Program-made: the position numbers and the translations under genes
Assembly (NCBI RefSeq): GCF_022045235.1
Contig: NW_027266297.1
Coordinates: forward strand, 43,648,001 to 43,712,000
From: Haliotis cracherodii
Taxonomy: Eukaryota
Direction of reading: 5' to 3'
Length of the DNA: 64,000 nucleotides
The notes under the pieces: generated by a model
What the model was told of the DNA's origin: nothing
Database searches by the model: none
The model's input: the letters and a program-made list of their open reading frames with translations, nothing else
In this document: positions 1 through 64,000 of the stretch, one piece after another
How positions within the stretch are numbered: position 1 is the stretch's first letter
How the letters are laid out: each line of letters opens with the position of its first letter

Positions 1-2009
1 TTATTTGGACCACAGATTCACAGAGGTGCATCCAGGATTTTTAAGGGGTGGGGTGGGGGCACTTTTTGAATTGTCACTTTAGTGGGGCTTGTGGGAGTGT
101 TTACCTATCAATATACACAAATATTTCAATAAAACAGAGTCATTTTATTTTTCATTTTGGTCCTTAATGATATTCTGTTCTTTTTTTTCAAAAAGGAGAG
201 AAGCAGTTCAATATTTCTCCCAGTCCAACCTTTGCTGTGTCTGCAACAGGTGTCAATGACCTTTATTGTTCAATTATTAAAATGATGATAGGAAACAGTA
301 ATATTCAGTCTCAGTTTTCCACCAACACATTTTCGAAATGAGACCAGTGAATTGGGGATCCCAGTGATGAAAAGAAATTTGGCCTGGACAATAATTACAA
401 TACTGTAGCAATTATTGTAGCCATTGTTAATGAGTAGGATATTTTTTTTGATATTTTGTATTTTATTCTGTAAAACATACTTCTGACCACACACTCAAAA
501 CATGCTTCCAATTGGTAATGATATTAAAAAATACAGGTTTAATACATATTTCATTATTCAGTGATATTATTCATTGAAATATATATGAAGGAAACTTGGC
601 AATTTCTTAAAGATCCATGTTAACCAAATATTTTTCACACAAAAACTATGACCATTATATTTTAATATTTATGCAAGATTATGGATGTGATTTAGTTAGT
701 AGTGCCCTAATTACCGAAAATATATTAACTAGATATTTAATATGAATACTGAAAAGGATTTAGTGCAAATTTACTTTCACATTTATGTCAGAGATGTGGA
801 CATAAGCTAAGGTCATGATGTGCATGAACAAAACAACTGATGTATGAAAATAAAAATTACTATTTATGATGTCTCTTGATATTTTGCACAAAACTTGGAC
901 AGTACAATGGAAACCATTAAAATTCTATTTTAATTTTCAGTAATGTATATTTAAATACCATGAGCATTTGACAAAATAATAATGCAAATTCTATAGCAAT
1001 ATATATAAATTTGGGGACTGAATCTCACATGTGTTTATGTGTTCCAAACAGATATTTATATTTAGATTACAAAATGCACAGTTCCTTTTCTACTCCCTTG
1101 ATATTAGATGCACTCTGCAAATTTATTTCACATATATTAATTTCTTACTTTTCTTTGTATTTCCTGATCAGAAATAAAGTTGTATAGTCAATTTCATGGT
1201 TGTGTAATTCTTTAGCTTCATCAGTGAGGGGAAGAAAACCTCAGAGGTGGTTTTAGTATTAAATAGTTGAACATAGACACGTACATGCAAGAATGTTCCT
1301 CCATCACAGTCATCTGCTCCACGAGCGTTGCCCACATCACCATCTTGCTTGCACTTCAAACGCTTGATTAGCACCATATTTTCTTTACCATGATTTGTTT
1401 TTTTCCTGTAAGAGTCATTTAGGAAGTAAATCTAATGTGTTTTCAGTGTAGAGGGTTTCAACATAGATTCGATCCTTGTAAATTTCATTTGAAACCGAAC
1501 ACGTTAGCTGAAACCTATTCACTTAGGCACAATAAAATCATGTAGGCAGATATTCTGTAAGCATTATTCAAACTGACATCTCTGGAAAAAATGAAGGGAA
1601 CTTTGTAATGTCATGTACACACCACTATTATGATGTCACAAAGTTCGACAGAACGGAAGTCTGTTCATTGTGATGCATAAGAAATTATGTCACAATATGT
1701 GATAGAGCAGCTATAAAAGTCAAGCTGTCTTTAATTCGGTTTAACCTTACTGTGCCCTCACCTAGAGTGTTATAATAATTTTATTGTGTTTTATATCTGT
1801 ATATTTGTAATGTGTGTATGTATAAATGAATAAACGTATACCGGTACCTGATATTCTGCAACTGACTCTAGTTAATCACCCTCTCTAAATGCTAAAACAT
1901 GACAGCGAGGCCACTATTGCAACTCTAGCTGCATGACGACCAATTACCATGTTGTGATTTTAAAAAAATACATGTTGGACATTTATTTATAAATAACTTT
2001 ATTAAACTT

Positions 2010-5000
2010 TTGGAAAGATCATGCCTGTTTTCAATGTTTCTAGCCCTCTTCCAGTTTAGGAAAAAACATATTCATATCCCAAGAATCTCAAGTTAAAACA
2101 AAATAGCATTGTCATTTTTTACCCTTCTCCAAGTAATGAAAGGTCATGCCCTTATTCCAACCGTCTCAAGTTAATGAAAGGCCATGCTTGGGTCGACCCT
2201 TCTCCAGTTAATGAAAGATCATGCCTGTTTTGGACCCTTCTCCAGTTAATGAACGATCATGCCTTTATTCCATTTTTCTCCAGTTAGTAAAAGGTCATGC
2301 CCCTTCTTCCATCCTTCTCCAGTTAATTAAAGGTCATGCCTTTATTCCATTACCCACTTAATGAATCATCATGTCCTTATTCCATCCTTCTCCAGTTAAT
2401 GAATGGTCATGCCCTTATTCCATCCTCCAGTTAATGAATGATTATGCCTTTATTCCATCCTTCTCCAGTTAATAAAACATCATGCCCTTATTCCAACCTT
2501 TTTCACTAAATGAAAGGTCATCCCACAGTTAATGAACGATCATGCTCTTATTCCATCCTTCTCCAGTAAATGAAAGGTCATGCCCTTATTCGATCATCCA
2601 GTTAATGAAAGGTCTTGCCCTTATTCCATCCTTCTCCAGTTGATAAAACATCACACCCTTATTCTATCCCACAGTTAATGAACGATCATACCCTTATTCA
2701 ATCCTTCTCCCATTCATTGAAAAATCATGCCCTTATTCCATTCTTCAGTTAATGAAAGGTCATGCCCTTATTCCATCCCCTAGTTAATGAAAGATCATGC
2801 CCTTATTCCATCCTTCTTCGGTTTATGAAAGGTCATGCCCTTATTCCATCCTTCTCCAGTAAATGAAAGGTCATGCCCTTATTCCATCTTTCTCCCATTC
2901 ATTTAAAAATCATCCCCTTATTCCATCCTTCAGTTAATGAAAGATCAGGCCCTTATTTCATCCTTTTTAAGTTAATTAAAGCTCATGCTCTTATTCCATC
3001 TTTCTCCCATTCATTTAAAGATCATCCCCTTATTCCATCCTTCAGTAAATGAAAGGTCATGCCATTATTCCATTCTTCAGTAAATGAAAGGTCATAGCCT
3101 TATTCCATCCTCCATTTAATGAAAGGTCATGCTCTTCTTATTCCATCCTCCAGTTAATGAAAGGTCATACCCTTATTCCATTCTTCAGTAAATGCTTCTC
3201 GAGTTAATAAAAGGTCATGCTCTTATTCCATCCTCCAGTTAATGAAAGGTCATTCCCTTATTTCATCCTCCTGTTAATGAAATGTCATGCCCTTATTCCA
3301 TCCTTCAGTAAATGAAAGGTCATGATCTTATTCCATCCTCCAGTTAATGAATGGTCATACCCTTATTCCTTCCTTCAGTAAATGAAAGGTCATACCCTTA
3401 TTCCATCCTCCAGTTAATGAAAGGTCATGCCCTTATTCCATCCCTCAGTAAATGAAAGGTCATGCCCTTATTCCATCCTTCTCCACTTAATGAAAGGTCA
3501 TACCCTTATTCCATCCTTCTTCAGTAATTGAAAGGTCATAGCCTTATTCCATCCTCCATTTAATGAAAGGTCATACCCTTATTTCATCCTTCAGTAAATG
3601 AAAGGTCATGCCCTTATTCCATCCTTCTCCAGTTAATATAAGGTCATGCTCTTATTCCATCCTCCAGTTAATTAAAGGTCATACTCTTATTCTATCCTCC
3701 AGTAAATGAAAAGTAATACCCTTATTCTTTCCTTCAGTAAATGAAAGGTCATACCCTCATTCCATCCTTTTCCGGTTAATGAAAAGTCATACCCTTCTTC
3801 CATCCTTCAGTAAATGAAAGGTCATACCCTTATTCCATCCTTCTCCAGTTCATGAAAGGTCATACCCTTCTTCCATCCTTCTTCAGTAAATGAAAGGTCA
3901 TACCCTTATTCCACCCTTCTCCAGTTAATGAAAGGTCATACCCTTATTTCATCCTTCTCCGGTTAATGAAAGGTCATACCCTTATTCCATCCTTCTCCAG
4001 TTAATGAAAGGTCATACCCTTATTCCATCCTTCTTCAGCAAATGAAAGGTCATACCCTTATTCCACCCATCTCCACTTTATGAAAGGTCATACCCTTATT
4101 CCATCCTTCAGTAAATGAAAGGTCATACCCTTATTCCATCCTTCTCCACTTAATGAAAGGTCATGCCCTTATTTCATCCTTCTTCAGTAAATGAAAGGTC
4201 ATGCCCTTATTCCATCCATCTCCACTTAATGAAAGGTCATACCCTTGTTCCATCCTTCTTCAGCAAATGAAAGGTCATGCCCTTATTCCATCCTTCTCCA
4301 GTTAATGAAAGGTCATGCCATTATTCCATCCTTCTTCAGTAAATGAAACATTATGCCCTTATTCCTTCCCCTCTCCAGGTAATGAAAGGTCCTGATTAAT
4401 TAAAGACTGTCATTATTCTAACATTCTCCATTTTATTGAATGATCATGCCCTTATTCCATCCTTCTTCAGTTAATGAAAGGTCATACCCTTATTCCATCC
4501 TTCTTCAGTAAATGAAAGGTCATGCCCTTATTCCATCCTTCTCCAGTTAATAAAGGTCATACCCTTATTCCATCCTTCTTCAGTAAACGAAAGGTCATAC
4601 CCTTATTCTACCTTCTTCAGTAAATGAAAGGTCATACCCTTCTTCGATCCTTCTCCAGTAAATGAAAGGTCATACCCTTATTCTATCCTTCTCCAGTTAA
4701 TGAAAGGTCATGCCCATATTCCATCCTTCTTCAGCAAATGAAAGGTCATGCCCTTATTCCACCCATCTCCACTTTATGAAAGGTCATACTCTTATTCCTT
4801 CCATCCTCCATTTAATGAAAGGTCATGCTCTTCTTATTCCATCCTTCTCCACTTAATGAAAGGTCATACAATTATTTGATCCTTCCTCAGTAAATGAAAG
4901 GTCGAGCCCTTATTCCATCCTTCTCCAGTTAATGAAAGGTCATACCCTTATTCCATCCTTCTTCAGTAAATGAAAGGTCATGCCCTTATTCCATCCTTCT

Positions 5001-7980
5001 TCAGTTAATGAAAGGTCATACCCTTATTCCATCCTTCTTCAGCAAATGAAAGGTCATACCCTTATTCCACCCATCTCCACTTTATGAGGTCATACCCTTA
5101 TTCCATCCTTCAGTAAATGAAAGGTCATACCCTTATTCCATCCTTCTCCACTTAATGAAAGGTCATACCCTTATTTCATCCTTCAGTAAATGAAAGGTCA
5201 TGCCCTTATTCCATCCATCTCCACTTAATGAAAGGTCATACCCTTATTCCATCCTTCTTCAGTAAATGAAAGGTCATGCCCTTATTCCATCCTTCTCCAG
5301 TTAATGAAAGGTCATGCCATTATTCCATCCTTCTTCAGTAAATGAAACAACATGCGCTTATTCCTTCCTTCTCCAGGTAATGAAAGGTCCTGATTAATTA
5401 AAGACTGTCCTTATTCTAACATTCTCCATTTTATTGAATGATCATGCCCTTATTCCATCCTTCTTCAGTTAATGAAAGGTCATACCCTTATTCCATCCTT
5501 CTTCAGTAAATGAAAGGTCATGCCCTTATTCCATCCTTCTTCAGTTAATGAAAGGTCATACCCTTATTCCATCCTTCTTCAGCAAATGAAAGGTCATACC
5601 CTTATTCCACCCATCTCCACTTTATGAAAGGTCATACCCTTATTCCATCCTTCAGTAAATGAAAGGTCATACCCTTATTCCATCCTTCAGTAAATGAAAG
5701 GTCATGCCCTTATTCCATCCATCTCCACTTAATGAAAGGTCATACCCTTATTCCATCCTTCTTCAGTAAATGAAAGGTCATGCCCTTATTCCATCCTTCT
5801 TCAGTTAATGAAAGGTCATACCCTTATTCCATCCTTCTTCAGTAAATGAAAGGTCATACCCTTATTCCACCCATCTCCACTTTATTAAAGGTCATACCCT
5901 TATTCCATCCTTCAGTAAATGAAAGGTCATACCCTTATTCCATCCTTCTCCACTTAATGAAAGGTCATACCCTTATTTCATCCTTCTTCAGTAAATGAAA
6001 GGTCATGCCCTTATTCCATCTATCTCCACTTAATGAAAGGTCATACCCTTATTCCATCCTTCTTCAGTAAATGAAAGGTCATGCCCTTATTCCATCCTTC
6101 TCCAGTTAATGAAAGGTCATGCCATTATTCCATCCTTCTTCAGTTAATGAAACATCATGCCCTTATTCCATCCTTCTTCAGTAAATGAAAGGTCATGCCC
6201 TTATTCCATCCTTCTTCAGTTAATGAAAGGTCATACCCTTATTCCATCCTTCTTCAGCAAATGAAAGGTCATACCCTTATTCCACCCATCTCCACTTTAT
6301 GAGGTCATACCCTTATTCCATCCTTCAGTAAATGAAAGGTCATACCCTTATTCCATCCTTCTCCACTTAATGAAAGGTCATACCCTTATTTCATCCTTCA
6401 GTAAATGAAAGGTCATGCCCTTATTCCATCCATCTCCACTTAATGAAAGGTCATACCCTTATTCCATCCTTCTTCAGTAAATGAAAGGTCATGCCCTTAT
6501 TCCATCCTTCTCCAGTTAATGAAAGGTCATGCCATTATTCCATCCTTCTTCAGTAAATGAAACAACATGCGCTTATTCCTTCCTTCTCCAGGTAATGAAA
6601 GGTCCTGATTAATTAAAGACTGTCCTTATTCTAACATTCTCCATTTTATTGAATGATCATGCCCTTATTCCATCCTTCTTCAGTTAATGAAAGGTCATAC
6701 CCTTATTCCATCCTTCTTCAGTAAATGAAAGGTCATGCCCTTATTCCATCCTTCTTCAGTTAATGAAAGGTCATACCCTTATTCCATCCTTCTTCAGCAA
6801 ATGAAAGGTCATACCCTTATTCCACCCATCTCCACTTTATGAAAGGTCATACCCTTATTCCATCCTTCAGTAAATGAAAGGTCATACCCTTATTCCATCC
6901 TTCAGTAAATGAAAGGTCATGCCCTTATTCCATCCATCTCCACTTAATGAAAGGTCATACCCTTATTCCATCCTTCTTCAGTAAATGAAAGGTCATGCCC
7001 TTATTCAATCCTTCTTCAGTTAATGAAAGGTCATACCCTTATTCCATCCTTCTTCAGTAAATGAAAGGTCATACCCTTATTCCACCCATCTCCACTTTAT
7101 TAAAGGTCATACCCTTATTCCATCCTTCAGTAAATGAAAGGTCATACCCTTATTCCATCCTTCTCCACTTAATGAAAGGTCATACCCTTATTTCATCCTT
7201 CTTCAGTAAATGAAAGGTCATGCCCTTATTCCATCTATCTCCACTTAATGAAAGGTCATACCCTTATTCCATCCTTCTTTAGTAAATGAAAGGTCATGCC
7301 CTTATTCCATCCTTCTCCAGTTAATGAAAGGTCATGCCATTATTCCATCCTTCTTCAGTTAATGAAACATCATGCCCTTATTCCTTCCTTCTCCAGATAA
7401 TGAAAGGTCCTGATTAATTAAAGACTGTCCTTATTCTAACATTCTCCATTTTATTGAAAGGTCATACCCTTATTCCATCCTTCAGTAAATGAAAGGTCAT
7501 ACCCTTATTCCATCCTTCTCCACTTAATGAAAGGTCATACCCTTATTTCATCCTTCTTCAGTAAATGAAAGGTCATGCCCTTATTCCATCTATCTCCACT
7601 TAATGAAAGGTCATACCCTTATTCCATCCTTCTTCAGTAAATGAAAGGTCATGCCCTTATTCCATCCTTCTCCAGTTAATGAAAGGTCATGCCATTATTC
7701 CATCCTTCTTCAGTAAATGAAACATCATGCCCTTATTCCTTCCTTCACCAGGTAATGAAAGGTCCTGATTAATTAAAGACTGTCCTTATTCTAACATTCT
7801 CCATTTTATTGAATGATCATGACCTTATTCCATCTTTTCCAGTTTAATTATAAACTATGCCTCTTTTACAAATTCCTCCTCTTTAGTGAAAAGGACATGC
7901 TCCGATTTGATGAAAGATTATTCTCTTATTAAATAATTCTCCAGTGTAAGTAAAGAACTTGCCCTTATTCCAAATTGTCC
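2010..7980. repeat. 35/38-bp tandem satellite, roughly 150 units, with higher-order structure
   Basis: Consensus CCTTATTCCATCCTT(CTC/CTT)CAGT(T/A)AATGAAAGGTCAT(G/A)C; degenerate at both edges. Confidence 0.97.
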
Positions 7981-9933
7981 AGTGCAGCAGTCACAATGAA
8001 GTAACATAGTGTTCCCTTTCAATTGTAATCAGCCGTTTAGTGCAGACGTCACACTGCTACTAAATCACATCAAAGGCCTACTATTACCCTCAAATAGATT
8101 TGCTATCTACAGGCACCTAACAGAGAACTGCAAATCTTGAGTTGGTTACACGAGTGGTAGGAATATCAAAGCGTGAGACATTAGGGGATCCTGGAGTCCA
8201 TTGTTTATAGTAGAGGGCTCGTTCAGATTTATTTAAGATTCTGATCTCGCATACACATTAAGCATGCCCCATTGTAGGTTCCTCCTAGCACACACACTAT
8301 GCCAGCATGGGCACATTTGCCTTTGCTTGTGTGCATATATTCTTATGTTGATTCCTTCAGGTGCTTTTCCTGTGTGTAACCAAACTTACATATGCCTAAC
8401 AATCCTAGAAAATGTACAGGGTTTTACGAGACACACAAATGTGCGTCCAGTAAGTACAAACGCAGAGAATGGACATAGAAAAAAATTATACTGTGTCCCA
8501 AGGGACACAAGATCTTTGATTCATTCTAGGCTCTAAAGTAATTATCAAAACGTACAGTACACTAAACCATTTCATTAATCTACAGGACCCTCATATTACC
8601 CTTGTAAGGACCCTTAAAAGTAATTATTGGAGTCCCCTCAGCCCCCACTTTTGTAAGTCAAGGTACAACCCTGATGTATAAAGTAATGACAAAGTAACTC
8701 AGTTTAATAATACCAGCATATAAAAGATGATTATGATTGATGATGGATGATGATGTGACTGAATTTTACAACATGACAGAGTGCACGTCTGCAAGGACAA
8801 ATATATGAGGGTTTATATGAAAACATATCAGTGAGATCGCCAGTTGGGATTCCAGGTTAGAATTGGTCCCTAGTCACCTATCCATGTGACTTTGTTGATA
8901 ATGTGTCCATGTACAACAATGGTGTGGATCATGGCGCATTATATCAATCACGTCATACAGTTTCGAAGAGTTTGTGGCTTACTTCACAACATTTCATCTT
9001 CAGGTGGGTGGAAATCCAAATGTGCCATGGTTTGTCGATGTTTAGGATTATTTACAACAATGAAACTGATATGTTGATGACGGACCAAGGCTAATAAGCA
9101 GGATAAATCTAGAATTCAAACCACGATCAGTGGCATTCTTCATACAGAGGGAAAGGTGAGATAGCCTAGTGGTTTGATGCCCCACATGGGTACAATGTGT
9201 GAAGCCCATTTCTGGTGTCCCCACCGTGATATTACTGGAATATTATTAAAAGCAGTGTTAAACCATACTCACTCATTTATACAGCTAAGGGAGGCATCCC
9301 TGCATAGTGAGCTCCTGCAAAGTATACAACTGAAACAAGAAGTGTGTTATAGAATATGTAGCAAGTCACAGCAGATACTCTTTGAAATATCAGTGTTTTT
9401 AAATCCAAAATGAAAGTCAAGGGGTCCTTGTCCTAACACAAATGGTGAAAGTAAAATATTTAGATCACTGGATTCAAATACTATAGCAGCAAACCACAAG
9501 GACCCCAGGATACTCCTTATTGTAGGACACTGCATATGCTTGTTATAATGCTTCATGAGGATACAAACATCACAGTTCTGTGACTCCGCATTTTTTTGTT
9601 ATTAGTTGCAAGTCTTGTGGAACTTGTATTTGTGTCAGTGCATCCTCTCAAGCATGGAGATAGTTACATGAGTGTTTGTGTCATACTCATATTATGTGCC
9701 AGAATTCTTGCATTTGAAGTGTAGGAAGAGAAATAGTGTCAAATTAAAATCCAACAATAATTAAACATATTTAGGCACTCATTTAAACACAGACATACAA
9801 AAACATAAAAATGCATTTCATCTCAACTCTGTGAGGGATGCAAGAGAATATAAATATGCGTCACAGGAAAGTGCTAACCCTCACATAACTCTATTTGCCA
9901 TCTTACACCTGTATTTCTGCCTTGTCTCCCCAG

Positions 9934-10140
9934 TGCTGGCTTTGTCATCTTCTACGACTTCTTGCTGAACCTGGATACCAAGATAACAGCAGCCAGACTC
10001 ATTGTGGGCCTTCACAGCAGCACAGCCAAGATGGGTGAACCAACATACCTCCCCATGGTGTACACAGAACCGGCCACCAGACAACACCAGTATGTCGACA
10101 TCAGCAATGCTGTGATTGGTGCCAGACAGCCTGTTCCAAG
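9934..10140 (+). CDS. CCDC17: CCDC17-like exon A (AGFVIFYDFL...RQPVP)
   Basis: ccccag acceptor, gtgagt donor at 10141; phase 2 at both ends. Confidence 0.88.
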
Positions 10141-13100
10141 GTGAGTTTATACATACACATTCCTAGAACCTGTCACCAGACAACCTCAGAACATTGACAT
10201 CAGCAATGCTGTGATTGGTGCCAGACAGCCTGTTCCAAGGTGAGTTTATACACACACATACCTTGAACCTGTCACCAGACAACAACAGTTTGTTGTGATT
10301 TGGGCCAGAGATAGATTCTTGTAGGATTTGGACAGAGGTACTCTATAGAACTTTAAATCAAATCATGAAAGGCAGCCCAAGATGCCCGAAACTCAGCCCT
10401 GGATTGGTCTCGAGACTTTGCTTGTTCGTCTAAGTAATCTTGTTTGTTGTGGGTTCATGTCAGTCATGAAACAAACAGTTCTCTGATTAGCCTCTATGTG
10501 TTCTTCGGCAATCTTCTTCATCTTTTCATTGTGCTGTTGCCTTTGTTGTCCATGTGTATGATATGTTGCCCCAAATGTGTCTACAGATGTCCTCCCCAAC
10601 AAGACCTGGGTATTGTGCTGTAGCCTTGATGTTCCATGTGTATGATATGTTGCCCCAAATGTGTCTACAGATGTCCTCCCCAACAAGACCTGGGTATTGT
10701 GCTGTAGCCTTGGTGTTCCATGTGTATGATATGTTGCCCCAAATGTGTCTACAGATGTCCTCCCCAACAAGACCTGGGTATTGTGCTGTTGCCTTTGTGG
10801 TCCATGTGTATGATATGTTGCCCCAAATGTGTCTACAGATGTCCTCCCCAACAAGACCTGGGTATTGTGCTGTAGCCTTGGTGTTCCATGTGTATGATAT
10901 GTTGCCCCAAATGTGTCTACAGATGTCCTCCCCAACAAGACCTGGGTATTGTGGTGGAGCTTCAGTGCCAGGGTGGCCCAGCGTCAGACCACGACACACA
11001 GCGACTCATCACACGGGCGTGGACCAAGATTCCACTATTTGATTCTAATGGCAAACTGCAAGCTGGCAGATTCAAGATTCCATTCAGGAATGTCCCAATC
11101 AAACCTTTCATGACCTTCAACGAGCTCAACACAGTACCTCCAGTAAGTTAAACGGTGTGAAATCCCAGCACCATGGTATATTTACTGACATTTTACATGC
11201 TTGAACCTGTTTGAAACTTTTAGATGAACAAGTTTTGGTGAGGTGAGGTGAAATGGGGTTTAACGTAGCGTTCAAGATTATGGCATTTATATAGCGACAC
11301 GTGTATGTGTGTGTGCGTGTGTGCGTGTGTGTGTGTGTGTGCGTGTGCGAGAGCGCCGCAGTTTAACATGAATACCCCACTCAGACACTGTATACTGACT
11401 TCGGGCCGACCAGTCCTTGTTTTAGCCCCTTAATGTCATGCGCCAGACAGGGTAATGACAAGTTCCATCCTTTAAAGCCATTTGGTATGACGTGACCGGG
11501 GATTGAACCCCGGACCTTCCACGCTCTACGACTAGACCAAGGAGGTGGTCCGAACACATTTGGAATTTGATGACTCCTCATTACTATTTCTACGTCTTCA
11601 TATCTATGAATGCTTATAGATTAAGAATTTCCCTTGTTCAACAAGTGCCTTAATGTTAACCCGAAACAAGAGTTGTATATTTTCATGGGTACAATTTTCA
11701 TATTTCTCACTTTTTGTATGAATGAAAACTTATAAGTGATGTCATTAAACCCTATTCAAGGAAGGGAAAAGCAAATATTACAAATCAGACTAACACCTGG
11801 TCTCTGAAATGAAAATATTTTACAGAAAAAACAGTTATCAAATTATCTAAAAAAAATATAATAAAAAGGAGCCCAGAGACTAATCTAGACTTGCATGCGC
11901 TGTCAGGCTCTGTATGACAGACTAATTACAAATATGAACAACAAATTCAAACATTTTGGGACAAAAGGGTCATAAAACCACCTTCAGCTCTCTCCGCTAA
12001 CATGAATTCCAAATAGAAAATTCTTCATCATTGACAAATACTTTTCTCCTTCCCCAATGTGTCGATCCCATGTTTTCAGTATGCCGATGCAGAACTCTTC
12101 TATCGCATCGTCCACATGCGTGATGTGCCGTCTCAGTCTCAGTCTACCATTGCCGCCAACAACAGGGATCTCTACAGTCTGGCTCCCCAGGTAGACACAC
12201 AGACTGTCTTCTGTAGTGATTGTTGTCCAGCAATAGTGACAGTACACAGTAATTGTAGTGTTACTTGAAGTGAGATTATATGAAGAGGACCAAGAATTAA
12301 CTGTACTCTCGAAATCGAAACTGTGAATCACTTCCCCTAGCCTTGTCAGGATCTGCTGATTTTGGATTGAAGACAAGTTTTCACACAAGTAGTAAATGTG
12401 TGTTTGACATTTGTTGTTTTGGAAAATATTTGGAAATACTGACTTGATCATTGAGCCTGTTGCTTTTGATTTGTGATTCCTGTTCGACCGAAATATTCAT
12501 GTCTTCTCACCGCAGTTAGTGTTAAGAATAAGAAAGTGCACTATCACAGAGTGACCACACTTAGATATTGTTGGAAGGCACTGTAGCACTCACCATAGAA
12601 CTGACAAACCTTGTAACTCACGGATCCTGCATAAAAGAACAGTAGGCATGTTCCGCAACGAAGTAATTAACTGATGTGAAGTTGTGATAGTTAATAACAA
12701 AGAAATTAACTGATGTCAAGTTGTGATAGTTAATATTTTATTAAGTACTTAATCACATAACCCATTCACCCTATGATGACATTGAATTTCTATGCTTGAA
12801 TTAACAACATATTTTATAATGAATTTAACAAATGAATTAACCATGTCTTATTAACAGTACCCTTCACCCCAGTAGCATGTCACAGATATGATGTATAACT
12901 GCATTATAACTGTAAACAGTGAGAATCTTTGAAAATTCCAGATTTGTCTGTAACTTAAAAAAATATTTACAGTGTTCACAATTCTATTATTGTCTACCAA
13001 GTAATTTATATCTAAGTTTAAATGTTCAGAAAGAAATGTAACAATTGTTAACCAGCTTGAGGATCTGTACTTTGTATCTTTGCAGGGAGGGATGATCCTG

Positions 13101-16100
13101 CATCAGCTCCCTGTATCTCCCCACCAAATCCCCCCACCCCCCTCGGCCTCACCCCCTCTAACCCCCAACTACCACTCGCCAAGGAGAAGGTAGGGACATA
13201 CACTTTTTTCAAACTGTAGTTGGCAGCCTCTAAGACAAATTCTGAATATAAGAAGTTTGTCTCCTAAACTGAAATTGTTTTGTTTTCATATAACATAGAA
13301 TAAGATATTTAAAAAAGTCTTCACCAGATTTGACAAAAAATATTTTTGGATATTTCGGGGAGATACAATGGCGACCAGGCAAATCACCCTCAGCTTGTAG
13401 TTATATAGTTCTAGTTTCACGTCTTCATAGAAAAGAGTGTTGCAAAAATATTTATTTCATGTTTGTGATGCTTACATGAAATGTATGTATTCTGTTTGAT
13501 GTTCTTTTTGTAACATGAATTTCATATCCTAATAAGAATTCTAATAATAATTATATGCTTTGGGGCATTGATACAGCACAGAACAGATATGCAATTGTTA
13601 TTATTGTTGTTATTATTGTTGTTTCTGTTGTCCTGTAATTACTATTTGCTAGATCAGACACTATAATATAGGGCTGGGTCGAGTCCAAATTTACTACCCG
13701 GGTACCAACCACCCTATTACCCGACCCTACTCGGGTACCCGTTGTTTATATTTAGAGATAGCTACAAACTATCCGATTTGGAAACATTTGACCATAGCCC
13801 TGGCAAAATGTATTTAGATACATGTGTAAAATGATCTGGTCATGCATACACTGAAGTTTACTGCATGGAGTTTTATCTTTATTCGATCACATAAAAGTCA
13901 GAAGAAATGGGTGCATTGTCAGAAAGAAATGGGAACAATAGTGACTTGTAGTGGAACCATAGAGTTTTAGGTAATTTTTGTCATTAAACAATATATCACG
14001 TGACTAACCAAGGGTCCGGGTAGTCCTGTGGGTACCCGAGTCGTACTCAGTAACCACCCGGCCCGGGTACCCGAGTTACCCGTCCTAGCCCTACTATATT
14101 AAGTGTCATTATTAAGTTTTATTTGTATTAACATATACCAAAGAAATCAATATTCCATGCACTACAGAATTTTTACTGAAATGTTCATGTTTTAGGTCAA
14201 TTTTTACCATATCTTGATATGCCCCAGTAGCAGTGACATCACAGTGATGAGTTTTTGCTATTTGTCTCTATCAGTGCATGTATATGTGTATGTGTCTTGC
14301 AGCAGCCGACAGCAGGAGGTCTTTCCGCCTATTAGATCGGGGGGCACGCCCCTGGAGCCCACCCTCGGGTTCCAGGTGGACCGCATCAAGCATGCGGACT
14401 CTGGGGAGGGCAAGGTCAGACTGACCGCCTACTACAAGTCTACTGGGAAGGTCAGTCCATGTCATGTCCACTGTGTGAAATATTTGTTCTTCTGTCACTG
14501 ACATTTCACTGTCATTAAGCGAACACAGGTGGCTGTGGCGCTATTAAGAGTTGTGTCCCTTCGCAGTGCCAGGATCTGCTGATTTACCCAGCTGGGCTTT
14601 CCTCCACATAAATCTGACATGCTGAGTGATAAAACTGAAATAGTAATATTGAACTCATTTTGCTTCATCAAGTAATGTCGAAAGAAAGAGTGAGTGAGTG
14701 AGTGAGTTGGGTTAAATGCTGCTTTCTACAGCATTCCAGTAATATCACGGCGTGTCAGCTTAATGTGGGAGGAAAGCCCAAAGTGACTTCAGTGAAACCT
14801 ACCAGCACGGATATGGTGCTGACAAACCTAGAAACATAATCAGGGCGATCCGGGATTCGAACCCACAATCATAGGTTTCTGGCGTGCCCAAGGGATGCAA
14901 CTCTGCACAGCAAGTCGCGGCACCTTAGACAACTGGGCCACCCATGCCCTCTTCGAAAGAGATAAATTATGTTACGTTAAAAGGACACATACTTCTTGTA
15001 ACTTCTTTATGTTGCTCTGAATGTTTTATTTGTCTGTTTCAATTTCTGTGATGGAGGATGTGGCCTAGTGGTTCAAGTGTTGGCTTATCACACCAAAACC
15101 CCATTAGTGGTGTTTAACACCATGCTATTGCTGGAAAAGTGGTATTAAACCTCATTCACTCACATGCTTTAAATGAAATTTTGGTCGAATGTACAAGTAC
15201 TTAATATTTGCATATAAGTTTTTGTCATAATATCGCATATATTATTTGTATGTAATAGGTATAAGTCGAGAAAGGATAGCACTGACCTGGCTGGATTGGT
15301 GTGTCATCTTACCCAAACAACACAAATCAATGTCTTGCCTCCATGGACTTGATCTATATACTTAATCAGTCACCTCACCCTCACATCATGGGGTTCAAAG
15401 AGGAATAAACATTTATGACCTGTGCCAATTTGGGCTGTTTTCCAGCATTAAACTGTCAGGCTGAGATATTACTGAAACAGGACTGCCTCGATGGTCTAGT
15501 GGTAGAGCGTCCTCCCAGAAGTGTAATGTTCAGGGTTTGTTCCCCGGCCATGTCACACCAAAAGAAGTTAAAACATGGTACTTGTTATTACTCTGCCTGG
15601 CGCACATCATTAGGGGCTTAAAAAAGAACTGGTCGGCTCACACACACACACACACACACACACGTATCTACATAAGTGCAATCATCTTGACACGATGTTA
15701 AACCCCATTTCACCTCACCTCACTATTACTGAAAGAAACCCAACTCACTCAATTGTTTGTTTGATCATGACATTATTTTACATCCAGGTTGTACAATCCA
15801 GCACTAGTCCTGTGACCTGCAGTACGACGGCTGTACGCTCTAACTTCAAGCATGGCTACCACGTGTTTGGGCAGCAAGAAGCAACATTCCAGGATGTAGC
15901 ATTCCAAGGGGACATGATTCTTATCGCTCGATTCTATCTACGAAAGAAACTCGGAGGTTACGTGGATGACCTTTACCTTGAGCCTCACTCCCAGGAGGCA
16001 TCTCTGTACGACGAGGAAGCTCTAATTGCGTGGACTGCGATCCCACTGGTCATCTCACACATCAGAGGTGAGGACAGAGTTCGGAGGAGTCATAAATCCG

Positions 16101-19100
16101 GGAAAAGTTGTGGAATTAAGTTTCAGTTTCCAAAGTTGTAAAAGTCATGGAAAAATTATATATTCATACCAGTTATATTTTTCTGGTGAAATATCAATGG
16201 GAGGAAAATTATACCATTGGCAAGCCCCTCCCAAAGTTTGTTTTGGTTGTTGTGATTTTTATTGATACAATATCATTGAAATCTGGCATGATACCTTGGA
16301 AAAGAGGAGGAAGTGCTTCAGGCTAATAGTGTATGAAATCTGTAAGAAAGACACTTAAGCCATCCATGTTTTGGGTGGACATAATCACAGGCAAAACTGG
16401 GATCATATGAATTAATTATGTCAATTATAAGGTTGTGTGTTTTCATAATCTAAAGCTGTAGGAATCAATATGAACCCCTTTGCACTACAGCTGACCTTCA
16501 TTTTGCATAGAGGGGCAGTGGGATAGCTTAGTGGTTAAAGCTCTCACTTATCACACCATAAGCCTAGGTTCAGTTCCCCACTTGGGTGGTACAGTGTATA
16601 AAGACCAGTGCGTGTCCCTTGCCACAATAATGCTGGAATATTGCTAAGAGCAGCTCAAAACACTTCTCACTCACTCATTTTTGACAGCAAGTAAAATAAC
16701 TAAAAATAATCATACAAATTATCTCCCTTAGTTCTTGCGTCTTTTGATCTTACTCTGTCTTTAAATTCCAGATCTCTCCTCTCGAGAGCGCCGTGAGTTT
16801 AACCCTGCTCTCATGAGGATAAACAATGGCACACACACACTCAAACTCTTCGCCCCACCAGTACCCGAGGCATCTCGCCTCCCACTGGAAGACTTCAGTT
16901 TACATGATTATAAAAGATATGGCCGTGGATCATTGAGAATTCATATTTTCCATGGCAACCCAAGACCTGGCTCACTGACACCTAGCGACATTTCTGATGA
17001 TCAGGAGGACAATCTACCCGAGGTAGGAATGTTGCAGTTCTTTTGCCAACAGATTAGTTTTGGTATGTCCATCGGAAAAGAGTTTGTTCTCCTTGTTAGA
17101 TGTCTTTCTGCAGTGGCTGCATTAAAAAAAACATGTTTCTGAGGCACATTTTTTTCAAAGTGATGAGAGCAGTCAGACATTTTTCCTTTTTTCTTATTGA
17201 AAACAAAAGTGAAGAGGGAGGAACACTATTTTATTTTGTCCTAAACCTAAACCTAAAACCTAAAGAATGACACTTCATGAGTATATCGTATCCATCCAAA
17301 ACAACAAGTTCAAATTTCAGTTTGTTTGCATCAGTTATATTTGACTGCAGGTGATTAATCCGTAAGTCAAATACAAATATAACAGTATATAAAGTGTCAC
17401 TGTCCCTGTCTTTCAAGAATGATCAAGTGATCAATTACAGGTTATGAACTTATTATGAACCAGATCATTGTGTAATATGTCAGAACAGGTCCCAGTATCT
17501 GATGCTGATGTTGCCCCGTGAAGATCCGGGGTAGAATAGGTCTTCAGCAACCCATGCTTGCCGTAACAGGCGACTTCTTCTCGTAACAGGCAACTAACGG
17601 GATCGGATGGTCAGGCTTGCTGACTTGGTTGATGCATGTCATCGATCCCAATTGCGTGGATTGATGCTCATGATATCAATCACTGGATTGCCTGGTCCAG
17701 ACTCGAATATTTACTGACCGCCGTCATATAGCTGGAATATAGCTGAGTGCTGTGTTAAACAACAAACAAACAAACATGACAGTCATCTAATATGAGGATC
17801 AGGTGGGTTAAATGTGTGACCTGATTGTGTGTCGTACCCTGCTGACATGGGTCCTGCTCATGCTCTCAAACTCCCATTGCCCTGGCCCTGGCCCTGGCCC
17901 TGGCCTTGTTTTCTTGCTGCTCTCATAATGCTGGAATGTTGCTGACTGTAGTGTAAAACAGCATTCACTCACCAACTCGATCACTCCAACTGTGTTCCCA
18001 CATGTTCAGGCAGCAGTCATGTATAGTGATGACTTTGTCCCCAGTATGCCTGGCTGCCCTATGAGAGGAAGAACCCACCCACAGAACCCTTCATGGCCGG
18101 AGATGGCTTTGATGTCTACATTGATGGCTGTCGATACCTGCCAGACTCAGTCACATTTTCTAAGGTAGGAAACTAAACAGTTCAAAATCAGAGGCCTGTT
18201 AAAGGGAATCAGTTGTGTAAAATCTGAAAAAATATCTAAACCCAAAAGCTATAAAATTATTTCATAGTAAAACTATATCAGTAACAAATTGAACATAAGG
18301 TCCTGATGTGTGCCACATTTAAATAATGAAATAACAGGATGGTGTTTGCTAGATCAAGTGTGACTAGTTTAGGGAATGAAGAATAATTAATTTGTATTAC
18401 CTGAATTTTGGGGAGGCAGCATTGAAAAGGCCTTGAATTTTTGTATGGACCCTGCTCTCTCAGCTGTGACTGGCTGATGAAGTGTGATGTAGTACCCTGC
18501 TGGTAAGATATAATCTATGAAGATCACAAGTTATGTGTATGTTCCCAGGTCGCCGGGCGTATCCTTGACCGTCGCTATGACGTGCACGGCAAGGACATCT
18601 CGACCGGGGTGAAGTTGGACAGTGACAGCTACAACCCGGTATACGAACACAAGGAGGAGTACAGGCTGCCCACCGTCGCACCCTCCTCCACACTGCTGCT
18701 CAAGGTAACACTGCAGGGAGCTTACAGTCACCCATAGAACCAGAGAACCTTGACTACATGCTGTGTTTGAAAATAAGATTAATCTTAAACCGAATTGATA
18801 GTCTCTAAATTTCAGTGTGAGGTTTCAAATGATTAATATGGACACTATCACTTCAGTCTAACATTAATCTAATTTTCAAACACAGTACGTTTATCTCCAT
18901 TCTACCATGACCGATTTAAAATCGAACTCCTTTGTTCCGCGTAATCCGGATGGCACGAGAGGCAAATTGAACATGTCTGTGAAAGGGGAGGTAGGTGTCT
19001 TTCGTGTTTTTTTAACATTGTAATGTGAAAAAATATTCATCCAAAGAAAAACAACTATTTGTTCAATGCAACAGTTTTTTATGCTGTAACAGCTTGGTTA

Positions 19101-22100
19101 TATAAACCCTCCAATCCAGCTTACTGTTTGGTGTGTAGTCCTGTACCCCCTGCCAACACAACATGGAATATCCCACATGGATTTCACGTGCCTCTACCCC
19201 GGCATGCAAACAAAAGAGTGACAGTGGTGGCCGAGTGACAGTAGCAGTTTAGTGTATGTCTTTTTAGATCGAACAAACACATACTACGGGGTTGAGGTCT
19301 TTATTGCGATGCGTTGAGTGTGATAAGGATCTATATATCATACACCCTGAAACACATAATTACACAATAAATACTAAGTTAAACATTATCATTAATGCTA
19401 GATACATAGCATAGGCTTATTACAAGTAAATATTTACATTTATCAGTCATCCATTAAACATAAGATAGACTTAACCTTAAACGATTATACCAGAACATAT
19501 ACAGTAATATGCATGATCAACAATACCGACATTCAAGGGAGATAACGCCTTGACTTTCTTTTGACTATAAGATATACACATAACGCTTACACATTCTGCA
19601 TCAACATATACAATACTTTAAGACAGAAATTAATGACATGATCTTACATTAAATGTGGTCATCACAATTAGATTACATTGTAAGTCTTAGACAAATATAA
19701 ATAACACAATGCATACCCTGTGAGTGATACAAGGGTGTGGGTCCCAACTGCCACACGTATGGCAATACCATAGATTATCTGAATAAACAATACATAGACT
19801 AAAACACTATTTAACATTAAATAAATTGAACAAAGTAATACACACGTTTCATTGATAAAGTATGGGTGTTTAGCTTATCTTAAGCAGATTTAAATATTTA
19901 GACATAATCAACATTTAGGTTACATTACATACATTTAGTTTACTTCATATAACACTTTAAACATACTGTATTATTTAAATACAACATAGGATAGAGATTA
20001 TAACCATTTAACTCACCTGATTTAATATTGTCTCTTTACACTTTGCTGGTCTGAGCAGTTCTGTCAGTTTATGTGCTGAGAGAGTATGCAGTGTAATCAA
20101 AGCATGCAGTTTAACAATAGGTGTTAGCTTGGCCAATCAGCAAATGAAGCTTCTGGCCATGGGGCAGTTAGTAGGTAAGACAGGTCAGATACTCTTTGTT
20201 ATAGCTGACTGAAACGGACAAATAGTTATATATAATAAATATACGTAAAAACCTAAAATGAAATTAAAACAAATATATACAAAAACTACATCGGCCACAC
20301 TAATGCAATGATTTGTGTAAATGCAACTAACTTGGGATTCCTTGGATATTGTTTTCATCATTTGGGACAGAGGATATGTGGCCAAGCAGTTTTAAAGTAT
20401 ACCAACACGGAGCACCAGCAGTGACAGTTTTGCAGGGACGCTGGTAGAAAGCAGGATTCTGGTGGTTCAATTTTGACATGTATTTTTAGAAAGATGGAAT
20501 AGGGTACGAGGGAGTATGAGTGGCCTAAATTTAGGGTTTTACCTGACTCTTATCTTGCAAGTCCCCTGGATGACTTTTGATTGATTCCGAATGGGTCATT
20601 GTAATAAATTCTATCCCAACATCTGATTTGACCACAAATGATTTGTATAAGTGCACAGTGAAGCATTCATAATATCAGATGCATTTTTCAATCCAAGTTG
20701 ATTCTGTCTTATTTTATTGATTGTCCAATTGTAGCAGTAGTGAAGTCATCCCACAGATGACATCCTTCCCTTGTCAGCTTGCTGACGGGGTTAACCTTTT
20801 TGGTCATGTGGACATGGCGTCCGACCTCGGATCAGAAGGTCCGTGGTTCAAATCCCATCACGGGACTCGAAAATTTTATGGCCGCTACACAATCAAATTG
20901 AAGTATTTCACATAGTTATGGTAGAATATAGAATTGTGCTTTGTTAGATAATTATACACATAGATTAGGCCTCATAACAGACCCACTTTCCGGGACAATC
21001 ATTAAAGAATGGCTAATGAGTTAAGTGGCTCTCTAGATTATCTGTCCATTATTAAGTTGTTGCAAAATTTGAGGGACAGATACTGAATTATTCTATCATG
21101 ACTTCAAGAAATACTCAAATTTATTTAGACAATCATTAAAATCACAATAAAATTAGACATCAATTTGGATTGCAAATGGGTTTGATTTTATGACTGCTTC
21201 ACTGCACACTTGCACTCATGACAACACTGTTGCACTACAACAGCACCACAGCCAGTAAGAAGCACTGGCGGATGCAATAGTATATCAAAGAACGGAAGTT
21301 TAGTGGTTTGAATTCCCTGGCTGTGTCATAACAAAAGATGTTAAAAGATGGTACTTGCTGTTACCTTGCCTCAGCATTAAGTGGATAAAACAAGAACTGT
21401 TCGGCTCAGAATATAACGTGTCTGAGTGGGTTATCCATGTAAAACTGCAGCAATGTATCTCAGTGGGCTAGCACTATGAAACCAACATTCCTCTGAACTA
21501 GTAGAAGCAGCCACATGCTAAATGGGTGCAGTAATCTTGAATGTGACATTAAACCACATTTCACCTCACCATTAGTATGTAGGTAAAGCAGATTTCATTT
21601 GCCGGAACAGGAAATAGTCACTTGGGGCTAAGTCTGGGCTGTACAGTTAAATCACCCACCCTACAGCCCAGACTTAGCCCCCAGTGACTATTTCCTGTTC
21701 CGGCAAATGAAATCTGCCCTACGTGGAAGATGCTTCCAGGATGACGAGGACATAAAGGCTGCCACAGAGGCGTGGTTAGAGGGCCAATCTGCGGATTTCT
21801 ATAAAAGTGGTATCAAAAGCTTGTAGTACAAATGGAAAAAGTTTATTGAGGTGAATGGAGATCATATTGAAAAATAAAAGTGCAAAAGATATTCTGCGAC
21901 ATAGTCTTATATTGAAGTTGCAAAACTAATTGAATGCCCCTCGTATATGTGAAGTTTGATGATGGACACGTTTGAAGGACAGTTCTTGTGATGGATAAAT
22001 GGGTGGTAATCATGAGAGGTTTGAATGACTTGTTCCAGATATATACCATGGACAAGTTCTACAAGAAGCTGACTGTGGTCGGGTATGCTACTCTCAACCT

Positions 22101-25100
22101 CTTTGTGGAGTCTGGATCGGAGAGACAACCAGCTATAGACAGACAGGGCTTACAGGTAGGACTTACATCTAAACACCCAGGGTGCGTTATTCAAAGCGAT
22201 CTTAGCGCTAAGGCGATCATGACTCCCATACCTTAACATAGACATACAACTGTCATAGCGCTAAGGTTGTTTCATAGAACATCATCCAGGTCCATCTGAC
22301 TGTACAGGCTTACAGGCAGGACTTACACCTGTACACCAATTTCTGTCATATCTCAGGGACTTGAACTTTGTTTAAGGAGTAATGTGTAAGCCTGTTATTG
22401 GCAATGAATATGCAAAATGAACATTAATGATGCTTTACTATTTCCTTTGATATACTTTATTCTTAGCCTCGCACAGCTAATTGTAAAAGGAATGGAAAAA
22501 AATGGAATCAAGGGGCCAAAACATGAGGTATCAAGAGCTTGAGAGCATGTGTATCAGACCTTTGCCATTAGTTTGTCAGTTGTGGACCTGTTTTTCAGGT
22601 TGGTTTGTCCTATGACTGAGTTATTGGAGACTACAACAAATAACATGAACTCACCAATCCATTCGGGGACATTGGTGGCCCAATCGTCTAAGGTGCCGTG
22701 ATTCGCTGTGCAGAGTTGCGTCCCTTGGGCACGGGCATGCCAGAAACCTATGATTGTGGGTTCGAATTCCGGTTTGCTCCGATATTGTTTCTAGGTTTGT
22801 CAGCACCATACCTGTGCTGGTGGGTTTCACCGAAGTGGTAAACTCGGAGACCTGTATCACTTGGGGCTTTCCTCCCACATTAAGCTGCCACGCCGTGAGA
22901 TAACTGGAATACTGTTAAAAGCGGTGTAAAACTCAACTGACTGACTCACTCACCAATCCATTCATTGTTTTTAGAATCAGTAATGTAGCTTAACACCTGA
23001 CTGTGGCTGCAGGTGTCCCTCAACACAGGTGCCCACCAGCTGAGGGTCTACAACCAGGGACCTAATGGTGTGGACCCGTTCTCCGACACCTCCATGAGGA
23101 CCAACAACACCAGGTTTGTGCCCTGTACCTCCATGCTGGTCCGCATCACCAAGGTGCCCAAAGGCCCTCAGGGAAAACCACTAGAGGTAAGGGACTGACC
23201 ACAGGATTGACCAGCTGATATTCTGGGTGGAGGCATGGGAGTTATTTTAAAATAATTTGTTCCACAAAGTACTAGGGAAATAACATTGCCTCAAATTTTA
23301 TGAAAAACTATAATTATTCACAGGACATGCTGAATGTCTTGGAAAAGATTACTTGCAAGAAAAAATTATATTGTTTGGCACTTTCTTTTTTTGGAAATAA
23401 AATGCAGGTTTTGATGCAGTGACTACAGAGTATAAAATGATCCCTCCCTGAGTAAGAGTCATACACCAGATGAACAATATACTGGATTAATATTCCTCTC
23501 AAAAGAAATACACATTTAGACTTTGTCATGATAGTGATGGTCTTGCTTGTACTTTCAACATGCATTAGATGAACATTTCAAACAGATGGTTTGAATTCCT
23601 GTAATTGAATTGTTTACCATCATATTTGTTGCAGTGCAGCAAAGTGCCTCAAGCAGACTGGCTTCGGTTGGGCCTGTGGCAACCACGACCGAAGTACTCA
23701 GACCGTATCTACTATTCCATGAAGTGTCTGCCCACGAAGGGCGAGAGCAAACTGTTCCATGGTTTGATGAAGAGGACGCCCATCTCTGTGAGGCAGGCTG
23801 TGGCCAGGAACACACAGGCCAAGGATAGCTTCCTCCGCAGCGACAAGAACATGGAGCAGTACATCAGGGTGAGGATATGCTGGGTGAACTAACAGAGCAC
23901 TGTTGGGTACGCACGGTGAACTAACAGAGCACTGTCAGGTACGCACGGTGAACTAACAGAGCACTGTTGGGTACGCACAGTGAACTAACAGAGCACTGTC
24001 GGGTACGCACGGTGAACTAACAGAGCACTGTTGGGTAAGCACGGTGAACTAACAGAGCACTGTTGGGTACGCACGGTGAACTAACAGAGCACTGTTGGGT
24101 ATGCATGGTGAACTAACAGAGCACTGTCAGGTATGCATGGTGAACTAAAAGCACTGTCAGGTATGCATGGTGAACTAACAGAGCTCTGTCAGGTATGCAA
24201 AGTGAACTAATAGCAGTGTCGGGTATGCACAGTGAACTAACAGAGCACTGTCAGGTATGCACAGTAAACAAACAGCACTGTCGGGTATGCATGGTGAACT
24301 AACAGCGCTGTCGGGTAAGCTTGGTGAACCAACAGCACTGTTGGGTAAGCTTGGTGAACTAACAGCACTGTCGGGTAAACTTGGTGAACAGATCACGGTT
24401 GTTCTGTCAACTTCTTGTCCAGCCTACATTTAGTCAAAGGGAAAATTCCCAAACAGGGATTCCCTCATAGATTGATGTTCACCTGGGTTGCGTGTGTTAC
24501 AGAATCAGCTGACAAAGTCCATGGATTCCAAGCCTCTGGAGCAGGACCTCAACTTCATCGCTGAGTACAGCCCCAAGCATGGTGTCAAGGTACAGACTTT
24601 TGTCTATTTTCCTTTGTCCAAGTCTCTTGCAACAGATTTGTGTTGTTCATACCAAATTAATTATCTCTTTTAATGCGTTTTCATTATAACATATCATTTG
24701 GACCTGCAAATTCCCTGTAGAATCTGATACTCAATCTTATCTGTACTTCATATGCAGAATTGGATTGTGAAATGGAAAAATCTATTTATTTATTTATCAA
24801 GAACTACAAAATTACATACCTTGCAGATACCAGTAGAATCTTGCATCAGGGATGGTTGGAAGACAAACTTGGGGTCCCTCAAGGGCAATTACTCACCCCC
24901 AAACTTTTATACATGAGTTAGCCCCAATGGGCTGATGCATGTGACACTATGTATTGTTATTGCATTATTTGTGTGCTTGATGTTCCTCATCGTTGTTTGT
25001 TGTACAGGTGGCTTTAGACAGCGCCGTCAATCTGCCGTGGTCCAACTTTACCCACTGTCACATGTGTCTCAACCCACCAGGAGCATTCTACTTGGTGAGT

Positions 25101-28100
25101 GTAAAGAGGGACTCTTAGGGACTGAGACACTGTTGTTGACCTGCTCATTAAGGGACTGGTATGATAAGGGTAGTTTTAACCCACAGGATCTGCATGATTA
25201 AAGAAATGTGCAAAACTTTTAGAAATCATTCTGAAAGTTTTGAGATGAGTTCATATGAATGAGAATAGGACTTCATTTCAACACCTGCATAGCAACACTA
25301 AATGTGTAGCTCAGGGTTAACATGAGTCAAAACAGATGAAATAGGGTCAAGAAGCGTGTTTCGGGGGGCGGTCGGGGAGCCTAGTGGTTAAAGCGTTTGC
25401 TCGTCACGCCGAAGACCCAGGTTTGATTCCCGACATGGGTACAATGTAGGAAGCCCATTTCTGGTGTCCCCCACCGTGATATTGCTGGAATATTGCTAAA
25501 AGCGGCGTAAAACCAAACTCACTCACTCACTCACTCCACTGAGTTGATTTTCACAGAAGCTATAGATAAAGACAGTACAGTATATAAAAGTAAATCTTGG
25601 CTCATAATTAAATCGTTTCTTGGAAATAGTTGTTATTGTTCTTTTTCACTCATTTTAGCCATACTACTGTTAGCCCACAATTGATTATAGCAGAAGCACA
25701 CAATTTGCAGGTGTAAGAAACTATGTGTAGTTATCAGCCATTTGAGTATGTCTGACAATGTTCATAAATGTCTGTGGTCCACCTCCATGGACTAGTGGTA
25801 GAGCGACTGTCCTGAGAGTGGAAGGTGTTTTTTTTTATCCCAGGCTGCGTTATACCAAAAGATGTTAAAAGATGATACTTGTTTTTACCCTGCCTGGCGC
25901 TCGGTATTGAGGGGTTAATACAAAGACTGACTCAGAGTCAGTATACTGTGTCTGAGTGGGATATTCATGGTAAACTGTGGCATGGTATCTCAGTGGGCTA
26001 GCACTATAAAATTGGTATTAGTCTTGACTATTATAAGCAGTCTGATACACTCACACACATGCAGCGGTAGAAACTAACCGTTTTAGTCCACTAGTCCTTA
26101 TGATGATAACATATAGCAAAGCCCTTGAAAATGACAAATTTCTACCAGTCCTTATGATACCTTAACTATTGGGCAGTTTGGACTATAGGACTAGTGCCAA
26201 TTTCTAATGACACGCATGCATACACTCGCAAAACAAGTGCAGTAATCTTGATCTCTGTAAAGATCTGGTTTAGAAAAGGTCTTCAGCAACCCATGCTTGC
26301 TGTATGAGGCAACTATGCTTGTTGTAAGAGGTGACTAACAGGATCGGGTGCTCAGACTCACTGACTTTGGGACTTTGGGACGCATGTCATCGGGATGCGG
26401 TGTGTGACATCATGGATCATTGCTCAGGCTATCAACCAGCAAGCAAGCACATGTATTTTGTCCTCTCTAACCAAGTTTCCTGTGTTCCATGTTACAGGGA
26501 ACACCACATGCAACCTATGACAAGTTGACATTCACAGAAAACCTTGACCTTCGTAGCACCAACACGTCACCTGCCTGGAGAGATGGGTTCAAGGTCAGTA
26601 TAAACCCTTAACTTGCTCTATTCAACCAGTATGAGATATGATATGATGCGTTCGAATATGGTTCTGTCTCCAGTGTGTAGGTCACAATATCCCCAGGGAG
26701 CTGAGAATGAAAATCTGTTGATCCAATAATGGTCTCTAGCGCCATGTGCTTTCACTTGGTGGATGGAATTTGGTACATTATGAATGGACTATATTACTTT
26801 TTGTTTCTTAGAAATCTTTTATTTAAACATTTGTGCAACCTATAACTTAAAACAATACTGCATAGATTATTTTCAAATTTACCAAGAGTTTCCATACTAT
26901 TAGAACAGGTGCAGTGCAAAGTTTGATTTTGTTTTTTGGATTTGAACTGCTTCATGGATTCTTTTCCAATTGAGGGGTACAGATTCTATACCAATAGGAG
27001 AAGTGCTGGGCATTAGTCGATTTTCTGCGAAAATGTTGCTTTCCTTTCTTGTTTTGAACTTAGAAATATGTCAAAAGTCAGTATTAGTGAGCCCTGATCA
27101 CCTTTTGCTTTGTTATTAATGTTATTAAGTATCTATGCACTATACCGGGTTATTATCATGATTATGGTAACAGTTAAAATACTGACCCATTGATGATAAT
27201 GAAGTTTATTGAAAAACATATATAAGACCCTGTTTACAAAAAACTGATGCACTGTAATGAAGCCTGTTTTGTATTCAGCACTTTCCGCGCCGCTCGTACC
27301 ATCGGTTCCTGACGGCCGTGATCCACCTGCAGGAGGTGTTTGTCACTGTCTCCCGGGACAACTACAAGTATGGTTTACTGGAACAGGTCAGTGGAGGTCA
27401 AGTCATGACATTACCTTTGTTTAGGAACAGTGTTCGAAATAAGTGCCTGCCTATAGGCCTGTGGCAGGTAGATTTCATATCGGGCCCGTAGTTTCAAATT
27501 CGTATGGGTCCTTATGGCCTTCAGTAAATTTACGTCTTGATTTATCTGTCACAATAAGCTGCATAGATTTTTACGATGAGGGCCTGAAGAGTTTAGTCAG
27601 GGCCCGCAGCTTTTGGAGGTTATGGGTCATGATGGCATCCTGACAAAAAAAAATTCAAACACTGTTTAGGAACCTCCTCAGATTTCTCCTATTGTTTTCA
27701 GAGGTTCAAATATTCGTACATTGACCTCTAATGATCCTCATTGCTGGGTTGAAGTCTAAGTTGCCTCTGATTGGGTATTTGTCACCTGTATTTTAACCTG
27801 TACCTCCTCTGAAGTTAGTCTGTATGAATACAAAAAAAGCCATGCTTTGGAAATGTTAGAATCTATTAGAGCTATTTTTCTCAACTCTTTTTCTGTGTTA
27901 TAGGCATGGACAGCAGTACAGATGTTCAAAGACAAGTATGCCTACACCACAACATTCCAGCTGCCGCTGTTTGCTGGCTCACCCTCCCCACAGATGCTCA
28001 AACAGATGGCTCGGGAGCCGTGTCGGGAGTGGATGGAGAGGAACATCAGGAACAATACTGTGAGTACCAAGAACAATACTGGCACAGGGAGGGAAGGCTT

Positions 28101-30822
28101 TATTACCAGGAACAGGGAGGGAAGGCTTTAGTACCAAGAACTGTACTGGCATTGGGTGGGAAGGCTTTAGTACCAAGAGCAATACTGGCACAGGGAGGGA
28201 AGGCTTTAGTACCAGAAACAATACTGCCGTAGGGAGGGAAGGATTTAGTACCAGGAATAATACTGGGATAGGGAGTGAAGGCTTTAGAAACAGGAACAAT
28301 ACTAACATAGGGAGGGAATGATTTACTACCAGGAATAATACTGGCATAGGGAGGGAAGGCTTTGGAAACAGGAACGGTACTGGCATAGGGAGGGAAGGCC
28401 TCAGTACCAGGAACAAAACTTGCACAGGGAGGGAAGGCTTCAGAAACAGGACCAGTACTACCATTGGGAGGGAAGGCTTTAGAAACAGGAACAATACTGG
28501 CATTGGGAGGGAAGGCTTTAGAAACAGGAACAATACTGGCATAGGGAAGGAAGGATTTAGTACCAGGAACAATACTGGCACAGGGAGGGAAGGCTTTAGT
28601 ACCAGAAACAATACTGCCATAGGGAGGGAAGGATTTAGTACCAGGAATAATACTGGGATAGGGAGGTAAGTATTTAGTACCAGGAACATTACTGACATAG
28701 GGAGGGAAGGCTTCAGAAACAGGACCAGTACTACCATTGGGAGGGAAGGCTTTAGAAACAGGAACAATACTGGCATTGGGAGGGAAGGCTTTAGAAACAG
28801 GAACAATACTGGCATAGGGAAGGAAGGATTTAGTACCAGGAACAATACTGGCACAGGGAGGGAAGGCTTTAGTACCAGAAACAATACTGCCATAGGGAGG
28901 GAAGGATTTAGTACCAGGAATAATACTGGGATAGGGAGGTAAGTATTTAGTACCAGGAACATTACTGACATAGGGAGGGAAGGCTTTAGAAACAGTAACT
29001 GTACTGGCATAGGGAGGGAAGGCTTTAGTACCAGGAACAGTACTGTAAGTACAATGCCAGTGATGAAGAAATGCTGTGAATACAGTGAACACCAGAAACA
29101 ATTCTTGAGTGCAGGGCACAAGTTTATTATTACCAAGAACATGACTAGATCGAGAACAGTAGTTGAGTTTGCATGAAACAGCTGGGACAAGATGGAGAAG
29201 ACTATTGGTAATGATGGAGCCTGTCTTACTTACAGATCAAGTTGATAGAAGGAGCATCCATATTTGTGCGAGTCAGTGACGGAAGACGAGAGGATGAGCT
29301 GATCACTGATATCCCCACAAACAAACTGGTCAGTTGATGGTAGAATATGATACACTCTCAGAATAAGTTTATTATATACAAATTGCAGTATGGTTCAATC
29401 TGCTTTGACAAGGCAACCAGACATTGTACCTTTTTTTAATTAAATCATATCTGAGGACATTTCTGGTCCAAGCTGAATCTTGAGATATGTTTAAATCAAA
29501 GTCACCTTTGAGCCTTTTAGTTTATGCTAATTTGAATTCCATGTATTGATTTTCTGAATATTTGGTATCTTATATTTACTACTCACCTTTCAATAGAGAT
29601 ACACACTTATTCATTCTATGTATATATATTCATGTAATAAGAAATCGGTTTGGTGTAGCCTGGAAAAGTTTTTAGGCCAAATGATTTGTATCAAAGGTTG
29701 AGTAGTATTTTCTAGTGAGGTTTGAGAAGTTAATTCTAGCTGAGACAGGAACAAGTAGAAGTTTGCTTCGAATACTATCATAAATATATGTGACGTCACT
29801 CCAGGTTGAGATCAACATGGACTACATCCCGAACGGTGTGAAGGAGCAGTACTCCCGAGAGAGGCCTGGCCGGCCGACGGCCACGCTGGTACCCACTGGG
29901 AAAAGCCCGGAGCAGTTTATAGAGGGCCTCAGCACCAAGTTCAAGAGTGTAAGGATAGGTTTCATCATGTCAACTTGCAGAAAAAGAGCTGTTTAATATA
30001 ATGAAAACACATTACGTTATGATCAAACAAAATTATCATTTACTAGCAAAGAAATACTAACTGTTGGTAAATGGTAGATCACATTTGTGTATTGCTTGCA
30101 TCACTAATTTACTGTTTTAAGCAGTATCCCCCTTTGTTACAAGGTTTCCATATTATACTGATTGTTTTTTATTATTTTTCTGGTTAATTTTAAAAGATGA
30201 GGCAAGTGAAATGGTGTTTAACATCATGTTCAAGATTATTGCACTTATTAAACGACGTGCATGTGTTTGTGTGGCTGCTTGTACTAGTTGAACTGATGCC
30301 GAGTGCTTGCCCAATATATTATAGTGCCTGCCCACTGAGATACCATGCAGCAGTTTAACATGGATGCCCACCTCATACACAGTACTCAGACTGTCTCCGA
30401 ACCAACCAGTCCTTGTTTAGCTCCTAATATAATTTTGAGCGCCAAGCAGGGTAACAACAAGTACCTTCTTTTAACATCTTTTTGTATGGTTCGGCCAGGG
30501 AACCAACCACTGACATTCTGTTCTCTGGTCAGGTGCTATTTCCTCTAGACCATGGAGGCAGTCAGGGACACCCATATAAGATTCAAACTATGTGTGTTCT
30601 TTGGCAACCAGAATTAGAATTCTTTGTGGTATAACGAAAGGCAACATTCTCTGTTTCACAACAGTATAGTTTTGCAAGAGTCGTTATTGCCCCAGAACCC
30701 ATCAGGGTCTTCTTAGTGTTAACTGTGACCAGAATTACTGCCACGTCATCACACAAATATGATATTGTTTGTTACAGTTGGTGTACAAACTGTATGAAGA
30801 AGGAAACATCTCCAAGAACTAG
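9934..30822 (+). CDS. CCDC17: CCDC17-family protein with a long C-terminal extension (four predicted C2-like modules); 20 coding exons, 5'-incomplete, about 978 aa in window
   Basis: Exons 9934-10140, 10923-11142, 12080-12190, 13086-13189, 14303-14450, 15788-16067, 16772-17022, 18045-18164, 18549-18704, 22039-22155, 23013-23186, 23635-23868, 24503-24589, 25008-25094, 26498-26593, 27279-27386, 27904-28059, 29236-29328, 29805-29948, 30778-30822. All are AG/GT-bounded and phase-compatible, giving one open frame to TAG at 30820-30822. AGFVIFYDFL...RQPVPR...VELQ...RAW..PLFD...GRFKIPFR...AELFYRIV matches my recollection of the conserved CCDC17 C-terminal region. Symbol is family-level. Confidence 0.85.
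10062..10290 (+). repeat. 99-bp tandem duplication of exon A 3' end plus donor site (about 2.3 copies)
   Basis: gacatcagcaatgctgtgattggtgccagacagcctgttccaag|gtgagtttata repeated, donors at 10141 and 10240. Confidence 0.9.
10528..10952 (+). repeat. 84-bp minisatellite, 5 copies, spanning the exon B acceptor
   Basis: Acceptor AG ends at 10586, 10670, 10754, 10838, 10922 (exact 84-bp period). Confidence 0.97.
10923..11142 (+). CDS. CCDC17: CCDC17-like exon B (CPPQQDLGIVVELQ...NTVPP)
   Basis: Last of five repeated ctacag acceptors and the only one giving an open frame; gtaagt donor. Confidence 0.85.
12080..12190 (+). CDS. CCDC17: CCDC17-like exon C (YADAELFYRIVHMRD...)
   Basis: ttttcag / gtagac, 111 nt, phase 0-0. 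Confidence 0.85.
13086..13189 (+). CDS. exon D, proline-rich linker (GGMILHQLPVSPHQIPPPPSASPPLTPNYHSPRR)
   Basis: tttgcag / gtaggg; its phase 0-2 is required to join exon C to exon E. Confidence 0.75.
13669..14093. mobile_element. hAT-type MITE (partial second copy at about 53350-53540)
   Basis: TIR tagggctggg / cctagcccta, 8-bp TSD ctataata / ctatatta, multiple subterminal ACCCG/CGGGT motifs. Confidence 0.85.
14303..14450 (+). CDS. exon E (...LGFQVDRIK...YYKSTGK)
   Basis: cttgcag(cag) NAGNAG acceptor / gtcagt donor. Confidence 0.8.
14689..14950 (-). mobile_element. tRNA-derived SINE family A
   Basis: A box (GGTGGCCCAGT..TCTAAGG), B box (GGGTTCGAATCCC), (CTCA)n tail. Confidence 0.85.
15788..16067 (+). 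CDS. exon F (VVQSS...IAWTAIPLVISHIR)
   Basis: catccag / gtgagg, 280 nt, phase 0-1. Confidence 0.85.
16772..17022 (+). CDS. exon G (LSSRERR...GTHTLKLFAPP...EDNLPE)
   Basis: attccag / gtagga, phase 1-0. Confidence 0.85.
18045..18164 (+). CDS. exon H (YAWLPY...GFDVYIDGCRYLPDSVTFSK)
   Basis: tccccag / gtagga, 120 nt. Confidence 0.85.
18549..18704 (+). CDS. exon I (VAGRILDRR...STLLLK)
   Basis: ttcccag / gtaaca, 156 nt. Confidence 0.85.
19240..20299 (-). mobile_element. Second copy of the solo-LTR-like element
   Basis: Colinear with 57224-58497, same cggccaca end, minus-strand AATAAA near 19301; TSD not evident. Confidence 0.72.
20802..20865 (+). pseudogene. tRNA-Arg(UCG)-like fragment (pseudogene or SINE head)
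   Basis: ggcg-tccga-cctcgga-tcaga-aggtccgtggttcaaatccc resembles anticodon and T arms; acceptor stem and D arm do not pair. Confidence 0.5.
21647..21945 (+). mobile_element. mariner transposon 3' remnant (transposase pseudogene fragment plus right end)
   Basis: Translates LNHPPYSPDLAPSDYFLFRQMKSALRGRCFQDDEDIKAATEAWLE...FYKSGIKSL*YKWKKFIEVNGDHIEK*; YSPDLAP(S)D is the mariner signature; ends ...gaatgcccctcgTA. Confidence 0.92.
22039..22155 (+). CDS. exon J (IYTMDKFYKKLTVVGYATLNLF...GLQ)
   Basis: gttccag / gtagga, 117 nt. Confidence 0.85.
22178..22290. mobile_element. Small palindromic MITE, about 110 bp (relatives at about 32620-32717 and 56168-56275)
   Basis: cttagcgctaag...actcccatac.ttaacatag core shared by three loci. 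Confidence 0.6.
22665..22949 (+). mobile_element. SINE family A with 14-bp TSD
   Basis: TSD tcaccaatccattc at 22651-22664 and 22950-22963. Confidence 0.88.
23013..23186 (+). CDS. exon K (VSLNTGAHQLRVY...KPLE)
   Basis: gctgcag / gtaagg, 174 nt. Confidence 0.85.
23635..23868 (+). CDS. exon L (CSKVPQADWLRLG...MEQYIR)
   Basis: gttgcag / gtgagg, 234 nt. Confidence 0.85.
23883..24390. repeat. 32/30-bp minisatellite, about 16 copies
   Basis: GGTGAACTAACAGAGCACTGTTGGGTACGCAC; starts about 14 bp after the exon L donor. Confidence 0.95.
24503..24589 (+). CDS. exon M (NQLTK...YSPKHGVK)
   Basis: gttacag / gtacag, 87 nt. Confidence 0.8.
25008..25094 (+). CDS. exon N (VALDSAVNLPW...NPPGAFYL)
   Basis: tgtacag / gtgagt, 87 nt. 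Confidence 0.85.
25367..25535 (+). mobile_element. Short tRNA-derived SINE family B (further copies at about 9148-9275, 15053-15165, 16511-16677)
   Basis: AGCCTAGTGGTTAAAGCG A box, GGTTTGATTCCC B box, tail shared with family A. Confidence 0.8.
25781..26250 (+). mobile_element. tRNA-derived SINE family D, Meta/MESC-like central domain (further copies at about 11240-11550, 15483-15722, 21295-21570, 30210-30560, 35779-36125)
   Basis: CTAGTGGTAGAGCG A box; central ataccaaaagatgttaaaagatgatacttg...cctgcctggcgctc; tail aaccccatttcacctcacc in other copies. Domain name is from recall. Confidence 0.72.
26498..26593 (+). CDS. exon O (GTPHATYDK...SPAWRDGFK)
   Basis: gttacag / gtcagt, 96 nt. Confidence 0.85.
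27279..27386 (+). CDS. exon P (HFPRRSYHRF...GLLEQ)
   Basis: tattcag / gtcagt, 108 nt. Confidence 0.85.
27428..27664. mobile_element. hAT-type MITE
   Basis: TIR cagtgttcgaa / ttcaaacactg, perfect 8-bp TSD tttaggaa at 27420-27427 and 27665-27672. Confidence 0.88.
27904..28059 (+). CDS. exon Q (AWTAVQMF...FQLPLFAGSP...NIRNNT)
   Basis: gttatag / gtgagt, 156 nt. Confidence 0.85.
28045..29052. repeat. 39-bp minisatellite, about 25 copies, with a 273-bp higher-order duplication
   Basis: AGTACCAGGAACAATACTGGCATAGGGAGGGAAGGCTTT; the variant gcttcagaaacaggaccagtactacc recurs 273 bp apart. Confidence 0.96.
29236..29328 (+). CDS. exon R (IKLIEGASIFVRVSDGRR...)
   Basis: cttacag / gtcagt, 93 nt. Confidence 0.85.
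29805..29948 (+). CDS. exon S (VEINMDYIP...KFKS)
   Basis: actccag / gtaagg, 144 nt. Confidence 0.8.
30778..30822 (+). CDS. terminal coding exon (LVYKLYEEGNISKN*)
   Basis: gttacag acceptor, in-frame TAG. Confidence 0.7.
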   Translation: MVYKLYEEGNISKN

Positions 30823-33800
30823 ACATCAGAGGATGGTGTAGACTAGAAGACTAGATCTAGCAACAGCTGCCTTCACGGGTAGTCCAGTAGCACAGATGTA
30901 ACCAAGATGCTCAATCAAAACTGCCTCCGAATCCCAGAGTGGCCAGACAACCAGTGTACAGAGGGATAAGTATTCGCATGATGTTGCATACAACCAAATC
31001 ATTGATCAGATTACTTCCACAGTCAGAGGCTTGACAAATCAGGACAAAAGCTTGACCGCAAAGGCTTGACAAATCTTGACAAGATCTTACCACAATGTCA
31101 TCCTGGGCATACTTGAACCATGGCATATGCTAATGGTCAGTTTTTGTTTGTCATGCAGACAGCTTGGTTTTGTTCCTCAGGAACAGTTTGTGAAGCCTCT
31201 TATGTCCTCATCCCATGCAGACATAGTATGGAAGTAAAATGATGGTTAGCAACCTCTCGCAAGATCAGTCTCAAGTTATGCTGATCATTAAAGGTCTTAA
31301 AATGTGATGCTGTTCAACAATATGGATGCTGAAAGAAGATGCTGATTGAACAGAAGCCACATGTTTCCATGGAAACAGTTGTTCCTTGATAACCATGGTG
31401 TATGATGTAGAAGGTGTAGAGACTGTGACACACCTACTGGTTGTAGGTATGGTGATTATTGTGTTCCGTCCAGGTGTTCTCAGGTTCAAGTCTTGCCACC
31501 ACAGACTTTAGTGGGAAAGAGGAATCAAAGTGATTTATACACGACTGTGCAATGGGGAAAAGTTGGAGTCTCTCAAGATCTGAAGCTGCCGTACAAGATT
31601 TGAAATCTCCGCTTTGAACTGACAGTATTATGAAGTCTTCCAGTCAACTGTGTTTTTTGCAGAATTTGGTGCTCTGAGGGGTTGATGCTGCCAAATTTTA
31701 AACCTCTCACAGCATTAGAATTCAAGACAATTTTAAACCGATTTTGTTGTTTTCTTGATTCTGAACCTTATTTGACAAACATTTACCTGTGTGTGTGTTT
31801 TTGTTTGTGTGGGACCAGTGGCATTGGGATATTTACTGGTGACAAGAGATCTATTCCATCTACAGATGATGTGGGAAGTGTGACAACACCGTTATAAGAC
31901 ATCAATAGATGCTGTTACATCAACATCTGTAACTGTTGTTACACATGAAGACCTACAACATTAGTTTCAGATGGTACAGATGACACAGATGACCTTCAAA
32001 TTAAGATACGGAGCAGAGAGCTAAATGGTCATCTATAATGACATAGGGTGAAAATTCAACCCAAATATTGTTTGCTCTTTTGGTTTGTTAAATATTTATT
32101 TTTATTTATTTATTTTTAAACAACTGTCTATATAAAGAAACAGCTGTATATATAACTACATGATCTATCATGTCATGAGGACATTTATGTTATACCAGCC
32201 ACCAAATGGTGATAACATTTGTTAATATTTACAGTTTATCTTTAATCTGTAGGCTTACATGAGAAATCAGGCAACATGTATATTGGAGGTGTAAAATATA
32301 TTAACAGTATTCCATGAACAGGAATCTATGATTATTAAGAGATCAACAACAAAAATATGAAATAGATTGCAGATCGCACCCTTGATTTGAACCAAGAATA
32401 AGTCTAAAATCTAACATTAGACGATTTAGGATCATGTTGCCCCTGGAAAAATAGTGCATTCCTCTTAGAATTCTCTCTCTCTACCATGTCCTGTCTTAGA
32501 TCTGTGTCTTACATATAGGTATCGTACTAAGTTCGCCGATCTAAGTTCTCCTTCCTGACCAAATACAACTGGAAGAGAACTTGAGTAAAACTTTATATGT
32601 TAGTTGCTTTATTGCCAGTTCCAGGGCCCTGCTCCACAAAGGGATTTTAGCGCTAAGTTGATCATAACTCCCATACTTTAACATAGCTAAGATTGTGTTA
32701 AGGAAGGGGACCCAGGTTTTTAGATGATACTTTCAGTCCTTTAGCATACTTTGGGTTTTTTCTGAAGTAGTTTGTGTCATGCTTTGTTAGTGTTAGAGGC
32801 CAGGTAATTGGTAGATCATGTGAATGACCACTGACATTGTGGTACGGTCTAACAAAGTGATGCAGGCTATAGTGAGACATGTTTGCTTATACACTGTACA
32901 TTATAGAGAATGTTGAATCTGAGGAGACAGAATGCCCCCTCATGGTACTGTCCAATGCAAATAGGTTCTTGTCTGCTCACACTCATCTTTGTATTTGTAC
33001 AAAATATGTTATTTCAGTAAGTTATCCATATTTGCCATATTAAGCACCGTTCTCCCCTTGCCCAAATTTAGACCAATCTGTAAGTTATCTTTATAAGCAC
33101 CCACTACAAAGCCCTAAAATATGACAGTCCATATTTTCAGGCGTATATATAAGATGTGTTACAGAAAATGCAGCAGCACAGGAGTACATCATTGACTTGT
33201 AGCTGTTATCAAAAAGGTTTCATCAACGTTTGAACTTAGTTTGTTGTGAAAACAGATTTAACTCTTTGTGTAAGGTACCGGTAGTCATTTTTAGAGCCCA
33301 GGGCACTTATTACAGTGAATATGGTATGTCATATGTTTGACATTTACTTTCTGTCTGTCTAATGTTTATGCATTTGTTATTTTCTATGTGGAATATATAT
33401 ATTCAAGTAATCTGTGATGTACAACCTTCCCAAACTAATCAATTTAAAAATTATTGTATTTTATATATGTATAAACAGATTTTATTGTTATTTGAAAAGA
33501 TATCCAAATGCAATGTTGATAAATATTTTATGGTTAATTATTATATATTATGAAATGATTTAACAGATTGTTTCTAGTGCTTAGAAAAAAGTTTATTCTG
33601 AAAATCACCAAGATGCATTCCTGTTTGTTCAATTATTGTTTTTCATGTATACTTTCCATGTAGTCAATAAACTGATCTGAACTTGGCACCCTACCATGGA
33701 GCCTAGGCCTGTACCATGTACTGCTGCTAAACAGCTTCAGATTAATATGCATGAACATCACACTGTGGAACACTAGCGCTATACATGCAACAAGAATGGT

Positions 33801-34450
33801 GGCGTGTGAGGTGGTATGCATGTAGTTTATGCTGTGTGTGTATTCATCAGTGTGCCATGTCCACACATGCACTGTAGTTGTTCATGTCACAGATTTGTTT
33901 GTCCCTCAGAAATCATTTCTGGAAGTAATAGAAATGTCAGACCCTAAACCAGGTCGACGTTCCACCCATGGTGTTGTTACTAAATGCACAGGTTACCAGA
34001 TTTTCGTTTATTAAATTTTCTGGTTTAACTTGAAAGATGTAGCAGCCCCATCTCCACCTCGACCTGAATACTCCGAATCCTTCCCACCAGAAACATGTAT
34101 GTATCATGTTCCCCTCAGGTGACAGCCGACCTCGACAATATCTCGCAACAAATTCCAATAATAAAAACATAAGTTATCTTGTACACGAGCCTACTTCACG
34201 TTGAGTGATCTTCATTTTTGTATTTGTCAATCCAACATTTTCTTAAATTCAAACCACATTACGACCTCGACCTTATTTGAAGGTCACCCAAAATTTCATA
34301 CAAGATAGAGACATAAAAAGATCATTTAGCTGTTTTGTCAAAATTCCAATAAAAAAACTCAAGTTACTGTGTACACAAACTTACGTCTCCATACCATACT
34401 GACAGTATTTTCTGAATGAAACTATTTGCAAGTCAGTTCATTAATGAATT

Positions 34451-34727
34451 AGGGGGCACGGGTGGCCCAGTCGTCTGAGGTGCCGCAATTCGCTGTGCAG
34501 AGTTGCGTCCCTTAGGCACGCCAGAAACCTATGATTGTGGGTTCAAATCCCGGTTCGCCTCGATTATGTTTCTAGGTTTGTCAGCACCATACCCGTGCTC
34601 GTGGGTTTCACCGAAGTGGTAAACATCCGAGACCTGCATCACTTCGGGCTTTCCTCCCACATTAAGCTGACACGCCGTGATATAACTGGAATACTGTTAA
34701 AAGCGGCGTTAAACCAAACTCACTCAC
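34451..34727 (+). mobile_element. SINE family A with TSD
   Basis: TSD tcattaatgaat on both sides. Confidence 0.88.
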
Positions 34728-36267
34728 TCATTAATGAATGAACTTCTAAATGATGTGGCTGCTTAAATGATTCCTTGTCTCTGCTGTTTGGTCAGACCAA
34801 TTTATTTTCCCATTTTTCCAAAACGCAATAACTGTTGCAAAAGTAAAAACTATTGATCAAAAATGATGTTTGGTTAAAAACATGCTTTCATTAAACATGT
34901 CTGTGTTCAATCAAGCTGACACTACTTTGTTTAATGGATCTCCATGTAACATGTAAATCCTATCATCATGTTATGATCAGTTGAGACATCTGGGTTAGAT
35001 CTAATTGATGCTTTTTTCAATAAAAGTTAATTGGTGTTGGTTATGGTTAAGCTGAATCCAGGAATAATACATCAACAGGAGCCTCTCAAATCCCTTTCTG
35101 TCTAGTTTATCAGAATCAGGCCTTAAAAGGTTTTGTGGAAGCTCAGTGTTATTTTACCTTTCTGCCGCTTAATTACTGCTGTCAATAGCTGCATAAAGCT
35201 GCGGGTGAAGTGTTAATCAATACTTGAGTCTCTGGTGGCTTACGTCCTTGTATCACGGCATGGCTGTACAGCCTGGTTACTGGCGCTGTAGACGTTCTGT
35301 GACACAAGCTGTATTTCATCATCATGGGGAAGGATTCAAGATATAATTTACTAAACTAACCCTGAGGGGAACAGAACAACGGAAACCTGTTGCTTGGCCA
35401 AAGATCAAGTTGAGTTCAACTTTGATTGTCATCATATGGCTTATTGCTCTGGGGTAGAATAGGTCTTCAGCATCCCGTGCTTGCTGTAAAAGGTTACTAT
35501 GCTTGTCGTGGCAACTAACAAGGCTTGCTGACTTGGTTGATACATGTCACCGATCTCAATTGTGTGTGATGTCAATCACTGGATTGTCTGGTCCAAACTC
35601 AGTTATTTACAGACTGCCTTCATATAGCTGGAGTATTGCTGAGTGCGGCATTAAACAAGAAACAAACAATGGTTGGCTGGCTCGTTATTACAGTCTACCA
35701 TGACGTAAGCATTCCCTCACTCACTCAGTAGCAAACGATGATACTGCTACCACTAGCATAATTGCCATTCCCTTACACAGGTGAGGTGAAATGGGGTTTC
35801 ACATCACATTCAAAATTATTGCACTTATAGAGATATAAGTGAGAGTGGGTGTATGTGTGGCTGTTTTTACTAGCCTGTACTAATGCCAGTTTTATAGTGA
35901 TACCCACTGAGATACCATGCCACAGTTTATCATGGATACTCCTCTCAGACACAGTGTACAGACTCCGATCCGACCAGCCCTCGTCTTATCTCCTTAATGC
36001 TGAGTGCCAGGCACGGTAACAAAAAGTATCATCTCTTAATGTCTTTTGATATGATGCAGTAGGGGTCAAAACCACTGACCTTCCACTCTCCAGGCAGATA
36101 CTCTGTCCACAACACCTTGGAAGTGGTTCTTTGCCAAAATTACTTTGCGTAAGGGAGACCAGGTATGTCTGAGCATAATATAAGTTGTAGCAGGTTCACG
36201 ACGGGTACATGGGATTTTATGTGTCCTGCATTAGGTTTTATACCACAAGCATATATAAAAGATAGGC

Positions 36268-36830
36268 ACTAGAGGCACTAGGGGCACCTTGTCATCAGAA
36301 AAAATATCATAAAATGTGAAATTAATACAGAAAAAAATAATAAAATGTGAAATTAATACACACAAAAGGCTCCTTCTCTAGAGAGAAAAAAAAATATGGC
36401 ACCAATTGTTGAACTCTGCTTGTGAAAGCTTAACTTAGATAAGCAAACTTCAGTAGTTTCTTAGAAAACATGTCCCCACTGCAGAAACTATGCACTTTGC
36501 AAAATAACATTGATCAAGGGCTATAACGGTGTATGCTCAAAATCTAAAAACATGTTGCAAGGGAAGTAACATCGAGAAAAAATCATTTACGGGACCAATT
36601 CTCAAACTCAATCTTGACAAACATCTCAGATAAGCTTAACTAAAAAAAATAATTTACAGTTCCAATTTTTTAACTCATTTATGATCATGACTAATAGCAG
36701 TGTGTAAAACCTTTTTTCTCAAACTTTGAGAAAATCTGTTCCCTTTGAGAAGCAGACGATGGACGGATGGACAGACAGACAAATTCCGTTTCTATATCCT
36801 CAGTCCCACTTCAAGGGGTGGGATAAAAAT
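36268..36830 (+). mobile_element. Helentron/HINE-like non-autonomous element (relative at about 41600-42050)
   Basis: Shared body between the two copies, (GGAC/AGAC)n microsatellite then 3' stem-loop cccacttcaaggggtggg before an A run. Confidence 0.5.
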
Positions 36831-37219
36831 AGACTTAGAATACCAGTAATTCCAGACAAAACATAACTTACTGTTCTACAATATCAATCAGAGATTTATT
36901 GTCATCATTATGAGATAACAAATAAACATGATATATAAAATAAATAAATGACATTTCACGCAATCAAAGTGCATGGTTTGACACAAAAACCTGTCTGTAC
37001 CCAATAGTGAATAGCAATAACCACTGATAACAATTGCACTGATGATTAGTTGTTAACTGTACAACAAAAAGTTGTTTGAGAAAATGAAGGCATGTAGCTC
37101 ACCTTCAAAAAATATTTTGTTACATTGTGTCTCGGTAAAATGTTAATATGTTTTATGATTTCCCAATATTGATTTCCGTTATTCATAACATTTTCCTTCT
37201 ACTTGAAACACATGCAAGT

Positions 37220-37483
37220 GTGAGTAAGTGGGTTTAACGCCGCTTTAACAGTATTCACGTTACGTCATGGCGTGTCAGCTTAATGTGGGAGGAAGTGATG
37301 CAGGTCTCAGACGTTTACCACTTCGGTGAAACCCATGAGCAAGGGTATGGTGCTGACAAACCTAGAAACATAATCTGGTGAACCGGGATTCGAACCCACA
37401 ATTATAGGTTTCTGGTGTGTCCAAGGGACGCAACTCTTCACAGCAAATTGCGGCACCTTTGACGACTGGGCCATCTGTGTCCC
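37220..37483 (-). mobile_element. SINE family A
   Basis: Same consensus; flanked by catgcaagt on both sides. Confidence 0.85.
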
Positions 37484-37940
37484 CATGCAAGTAAGAAGCC
37501 ATATTGATTAATTTTAAAAATGGAGGCCATGGCAGCCATCTTGAAGTTTCAGCTTCATGTTTACAGTCAATGCACTGCCATGAGATTAGTGGAAAAACAA
37601 CCACTGTGTAGCTCTAACCAATATCTACAGCTTCACGGAAGGATAAATCACAAAACTATATTTCTTGATATCCAGCATCAGGAATCAGTTGTATCAATTC
37701 AACTATCAAGCTGATAGAGAGAGAAATAATTATTCCAGTACAGCACTAGTTGCATGAAAGCAGATGCCCAGAAAAACGGGAAGTTATTAAAACAAAGTTG
37801 TCAATATACCATGACAGACGCTCACTTAGACCTTGGATCCTGGTGAGCTAAAACATGAAAACAAACTGAATTGTAACAACTATCATCCTTCAAACTTAAA
37901 AACATACAAGTCTTTGAATGGCATTTAGAAGTGATACACA

Positions 37941-38075
37941 TAAGGCAGAGAATTTATGGATGTCAACTTCTTTATTATGAGGCACACAACATTTTGGAGT
38001 ATATGCTTACTCCTTCATCAGGTGAAACATGTTCCTCATAATTAGGAAGTTGACATCCGTGAATTCTCTTCCTTA
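37941..38075 (-). mobile_element. Penelope-like remnant: inverted repeat enclosing a degenerate minimal hammerhead ribozyme
   Basis: 42-bp inverted arms at 37941-37982 and 38034-38075; minus strand CTGATGA-AGGAGTAAGCATATACTCC-AAAATGTTG. Confidence 0.6.
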
Positions 38076-39510
38076 CAAACATACATTTTGTATACAGAAA
38101 GAATACATCTGACATATATTCTGTAAACAGGAAAAAAGTGTATCGGCGATTTATCCAATTGTGAATGACTTCATTTTACAGTTCTTAATAGCAGAGACCA
38201 TATATCTATTATATGGTCTCTGTTAATAGTTAATCAAGCATGTTATTATGAAAGATAACAGGCAGCAGCCTTCACTCTCTACACATGCTAGACACCAGCC
38301 AAGCCACATGTGTAAATAAGGGAGACTATTGCGTAGTTATAAATCGGTTAAGCATTGAGGAGATTTTCTTTAGACATTATTCTTTTTATAGAGCATGTCT
38401 ATATGTAAATATATGATACATGGTCATCAGAGTGTCAAACGAACATGTTCTGGTATCATCAATATTGTGAATAGATCATGGCACCCAGACTTCTCAGGCA
38501 AACAGACAGCTTTCACAATACAAAACCTTGTAACCTGTACTTACCTGTAGGTAGCATCTAGTTGGGATACCAGCTTGCGTAATGCAACACAACTCATTTC
38601 AATTGAACTGCAAATACTCGTCTAGTATCAAGGAAAGGTATGCATTGTAAGCTCCTAGGCTTAGAAGAGCCAGTTTACAAATTAAATCTGGCCTTCCAGT
38701 TCAAGTATCTCCAACATGGTAAATGTTGAAAGACTGCACAGGTACACCACTCCGTGGGAAATAAACCCAGCATAAATAGCACAACATATCAATATCAATC
38801 ATGATGCAAGGCACTAAAAAACAGCAACATACCTCTACCAATAAAAGCTAAAAAATACATGAAAACATTTGTTGTGACACTTTGTACAGATGATGTTATG
38901 CATTAATTACAAGCATATTGATTCAATGTGTTATGTGAATAGGTCATCACACTCATCACTTACGATGAACATGTACCGTATGTCTACTATAATGCATAAG
39001 CTACCAAGAAATTCCAAGAAATGCCCAGACATGCCTTAGCTTACCGTTTTGTCATTTGTATGAACACAGATTCGCTGAATTACTTTTAAAATAAATGGGG
39101 AAGAAAGTATCAAAATTAACACAATTTATACTGTTTGGGTTATTCTTTCAGTTATATCCAGGGGTCTCTGCTTTATGTGCGGGAGTAAAGCCCAAACTGG
39201 TGCAGGTCCTAGTCACACTCCACCGCAGTGGTGACTTAGCATAACACCATCGCCACCGGCTAATTTGCATATCACATGACCAGGCTTCACTTGTTTGTAA
39301 ACAAACACGCTTTTCCCGAATTCAGAACAGACTGGCCTAATGCAAGCCTTTTGGGGCGATTTACATACTGTTTTGCATAATTATATAGATACGAATGTGC
39401 AACTGCAACAGTGACAATATATACTTCTCCATCAAACTGACCAAATTGTAAGCTCTCCGTAGGGCTTCGATGACAGCACATGGTGCCGTACTTTCAGTAG
39501 TATACTCAAT

Positions 39511-39764
39511 AGTGAGTTGGGTTTAACACCGCTTTTAACAGTATCCCAGTTATATCACAGCCTATCAGTTTAATGTGGGAGGAAAGCCCGAAGTGATGCA
39601 GGTCTTGGACGTTTACCACTTCGGTGAAACCCATGAGTACGAGTATGACGCTGACAAACCTAGAAATGTCATCGGGGTGAACTGGGATTCGAACCCACAA
39701 TCTGCTGTGCCCAAGGGATGCAACTCTGCACGGTGCCTAAGACGACTTGGCCACCCGTGGCCCC
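39511..39764 (-). mobile_element. SINE family A
   Basis: Same consensus with small internal deletions. Confidence 0.85.
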
Positions 39765-40694
39765 TAATCAATATAAACAAAGTATAACTACGCAAATGGA
39801 AATAGGTTAACCATTCTATGACATGTTTATCTTGATGTTTAAGCTTGTAAAAAATATAACAGATGGAAAACATATGCAATATCTTGAATGGACTGTGCAA
39901 GATGAGGTACTCTGCTGGCCGCATGGAACTCTGGGAAGGAGAGGGGTCTTAGAATGATGCTGACAAAACCAAGCATCAAAATGATGAAGTTTGGAAACAA
40001 GGCTTGAAAAGAACAAGCAAGGGATGCACTCTGCACACTGTGGCAAAGCTAGATGTCAACTGTCACAATGGCGTCACAATGTTTGGGCTAACATGAAACA
40101 TTTAACTCTGTTCTATTCCATTCTTTTTGTTATAGGTTCTAGGGCCCCCTTCAGTGCATCAAATGATGCATGGACACAAATTCAGGCTCATGAAAATAAC
40201 ATCCAGCCACAGAAGTTGAAATTTCTTAAGTGGCAGACAGATCTCTTGGAGACAAGTTATCAGTATAGCAGAGTAAACACACCTTAAACAAAGAAAAGAG
40301 AATTACTCATTCATGTGAAGAATACAGCTTCGTCACTATCCCCCTCCATGGGGCACATTAGAATTTTGTTGTTCATATAGTAGTGAATATTGTTATATGT
40401 CAGTGTAATTTATTGATAAAATCTGATTGTAACTGTATTGCATTATTGCTGTTGAGATTCAGTAGCAGTTCACTGCATTGTATTTGGACAATGATCAGTT
40501 GTCATGAATGTAGTACTATTTAATGTAAGCAGTGGTGAGGAAGTTATTGTAATTAGATGCTCGAACTATCGGTAAACTTCCGGAATAGCATGGATGGATG
40601 TCAAGCGTTATAGAAACATGTGGAATATTGTGTAATGTTTTAGTGTCACTGGACTGGTCAAGTACTGTGTGGAAAGTGCTGGAAGCCATCTTCC

Positions 40695-41180
40695 TGAGGC
40701 AAGAGAGTTAACTGACTTTAAAAGTCCAGTTTCAGCCCTTGCCGAAATAGGCTGGACTTCCTGGGCTCGATCGTAGCACCACCAGTGGTTATTCCGAGTT
40801 ATGTCCCTTCTATTTCTCTCCTATGGAGCAATCAGATTTCACATCTCGTATCACTTCCATTTGCTTCAAACAAAATGGCTACGCTCAGTCAAGACGATCT
40901 GATCGATAAAACGTGTCTATCACCACGAAGTGCATCAAATTATGTGAGCACAGTGATTAAAAAACATGAAAAGATTTGGAAATATACGTTGACGAGTTGG
41001 CAGTGCACATGCTTTGCAAATCCTGCAATTGACCGAAATCTGCATTAGTTTACGAACCGGATTTCGATTTCGTTGCACGATTTTCATTGGACTATGCATG
41101 GACTTGTTAGTCCAGCCAAAATGTAATTACATAATACCAGCCTAGTTCGGCAAGGGTGGAAACTTGACTTGCATAGTCTT
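40695..41180. mobile_element. Internally deleted TIR element; longer relative at about 49171-50525 in PLPP intron 1
   Basis: gactttaaaagtccagtttcagcccttgccgaaataggctgg is inverted relative to ccagcctagttcggcaagggtggaaacttgac; both halves align to the ends of 49171-50525. Confidence 0.7.
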
Positions 41181-44100
41181 GCTTTGGGAAGATGGCTGGA
41201 AGCTAGTTGAATTATACAAGTGGAGCATGCCTGTCGCATCTCATATTTCATCTGACATTACATCAAGACCAGTTTTCACCCTTGTTTTCAACCCAGGCCT
41301 ATCTCTGGAAGCCTGTCCACTGATGCAACAAGGTGGTTATTATTCTTGTCACTGTTTTCTACTGCGCTCATATTTTATCCTGTCATTGAATATTGTACTT
41401 CCACTCTATTGTGTACTGCCATTGTAATTGCTGTGCAGTAATTTGTATTAATTTGTAAACCTAGTTAATTTCATACAATTGTTTATTGTATACCATTTGT
41501 TGGTTGTGCGTTGGTTTCACACTAAATTCTTTTACGTTTCAATTTTGGAATCGACACAAAACAAAATAAACTATAAAAAAAAGAGTCCTTATAAAGCCTT
41601 AAGAAGAGATAGGCACTTGGACAGGTTTGTGTCATCAGAAAAAATGAATAAATGTGAAATTAATACACACAAAGGCCCCTTCTCTGAAAAAAATAACTCT
41701 TGATGAGCATCTCTTAGACAAGCTAACTTCAACAGTTTCTGAGAAAACTTTTCCCCATTGCAGATACTATGCACCAAGTAAAATAACATGGATCAAGGGT
41801 TGTAACTCTGTGAAAAATCTAAGGGGCCAATTTTCGAACTCAGTCTTGACAAGTATATTTAAATAAGCAAGTAACTGCAGAAGTTTCGGACAAAAACTTG
41901 TTCCCATTTCACGCAGTAAGTTGAAAAGCACAGGACAAGGCCCATAACTCTGTAAAAAATTAATTTACTACACCACTTTTTGAAAATTTGTCTTGAGAAG
42001 GGAAGGAAAGACGGATTATACCACCGCACCACTTTGTGGTGGGGAATATTGACATAAACCCCATGTCAGAATTAAATAAGCAGGTGATGGCAACCTTTAA
42101 TTCTGTACAAAGCTCTGTGAAACACGCTGAAATCCATGTGTTAATCTACCGGTAGTAGAAATCTGTCCTCAAATAAATTGCTTTTGTGAATTTCAATTTA
42201 AAACTGTGCAACTGTTTCAACAACATAATATAAATGTAATAGATCCCAAACACGATGTTATCTGGTGATGATACCACAGCTTGTGGTCATGCATCTTCAC
42301 CCAGCTGTCTCCAGCTGGTGCTCTACAACCACCAGAGGCGGAGTATACAGCACATGTAGGCTCAGGACTCATTTTTATTCACAAATGCTTAATCAAACTT
42401 TATAATCTAAACCAAGGCGATTATAAATTATTTATAAGATTTCTATCTCAACTATCATCATCTAGTTGTCTGCAAGCACCTGCAGATGAAGAAAATTGCT
42501 CCCTCCTTACATTAATGAAACACTGGGATGAATTAATTAATTCATTGTGGCCTTACCTTCATTACAGTGTTTCAGATTCACACAAGGCACAATAGGGTTT
42601 CACATGATTTTTCTTTCACACACACACACAAAAATAAAAATACTTGCAATGACATTTTCAGTGCATAATGATCAAAATGTTTACTACCCGTTACATTTAC
42701 AGTACTGATTGCCCGTTATTACTATGTCCATTTTAAAATCAATTCAAAACATCCAAAGATCATATTGTGAAAGTGAACGAACAGCGAAAGAAAGCCAATA
42801 TTCCAGCTATATGTAGGCAGTCTGAAATAATAGCATCTGTACCAACTGATCCAGTAATTGACATCCTGAGCATCAAACTACGCTATTTGGATATCATGAC
42901 ATTCATAAACCAAGTCAGAGCCTGACCACTTGATTCCATTTATCACTATACACAGCAAAATCTGGTAATTCCTTCAACACAGACTGGAAATGGGCTGCGG
43001 GCTGTGGAACATATGGCCACAGATGGTTAGTGCATACTGACAATTATGGCTTGACAAAACAACTCAATATGACCAAAACCATCATTATATACAGGGTTGC
43101 AAGATTCCATGTCTTGTCTACTTGGAATTACCCAGTCGTGTCTTGTGTGAAACTGAGAACATGGCTGTTTTGTTTGTTTCTTAAAGCCCCACTCAGCAAT
43201 ATTCCACCTGTATGACATCCTGTAAATACTGGTAATCCAGTCGGGACCAGTGATTGATGTTATGAGCAACGACCCACACCATATCATGTATGATAAATGC
43301 AGCCATCCAAATCACTGAGTCTGGCAGCCTGATCTATTTATTCACCACTTACAACAAGCATAGGTTGTTGGGGACCAATCCTAACCCTGGAACCCATGGG
43401 AGACATGATAATATTATTTGGTAGTCAGTTACTGCTAGATTGCTCTAAATTATAAAACGTCGATAAGTAGACAATTTTAACAGATTAAGTTTCCAGTATC
43501 TTACTGACCTGTTTTAAATTTCATTACTGCTGAAATGTGCTTAGACCTGTTTCATTTCACAATTCATGTTCACTTATATTATTATTTGAAGACTGATTAC
43601 TAATTGGTAAACAATGACTTACATTCTTACATTAAAACAGACCAATAGTAAGTGATGTATAAAGATGTTTTTTACTCAAAATGTTGCAACAACACAATAA
43701 TCAAAAAAGAAGAAAATAAAAATGCTTAATTTAGACATCTTTCCTGGTATTTTTGTCTATTCTTACCGAGATGTTTCAACTAAGTTCAAATCAACCTTTT
43801 TCTTATGCATAATCGCCAAGTAACCTGAAGGATATACACTTATGAGTAATGTAAAATATTAATTTGGCCATGCACATTCACTTGAGACATACCCATATCA
43901 ACACCTTATGTGCACCCAAACAAACAACAAAAACTTTGCCAAAATTCAACATATTTTAAATATATTTTTTTACAATTGTTAACTCGTTTTTTGGTCATGT
44001 CATCCTATAACAAGATTAATTGTCTATAACAGTATGTAATATGCTTTAATTATTTTCTATAAAAATAATACTTGAAGAGAATTATTTTTGCATGTTGTGG

Positions 44101-45094
44101 TCCACTGACAGGCAGACACGCATACAAGTGACGCTATGTGATGGAGTCATTTGTATGCTTTATGAGGGACCTGTCTCACATATGAATTACGTCCTCTACC
44201 GCCTAGACTTCCATTGTTGCATCTCTGAGGTGCTATTTGAACAAACGGTTTTGGGGGTTTTATTGGTCAATACACGGAGGAAAATATGATGAATAGCTAA
44301 CTGATACCCCACTCTGGGTGAGTATACGTTTATTTACTTTTTCCAGTGAATGTGATATTTACAAATCACAGTTGATAAAAGTAACAAATAGAGAATATTC
44401 GTCCAAAAATATTCTCTAAATCCTTCTTTCTCCAGCCTAGTAATATCAGTAGGTTAAGAGCTCGTACCCCAGGTTTACATGACTCATGATTTTGATTTAA
44501 AATCACGTCTGGAATTGTAAGAAATCCTTCACATAAACATCACAACATCACAACATGTCAACATGAAAACAGTTGACATGCATTCACTTGTAAATGAATA
44601 GCAAAACTGTATCAGCTAATAGACCTTCAGTTAAAACAAAGGAAACCATGGCAACAGGAAAGTGGTGTATATAATATAAAGTGTTCACCGGAAACAAGAC
44701 TTGTACGCATGTTACCATCACTGTACATTTGACCGAGCTGTGGGACACACATTCTGTGGCCTGGCCTCAGACAAATATTCAAATATGCTGCCTATCACAA
44801 TATTCCATGAATACAGTAATACACTTGAATCTAAAGTGACAAATAATATCAAGTACATTCAATATACAACCGTAGTCACTTAGTTTCAAACCCTGCAAGA
44901 TGAAATGCTAATATCGAATACTGCTATTTCTACTTTCATGATATGCTACAACAATCCTATCTCTCACAACACATAAGCTCAGGCACATTTCACAGGTTTG
45001 CATGATGGCGTATAACTGACTCCACAAGACACAGAAACTGGCAAGGATTATCACAACCATGTTGCATGACCCACATGTTCCAGCCATGACATCC

Positions 45095-45286
45095 TCACTT
45101 GCCACGGCTCACATGACTAATGACATGCGTCAGCTCCTCGTTCATTTCTGCTGTGTCATCACTAGGGCCCGAGGAGGAAGTCTCCTGGCGGCCATTTTGA
45201 TGGTAGAGAGGGAATTTCTCATGGCGACTTCTGTAAAATCTCATCACAGATCTTCGCTCCAAGCGGAAACTGCTCAGAAATGTTAT
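45095..45286 (-). CDS. PLPP: PLPP exon 6 (cytoplasmic tail, stop)
   Basis: ttttcag acceptor, open to TGA at 45097-45095. Confidence 0.85.
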   Translation of the reverse strand: MTFLSSFRLERRSVMRFYRSRHEKFPLYHQNGRQETSSSGPSDDTAEMNEELTHVISHVSRGK

Positions 45287-48200
45287 CTGAAAAACAGTGG
45301 TTGATAGCATTAGCTGTGATCTATGCCTTCAGTATTCAAGTTTACACAATTAATCCTATAATAATAGTAAAGAAAAGTGTTACAATTAACATAAGAATTC
45401 AACACATAATGACAACATTCCAGGAAATCCAGCGGGTGAGGTGAAATGGGGTTTAATGTCGCAGGAGCTTATTTGGAACACTGTATTGGAGACTTACTCA
45501 AACACGTGATAGCCATGGGATGATATAAAATAATACATACATACAGAAAATTGTCTATCTCTCTTACCACGAGGCAGCTAATAAGGGTGCCAAGAATGGC
45601 ACCAGCTAGCACATCGCTCCAGTGATGCTTGTAGTCTGAGATTCGTGACAAACACGTGAAGAAAGCAAGACCAAAGGCAACGAGCTGCATAACTGGGCGG
45701 ATCAGGTTAGTTCTGGCCGTAGTCAGTCGAGCCTGGAGATATGCCTGCAGTAGTAGAGAGGAGTGTTACGTAATTGCTGCATCACATAAACCCATCAGTA
45801 TTGTTATCCTTGTTTACTTTCATCAAATGTAATGTCAGTCATCAATATAGTTCTTATACAAATGTTACAGGATGTAAATTAGCTGTGTCCTCAATGTCTG
45901 TTACATCAGCATTAGGCTCAGACAAATCAGCAGTCCAAGCAAGTGTAATTAAATTTGAATTTGTCTGCAGACTAAGCCTCCATAACGTACATCCACATCA
46001 AAGATAATGATTACCACAATGACACGGACAGTGTCTCAGACATGGAACTAATACCAAAGCCTACACTTCTTCAGGATATTCCAAAGTCCTTACCATAAGG
46101 AAGATCATGCAGTAGACAGCGATGGAGGCATGGCCCGAGGGGAAGGACAGTCTGGCAACATAAAAGGTTTTCAGTGAAGACAACAGCTAGGTACAGAAGC
46201 TCACCTTCACTGGTTCACTAGGTGCTTCACAGTTTGTTTGTTTGTTTGTTTTGTTGGATTGTTGTTTAACGCCGCACTCAGCAATATTCCAGCTATATGA
46301 TGGCGGTCTGTAAATAATCGAGCCTGGACCAGACAATCCAGTGATTGACATCATGAGCATCGATCCACGCAATTGGGATACGATGACATGCGTCAAACAA
46401 GTCACAGAGCCTGACCACCCGATCCTGTTAGTCGCCTTTTACGACAAGCATAGTCGCCTTTTACGGCAAGCATGGGTTTCTGAAGACCTATTCTACCCCG
46501 TATCTAGGTGTTTCACAGACTTTGTGCTATTGTATATTGTTAAAACCGCAGTACACATTTTAATATTGGTTATTGATAGTCAGCTATATTCGAAACTATT
46601 TTCTCGTGAAATCCCGATGACGTTAAAACATACTACACTGCCATGGTATCTCCAAAACGGAAATATATTTGTACCAGCATGATCAGGGGGATTCATTTCA
46701 TAGCTTATTTGACTATGAAGTAAAATGCAGTAGTTTGGAAGAGTGTTTCATGTGTTGTATGCCAGTGTATCTTCTTGTTGAACAATGATTGTAGCTGTGG
46801 TATATTGTTTCTATTTAGATACGGTAGATGCTCATTGCACTGTGTTTGGACAGTGATCAGTTGTCAGGTAGTTACTATATTTAGTTGATACATGGTGTGT
46901 AAACTTCCAGTCTGGTATACTGCGGACAGCTATAGTATGTTATGGAAACTTCTTTAATGTTCTAGTGCCGATGGTCATATATCACCGACTTTTGCTATCA
47001 CTACTGTATTTGTGTATTTGATACTGACCACTGCCATCATATTATATGTTGCCATTGAATATTGTACTACCTATTGTACTACTCTTTGTGCGCATGTTCT
47101 TCACATAAATATACAACAAGTTCACTTTTCTACAGTATCTCAAGGATTATCCTTGAATTTTGTTCCTATGAGAGAAAATCCCACTGGTCTAAAAGCAATG
47201 AGATTTTTTTGCATGTGATGAGATTTTGCAAATTTTCAGAGACATGTGGTCTTCCCAGAGTTGAAATTGTATTTGATATTCGGTATTTGTGACACCAATT
47301 ATGTTGCAATTAACGTTACTAGATTATATAGATACATCCTCCTATATTTTCAAACATTGATTATTCCACTGTGAATATTTAAAAATATTAGCATTAGTGT
47401 CAACAAAAAAATGCATAAATATTTATATTTCTGTTCATTGTCTACATTAGGAGAAAATACATTAATATTTATGTATTTCAGTTCATTGTTGACTTTAGAA
47501 GGAATTATTTGCGAGAACAATTATAGCTAAGGCATGTTTACCACCATCAGCTGTTTATTTTATTGGCATGCGGGGGAACAAACAATTTCTAGGTCTTCCA
47601 CAATGTGTGTTGAGTTCGTAATTTAATATATTCAAAGCGATGACATGAAATAGCGACAGTCGTAAATAGTGTTACAGTATGTTGGCAAAAAATATATAAT
47701 TTACATTCCAGTGCTTTTGGCAATTTTGGTGTCTTTTTTCTGTCTGTTGTGTGTACTTTATCAAAGACCGGGTGTCTAATCAAATGAAACCTTATCAATA
47801 TGGACTTTTTTAATAACTTAGAAGTGACAGTTCATTGTACAATGATTTTTGCTCCAGGTTCACACTTTTAATTTAATTAGCAACAATTAAGTCATTTTTT
47901 TCTACAGAAGGCGTCATGATTGCTATGTGCAGCAGCCAGAAAATGTTTACAAGTAACTGGAAGTTGAAAAGATTGTTGACATTCATGATGCTTATGAGTT
48001 ACATTTGAATGATTAAGACACAGGTTTCAATAAATACTGAGAAATCTAGATGTAAACATATCGTTGTTGTTTGGCGGCTGGAAATAGTTCAAAATTTGTA
48101 ATTCATGCACATTGGCCATTCTTGCAAGAGGGTACGTTCATGAAAAACAGTGTGAAACTTTAGGTGTTCAAATGATTATTCCACCAACATACCTCATATC

Positions 48201-51200
48201 TCGAAGACGATAAGAATTTGTTCCTTTACATGTGAAGTCCATGATATAGCCACTGTTACAGTCTATGTTGGCCATGTCCGGGTTGCACACTGCAAAGAAA
48301 TGTGGGCGGAGTCTCCCGATACTGAACTTGCCGATTTCTGTCAGAAGTTGAGTGACAGCTGACCCAAATATGAACACGATGATAATTTTGTAACATTTTT
48401 CAAAGTAACTTTTCGTGTGCTCATTTGGGTCTGTGGAAACGATCCCAAAACAGGAGGTTTTCTTCTCATGAAGGGCTTCAATGACCAAAATCTGGAGAAA
48501 AAATAAAATTTGGGCAAGAATTTTCAAGAAACATGAAATGCATTTTATCAATATGTCAAGTATCAAAATGATGCTAGCCCTCCCAAGGGATTTTTAAATA
48601 ATTAAGTCTTGGCCAGGCAAACTAATGGTTGACACCATGAGCAACCGTCCACACATTTGAGAAAAGATAACACCAACATGATAACACTATCAGCCAGGTC
48701 ACATGTTTTAATGTGACCACCCAATCCTCGTTAGTCGGCTCTTATGGCAAGCACTGGGAATTGGGAACCTATTCTGTTCCAGCATCCCATTAGAAGGAAT
48801 TACAATGTAATTAACATGTTACATTTCATTGAGTACAATAATATTTATATAACGTTCCAGGTGTATCTACTTACACACAGAATGGGAAGTCCCAGGCCGA
48901 CCACACCCAGCAGCCAAGTGGGGATGGTGTTCCCGAGGAAGGGGTGCTTGAGACTCTCGTCATTACAGAAGAACCCTCGGTGGTATGGGACACCAATCAA
49001 GGTGAACAGACCAATTGGGATCGCAACTGCCAACATTCAGAAGAAGAAATTTAAAAGCTAATGATTTTCCATCTGAGGAGCACCCGTCTGATAATGCGTG
49101 TCACAGTCACCAGCTGGAAAAGATTGGTGGCAATGTCAGTTCACGTTGACATTTTAACATCTTCCCAAACTAGGCTGGAATTTCTGGGCTCGATCGTAGC
49201 ACCACTAGTGGCTATAATGAGTTATGTCCCTTCTATATCCCTACTCTTGACCAATCAGATGACACCTCTCGTATCACTTGCATTTGCTTCAAACAAAATG
49301 GCAGCACCCTGTCAAGACGATCTGATCAATAATCAAGATCTATATTGTAATAATGAAATTTTCGTTGTGTTCATTGAAATTCCTGCATCCTGATTAGCTG
49401 AATTGGTCACATGTTATTGCATTCATTTCCAAATAAATGTAACATATTTAGCCATGCCCACCAAGGCGCACTACTTTATTACTGCGTAATGTCGGGGAAT
49501 CCCAATATTACAGTCGAGGGAATTCCCTTTCTGCTCAAGTGTATGGTTATGCGCAGGACATTTAGGGAAACTCACGCATATTCATTGTCCAAACAACCCT
49601 TTGAGACCGTAGGCCAAGAAAGGCATAAAACTGCAAACATGCAGGCCTGCTCGCCTGTTATTTTCCTGCTCACCTCGGTTCCACAACTTTAATGTCTTTG
49701 GGTTTCAATTCTAACTATCCAACTGCGTCTTCATGTTCTCAGGGAACTAATTTGAAACAGCCGCCTTCTCCCGGACATATTTGTTCTGGTTCGTGACAGT
49801 CTGACTGTTGCATTTCTTCTCGCCTATTGCCTTGATATACAGGTCCTATGAACATTGTTTTGATGTTATTCTCTGTTGATTGGCTACTGACTTTGTAGGC
49901 ATGTCAAGTTATGTGCATAAACTAAACAGTCACCTGATTAATGTCACACCACCGTATGTATCCCTACACCTGGAATGTTTATAAATGTCGTCATTTTTGT
50001 CTGCTTTGATATACATAACTATTTTGGGTTAAACTATTGTAGATAAAACATGTTGAATATAATTATAAGCATTGACTGGATATATTTTTCGGTTTATTGA
50101 GGTATGAATTTAAAAACAACCGATGCACAAACTTTTGTAAGAATCTGCTATGCGTATTCATGCAGTTTGCACAATGGTTTTTCGATTCATACCTCAATGA
50201 CCCAAAAAATACACAGTCAATCCTTAAATAAAATGGGTCTTACTTCGCAAAGTGCATGAAATCACGTGATGGCTTGATGAAAAACATGAAAAGATTTGGA
50301 ATATATATGTTCGCGCTAATTTGACGGTACACATGCTTTGCAAATCCTTCAATCGACCGAAATCTGCAAGGCAGTTTACGAACAGGATGTCGATTTCACT
50401 ACGTGATTTTGATTGGACTATGCATAAACTTGTTAGTCCAGCAAAAATATATAACTCCATAATTCCAGGCTTGTTCGGCAGGTATGGAAACTGGACTTTC
50501 ATAGTCAGTTAACTCCCTTGCCTCAAGATGATTGGGTTTCAATGGAGTTTTAAGGAAAAGTAAGAAATTGTAAATCTTACAATAAATTGTATATTCACAA
50601 TACTTATCTCACACTATGCATTTCTTCCATCTTTTTTTATTCTATGTGAAAATGTGTTTGAACAGCGTCACCATGCTTACCACCCAAACAAATGAAAAAA
50701 ACAACAAAAAAACACTGCCTAGACAAAAACACTTGTGTGCAGGAGAATACACCATAACAGGTGATATGATCCCTATACATTAGTCGTACATAACAGCATG
50801 AATTCAGGTTTTCAAATATGACATCATTACATGAACGACCATGTAGTTATAAATAATAATTGATATAGTGGACGACATACAATCGATCCGGAAGGGGTCT
50901 CCAGGCAATCAATTGTACAAGACTGGACACGGCACTGTCTTCCATTGACAATAGAGTGTGCCTACTTGGCAAAAGTTTTTACCCTTCATCAAAGCTATCA
51001 AAGCCGCTCGGGGAATTGAAGCATGCTAAGACAAGGAGAGGATAGATTGACAATATCCACAATTAAAAAAAGGATCTTTGAATAAATAGCAGGCTGCACA
51101 TGCATAAAGCAGAGGTTTCACCGTGGTAAACTTAACACTTTGATGGAACTATTGTCATACAAGAGCTACCTTCAGGCTAATTGTCTCCTTTTATCGAAAG

Positions 51201-54200
51201 TTTCACACACTGTTGACTTCCTTTTTATGTTAGTTCCACACTGACAAGGCAAAATAATGACATATTGTCATTTATGGAGTTAATATTGCTTCGTGCCATT
51301 TGTTTTTCTCTTGAAAATGTTTCATTATAAACTGTAAATTTCTCATTTAACTCGCCAAACATGACAGTTCATTTTGCAAAGTGCAATTTTTGTTACTTGA
51401 CTAGCATGTATTCCTTTGCTTCCAACATAGGTATCGTAGCTTTCAAGAATTATTTTGTTTTAGGTGACTTTGTATATAATCATATCCAAATGTATGATAT
51501 AGACTTTTAGTGACCTTTGTTTATATATTTGTGGATTTTGCAAACATGGAACTACTTTTTAAGTCGCAAATGCAAGGGGTGGTGAAAGGTCCCTGTATGT
51601 TAGGTAGGGAGAACGTATGCTTCATTTTTTACATTTGTAATGAAAAACCTTAATTTTACGGTAGACAACTACCCAAAAGAAGGATATTACATGTGTCTCA
51701 TGAAACATCATGTTTCTCTCGTCTCGCGACAGGGAAAAGGAGATATTTTCACTTGTTGCGTACAACACATAAAACATCTTCTATGTATCGTTTTCCAAAA
51801 CTGATATGACAGCCAAACATGTTTTAAAGGTCAGGTAATGGATTAGCCAGAATTCTTTTCTATCTGCCCATTCAATCACTGGAAGAAAGTCAGAATGTTA
51901 AACACTTCCTTAAGGCTTACTAAAATAGCTTCAAACAAACTTATTTAAGCTTCATTTCCTTATGCCTTGTCTTTCATCAATTTAAGCAGAAAGAATTTAA
52001 GCAGAAAGAAAAAATCTCAGGATAAAAAGTTTTCTGTGGCTTAATGTTTTTTTCCTAAACTCAGAAATATTCAAGCTATTGGATAGAGACCTGTAAATAA
52101 TCAAGTCTAGACCAGACAAACCAGTGATTAATATTGTAAGTGACGATCTGTCATCGGGGTACGATAACATGTAATAGACCAAGTCATTGAGTCTGCCAAC
52201 CCAAGGGTGGAGAATCTGTATACCTCCAATCTCATAGGCCCTGATCCCACCCATCTATTTGACATCTGTCTAGCTCCTCATAGACACAGAGGACATGAAA
52301 CTGAGGATGAACATGATAAATAAAAAGTAAACGCAGCAGGGAATGGTGGAGAGCGAATGCAAAAGGGTTGTGTAGCTTCGTCTCAGGATGATGTAGTAAC
52401 TACGCCGTACTGGACATGACGAAAGCAGATTTAGGCTGGAGATGGTGGAATCACGTAATCAACTAAGGTGACGCACATGGGATGAACGTATTCAGCTGTA
52501 ATGATCAATACGAGCATTGATGCTGACATGCCTGATGTAAAGGGACAAAAATACACACTGACCCGGTATTACAGAGCACAACTAATTTATGAATTAGTTT
52601 AACTCATTTATACCAGGTCAGGGACTTGCATGAATTTGATTTACTTCCTAGGAATAAGGATAATATGTATAATTCATTGATATCCTTTTACAAAACAACA
52701 AATCATGTATTCATGGTAACAGCAGGCATTGAAGCCATATTTGCTTCAATGCTAATAATTTCTGGTAGTAGGTTCTTGTTAAGGATATGTGTCATAGCAT
52801 ATGAATAAGCTTTTTTCATTCTCATTTTCATTAAAATATAGTCTGAAAACAATATTGCGACCTTTCTGTTCTGCTTTTCTTTTATAAACTGAATAATACA
52901 TTTACAAGGAAAAGTCTTTGTCCTTAAATTGCCAAACATTTGGGGGATGAACTACTTACAACCTAATGGTACATGTCTACAGACTATGAGTGAGTGAGTT
53001 GGGTTTAACACCGCTTTTAACAGTATTCCAGTTATATCACGGCGTGTCAGCTTAATGTGGGAGGAAAGCCCGAAGTAAAGCAGTGTCTCAGACGTTTACC
53101 ATGTCGGTGAAATCCACGAGCACAGGCATGGTGCTGACAAACCTAGAAACATAATCAGGGCAAACCGGGATTCGAACCCACAATCACAGGTTTCTGGGGT
53201 GTCCAAGGGACACAACTTTGCACAGTGAATTGAGGCGCCTTAGACAACTTGGCCACCAGTGTCCCCTGTCTACAGACTATGAACAAACAAAGTTTGTCTA
53301 CTTGGAAGTTGTTTGACTGGAGCCTTTGCAAAAAGTATTAAGATACATTAGTAACTGATGTGGTCATGCATACACTGAAGTTGACTGAAGCTTTATCTTT
53401 ATTCAATTATATAAAAGTCGGAAAAAATGTGCGAATAGTCAGAAAGAAATGTGAACATAAGTGACTTGTTGGGTTCAAGTTTTGTCATTACACAATATAT
53501 TACGTGAATACCCAAAGGTCCGGGCATGTTGGTACCCGGGGCCTCATCATACCACTGTTTTCTGTCAGTTACTGGACAAACAAAAAAGCTTTTCTTTCCA
53601 AACGTAGCAAGCGCTGGATACCACAATTTTCTGTCAGTTACTGAACTATTTATCTCTCTGCCCATGGTGCCAAGCTGGAAGGTGAGTGCATCACGGGGAA
53701 CAAGATGTTTATGTTTTAAGAAAGGACCAAACAACAAAGATATTTCTCAATCATTATATTAACTTCCACTATACAATCACAGTGTTACCAGAAACCAACT
53801 AAAGGGTAATAAATCACAGGACCTCGTAATTATATTCTATACTTAACTTACATCATCCAAGGCAGGAGTTTGTTAGTATAGAATGTTAGTTACATCGTGA
53901 ATCAATAAACTCTGTGATTTATTTTTGATTTAACTCATACAAAATTGTCGTTAATGCTTCAAACCTACCGCTTATTATACCATAAAGTTAACCTCTTATG
54001 AATTGTGTTTCAGAAATAGCAGGCTTTTTACACCTCAACCCTTTAGCATTATATTTCATCAGTTTGAACAATAAATATGGCAGATAAACTCCCAATTTCA
54101 TGCAAAACGATCTCATCAAGCCTTATCTCTGCTGTTGACACAATGATGAACAGAGTGAAAGGCAAAAAAACAAACACTGTCAACACTCATTATATGATTG

Positions 54201-54412
54201 ACAGCCGGGCAATATAAAGACTACATCAAAGCTGTCTGACAACATCACCAAGCCGTTGTTAATACAACGTCTGGCGCCTAGTAACACATAACTCTAATAA
54301 CGTAGGCAGATATAGTCGTAATAACCTAAATCTACTTACCTAAAGCGATGCATACAATGTCTATGACAACTCGCACACAAAGTTTGCCTCTGCTTGGTCG
54401 TGAGTTCGCCAT
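45095..54412 (-). CDS. PLPP: Phospholipid phosphatase (PAP2/LPP, wunen-like), 6 exons, 316 aa
   Basis: Minus-strand exons 54412-54340 (MANSRPSRGKLCVRVVIDIVCIAL), 49026-48875 (PYHRGFFCNDESLKHP), 48491-48193 (C1 KFSIGRLRPHF), 46151-46094 (C2 SFPSGH), 45744-45568 (C3 SRISDYKHHWSDV), 45286-45095 (stop). All junctions GT-AG and phase-consistent, 951 nt. PLPP1/2/3 orthology not resolvable by eye. Confidence 0.95.
45568..45744 (-). CDS. PLPP: PLPP exon 5 (C3 motif)
   Basis: SRISDYKHHWSDVLAG; tgcag / gtaaga. Confidence 0.95.
46094..46151 (-). CDS. PLPP: PLPP exon 4 (C2 motif)
   Basis: LSFPSGHASIAVY; gccag / gtaagg. Confidence 0.95.
46250..46500 (-). mobile_element. Interspersed repeat family C, SINE-like without an obvious tRNA head (further copies at about 17517-17775, 26256-26430, 35450-35668, 42790-42940, 43165-43390, 48605-48780, 52040-52200, 59575-59690)
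   Basis: ggggtagaataggtcttcag...catgcttgccgtaaaaggcgac...ctggtccagactcgattatttacagaccgcc...gctggaatattgctgagtgcggcgttaaac(aaac)n recurring. Confidence 0.8.
48193..48491 (-). CDS. PLPP: PLPP exon 3 (C1 motif)
   Basis: KFSIGRLRPHF; tccag / gtatgt. Confidence 0.95.
48875..49026 (-). CDS. PLPP: PLPP exon 2
   Basis: RGFFCNDESL motif; ggcag / gtaagt. Confidence 0.93.
52990..53266 (-). mobile_element. SINE family A with 16-bp TSD, in PLPP intron 1
   Basis: TSD tgtctacagactatga at 52974-52989 and 53267-53282. Confidence 0.9.
54340..54412 (-). CDS. PLPP: PLPP exon 1
   Basis: ATG at 54412, donor G|gtaagt, first transmembrane segment. Confidence 0.85.
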
Positions 54413-54560
54413 CCTCGCTTTCTTCGTGCGATCAGGGGCAGATTACTCTCAATTACTAACTTATGGGTGGGCGTGGTTGACAAGATGTTGACATTGAGCT
54501 GTCAGTGGTCTGACCGCCTACACTGTCGCCTGTAGTTTTGTGACGTCATCGTAGTTACAA
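54413..54560 (-). promoter_or_regulatory. PLPP proximal promoter/5' UTR with GC box and CRE
   Basis: GGGTGGGCGTGG (Sp/KLF-like) at about 54465-54476, palindromic TGACGTCA at 54541-54548, locally CpG-rich. Confidence 0.5.
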
Positions 54561-55038
54561 ACTTAGAATTTACTTATCAAACACAAGCACATCTCGTGAT
54601 GTTTGTTCATTCAAACTGACTAATTGTATGTGTCATTATTATATTTACGAAAGTAGATACAAAGGCATTACATTTCTATACATTGCCCATGAAAAATAGT
54701 CACACTGGATACCAAACATCATATATTTACATATAAATGTATATCATTATGCAAACGGTAATTTAACATTGATTTTAACTATAGTTAATAAATTATGTCT
54801 GGATAGTTTCTGAAAGACTGTTTCTGTATTTGAGTGGGTGCTTTGTTAGGCTGCAGTCAGCAATTACGCTTCTGAGAGTAATTCGGGAGAAGACGAACCA
54901 GGTTTGAGGACCCTACATAGGTGGAATAGAGTAAGTGTTTGGTAACTAATCAGTCAGATCACAAAGTGTATAACGCGTCGATACTTGTCATAAACATAAG
55001 GATCTTTATTACTTGCCCGTGAAGAGATCACCCGTTTA

Positions 55039-55862
55039 GTGAGTGAGTGAGTTGGGTTTAACGCCGCTTTTAACAGTATTCCAGTTATATCACGGCGTGT
55101 CAGCTTAATGTGGGAGGAAAGCCCGAAGTGATGCAGGTCTTAGACGTTTACCACTTCGGTGAAACCCACGAGCACGGGTATGGTGCTGACAAACCTAGAA
55201 ACATAACCGGGGTGAACCGGGATTCGAACCCACAATCATAGGTTTCTGGCGCAAGCTCCTCACAGCGATAGTACGTTCCCGGAGCTCTCTATACTATCGC
55301 TGCCACCAGTCAAAACTCCCCACTGTGAATAGGTGGCCACAACCATGCTTGGAGTTGAACTCGCAACCGAATGACCGTTATGTTTACAAAACAAGTGACG
55401 ACTGTCGTGACGCCGAATACACTTATCTCTGCTAAATTACTTTCTTCGTTTGTCAATTAGAATTTCTGTTTCATTAAAACTATCGTGTTATTGATATAGT
55501 AAGAATGTAAGGGAGAAGTTGGTTTATTTTCCGTTAGTCTGCAATCTCGAACCAATCTGATTATCAAAACAACAAAGTAAATTCATCTGGAAAACATGGT
55601 CAGTCGTAAACATTTTCAAATTGAAATATGATGGCATTCCCAAAGACATAAACAAAAGTATAAACGTTACTACATATGAGGTTGGAGGGCAAATTTCAAG
55701 ATTCTTGAAATGGCCGCGCCCACACTGGTGGCAGCGATGTTACCGAGAGTGTAACGAAGGTGTCACGCGCTGGGAAGGAGCTTGGTTTCTGGCGTGCCCA
55801 AGGGACGCAACTCTGCACAGCGAATCGCGGCGCCTTAGACGACTGGGCCACCCGTGCCCCCT
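55039..55862 (-). mobile_element. SINE family A split by a nested DNA transposon
   Basis: Outer TSD agatcacccgttta at 55025-55038 and 55863-55876. Confidence 0.9.
55252..55784. mobile_element. 533-bp non-autonomous TIR transposon with 10-bp TSD (Mutator/MULE-like by TSD length)
   Basis: Ends caagctcctcacagcg ... cgctgggaaggagcttg; TSD gtttctggcg at 55242-55251 and 55785-55794; inner inverted repeat atcgctgccaccagt / actggtggcagcgat. Confidence 0.85.
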
Positions 55863-56446
55863 AGATCACCCGTTTAATAAACATAAAGCTGTATTACACA
55901 TTGTGTAATGTACTAAACGCGTGCTTATGTACTCTGGGAACACGTTTCACGAACAAATATTAAAAGCTCTCAACCTCCCTTGGCTTTTTCAACGACATTG
56001 CGTGTGGAGTTGATAGATCACTGAGAGGAGCTTATGCACACTCGATGACCCCAGCAACCTTGTTGCTCGGCTGACGTCACATGGCATTGTTTCGCCGATG
56101 GATCTTGCAACAAAATTCCACAAATTACGTCATCGGGTATTTTGACATTGTTGTAAACTTTGAGGTGCAAGGCCCGTTCCACAAGGCGATCGTATTGTAG
56201 CGCAACGACAGTCGTTAGTCTAAGTTAAAGTATGTGAGTTGCGATAGTCTTAGCCCTACGATAATTTTGTGAATTCTGAAGGTACACCGTTGTATTGTAT
56301 TAAATTCATACGTTTCAACTTTTGACGTGTTTGAAGTATTATTCTGTTAAACTCAATTGGACTATGCCGTGGATCGTGTAGGTGTCAGCCTATTCATACT
56401 CAACAGTATAATTCCAAAAACATTATAAATAGCAAGTAATAAATAA

Positions 56447-56588
56447 AATACTAAACTCGCACCCGTGTAAAACCAATTTTATGAAACTCTTGAATAGTTG
56501 TGGTATCTGACGAGCGAAAGCGAGTCAGATACCACAACTATTCACTCGTTTCATAAAATTGGTATTACACGGGAGCTCGTTTAGTATT
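56447..56588. repeat. 142-bp near-perfect palindrome with a GCGAAAGC apex
   Basis: Arms pair throughout apart from short symmetric internal mismatches. Confidence 0.9.
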
Positions 56589-57223
56589 CTAAATATATCG
56601 TCCACTGAAACTCCTTCAGATGAAATTGGGAAAGACATGTCTACAAAATACCATTATAATTTCTTAAATAAATTAATTCGCATTTGAGTGGGGAAATCTA
56701 TAACGTGATTTGTGGGTGAGCGAGTTGGTCCTTACACGAGTTTGACAGCTTAAAGTCCATAGTAGGGACATAGGTCGAAGTTACACAATTTACAAATTAC
56801 AAGAGCTCGGATGTGGTGCTAACAAACCAAGAGTCAAAATCTGGGATTCGAACTAACCTGAGACGTAACAGCGAACTGTCATGCAATAGATGACAGGGTC
56901 CCCAATGGCCATCATGACTAAATTAGTTCTATAAACCAATACATAACACAATGACAAGCATCAATGGTTATGTATATAATTACGTAAAGTCTGTAATCAG
57001 AATAGTGAACAAGACTTCAAACATATAGTGGCAACATCAGCATGTAGTTTATCTGCATATGGAGTAACACCGTTTTAAATACAACGTGCGTGATGAATGT
57101 GAATAACTCAACAAAAACATTCGTTAAATTATGAACAAATAGTTTTGTTGACAACATGGCACCTAACTGAATAAGTGATAAGTTTGTCTTCTACAACGTT
57201 GCGAGTAAGATTCACCCTGTAAA

Positions 57224-58497
57224 TGTAGCAGTTCAGTGTATGTCTTGTCACACAGTGAACACACACATGTTACGGGATTGAGGTCTTTATAGGATGCCTT
57301 GTATTAGGAGATCAAAGATCACAGATGAAAGATATGAGACCCTGAAACACATAATTACATAATAGTAATTAGGTACAACATTATCATCAACGATACATAT
57401 ACATAGCATAGGTTTATCACGTGTAAGTATCACATACCAGTCATCCATTAAAACACAAGATAGACTATGTGCTAAACGCTTGTACTAGAGCATATACAGT
57501 AATAAACATGCTACACAATACTAACATCCAAGGGAGATAACTTCTTGACTTTTATATATGCCAAATAATATGTACACAAAATAAATACATAAAGCTTACA
57601 CATTCTCTGTAAACATATACAATAAGACAGAAATTAATGATATATAATATTACATTAAATGTGATCATAACATATAGGTTACACCTTAAGTCTTATACAA
57701 ATATGAACAAAGCAATGCATACCCTGTAGGTGATACAAGAGTGTGACTCACCACTGCCACATATATAGGGCAACACCATACTCATGGATCTGAATAAATA
57801 ATACATACCGTATTCGACGTAATAAGCTCCCAGGGCGCTCTCAATATTAGAAAAATCTGGACTCTTATTACTATTATTATTATTATTATTATTTTGGTGA
57901 AAAAAAGTTGAAAGATAAATTTCGTGGTTTATGCTGACAGCCTGAAATGTTTATGTACGATAGATATATGTTTCCAGAATTTAATTGCCAATAATAAAGG
58001 GTGCACACGAGTGCGTATTATACGCGAATAGGTGAAGGATAGACTATTTTTTAGTGATAAATTTTGATTGTTTACTTTCCCTATGCAGATTTAAATAATT
58101 AGACGTAACCAACATTTATATTGGATTACCCACACTTAGTTTACTTAATATATCACTTTAGACATACTGTATTATTTCACTACAACACAAGATAGAGATT
58201 ATATCAATTTAACTCACCTGTTATAACTGTATGTCCTTGCTGGTCTGATAAGTTCTGTCAGTTCATGTGCTGAGAGAATATGCAGTGTCATCAAAGCATG
58301 TAATTTAACAACAGGTGTTCGCTTGGCAAATCAGCATATGAAGTTCCTGGCCATGGGTCAATTAGTAGGCAAAACAGGTCAGATACGCTGTGTTATCGTT
58401 GACTTATGAAACTAACAACTAATTATATATAATAAATATATGTAAAAAACATGAAATGAAATGAAAACAAATAAATACAAATTCTACATCGGCCACA
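57224..58497 (-). mobile_element. Solo-LTR-like element (TGT...ACA, 4-bp TSD) carrying a nested MITE
   Basis: Ends tgtagcag ... cggccaca, TSD taaa at 57220-57223 and 58498-58501; colinear with 19240-20299. Confidence 0.75.
57806..58033. mobile_element. pogo/Tigger-like MITE inside the solo LTR (relative at about 33020-33326)
   Basis: taccgtattcgacgtaataag ... tattatacgcgaataggt ends; absent from the 19240-20299 copy. Confidence 0.6.
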
Positions 58498-58510
58498 TAA
58501 ACAAACATTA

Positions 58511-58787
58511 GTGAGTGAGTCGGGTTGAACGCCGCTTTTAACAGTATTCCAGTTATATCACGGCGTGTCAGCTTAATGTGGGAGGAAAGCCTGAAGTGAT
58601 GCAGGTCTCAGAGGTTTACCACTTCGGTGAAACCCACCAGCACGGGTATGGTGCTAACAAACCTAGAAACATAATCGGAGCGAAACGGGATTCGAACCCA
58701 CAATCATAGGTTTCTGGCGTGCCCAAGGGATGCAACTCTGCACAGCGAGTCGCGGCGCCTTAGACGACTGGGCCACCCGTGCCCCCT
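58511..58787 (-). mobile_element. SINE family A, near consensus
   Basis: Full head and tail. Confidence 0.88.
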
Positions 58788-59704
58788 AAATAAACACTAC
58801 AAGTCGGAACTTTCCAAAGGCCAGGTAACGCGAGTTGCCTCGGTGCAACTGGACAAGGCACCCCTTGGTCAAACCATGCACACTCCGTGTGTTACTCTCA
58901 AATAACTGACAGACTGAACGAGGTAATGTTATGCCCGACTTACTCACTCACTCCAGCAGGACAAGGATGCACTTGTTAATCTACTGGATACCATGCGGGT
59001 GGATGCAGCTATCATTTCCTGGGCAGAACTATACAAAGGGCCACTATGCCTTTGCCCATGTAACGTTATTTAGGGTATGTGAACGTTATTTGTCGACATG
59101 TCTAGGAAACAAGTGTGACAGATAGTTGTATGGTTTGTTTCCAGAGCAAAACATCCGTTCACTTTGTCTTCCTAAAACAAATGGTACTCAGTTGTGGGTG
59201 GTGAACTCGTGCCTCATAGATATGTTTAATCTTTAATTTATGTACGTGCCATGGACTCAATCGGGTGTAGTTTGTGGCTTGTTTCCAGAGCAGAGTTCTG
59301 CTCGCAAATCAAACAATGAATATCGCTGACTGTAGCGTTAAGCAACAAGAAGCAAACACGCATACATCATACTTTCAGTGAAAGCATAAACAAATCAACC
59401 GACCGATCGATCAATCAATTATCGTTTCTAGGCCAACTGACACAAAGTCCGTACAATCATAATTGTACATTTTTTTCGCATCAAATACTGTCCTAGTATT
59501 TTTAAAATTGTTCCAGTTTATTCTTTAAGTTCGTTGTTATGTACTTTAGTGTTTCATTAAGGGGAGTCCCTTATTCCAGTTGCGTAGGTCGATGCTCATG
59601 ATATCAATCACTGGATTGTCTGGTCCAGAATCGACTATTGACAGACCGCCGTCATATTGCTGAGTGCGGCGTTAAACAACAATCAACCAACGTTAGGTGC
59701 ATCA

Positions 59705-59827
59705 GAAACCTAGGATAGCATGTGTTCGATTATTTTTCCATAGGTGTATCAGCATAATTATTCGTGCTCGTGGTTTTAACCAATGTGATAAACGTCTAAG
59801 ACCTGCATCATTTCTGCAACCCCCCCC

Positions 59828-59858
<31 letters not shown>

Positions 59859-59915
59859 AAGCTGACACGCCGAGATATACCTGGAATACTGTTCAAAGCG
59901 GCGTTAAATCAAATC
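59705..59915 (+). mobile_element. Degenerate SINE family A with internal poly(C)/(CA)n expansion
   Basis: Body and tail align to family A; C run at about 59820-59844 replaces ttcctcccac. Confidence 0.65.
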
Positions 59916-60454
59916 ACAATCTACTTCAGTTGTTCCTCTGATTTTGCCATAGCAAAATCTTACATTGATCTTAGTAATGCATAGTTCACTGTCATAGAAT
60001 TCCCCGTATTCTGTTCAGCCCGTGTCCTTAATTCCTTTACTTAAGACTGCTGTCACAATCTAATCTATAACTCGTAAGGTGTGACGTATATTTTCTTCTT
60101 TTTGTTTTTAGGATCGATAACATTGATTTCTTTGTTGCATTAAATATTTCACCTGTCCAGATAATAATATTTTAAGAATATATGTATGACATATATATGT
60201 CCACTTCTCCACATATCGTAAATGTTTACGAGTTTTTTGCAATGTTAAAAATCCAACGATAAAACTTAACATTGGGGAATTACAACTCGGCATGTACTGT
60301 TATAGAACCGTCTGTAGGGATACATATCAATAAATAGGCATGCCTGAATGGCACTTTCGACAATTAAACAACAATGTGCATTGATATATTGCCTTTATTG
60401 ATTGACACTCTTAGAATGATTGTATATAGATCATGTACACAGTTACCGTATTGG

Positions 60455-60626
60455 TAAAGTCCCCAGCCGTGAACATCAAACGGTGCGGCCAGGTGCGCGT
60501 TGCCATGAGCGACGAAGGTAAACCCGACAACTAAGATGGCGTCCGTCAGTAGGCACGCGTTGTGTTTTACCTGAGCAAGTGCGTACAGAAACGTCTTTGA
60601 AACAAACAGGATATCATGAATTTTAG
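60455..60626 (+). promoter_or_regulatory. CpG-rich promoter/first exon candidate for the downstream + strand gene
   Basis: CpG-dense patch with AAGATGGCG (YY1-like), GCCATGA at 60502-60508, donors at 60518 (gtaaac) and 60627 (gtatgt). Confidence 0.5.
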
Positions 60627-61222
60627 GTATGTTTTTATGAAACATTAGAGAATTAGGCAAAAATCTTTAATTTTTCTGTTAAGTGGTATTCACAAATATG
60701 GACGTACGTATCTGTTCATTCACATTCAGCGTTGTCACGAGTGAAAAAAAATGTTTACATTCAGATCAGTTGTTTTCAGGTCTTTTGTAAATGATAACTG
60801 AAAGATTGTCCAACAAATAATAGATATGTTAATCTGCTATAATTACTACTAAATTGCCCGCACAGCAGCTTGCATAAGCTGTCCAGTACAGGCATAAAAG
60901 TTCCTACTTAATTGATACTTATAGATATGCATGGAGGAATACCTTCAACATTACTACTGATTAATTTTACATGAGAGGCAGGAATAGAAGCAAAACAACA
61001 GACTGTGAATTAATTATTTCTTATCTTTCTTGATTAATAGAAGACTATATTATGATACCAGCATTGATAGGAGATAAACCTGTGTTTTCAATGTAGAGCT
61101 AGGTTACCTGTAGATTTAACAGTGCTAAATTTAACACTTGTAACACTTACGCTGCGCATTCAGTTCCGAAGTCATTTTAGTGTGATCGAATCTACAGGTA
61201 ATCTAGTTCTACATTGAAAACA

Positions 61223-61392
61223 GGTTCATCCTGATTATGTTTCTAGGTTTGTAAGCACCATATCTTGCTCATGGGTTTCACCAAAGTGGTAAACGTCTGA
61301 GACCTGCATCACTTTGTGCTTTCTTCCCACATCAAGCTGACATGCCGTGATATAACTGGAATACTGTTCAATGTGATGTTAAACCCAACTCA
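61223..61392 (+). mobile_element. 5'-truncated SINE family A with 14-bp TSD inside a palindromic element
   Basis: TSD ctacattgaaaaca at 61209-61222 and 61393-61406. Confidence 0.85.
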
Positions 61393-62561
61393 CTACATTG
61401 AAAACACAGTAGGTTTATCTCCATTCTACCATGACACAATTCAATGTGAACTCTTTGGTGTTAGCCATGTTATATTGAGTGAAGCGTGAAGGGTTGTGTC
61501 CCATGTTTTGGGTGGGTTGTCAAAGGGCTTTTTGAAATAATTGTATGTACAATAATGGGTCACAAAATGCAGAGTTGCAGTTACTACAATATTGGAAGTA
61601 TGTGTGGCAATACATTTTAGTTGGGAAACATGTTAGAAATAGACTAATAGGCCTGTGTCACAATTAGCAGTTAGACGTAATAATAGTGACGTTTGCATGG
61701 TGTAGAGTCACCGATGAACTTTGTTTCTTTAGTGGTGGCCACTTCATGTTGGCACTGTTGTAGCGGTGCTACACACATTCAGTGCCTCGCATATATATGT
61801 ACAGTAATTGAAGTATAATGATGTGAAAATATGTTTCTGTATATATGCCCATACCTTGCTTTAAGGGTATTATTGGTGTTTCTTTAATCGAGATTGACAA
61901 CCTAAAAGAAAAATGTACTCAACCAAGGCTACTTCACTCAATATCTTCAGTAACACCAAAGTTTATTTTTTTCATAGAAGAATGGTAATAAGCCTATTGT
62001 GTTTTTAATGTTGAGCGAGGTTACCTGTAGATGTAACTGCGCTCAAGTTAACATTTAAAATCTCATGCTGCACATTCAATTCCATTTCTAACTTAGCACA
62101 GGTATTTCTACAGGTATCTTACAGCTCAACTTTTTGTTCTTTTCTTTTTTTGTTCTTTAGTTTTGTATATCTACAGTAATGAATTGGTAACAGCGATATA
62201 CCTGGGATTTGTAATTTAGTGGGAATTGGGAATGTTTTTTTAGTACCATTTATTTCAAATATCAGAGGTTGCATCCAGCGAAATAGTGTTAAACTAAGTA
62301 GTAAAGCCCTTTTCTTTATTTGAAATATAAATGACCTGTGCAAAATTAAAACGTTATCATAATATCTCAATTTAGACCAAGTTAGTTGCAACATTTGCAC
62401 CAACATTTGCCCTCAATCATGGTGTCAGATATCTCCCTCTGAGAATGCCTTAATATATTCCTGGGTAAAGACAATAATTATGTCAAGGCCATCTATAAGA
62501 CTGACGATGTATAAAAAGAATCTGAAAGGTGATTTGCACTTTTGCAGGATTTTTTTCTAGG

Positions 62562-63474
62562 ATGGATCGAAAGAAGAAAGGTAAATCTAAGATAGTTCCA
62601 TCTGAAGAGTCTGACAGTCTGCAAGGCCTCAGTAACCCAGGCTTTGAAATGTCCAGCAAGGGAGGAGCCAATAACCTCAGGTGAAGTAGTGACAGAGGCC
62701 AGTGTTTTGACATGGTTGTTGTGATGTCAGTACAGCATGGGAGTACAGCATGGGAGTGTGTTGCTGTTACAAAGGCTAAACTGACTGGGAAAGAATTCTC
62801 CCAGGCCTGTGGCTAATACTGGGACTATTCATGTTGTCTTGGCATGATAACTCATGATGAGTGACAGTCATCTGTTTTGTTTTTTAGCCACTGTGGCTAC
62901 ACAATCCACATTTTATGTGTCTCCTTATGAGGAAAAAGGAATGGTAGATATTTTCTGATTATTGGATCTGTGTCCTCCACCACCAGTAGCTGTACTGCCA
63001 TCTGTCTCTTTGTATCATATTATTGTTAGGGGGCACAGGTGGCCCTGTCATCTAAAGCGCCACAATTCATTGTGCAGAGTTGCCTCCCTTTGTCGTAACA
63101 GAAACCTGTGATTGTGTGTTTGAATTTCAGATTGGCCTTGATTATGCTTTTAGGTTTATCAGCACCATACCTATGCTCATGGGTTTCAACAAAGTGTCTG
63201 ACATCCTAGACCTGTGTCACTTCAGGCTTTTCTCCCACATGAAGCTGACACATTATGATATAATGGGAGGAGTGTTCAAACTGCATTAACCAAACATACT
63301 CACTCATTCATAACATGGTTAAATGGTTTGTTTGTAGTAACTCAGCCAAATTCCGAGAACTTTCCCGAGAGGTGACGGAGAAATCTAATGCCCTCCACGT
63401 GATCAGCAATGTCAAGCAAGTGGCCTCAAAGTGGAATAACTATATAGCTAGGAAAAGAATCCGCAAGCCAAACA
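62562..63474 (+). CDS. N-terminal coding exons of an unidentified gene, 3'-incomplete
   Basis: 62562-62680 (MDRKKKGKSKIVPSEESDSLQGLSNPGFEMSSKGGANNL, donor gtgaag) joins in frame to 63338-63474 (SNSAKFRELSREV...KWNNYIARKRIRKPN, donor gtaagt). Product not recognised. Confidence 0.6.
63028..63307 (+). mobile_element. SINE family A, diverged
   Basis: Head aggggggcacaggtggcc-type start, body and tail recognisable. Confidence 0.8.
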
Positions 63475-63634
63475 GTAAGTGTCAATTCCCATCCCTTTGT
63501 AGAAAGTAAGAAAGTAGAATGTTATGTCAAATAGATACATTAAACTAACTTTCCTAAATCAGAAAAATAACATACACTTTGAGATCAAATGTGAGGCTAT
63601 TATTTCTGTATTTTTTTCCCTTAAGTTCAAATGT

Positions 63635-63770
63635 GCCTCTGGTCACCCAGCAGGGAATGGGTACCCGATATGTGAGGTAGAAAACCTTCTAGCGCCCCTG
63701 GGCAGCTTGAGTTGTATACTCCCCAGGGAGTTGAGAATGATAACTAGAATGCAAATGGATCCACTGGTCG
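63635..63770 (+). mobile_element. Nin/Deu-domain-like SINE fragment (related fragment at about 26660-26790)
   Basis: cacccagcagggaatgggtacc and ctccccagggagttgagaatg motifs; the second motif recurs at about 26690. Confidence 0.45.
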
Positions 63771-64000
63771 GGGAACAAATAAAACCACATTTGAGCAGAT
63801 ACTACCTGGTAGTAGTTGGTAGTACCTAGTAGTACCTGGATACCTGTGGTATATAAATGTATAATATAAGAAAAAACAACAGCCTTGGTAACAATTCCAG
63901 GAGTGTTTTCAGTGTGAAAAAAAACCTAACATACAAATTTTTTGTGTTGGTGTGGGTAATCCTTTAGATGCATGTTTTCTCACAAATCTGCTTATGATAT

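Follow-up and report, generated by a model that had tools for sequence, protein, structure and literature searches.

Proteins that join a coiled coil to several C2 domains are already known at cilia. CCDC33 and the Tetrahymena protein C2D1 combine a coiled coil with three divergent C2 domains and are linked to motile cilia, and the C2 domains of CCDC33 are reported to be needed to organise the tip of the motile cilium (PMC12796433). In RPGRIP1L, an N-terminal coiled coil is followed by three C2 domains. Old ciliary C2 types, RPGRIP1L among them, are described as not calcium-binding in the 2012 survey of ciliary C2 domains (PMC3495828), where the name CCDC17 occurs 0 times. CCDC17 is itself a named family, of which Pfam names only the first of the modules described below. 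The long CCDC17 of abalone is similar in design to CCDC33 and C2D1 and, by description, to RPGRIP1L; it differs from CCDC33 and C2D1 in having four predicted modules behind an N-terminal rod, again as judged by description. Unlike RPGRIP1L/RPGRIP1 and the NPHP4 group, likewise compared by description, it has no classical PKC-type C2 domain in the middle, and unlike PI3K and DOCK it has no kinase or GEF part.

The gene lies in a stretch of 64,000 nucleotides from the genome of Haliotis cracherodii (hereafter the window; coordinates count from its first base). The CCDC17 model spans 9934-30822 on the + strand in 20 exons (A to T), and all of its introns are of the GT-AG type (19/19). Its translation, 978 aa uninterrupted by any stop, is identical at 978/978 positions to residues 470-1447 of P0001, a 1447-aa abalone protein labelled uncharacterised by its source, whose first 469 aa map to 11 matching blocks located 4.8-32 kb upstream of the window. 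A search of the abalone's own genome with three exons returned one match per exon. The initial annotation had placed the end of the gene at 29328, which is wrong, as the coding sequence runs to 30822 and exons S and T had been omitted. The four-fold motif pattern that it had read in a 978-aa translation was borne out: the 16 quoted motifs were all recovered on the + strand, 14 of them whole in one frame and two split by introns, and the spliced translation holds them in the quoted order. An artefact of motif picking was rejected.

Module 1 (P0001 residues ~468-628) is encoded on the + strand, as are all parts of the model, by exons A (9934-10140), B (10923-11142) and C (12080-12190), and is the part common to all short vertebrate CCDC17 proteins. 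Exon D (13086-13189; 104 nt) encodes a proline-rich linker between modules 1 and 2 and ends in phase 2; its counterpart in an orthologue model is a low-confidence linker with pLDDT < 50. Exons E (14303-14450), F (15788-16067) and G (16772-17022) encode module 2 (~700-892), the most divergent of the four, and exons H (18045-18164), I (18549-18704), J (22039-22155) and K (23013-23186) encode module 3 (~924-1092), which is the best conserved among distant eukaryotes. A conserved linker of three helices, modelled with high pLDDT, connects modules 3 and 4 and is encoded by exons L (23635-23868) and M (24503-24589). Module 4 (~1198-1374) takes its first residues from exon M and the rest from exons N (25008-25094), O (26498-26593), P (27279-27386), Q (27904-28059) and R (29236-29328). 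The helical C-terminal tail, which forms a terminal helix in both structural models, is encoded by exons S (29805-29948) and T (30778-30822, stop included).

The identification as CCDC17 held: in its rod and module 1, P0001 is homologous to proteins that bear the name CCDC17, and it has precomputed matches to both PF28455 (CCDC17_C) and PF28454, the two Pfam entries of the family. At its N-terminus lies a Cys/His motif, a candidate for the zinc-finger-like motif of the family (zf-C2H2, E 0.016, below the cut-off), followed by a charged region that its composition and weak matches to coiled-coil chains suggest is a coiled-coil rod. Turtle CCDC17 aligns with P0001 at 34.7% identity over residues 7-1415 and at 41% over 700-1447 (E 4.7e-171). 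The "C-terminal" family PF28455 follows module 1 only, modules 2-4 having no precomputed family, and it is missing from proteins that lack module 1 (P0010, P0012, P0020, P0022). Pfam scans covered 19 exons taken one by one, 6 complete proteins and 20 members of the alignment; in none of these did a C2 family exceed its cut-off, and the classical Pfam C2 family gave no match in the sets of 6, 20 and 25 proteins scanned. For PI3K_C2 (PF00792) and DOCK-C2 (PF14429), P0001 stayed below all Pfam cut-offs (exon B, 15 bits against 26.4); the weak PI3K_C2 matches fall on the W-x-x-h-P-L-F strand, and one of 25 distant relatives passed the PI3K_C2 cut-off (P0211, module 4, 38.2 bits). A profile search of the sequences of solved structures returned weak coiled-coil matches only and none over the C2 region.

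The modules resemble one another. Profile comparison by hhalign, based on module alignments of 61-68 rows, gave E-values of 1.8e-7 for M3-M4, 1.4e-6 for M1-M4, 1.6e-5 for M2-M3, 4.2e-4 for M1-M2, 4.3e-4 for M2-M4 and 0.014 for M1-M3, with alignments of 45-150 columns, whereas nine control pairs involving the coiled region or the 3-4 linker gave 0.0086-0.89 over at most 20 columns. The proposed self-similarity is thus supported for the six module pairs as a set, while M1-M3 taken alone has an E-value no better than the best control. All four modules open with a conserved glycine, and the first strand of each ends in a conserved aspartate (D477, D709, D936, D1209).

Folds were modelled on two orthologues standing in for P0001. 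The bivalve protein P0014 is collinear with P0001 residues 466-1446 (65% identity), and its AlphaFold model (pLDDT 89.1, pTM 0.70) contains four strand-rich domains; the model of P0198, which holds modules 3-4 only, reaches pLDDT 94.5 and pTM 0.91. This last value predicts a single rigid unit made up of modules 3-4, the helical linker and the tail; modules 1 and 2 are by contrast predicted to be attached by flexible linkers. Against 48,161 solved chains, module 1 matched best the C2 domain of AIDA (Z 13.4, rmsd 2.3, 133 residues aligned), with PI3K and Dock180 also found, module 2 matched otoferlin C2A (Z 11.5, rmsd 2.5, 119 aligned), module 3 matched Dock180 DHR-1 (Z 10.3, rmsd 2.9, 142 aligned) and AIDA (Z 10.3), and module 4, covered alone in 2 of 50 structural-match rows, matched the C2 domain of PLC-beta2 (Z 9.4, rmsd 2.9, 120 aligned). 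The eight-stranded beta-sandwich is predicted four times in the orthologue models and each module superposes on solved C2 domains, as the initial annotation had proposed, so that P0001 is predicted to carry four C2-fold modules. The PI3K/DOCK type that it had named also agrees with the best single-domain fold matches of these models, namely AIDA-C2, PI3K-C2 and DOCK DHR-1 (Z 10-13, rmsd 2.3-3.2, 6-23% identity). The nearest named Atlas look-alikes are clusters of NPHP4 C2 (0.93-0.94), followed by AIDA C2 (0.87-0.90) and RPGRIP1 C2 (0.82), values that express feature likeness without alignment and serve as leads only. NPHP4 itself joins an NPHP4-type C2 domain to C-terminal Ig domains, whereas the P0014 model ends in helices and not in Ig folds, and membership in the NPHP4 group is therefore unlikely.

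Assembled sequence contigs from four runs (X1, X3, X5 and X7), presumed to be RNA, were examined; exon joins were deduced from contig pieces and their spacing, the listed pieces running from exon B to L. Single contigs in three of the four runs (X1, X3 and X7, from three studies) bridge exons B to L in order, which indicates one gene. In X1 and X3 the B and F pieces lie 361 nt apart, equal to exons C+D+E, and the G and I pieces are separated by 120 nt, equal to exon H. Two genes, a CCDC17 reaching to exon D and a three-C2 gene of exons E-T, joined by gene prediction would account for the many vertebrate annotations that are split here, for the 752-aa proteins starting at module 2 among assembled transcripts (P0010, P0018) and for the break of run X5 at exon D. 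This explanation was rejected as extremely improbable, because the contigs of three runs bridge exons B to L, because the X5 break falls exactly at exon ends in the manner of a splice bubble, because contigs the size of a transcript carry full-length frames (P0025, for instance, has 1293 aa on 4365 nt) and because protists encode the whole protein in one frame. Separate genes for exons A-C and E-T, the outcome that would have spoken against the proposed four-module protein, were accordingly not seen.

The same contigs point to variable use of exon D within the single gene. In X7 the B-F spacing is 257 nt, which is 104 fewer and matches the length of exon D, and X5 holds two contigs, one whose end coincides with that of exon C and one that starts at exon E. 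Judged from these lengths and from the X5 break, some transcripts of two related organisms appear to skip exon D. In the window sequence, skipping would shift the frame and bring a stop 10 codons into exon E; the resulting protein, of about 659 aa, would contain no more than the rod and module 1, and such a message may be degraded.

In vertebrates the family occurs in long, short and split forms. A quick tree of 53 rows, picked by hand from about 330, resolved two vertebrate clades of named CCDC17, with P0001 outside both and the lamprey unplaced: clade A (32 rows, support 99) holds sharks, teleosts, amphibians, reptiles and monotremes, while the 14 rows of clade B, likewise with support 99, are "CCDC17-like" proteins. 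All eight long vertebrate forms that were placed (two turtles, two toads, Mantella, gecko, alligator and bonefish) fell in clade A and none in clade B; a sturgeon protein has all four modules as well. Among the short vertebrate records listed, in a search limited to proteins of at most 805 aa, 119 of 120 carried module 1 alone. The short clade A proteins often end at the residue where the long forms continue, as seen in pairs from turtle, frog, fish and gecko, and in the alligator a 532-aa record ends DQR while a 1390-aa record reads DQS and then continues. This R-or-S ending fits a phase-2 splice donor, the vertebrate intron being deduced, and the mollusc exon D also ends in phase 2 after the same proline run. 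Modules 2-4 or 3-4 were found as separate unnamed proteins in alligator, bowfin, catshark, skate, lungfish, coelacanth and poison frog, and those of alligator, bowfin and catshark each lie on a contig equal in size to the one that carries the short CCDC17 of that species.

The initial annotation had suggested that vertebrate CCDC17 may be a truncated derivative. This is likely for mammals and for the second paralogue, but not for turtles, toads, gecko, alligator, bonefish and sturgeon, which keep all four modules; a truncation in vertebrates at large was rejected, as full-length or split four-module forms occur in many non-mammalian vertebrates, and the long form is therefore taken as the normal state of the family. 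The best 150 matches included 15 vertebrate-like ones with later modules, and none of the 14 checked was from a mammal or bird. The platypus and echidna records end after module 1 and sit on a long branch. Human CCDC17 is about 620 aa long, ends next to NASP and is not known to carry modules 2-4. CCDC17 and NASP are reported to adjoin from coelacanth to tetrapods (PMC4082323). Modules 2-4 were thus likely lost in the second vertebrate paralogue and in mammals, where clustering at 50% could hide a member, and mammals appear to keep the first C2 domain only.

The long form is spread far beyond molluscs. A search with P0001 residues 700-1447 returned 64 proteins from molluscs, annelids, nemerteans, a brachiopod, a flatworm, amphioxus, hemichordates, turtles, a frog and Thecamonas, and all four modules were present in 60 of the 68 proteins from this and one other search, as scored by profiles that derive from these very rows. 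When 1.84 billion representatives were searched with a profile, 2346 matched at E <= 0.001. Modules 1, 3 and 4 stood in order in 41 of the 135 distant proteins examined; named proteins with these three modules in order come from Thecamonas, Chromosphaera, Sycon, Microstomoeca, Borealophlyctis, Gefionella, Cyanophora, Rhodelphis and Emiliania. Module 2 was recovered in 20 of these 41 through five rounds with shuffled controls, from a seed that already had three distant rows, and was not found in the other 21 even after iteration. An extension specific to molluscs was rejected, since non-molluscan animals and protists also have four modules. As distant eukaryotes carry the modules in order, the four-module form predates animals, and the glaucophyte, malawimonad and haptophyte carriers suggest that it likely dates to the common ancestor of eukaryotes. 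The proposal of an ancestral multi-C2 form is in keeping with its presence in animals, an apusozoan, a glaucophyte, a malawimonad and others. To our knowledge, all the lineages listed for modules 1, 3 and 4 have flagellated cells, and every organism named among 30 relatives belongs, as far as we know, to a lineage with cilia.

Two further observations concern the make-up of the family. Several distant proteins in which module 2 was not found (P0236, P0240, P0248, P0312 and P0225) have a spacer of 94-181 aa between modules 1 and 3, which leaves little room for that module, and may be natural three-module forms. Two neogastropod snails carry a second, divergent long copy (P0048 and P0051, 51-52% identity), Babylonia having in addition a copy of 71% identity (P0019); their lineage has thus seen a duplication of the four-module gene.

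The link to cilia comes from papers on human CCDC17, a protein not known to carry modules 2-4, and from the kinds of organisms that carry the long form. Human CCDC17 marks ciliated tube cells (10.1101/672626, PMC13096173), and Ccdc17 is placed among cilia-linked genes in PMC12832812. Human CCDC17 is named a ciliary tip protein in PMC12700831, citing Blackburn 2017; the pull-down row behind this mention holds 2 peptides at a 1.6-fold ratio. CCDC17 is absent from the CCDC33/CCDC78 pull-down rows shown, where the rows are those of CCDC170, and 10.1101/153437 names CCDC170 only. We consider it fairly probable that long CCDC17 links membrane and microtubules in motile cilia independently of calcium. 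The predicted rod would dimerise or bind other coiled-coil proteins, one or more C2 domains may dock on acidic lipids without calcium, and the protein, perhaps sited at the ciliary tip or base, would hold the membrane of the motile cilium to a partner on the microtubule side; mammalian CCDC17 would then be a derived stub of rod and module 1.

The C2 modules of a ciliary CCDC17 might instead bind protein, contacting the tubulin surface or partner subunits, with the rigid 3-4 unit as an axoneme- or complex-binding block. We regard this as rather unlikely, though it has several observations on its side. Tetrahymena C2D1 is located at the central pair of the ciliary tip, on the surface of tubulin (PMC11642885). 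The unit of modules 3-4 is rigid and highly conserved, and the modules, with net charges of +2, +3, +3 and +6, are mildly basic with no strong basic patch by sequence. The tandem-C2 chain of that tip structure, 9nw3_3A, is among the fold matches (Z 9.8-10.4), but with an rmsd of 23, and that match is generic, at 8-9% identity and with no sequence match. The nearest single-domain matches, moreover, are PI3K C2 and Dock180 DHR-1, which are lipid-binding C2 types.

A tether or calcium sensor of the ferlin or extended-synaptotagmin kind, working outside the cilium and merely expressed in ciliated cells, is to our mind improbable. Ferlins do come first among the whole-chain matches of Foldseek (E 4.5e-12 to 2e-8, TM ~0.1), as is expected for any multi-C2 chain, and by single-domain Z-score the best matches are of the AIDA, PI3K and DOCK types. 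Calcium-binding C2 domains of the PKC/synaptotagmin type carry five aspartates in loops 1 and 3; this pattern is complete in no module and at most partial in module 3, which retains D936, D943 and D1006, and no classical Pfam C2 match was obtained. Staining of human CCDC17, cytoplasmic and membranous in 10.1101/672626, would suit a tether of this kind, but a transmembrane tail is absent from both structural models.

Beyond the calcium-independent linker, which remains our preferred reading, we offer tentatively a broader one, in which CCDC17 is an overlooked four-C2 scaffold of motile cilia as old as eukaryotes. Its best-conserved part, the rigid C2-helix-C2 unit, would be hidden as an unnamed neighbour gene in most vertebrates and lost in mammals, and the one-C2 form would go back to an ancient switch located at one exon boundary, which would take the form of exon skipping in molluscs and of early termination in vertebrates and would have become fixed in mammals and in the second vertebrate paralogue. 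A literature search outside predicted-domain databases (InterPro, AlphaFold DB) and most subscription journals found no description of a C2 array in CCDC17, and where a paper and a preprint naming CCDC17 also use the words "C2 domain", other domains are meant. Within that scope, the four-C2 layout, the eukaryote-wide spread, the rigid 3-4 unit and the split vertebrate records were not found in print.

These results matter because CCDC17 serves as a marker of human ciliated cells, and a view of it taken from the human form misses three of the four domains. With the long form the family acquires a role open to testing, that of a membrane-microtubule linker like CCDC33 and RPGRIP1L, and the ciliary set of PMC3495828 would grow by four divergent C2 types. 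Frogs, molluscs and flagellates are tractable models with the whole protein, and the recurrent split annotation can be flagged in the genomes of fish, amphibians and reptiles. Should the most conserved half have been lost in mammals, CCDC17 would be a candidate for a change in motile cilia that is specific to them.

The window is rich in repeats, some of which touch the gene. A tandem 99-bp unit at 10066-10288 (2.3 copies) copies the end of exon A with its donor, and an 84-bp unit at 10528-10960 (5.2 copies) copies the acceptor and start of exon B, of which the contigs use the last acceptor copy. Upstream of exon A, a 38-bp satellite at 2123-7834, with well over 100 copies, takes up a large part of the intron and causes the strong negative GC skew. 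Two intronic minisatellites start just behind a donor, one at 23876-24377 (32-bp unit, 16 copies) and one at 28114-29045 (39-bp unit, 24 copies), and both give long open frames that do not belong to the gene. Very abundant dispersed intronic repeats, at run depths > 100,000, lie at 14700-14950, 17500-17760 and 22660-22950. The vertebrate neighbourhood of CCDC17 consists of NASP, GPBP1L1 and AKR1A1 (PMC4082323); the neighbour downstream in the window is a PAP2-family gene of the lipid phosphate phosphatase type, two exons of which lie at 45469-48593 on the - strand (Pfam PAP2, E 3.3e-12 and 0.0013), tail to tail with CCDC17.
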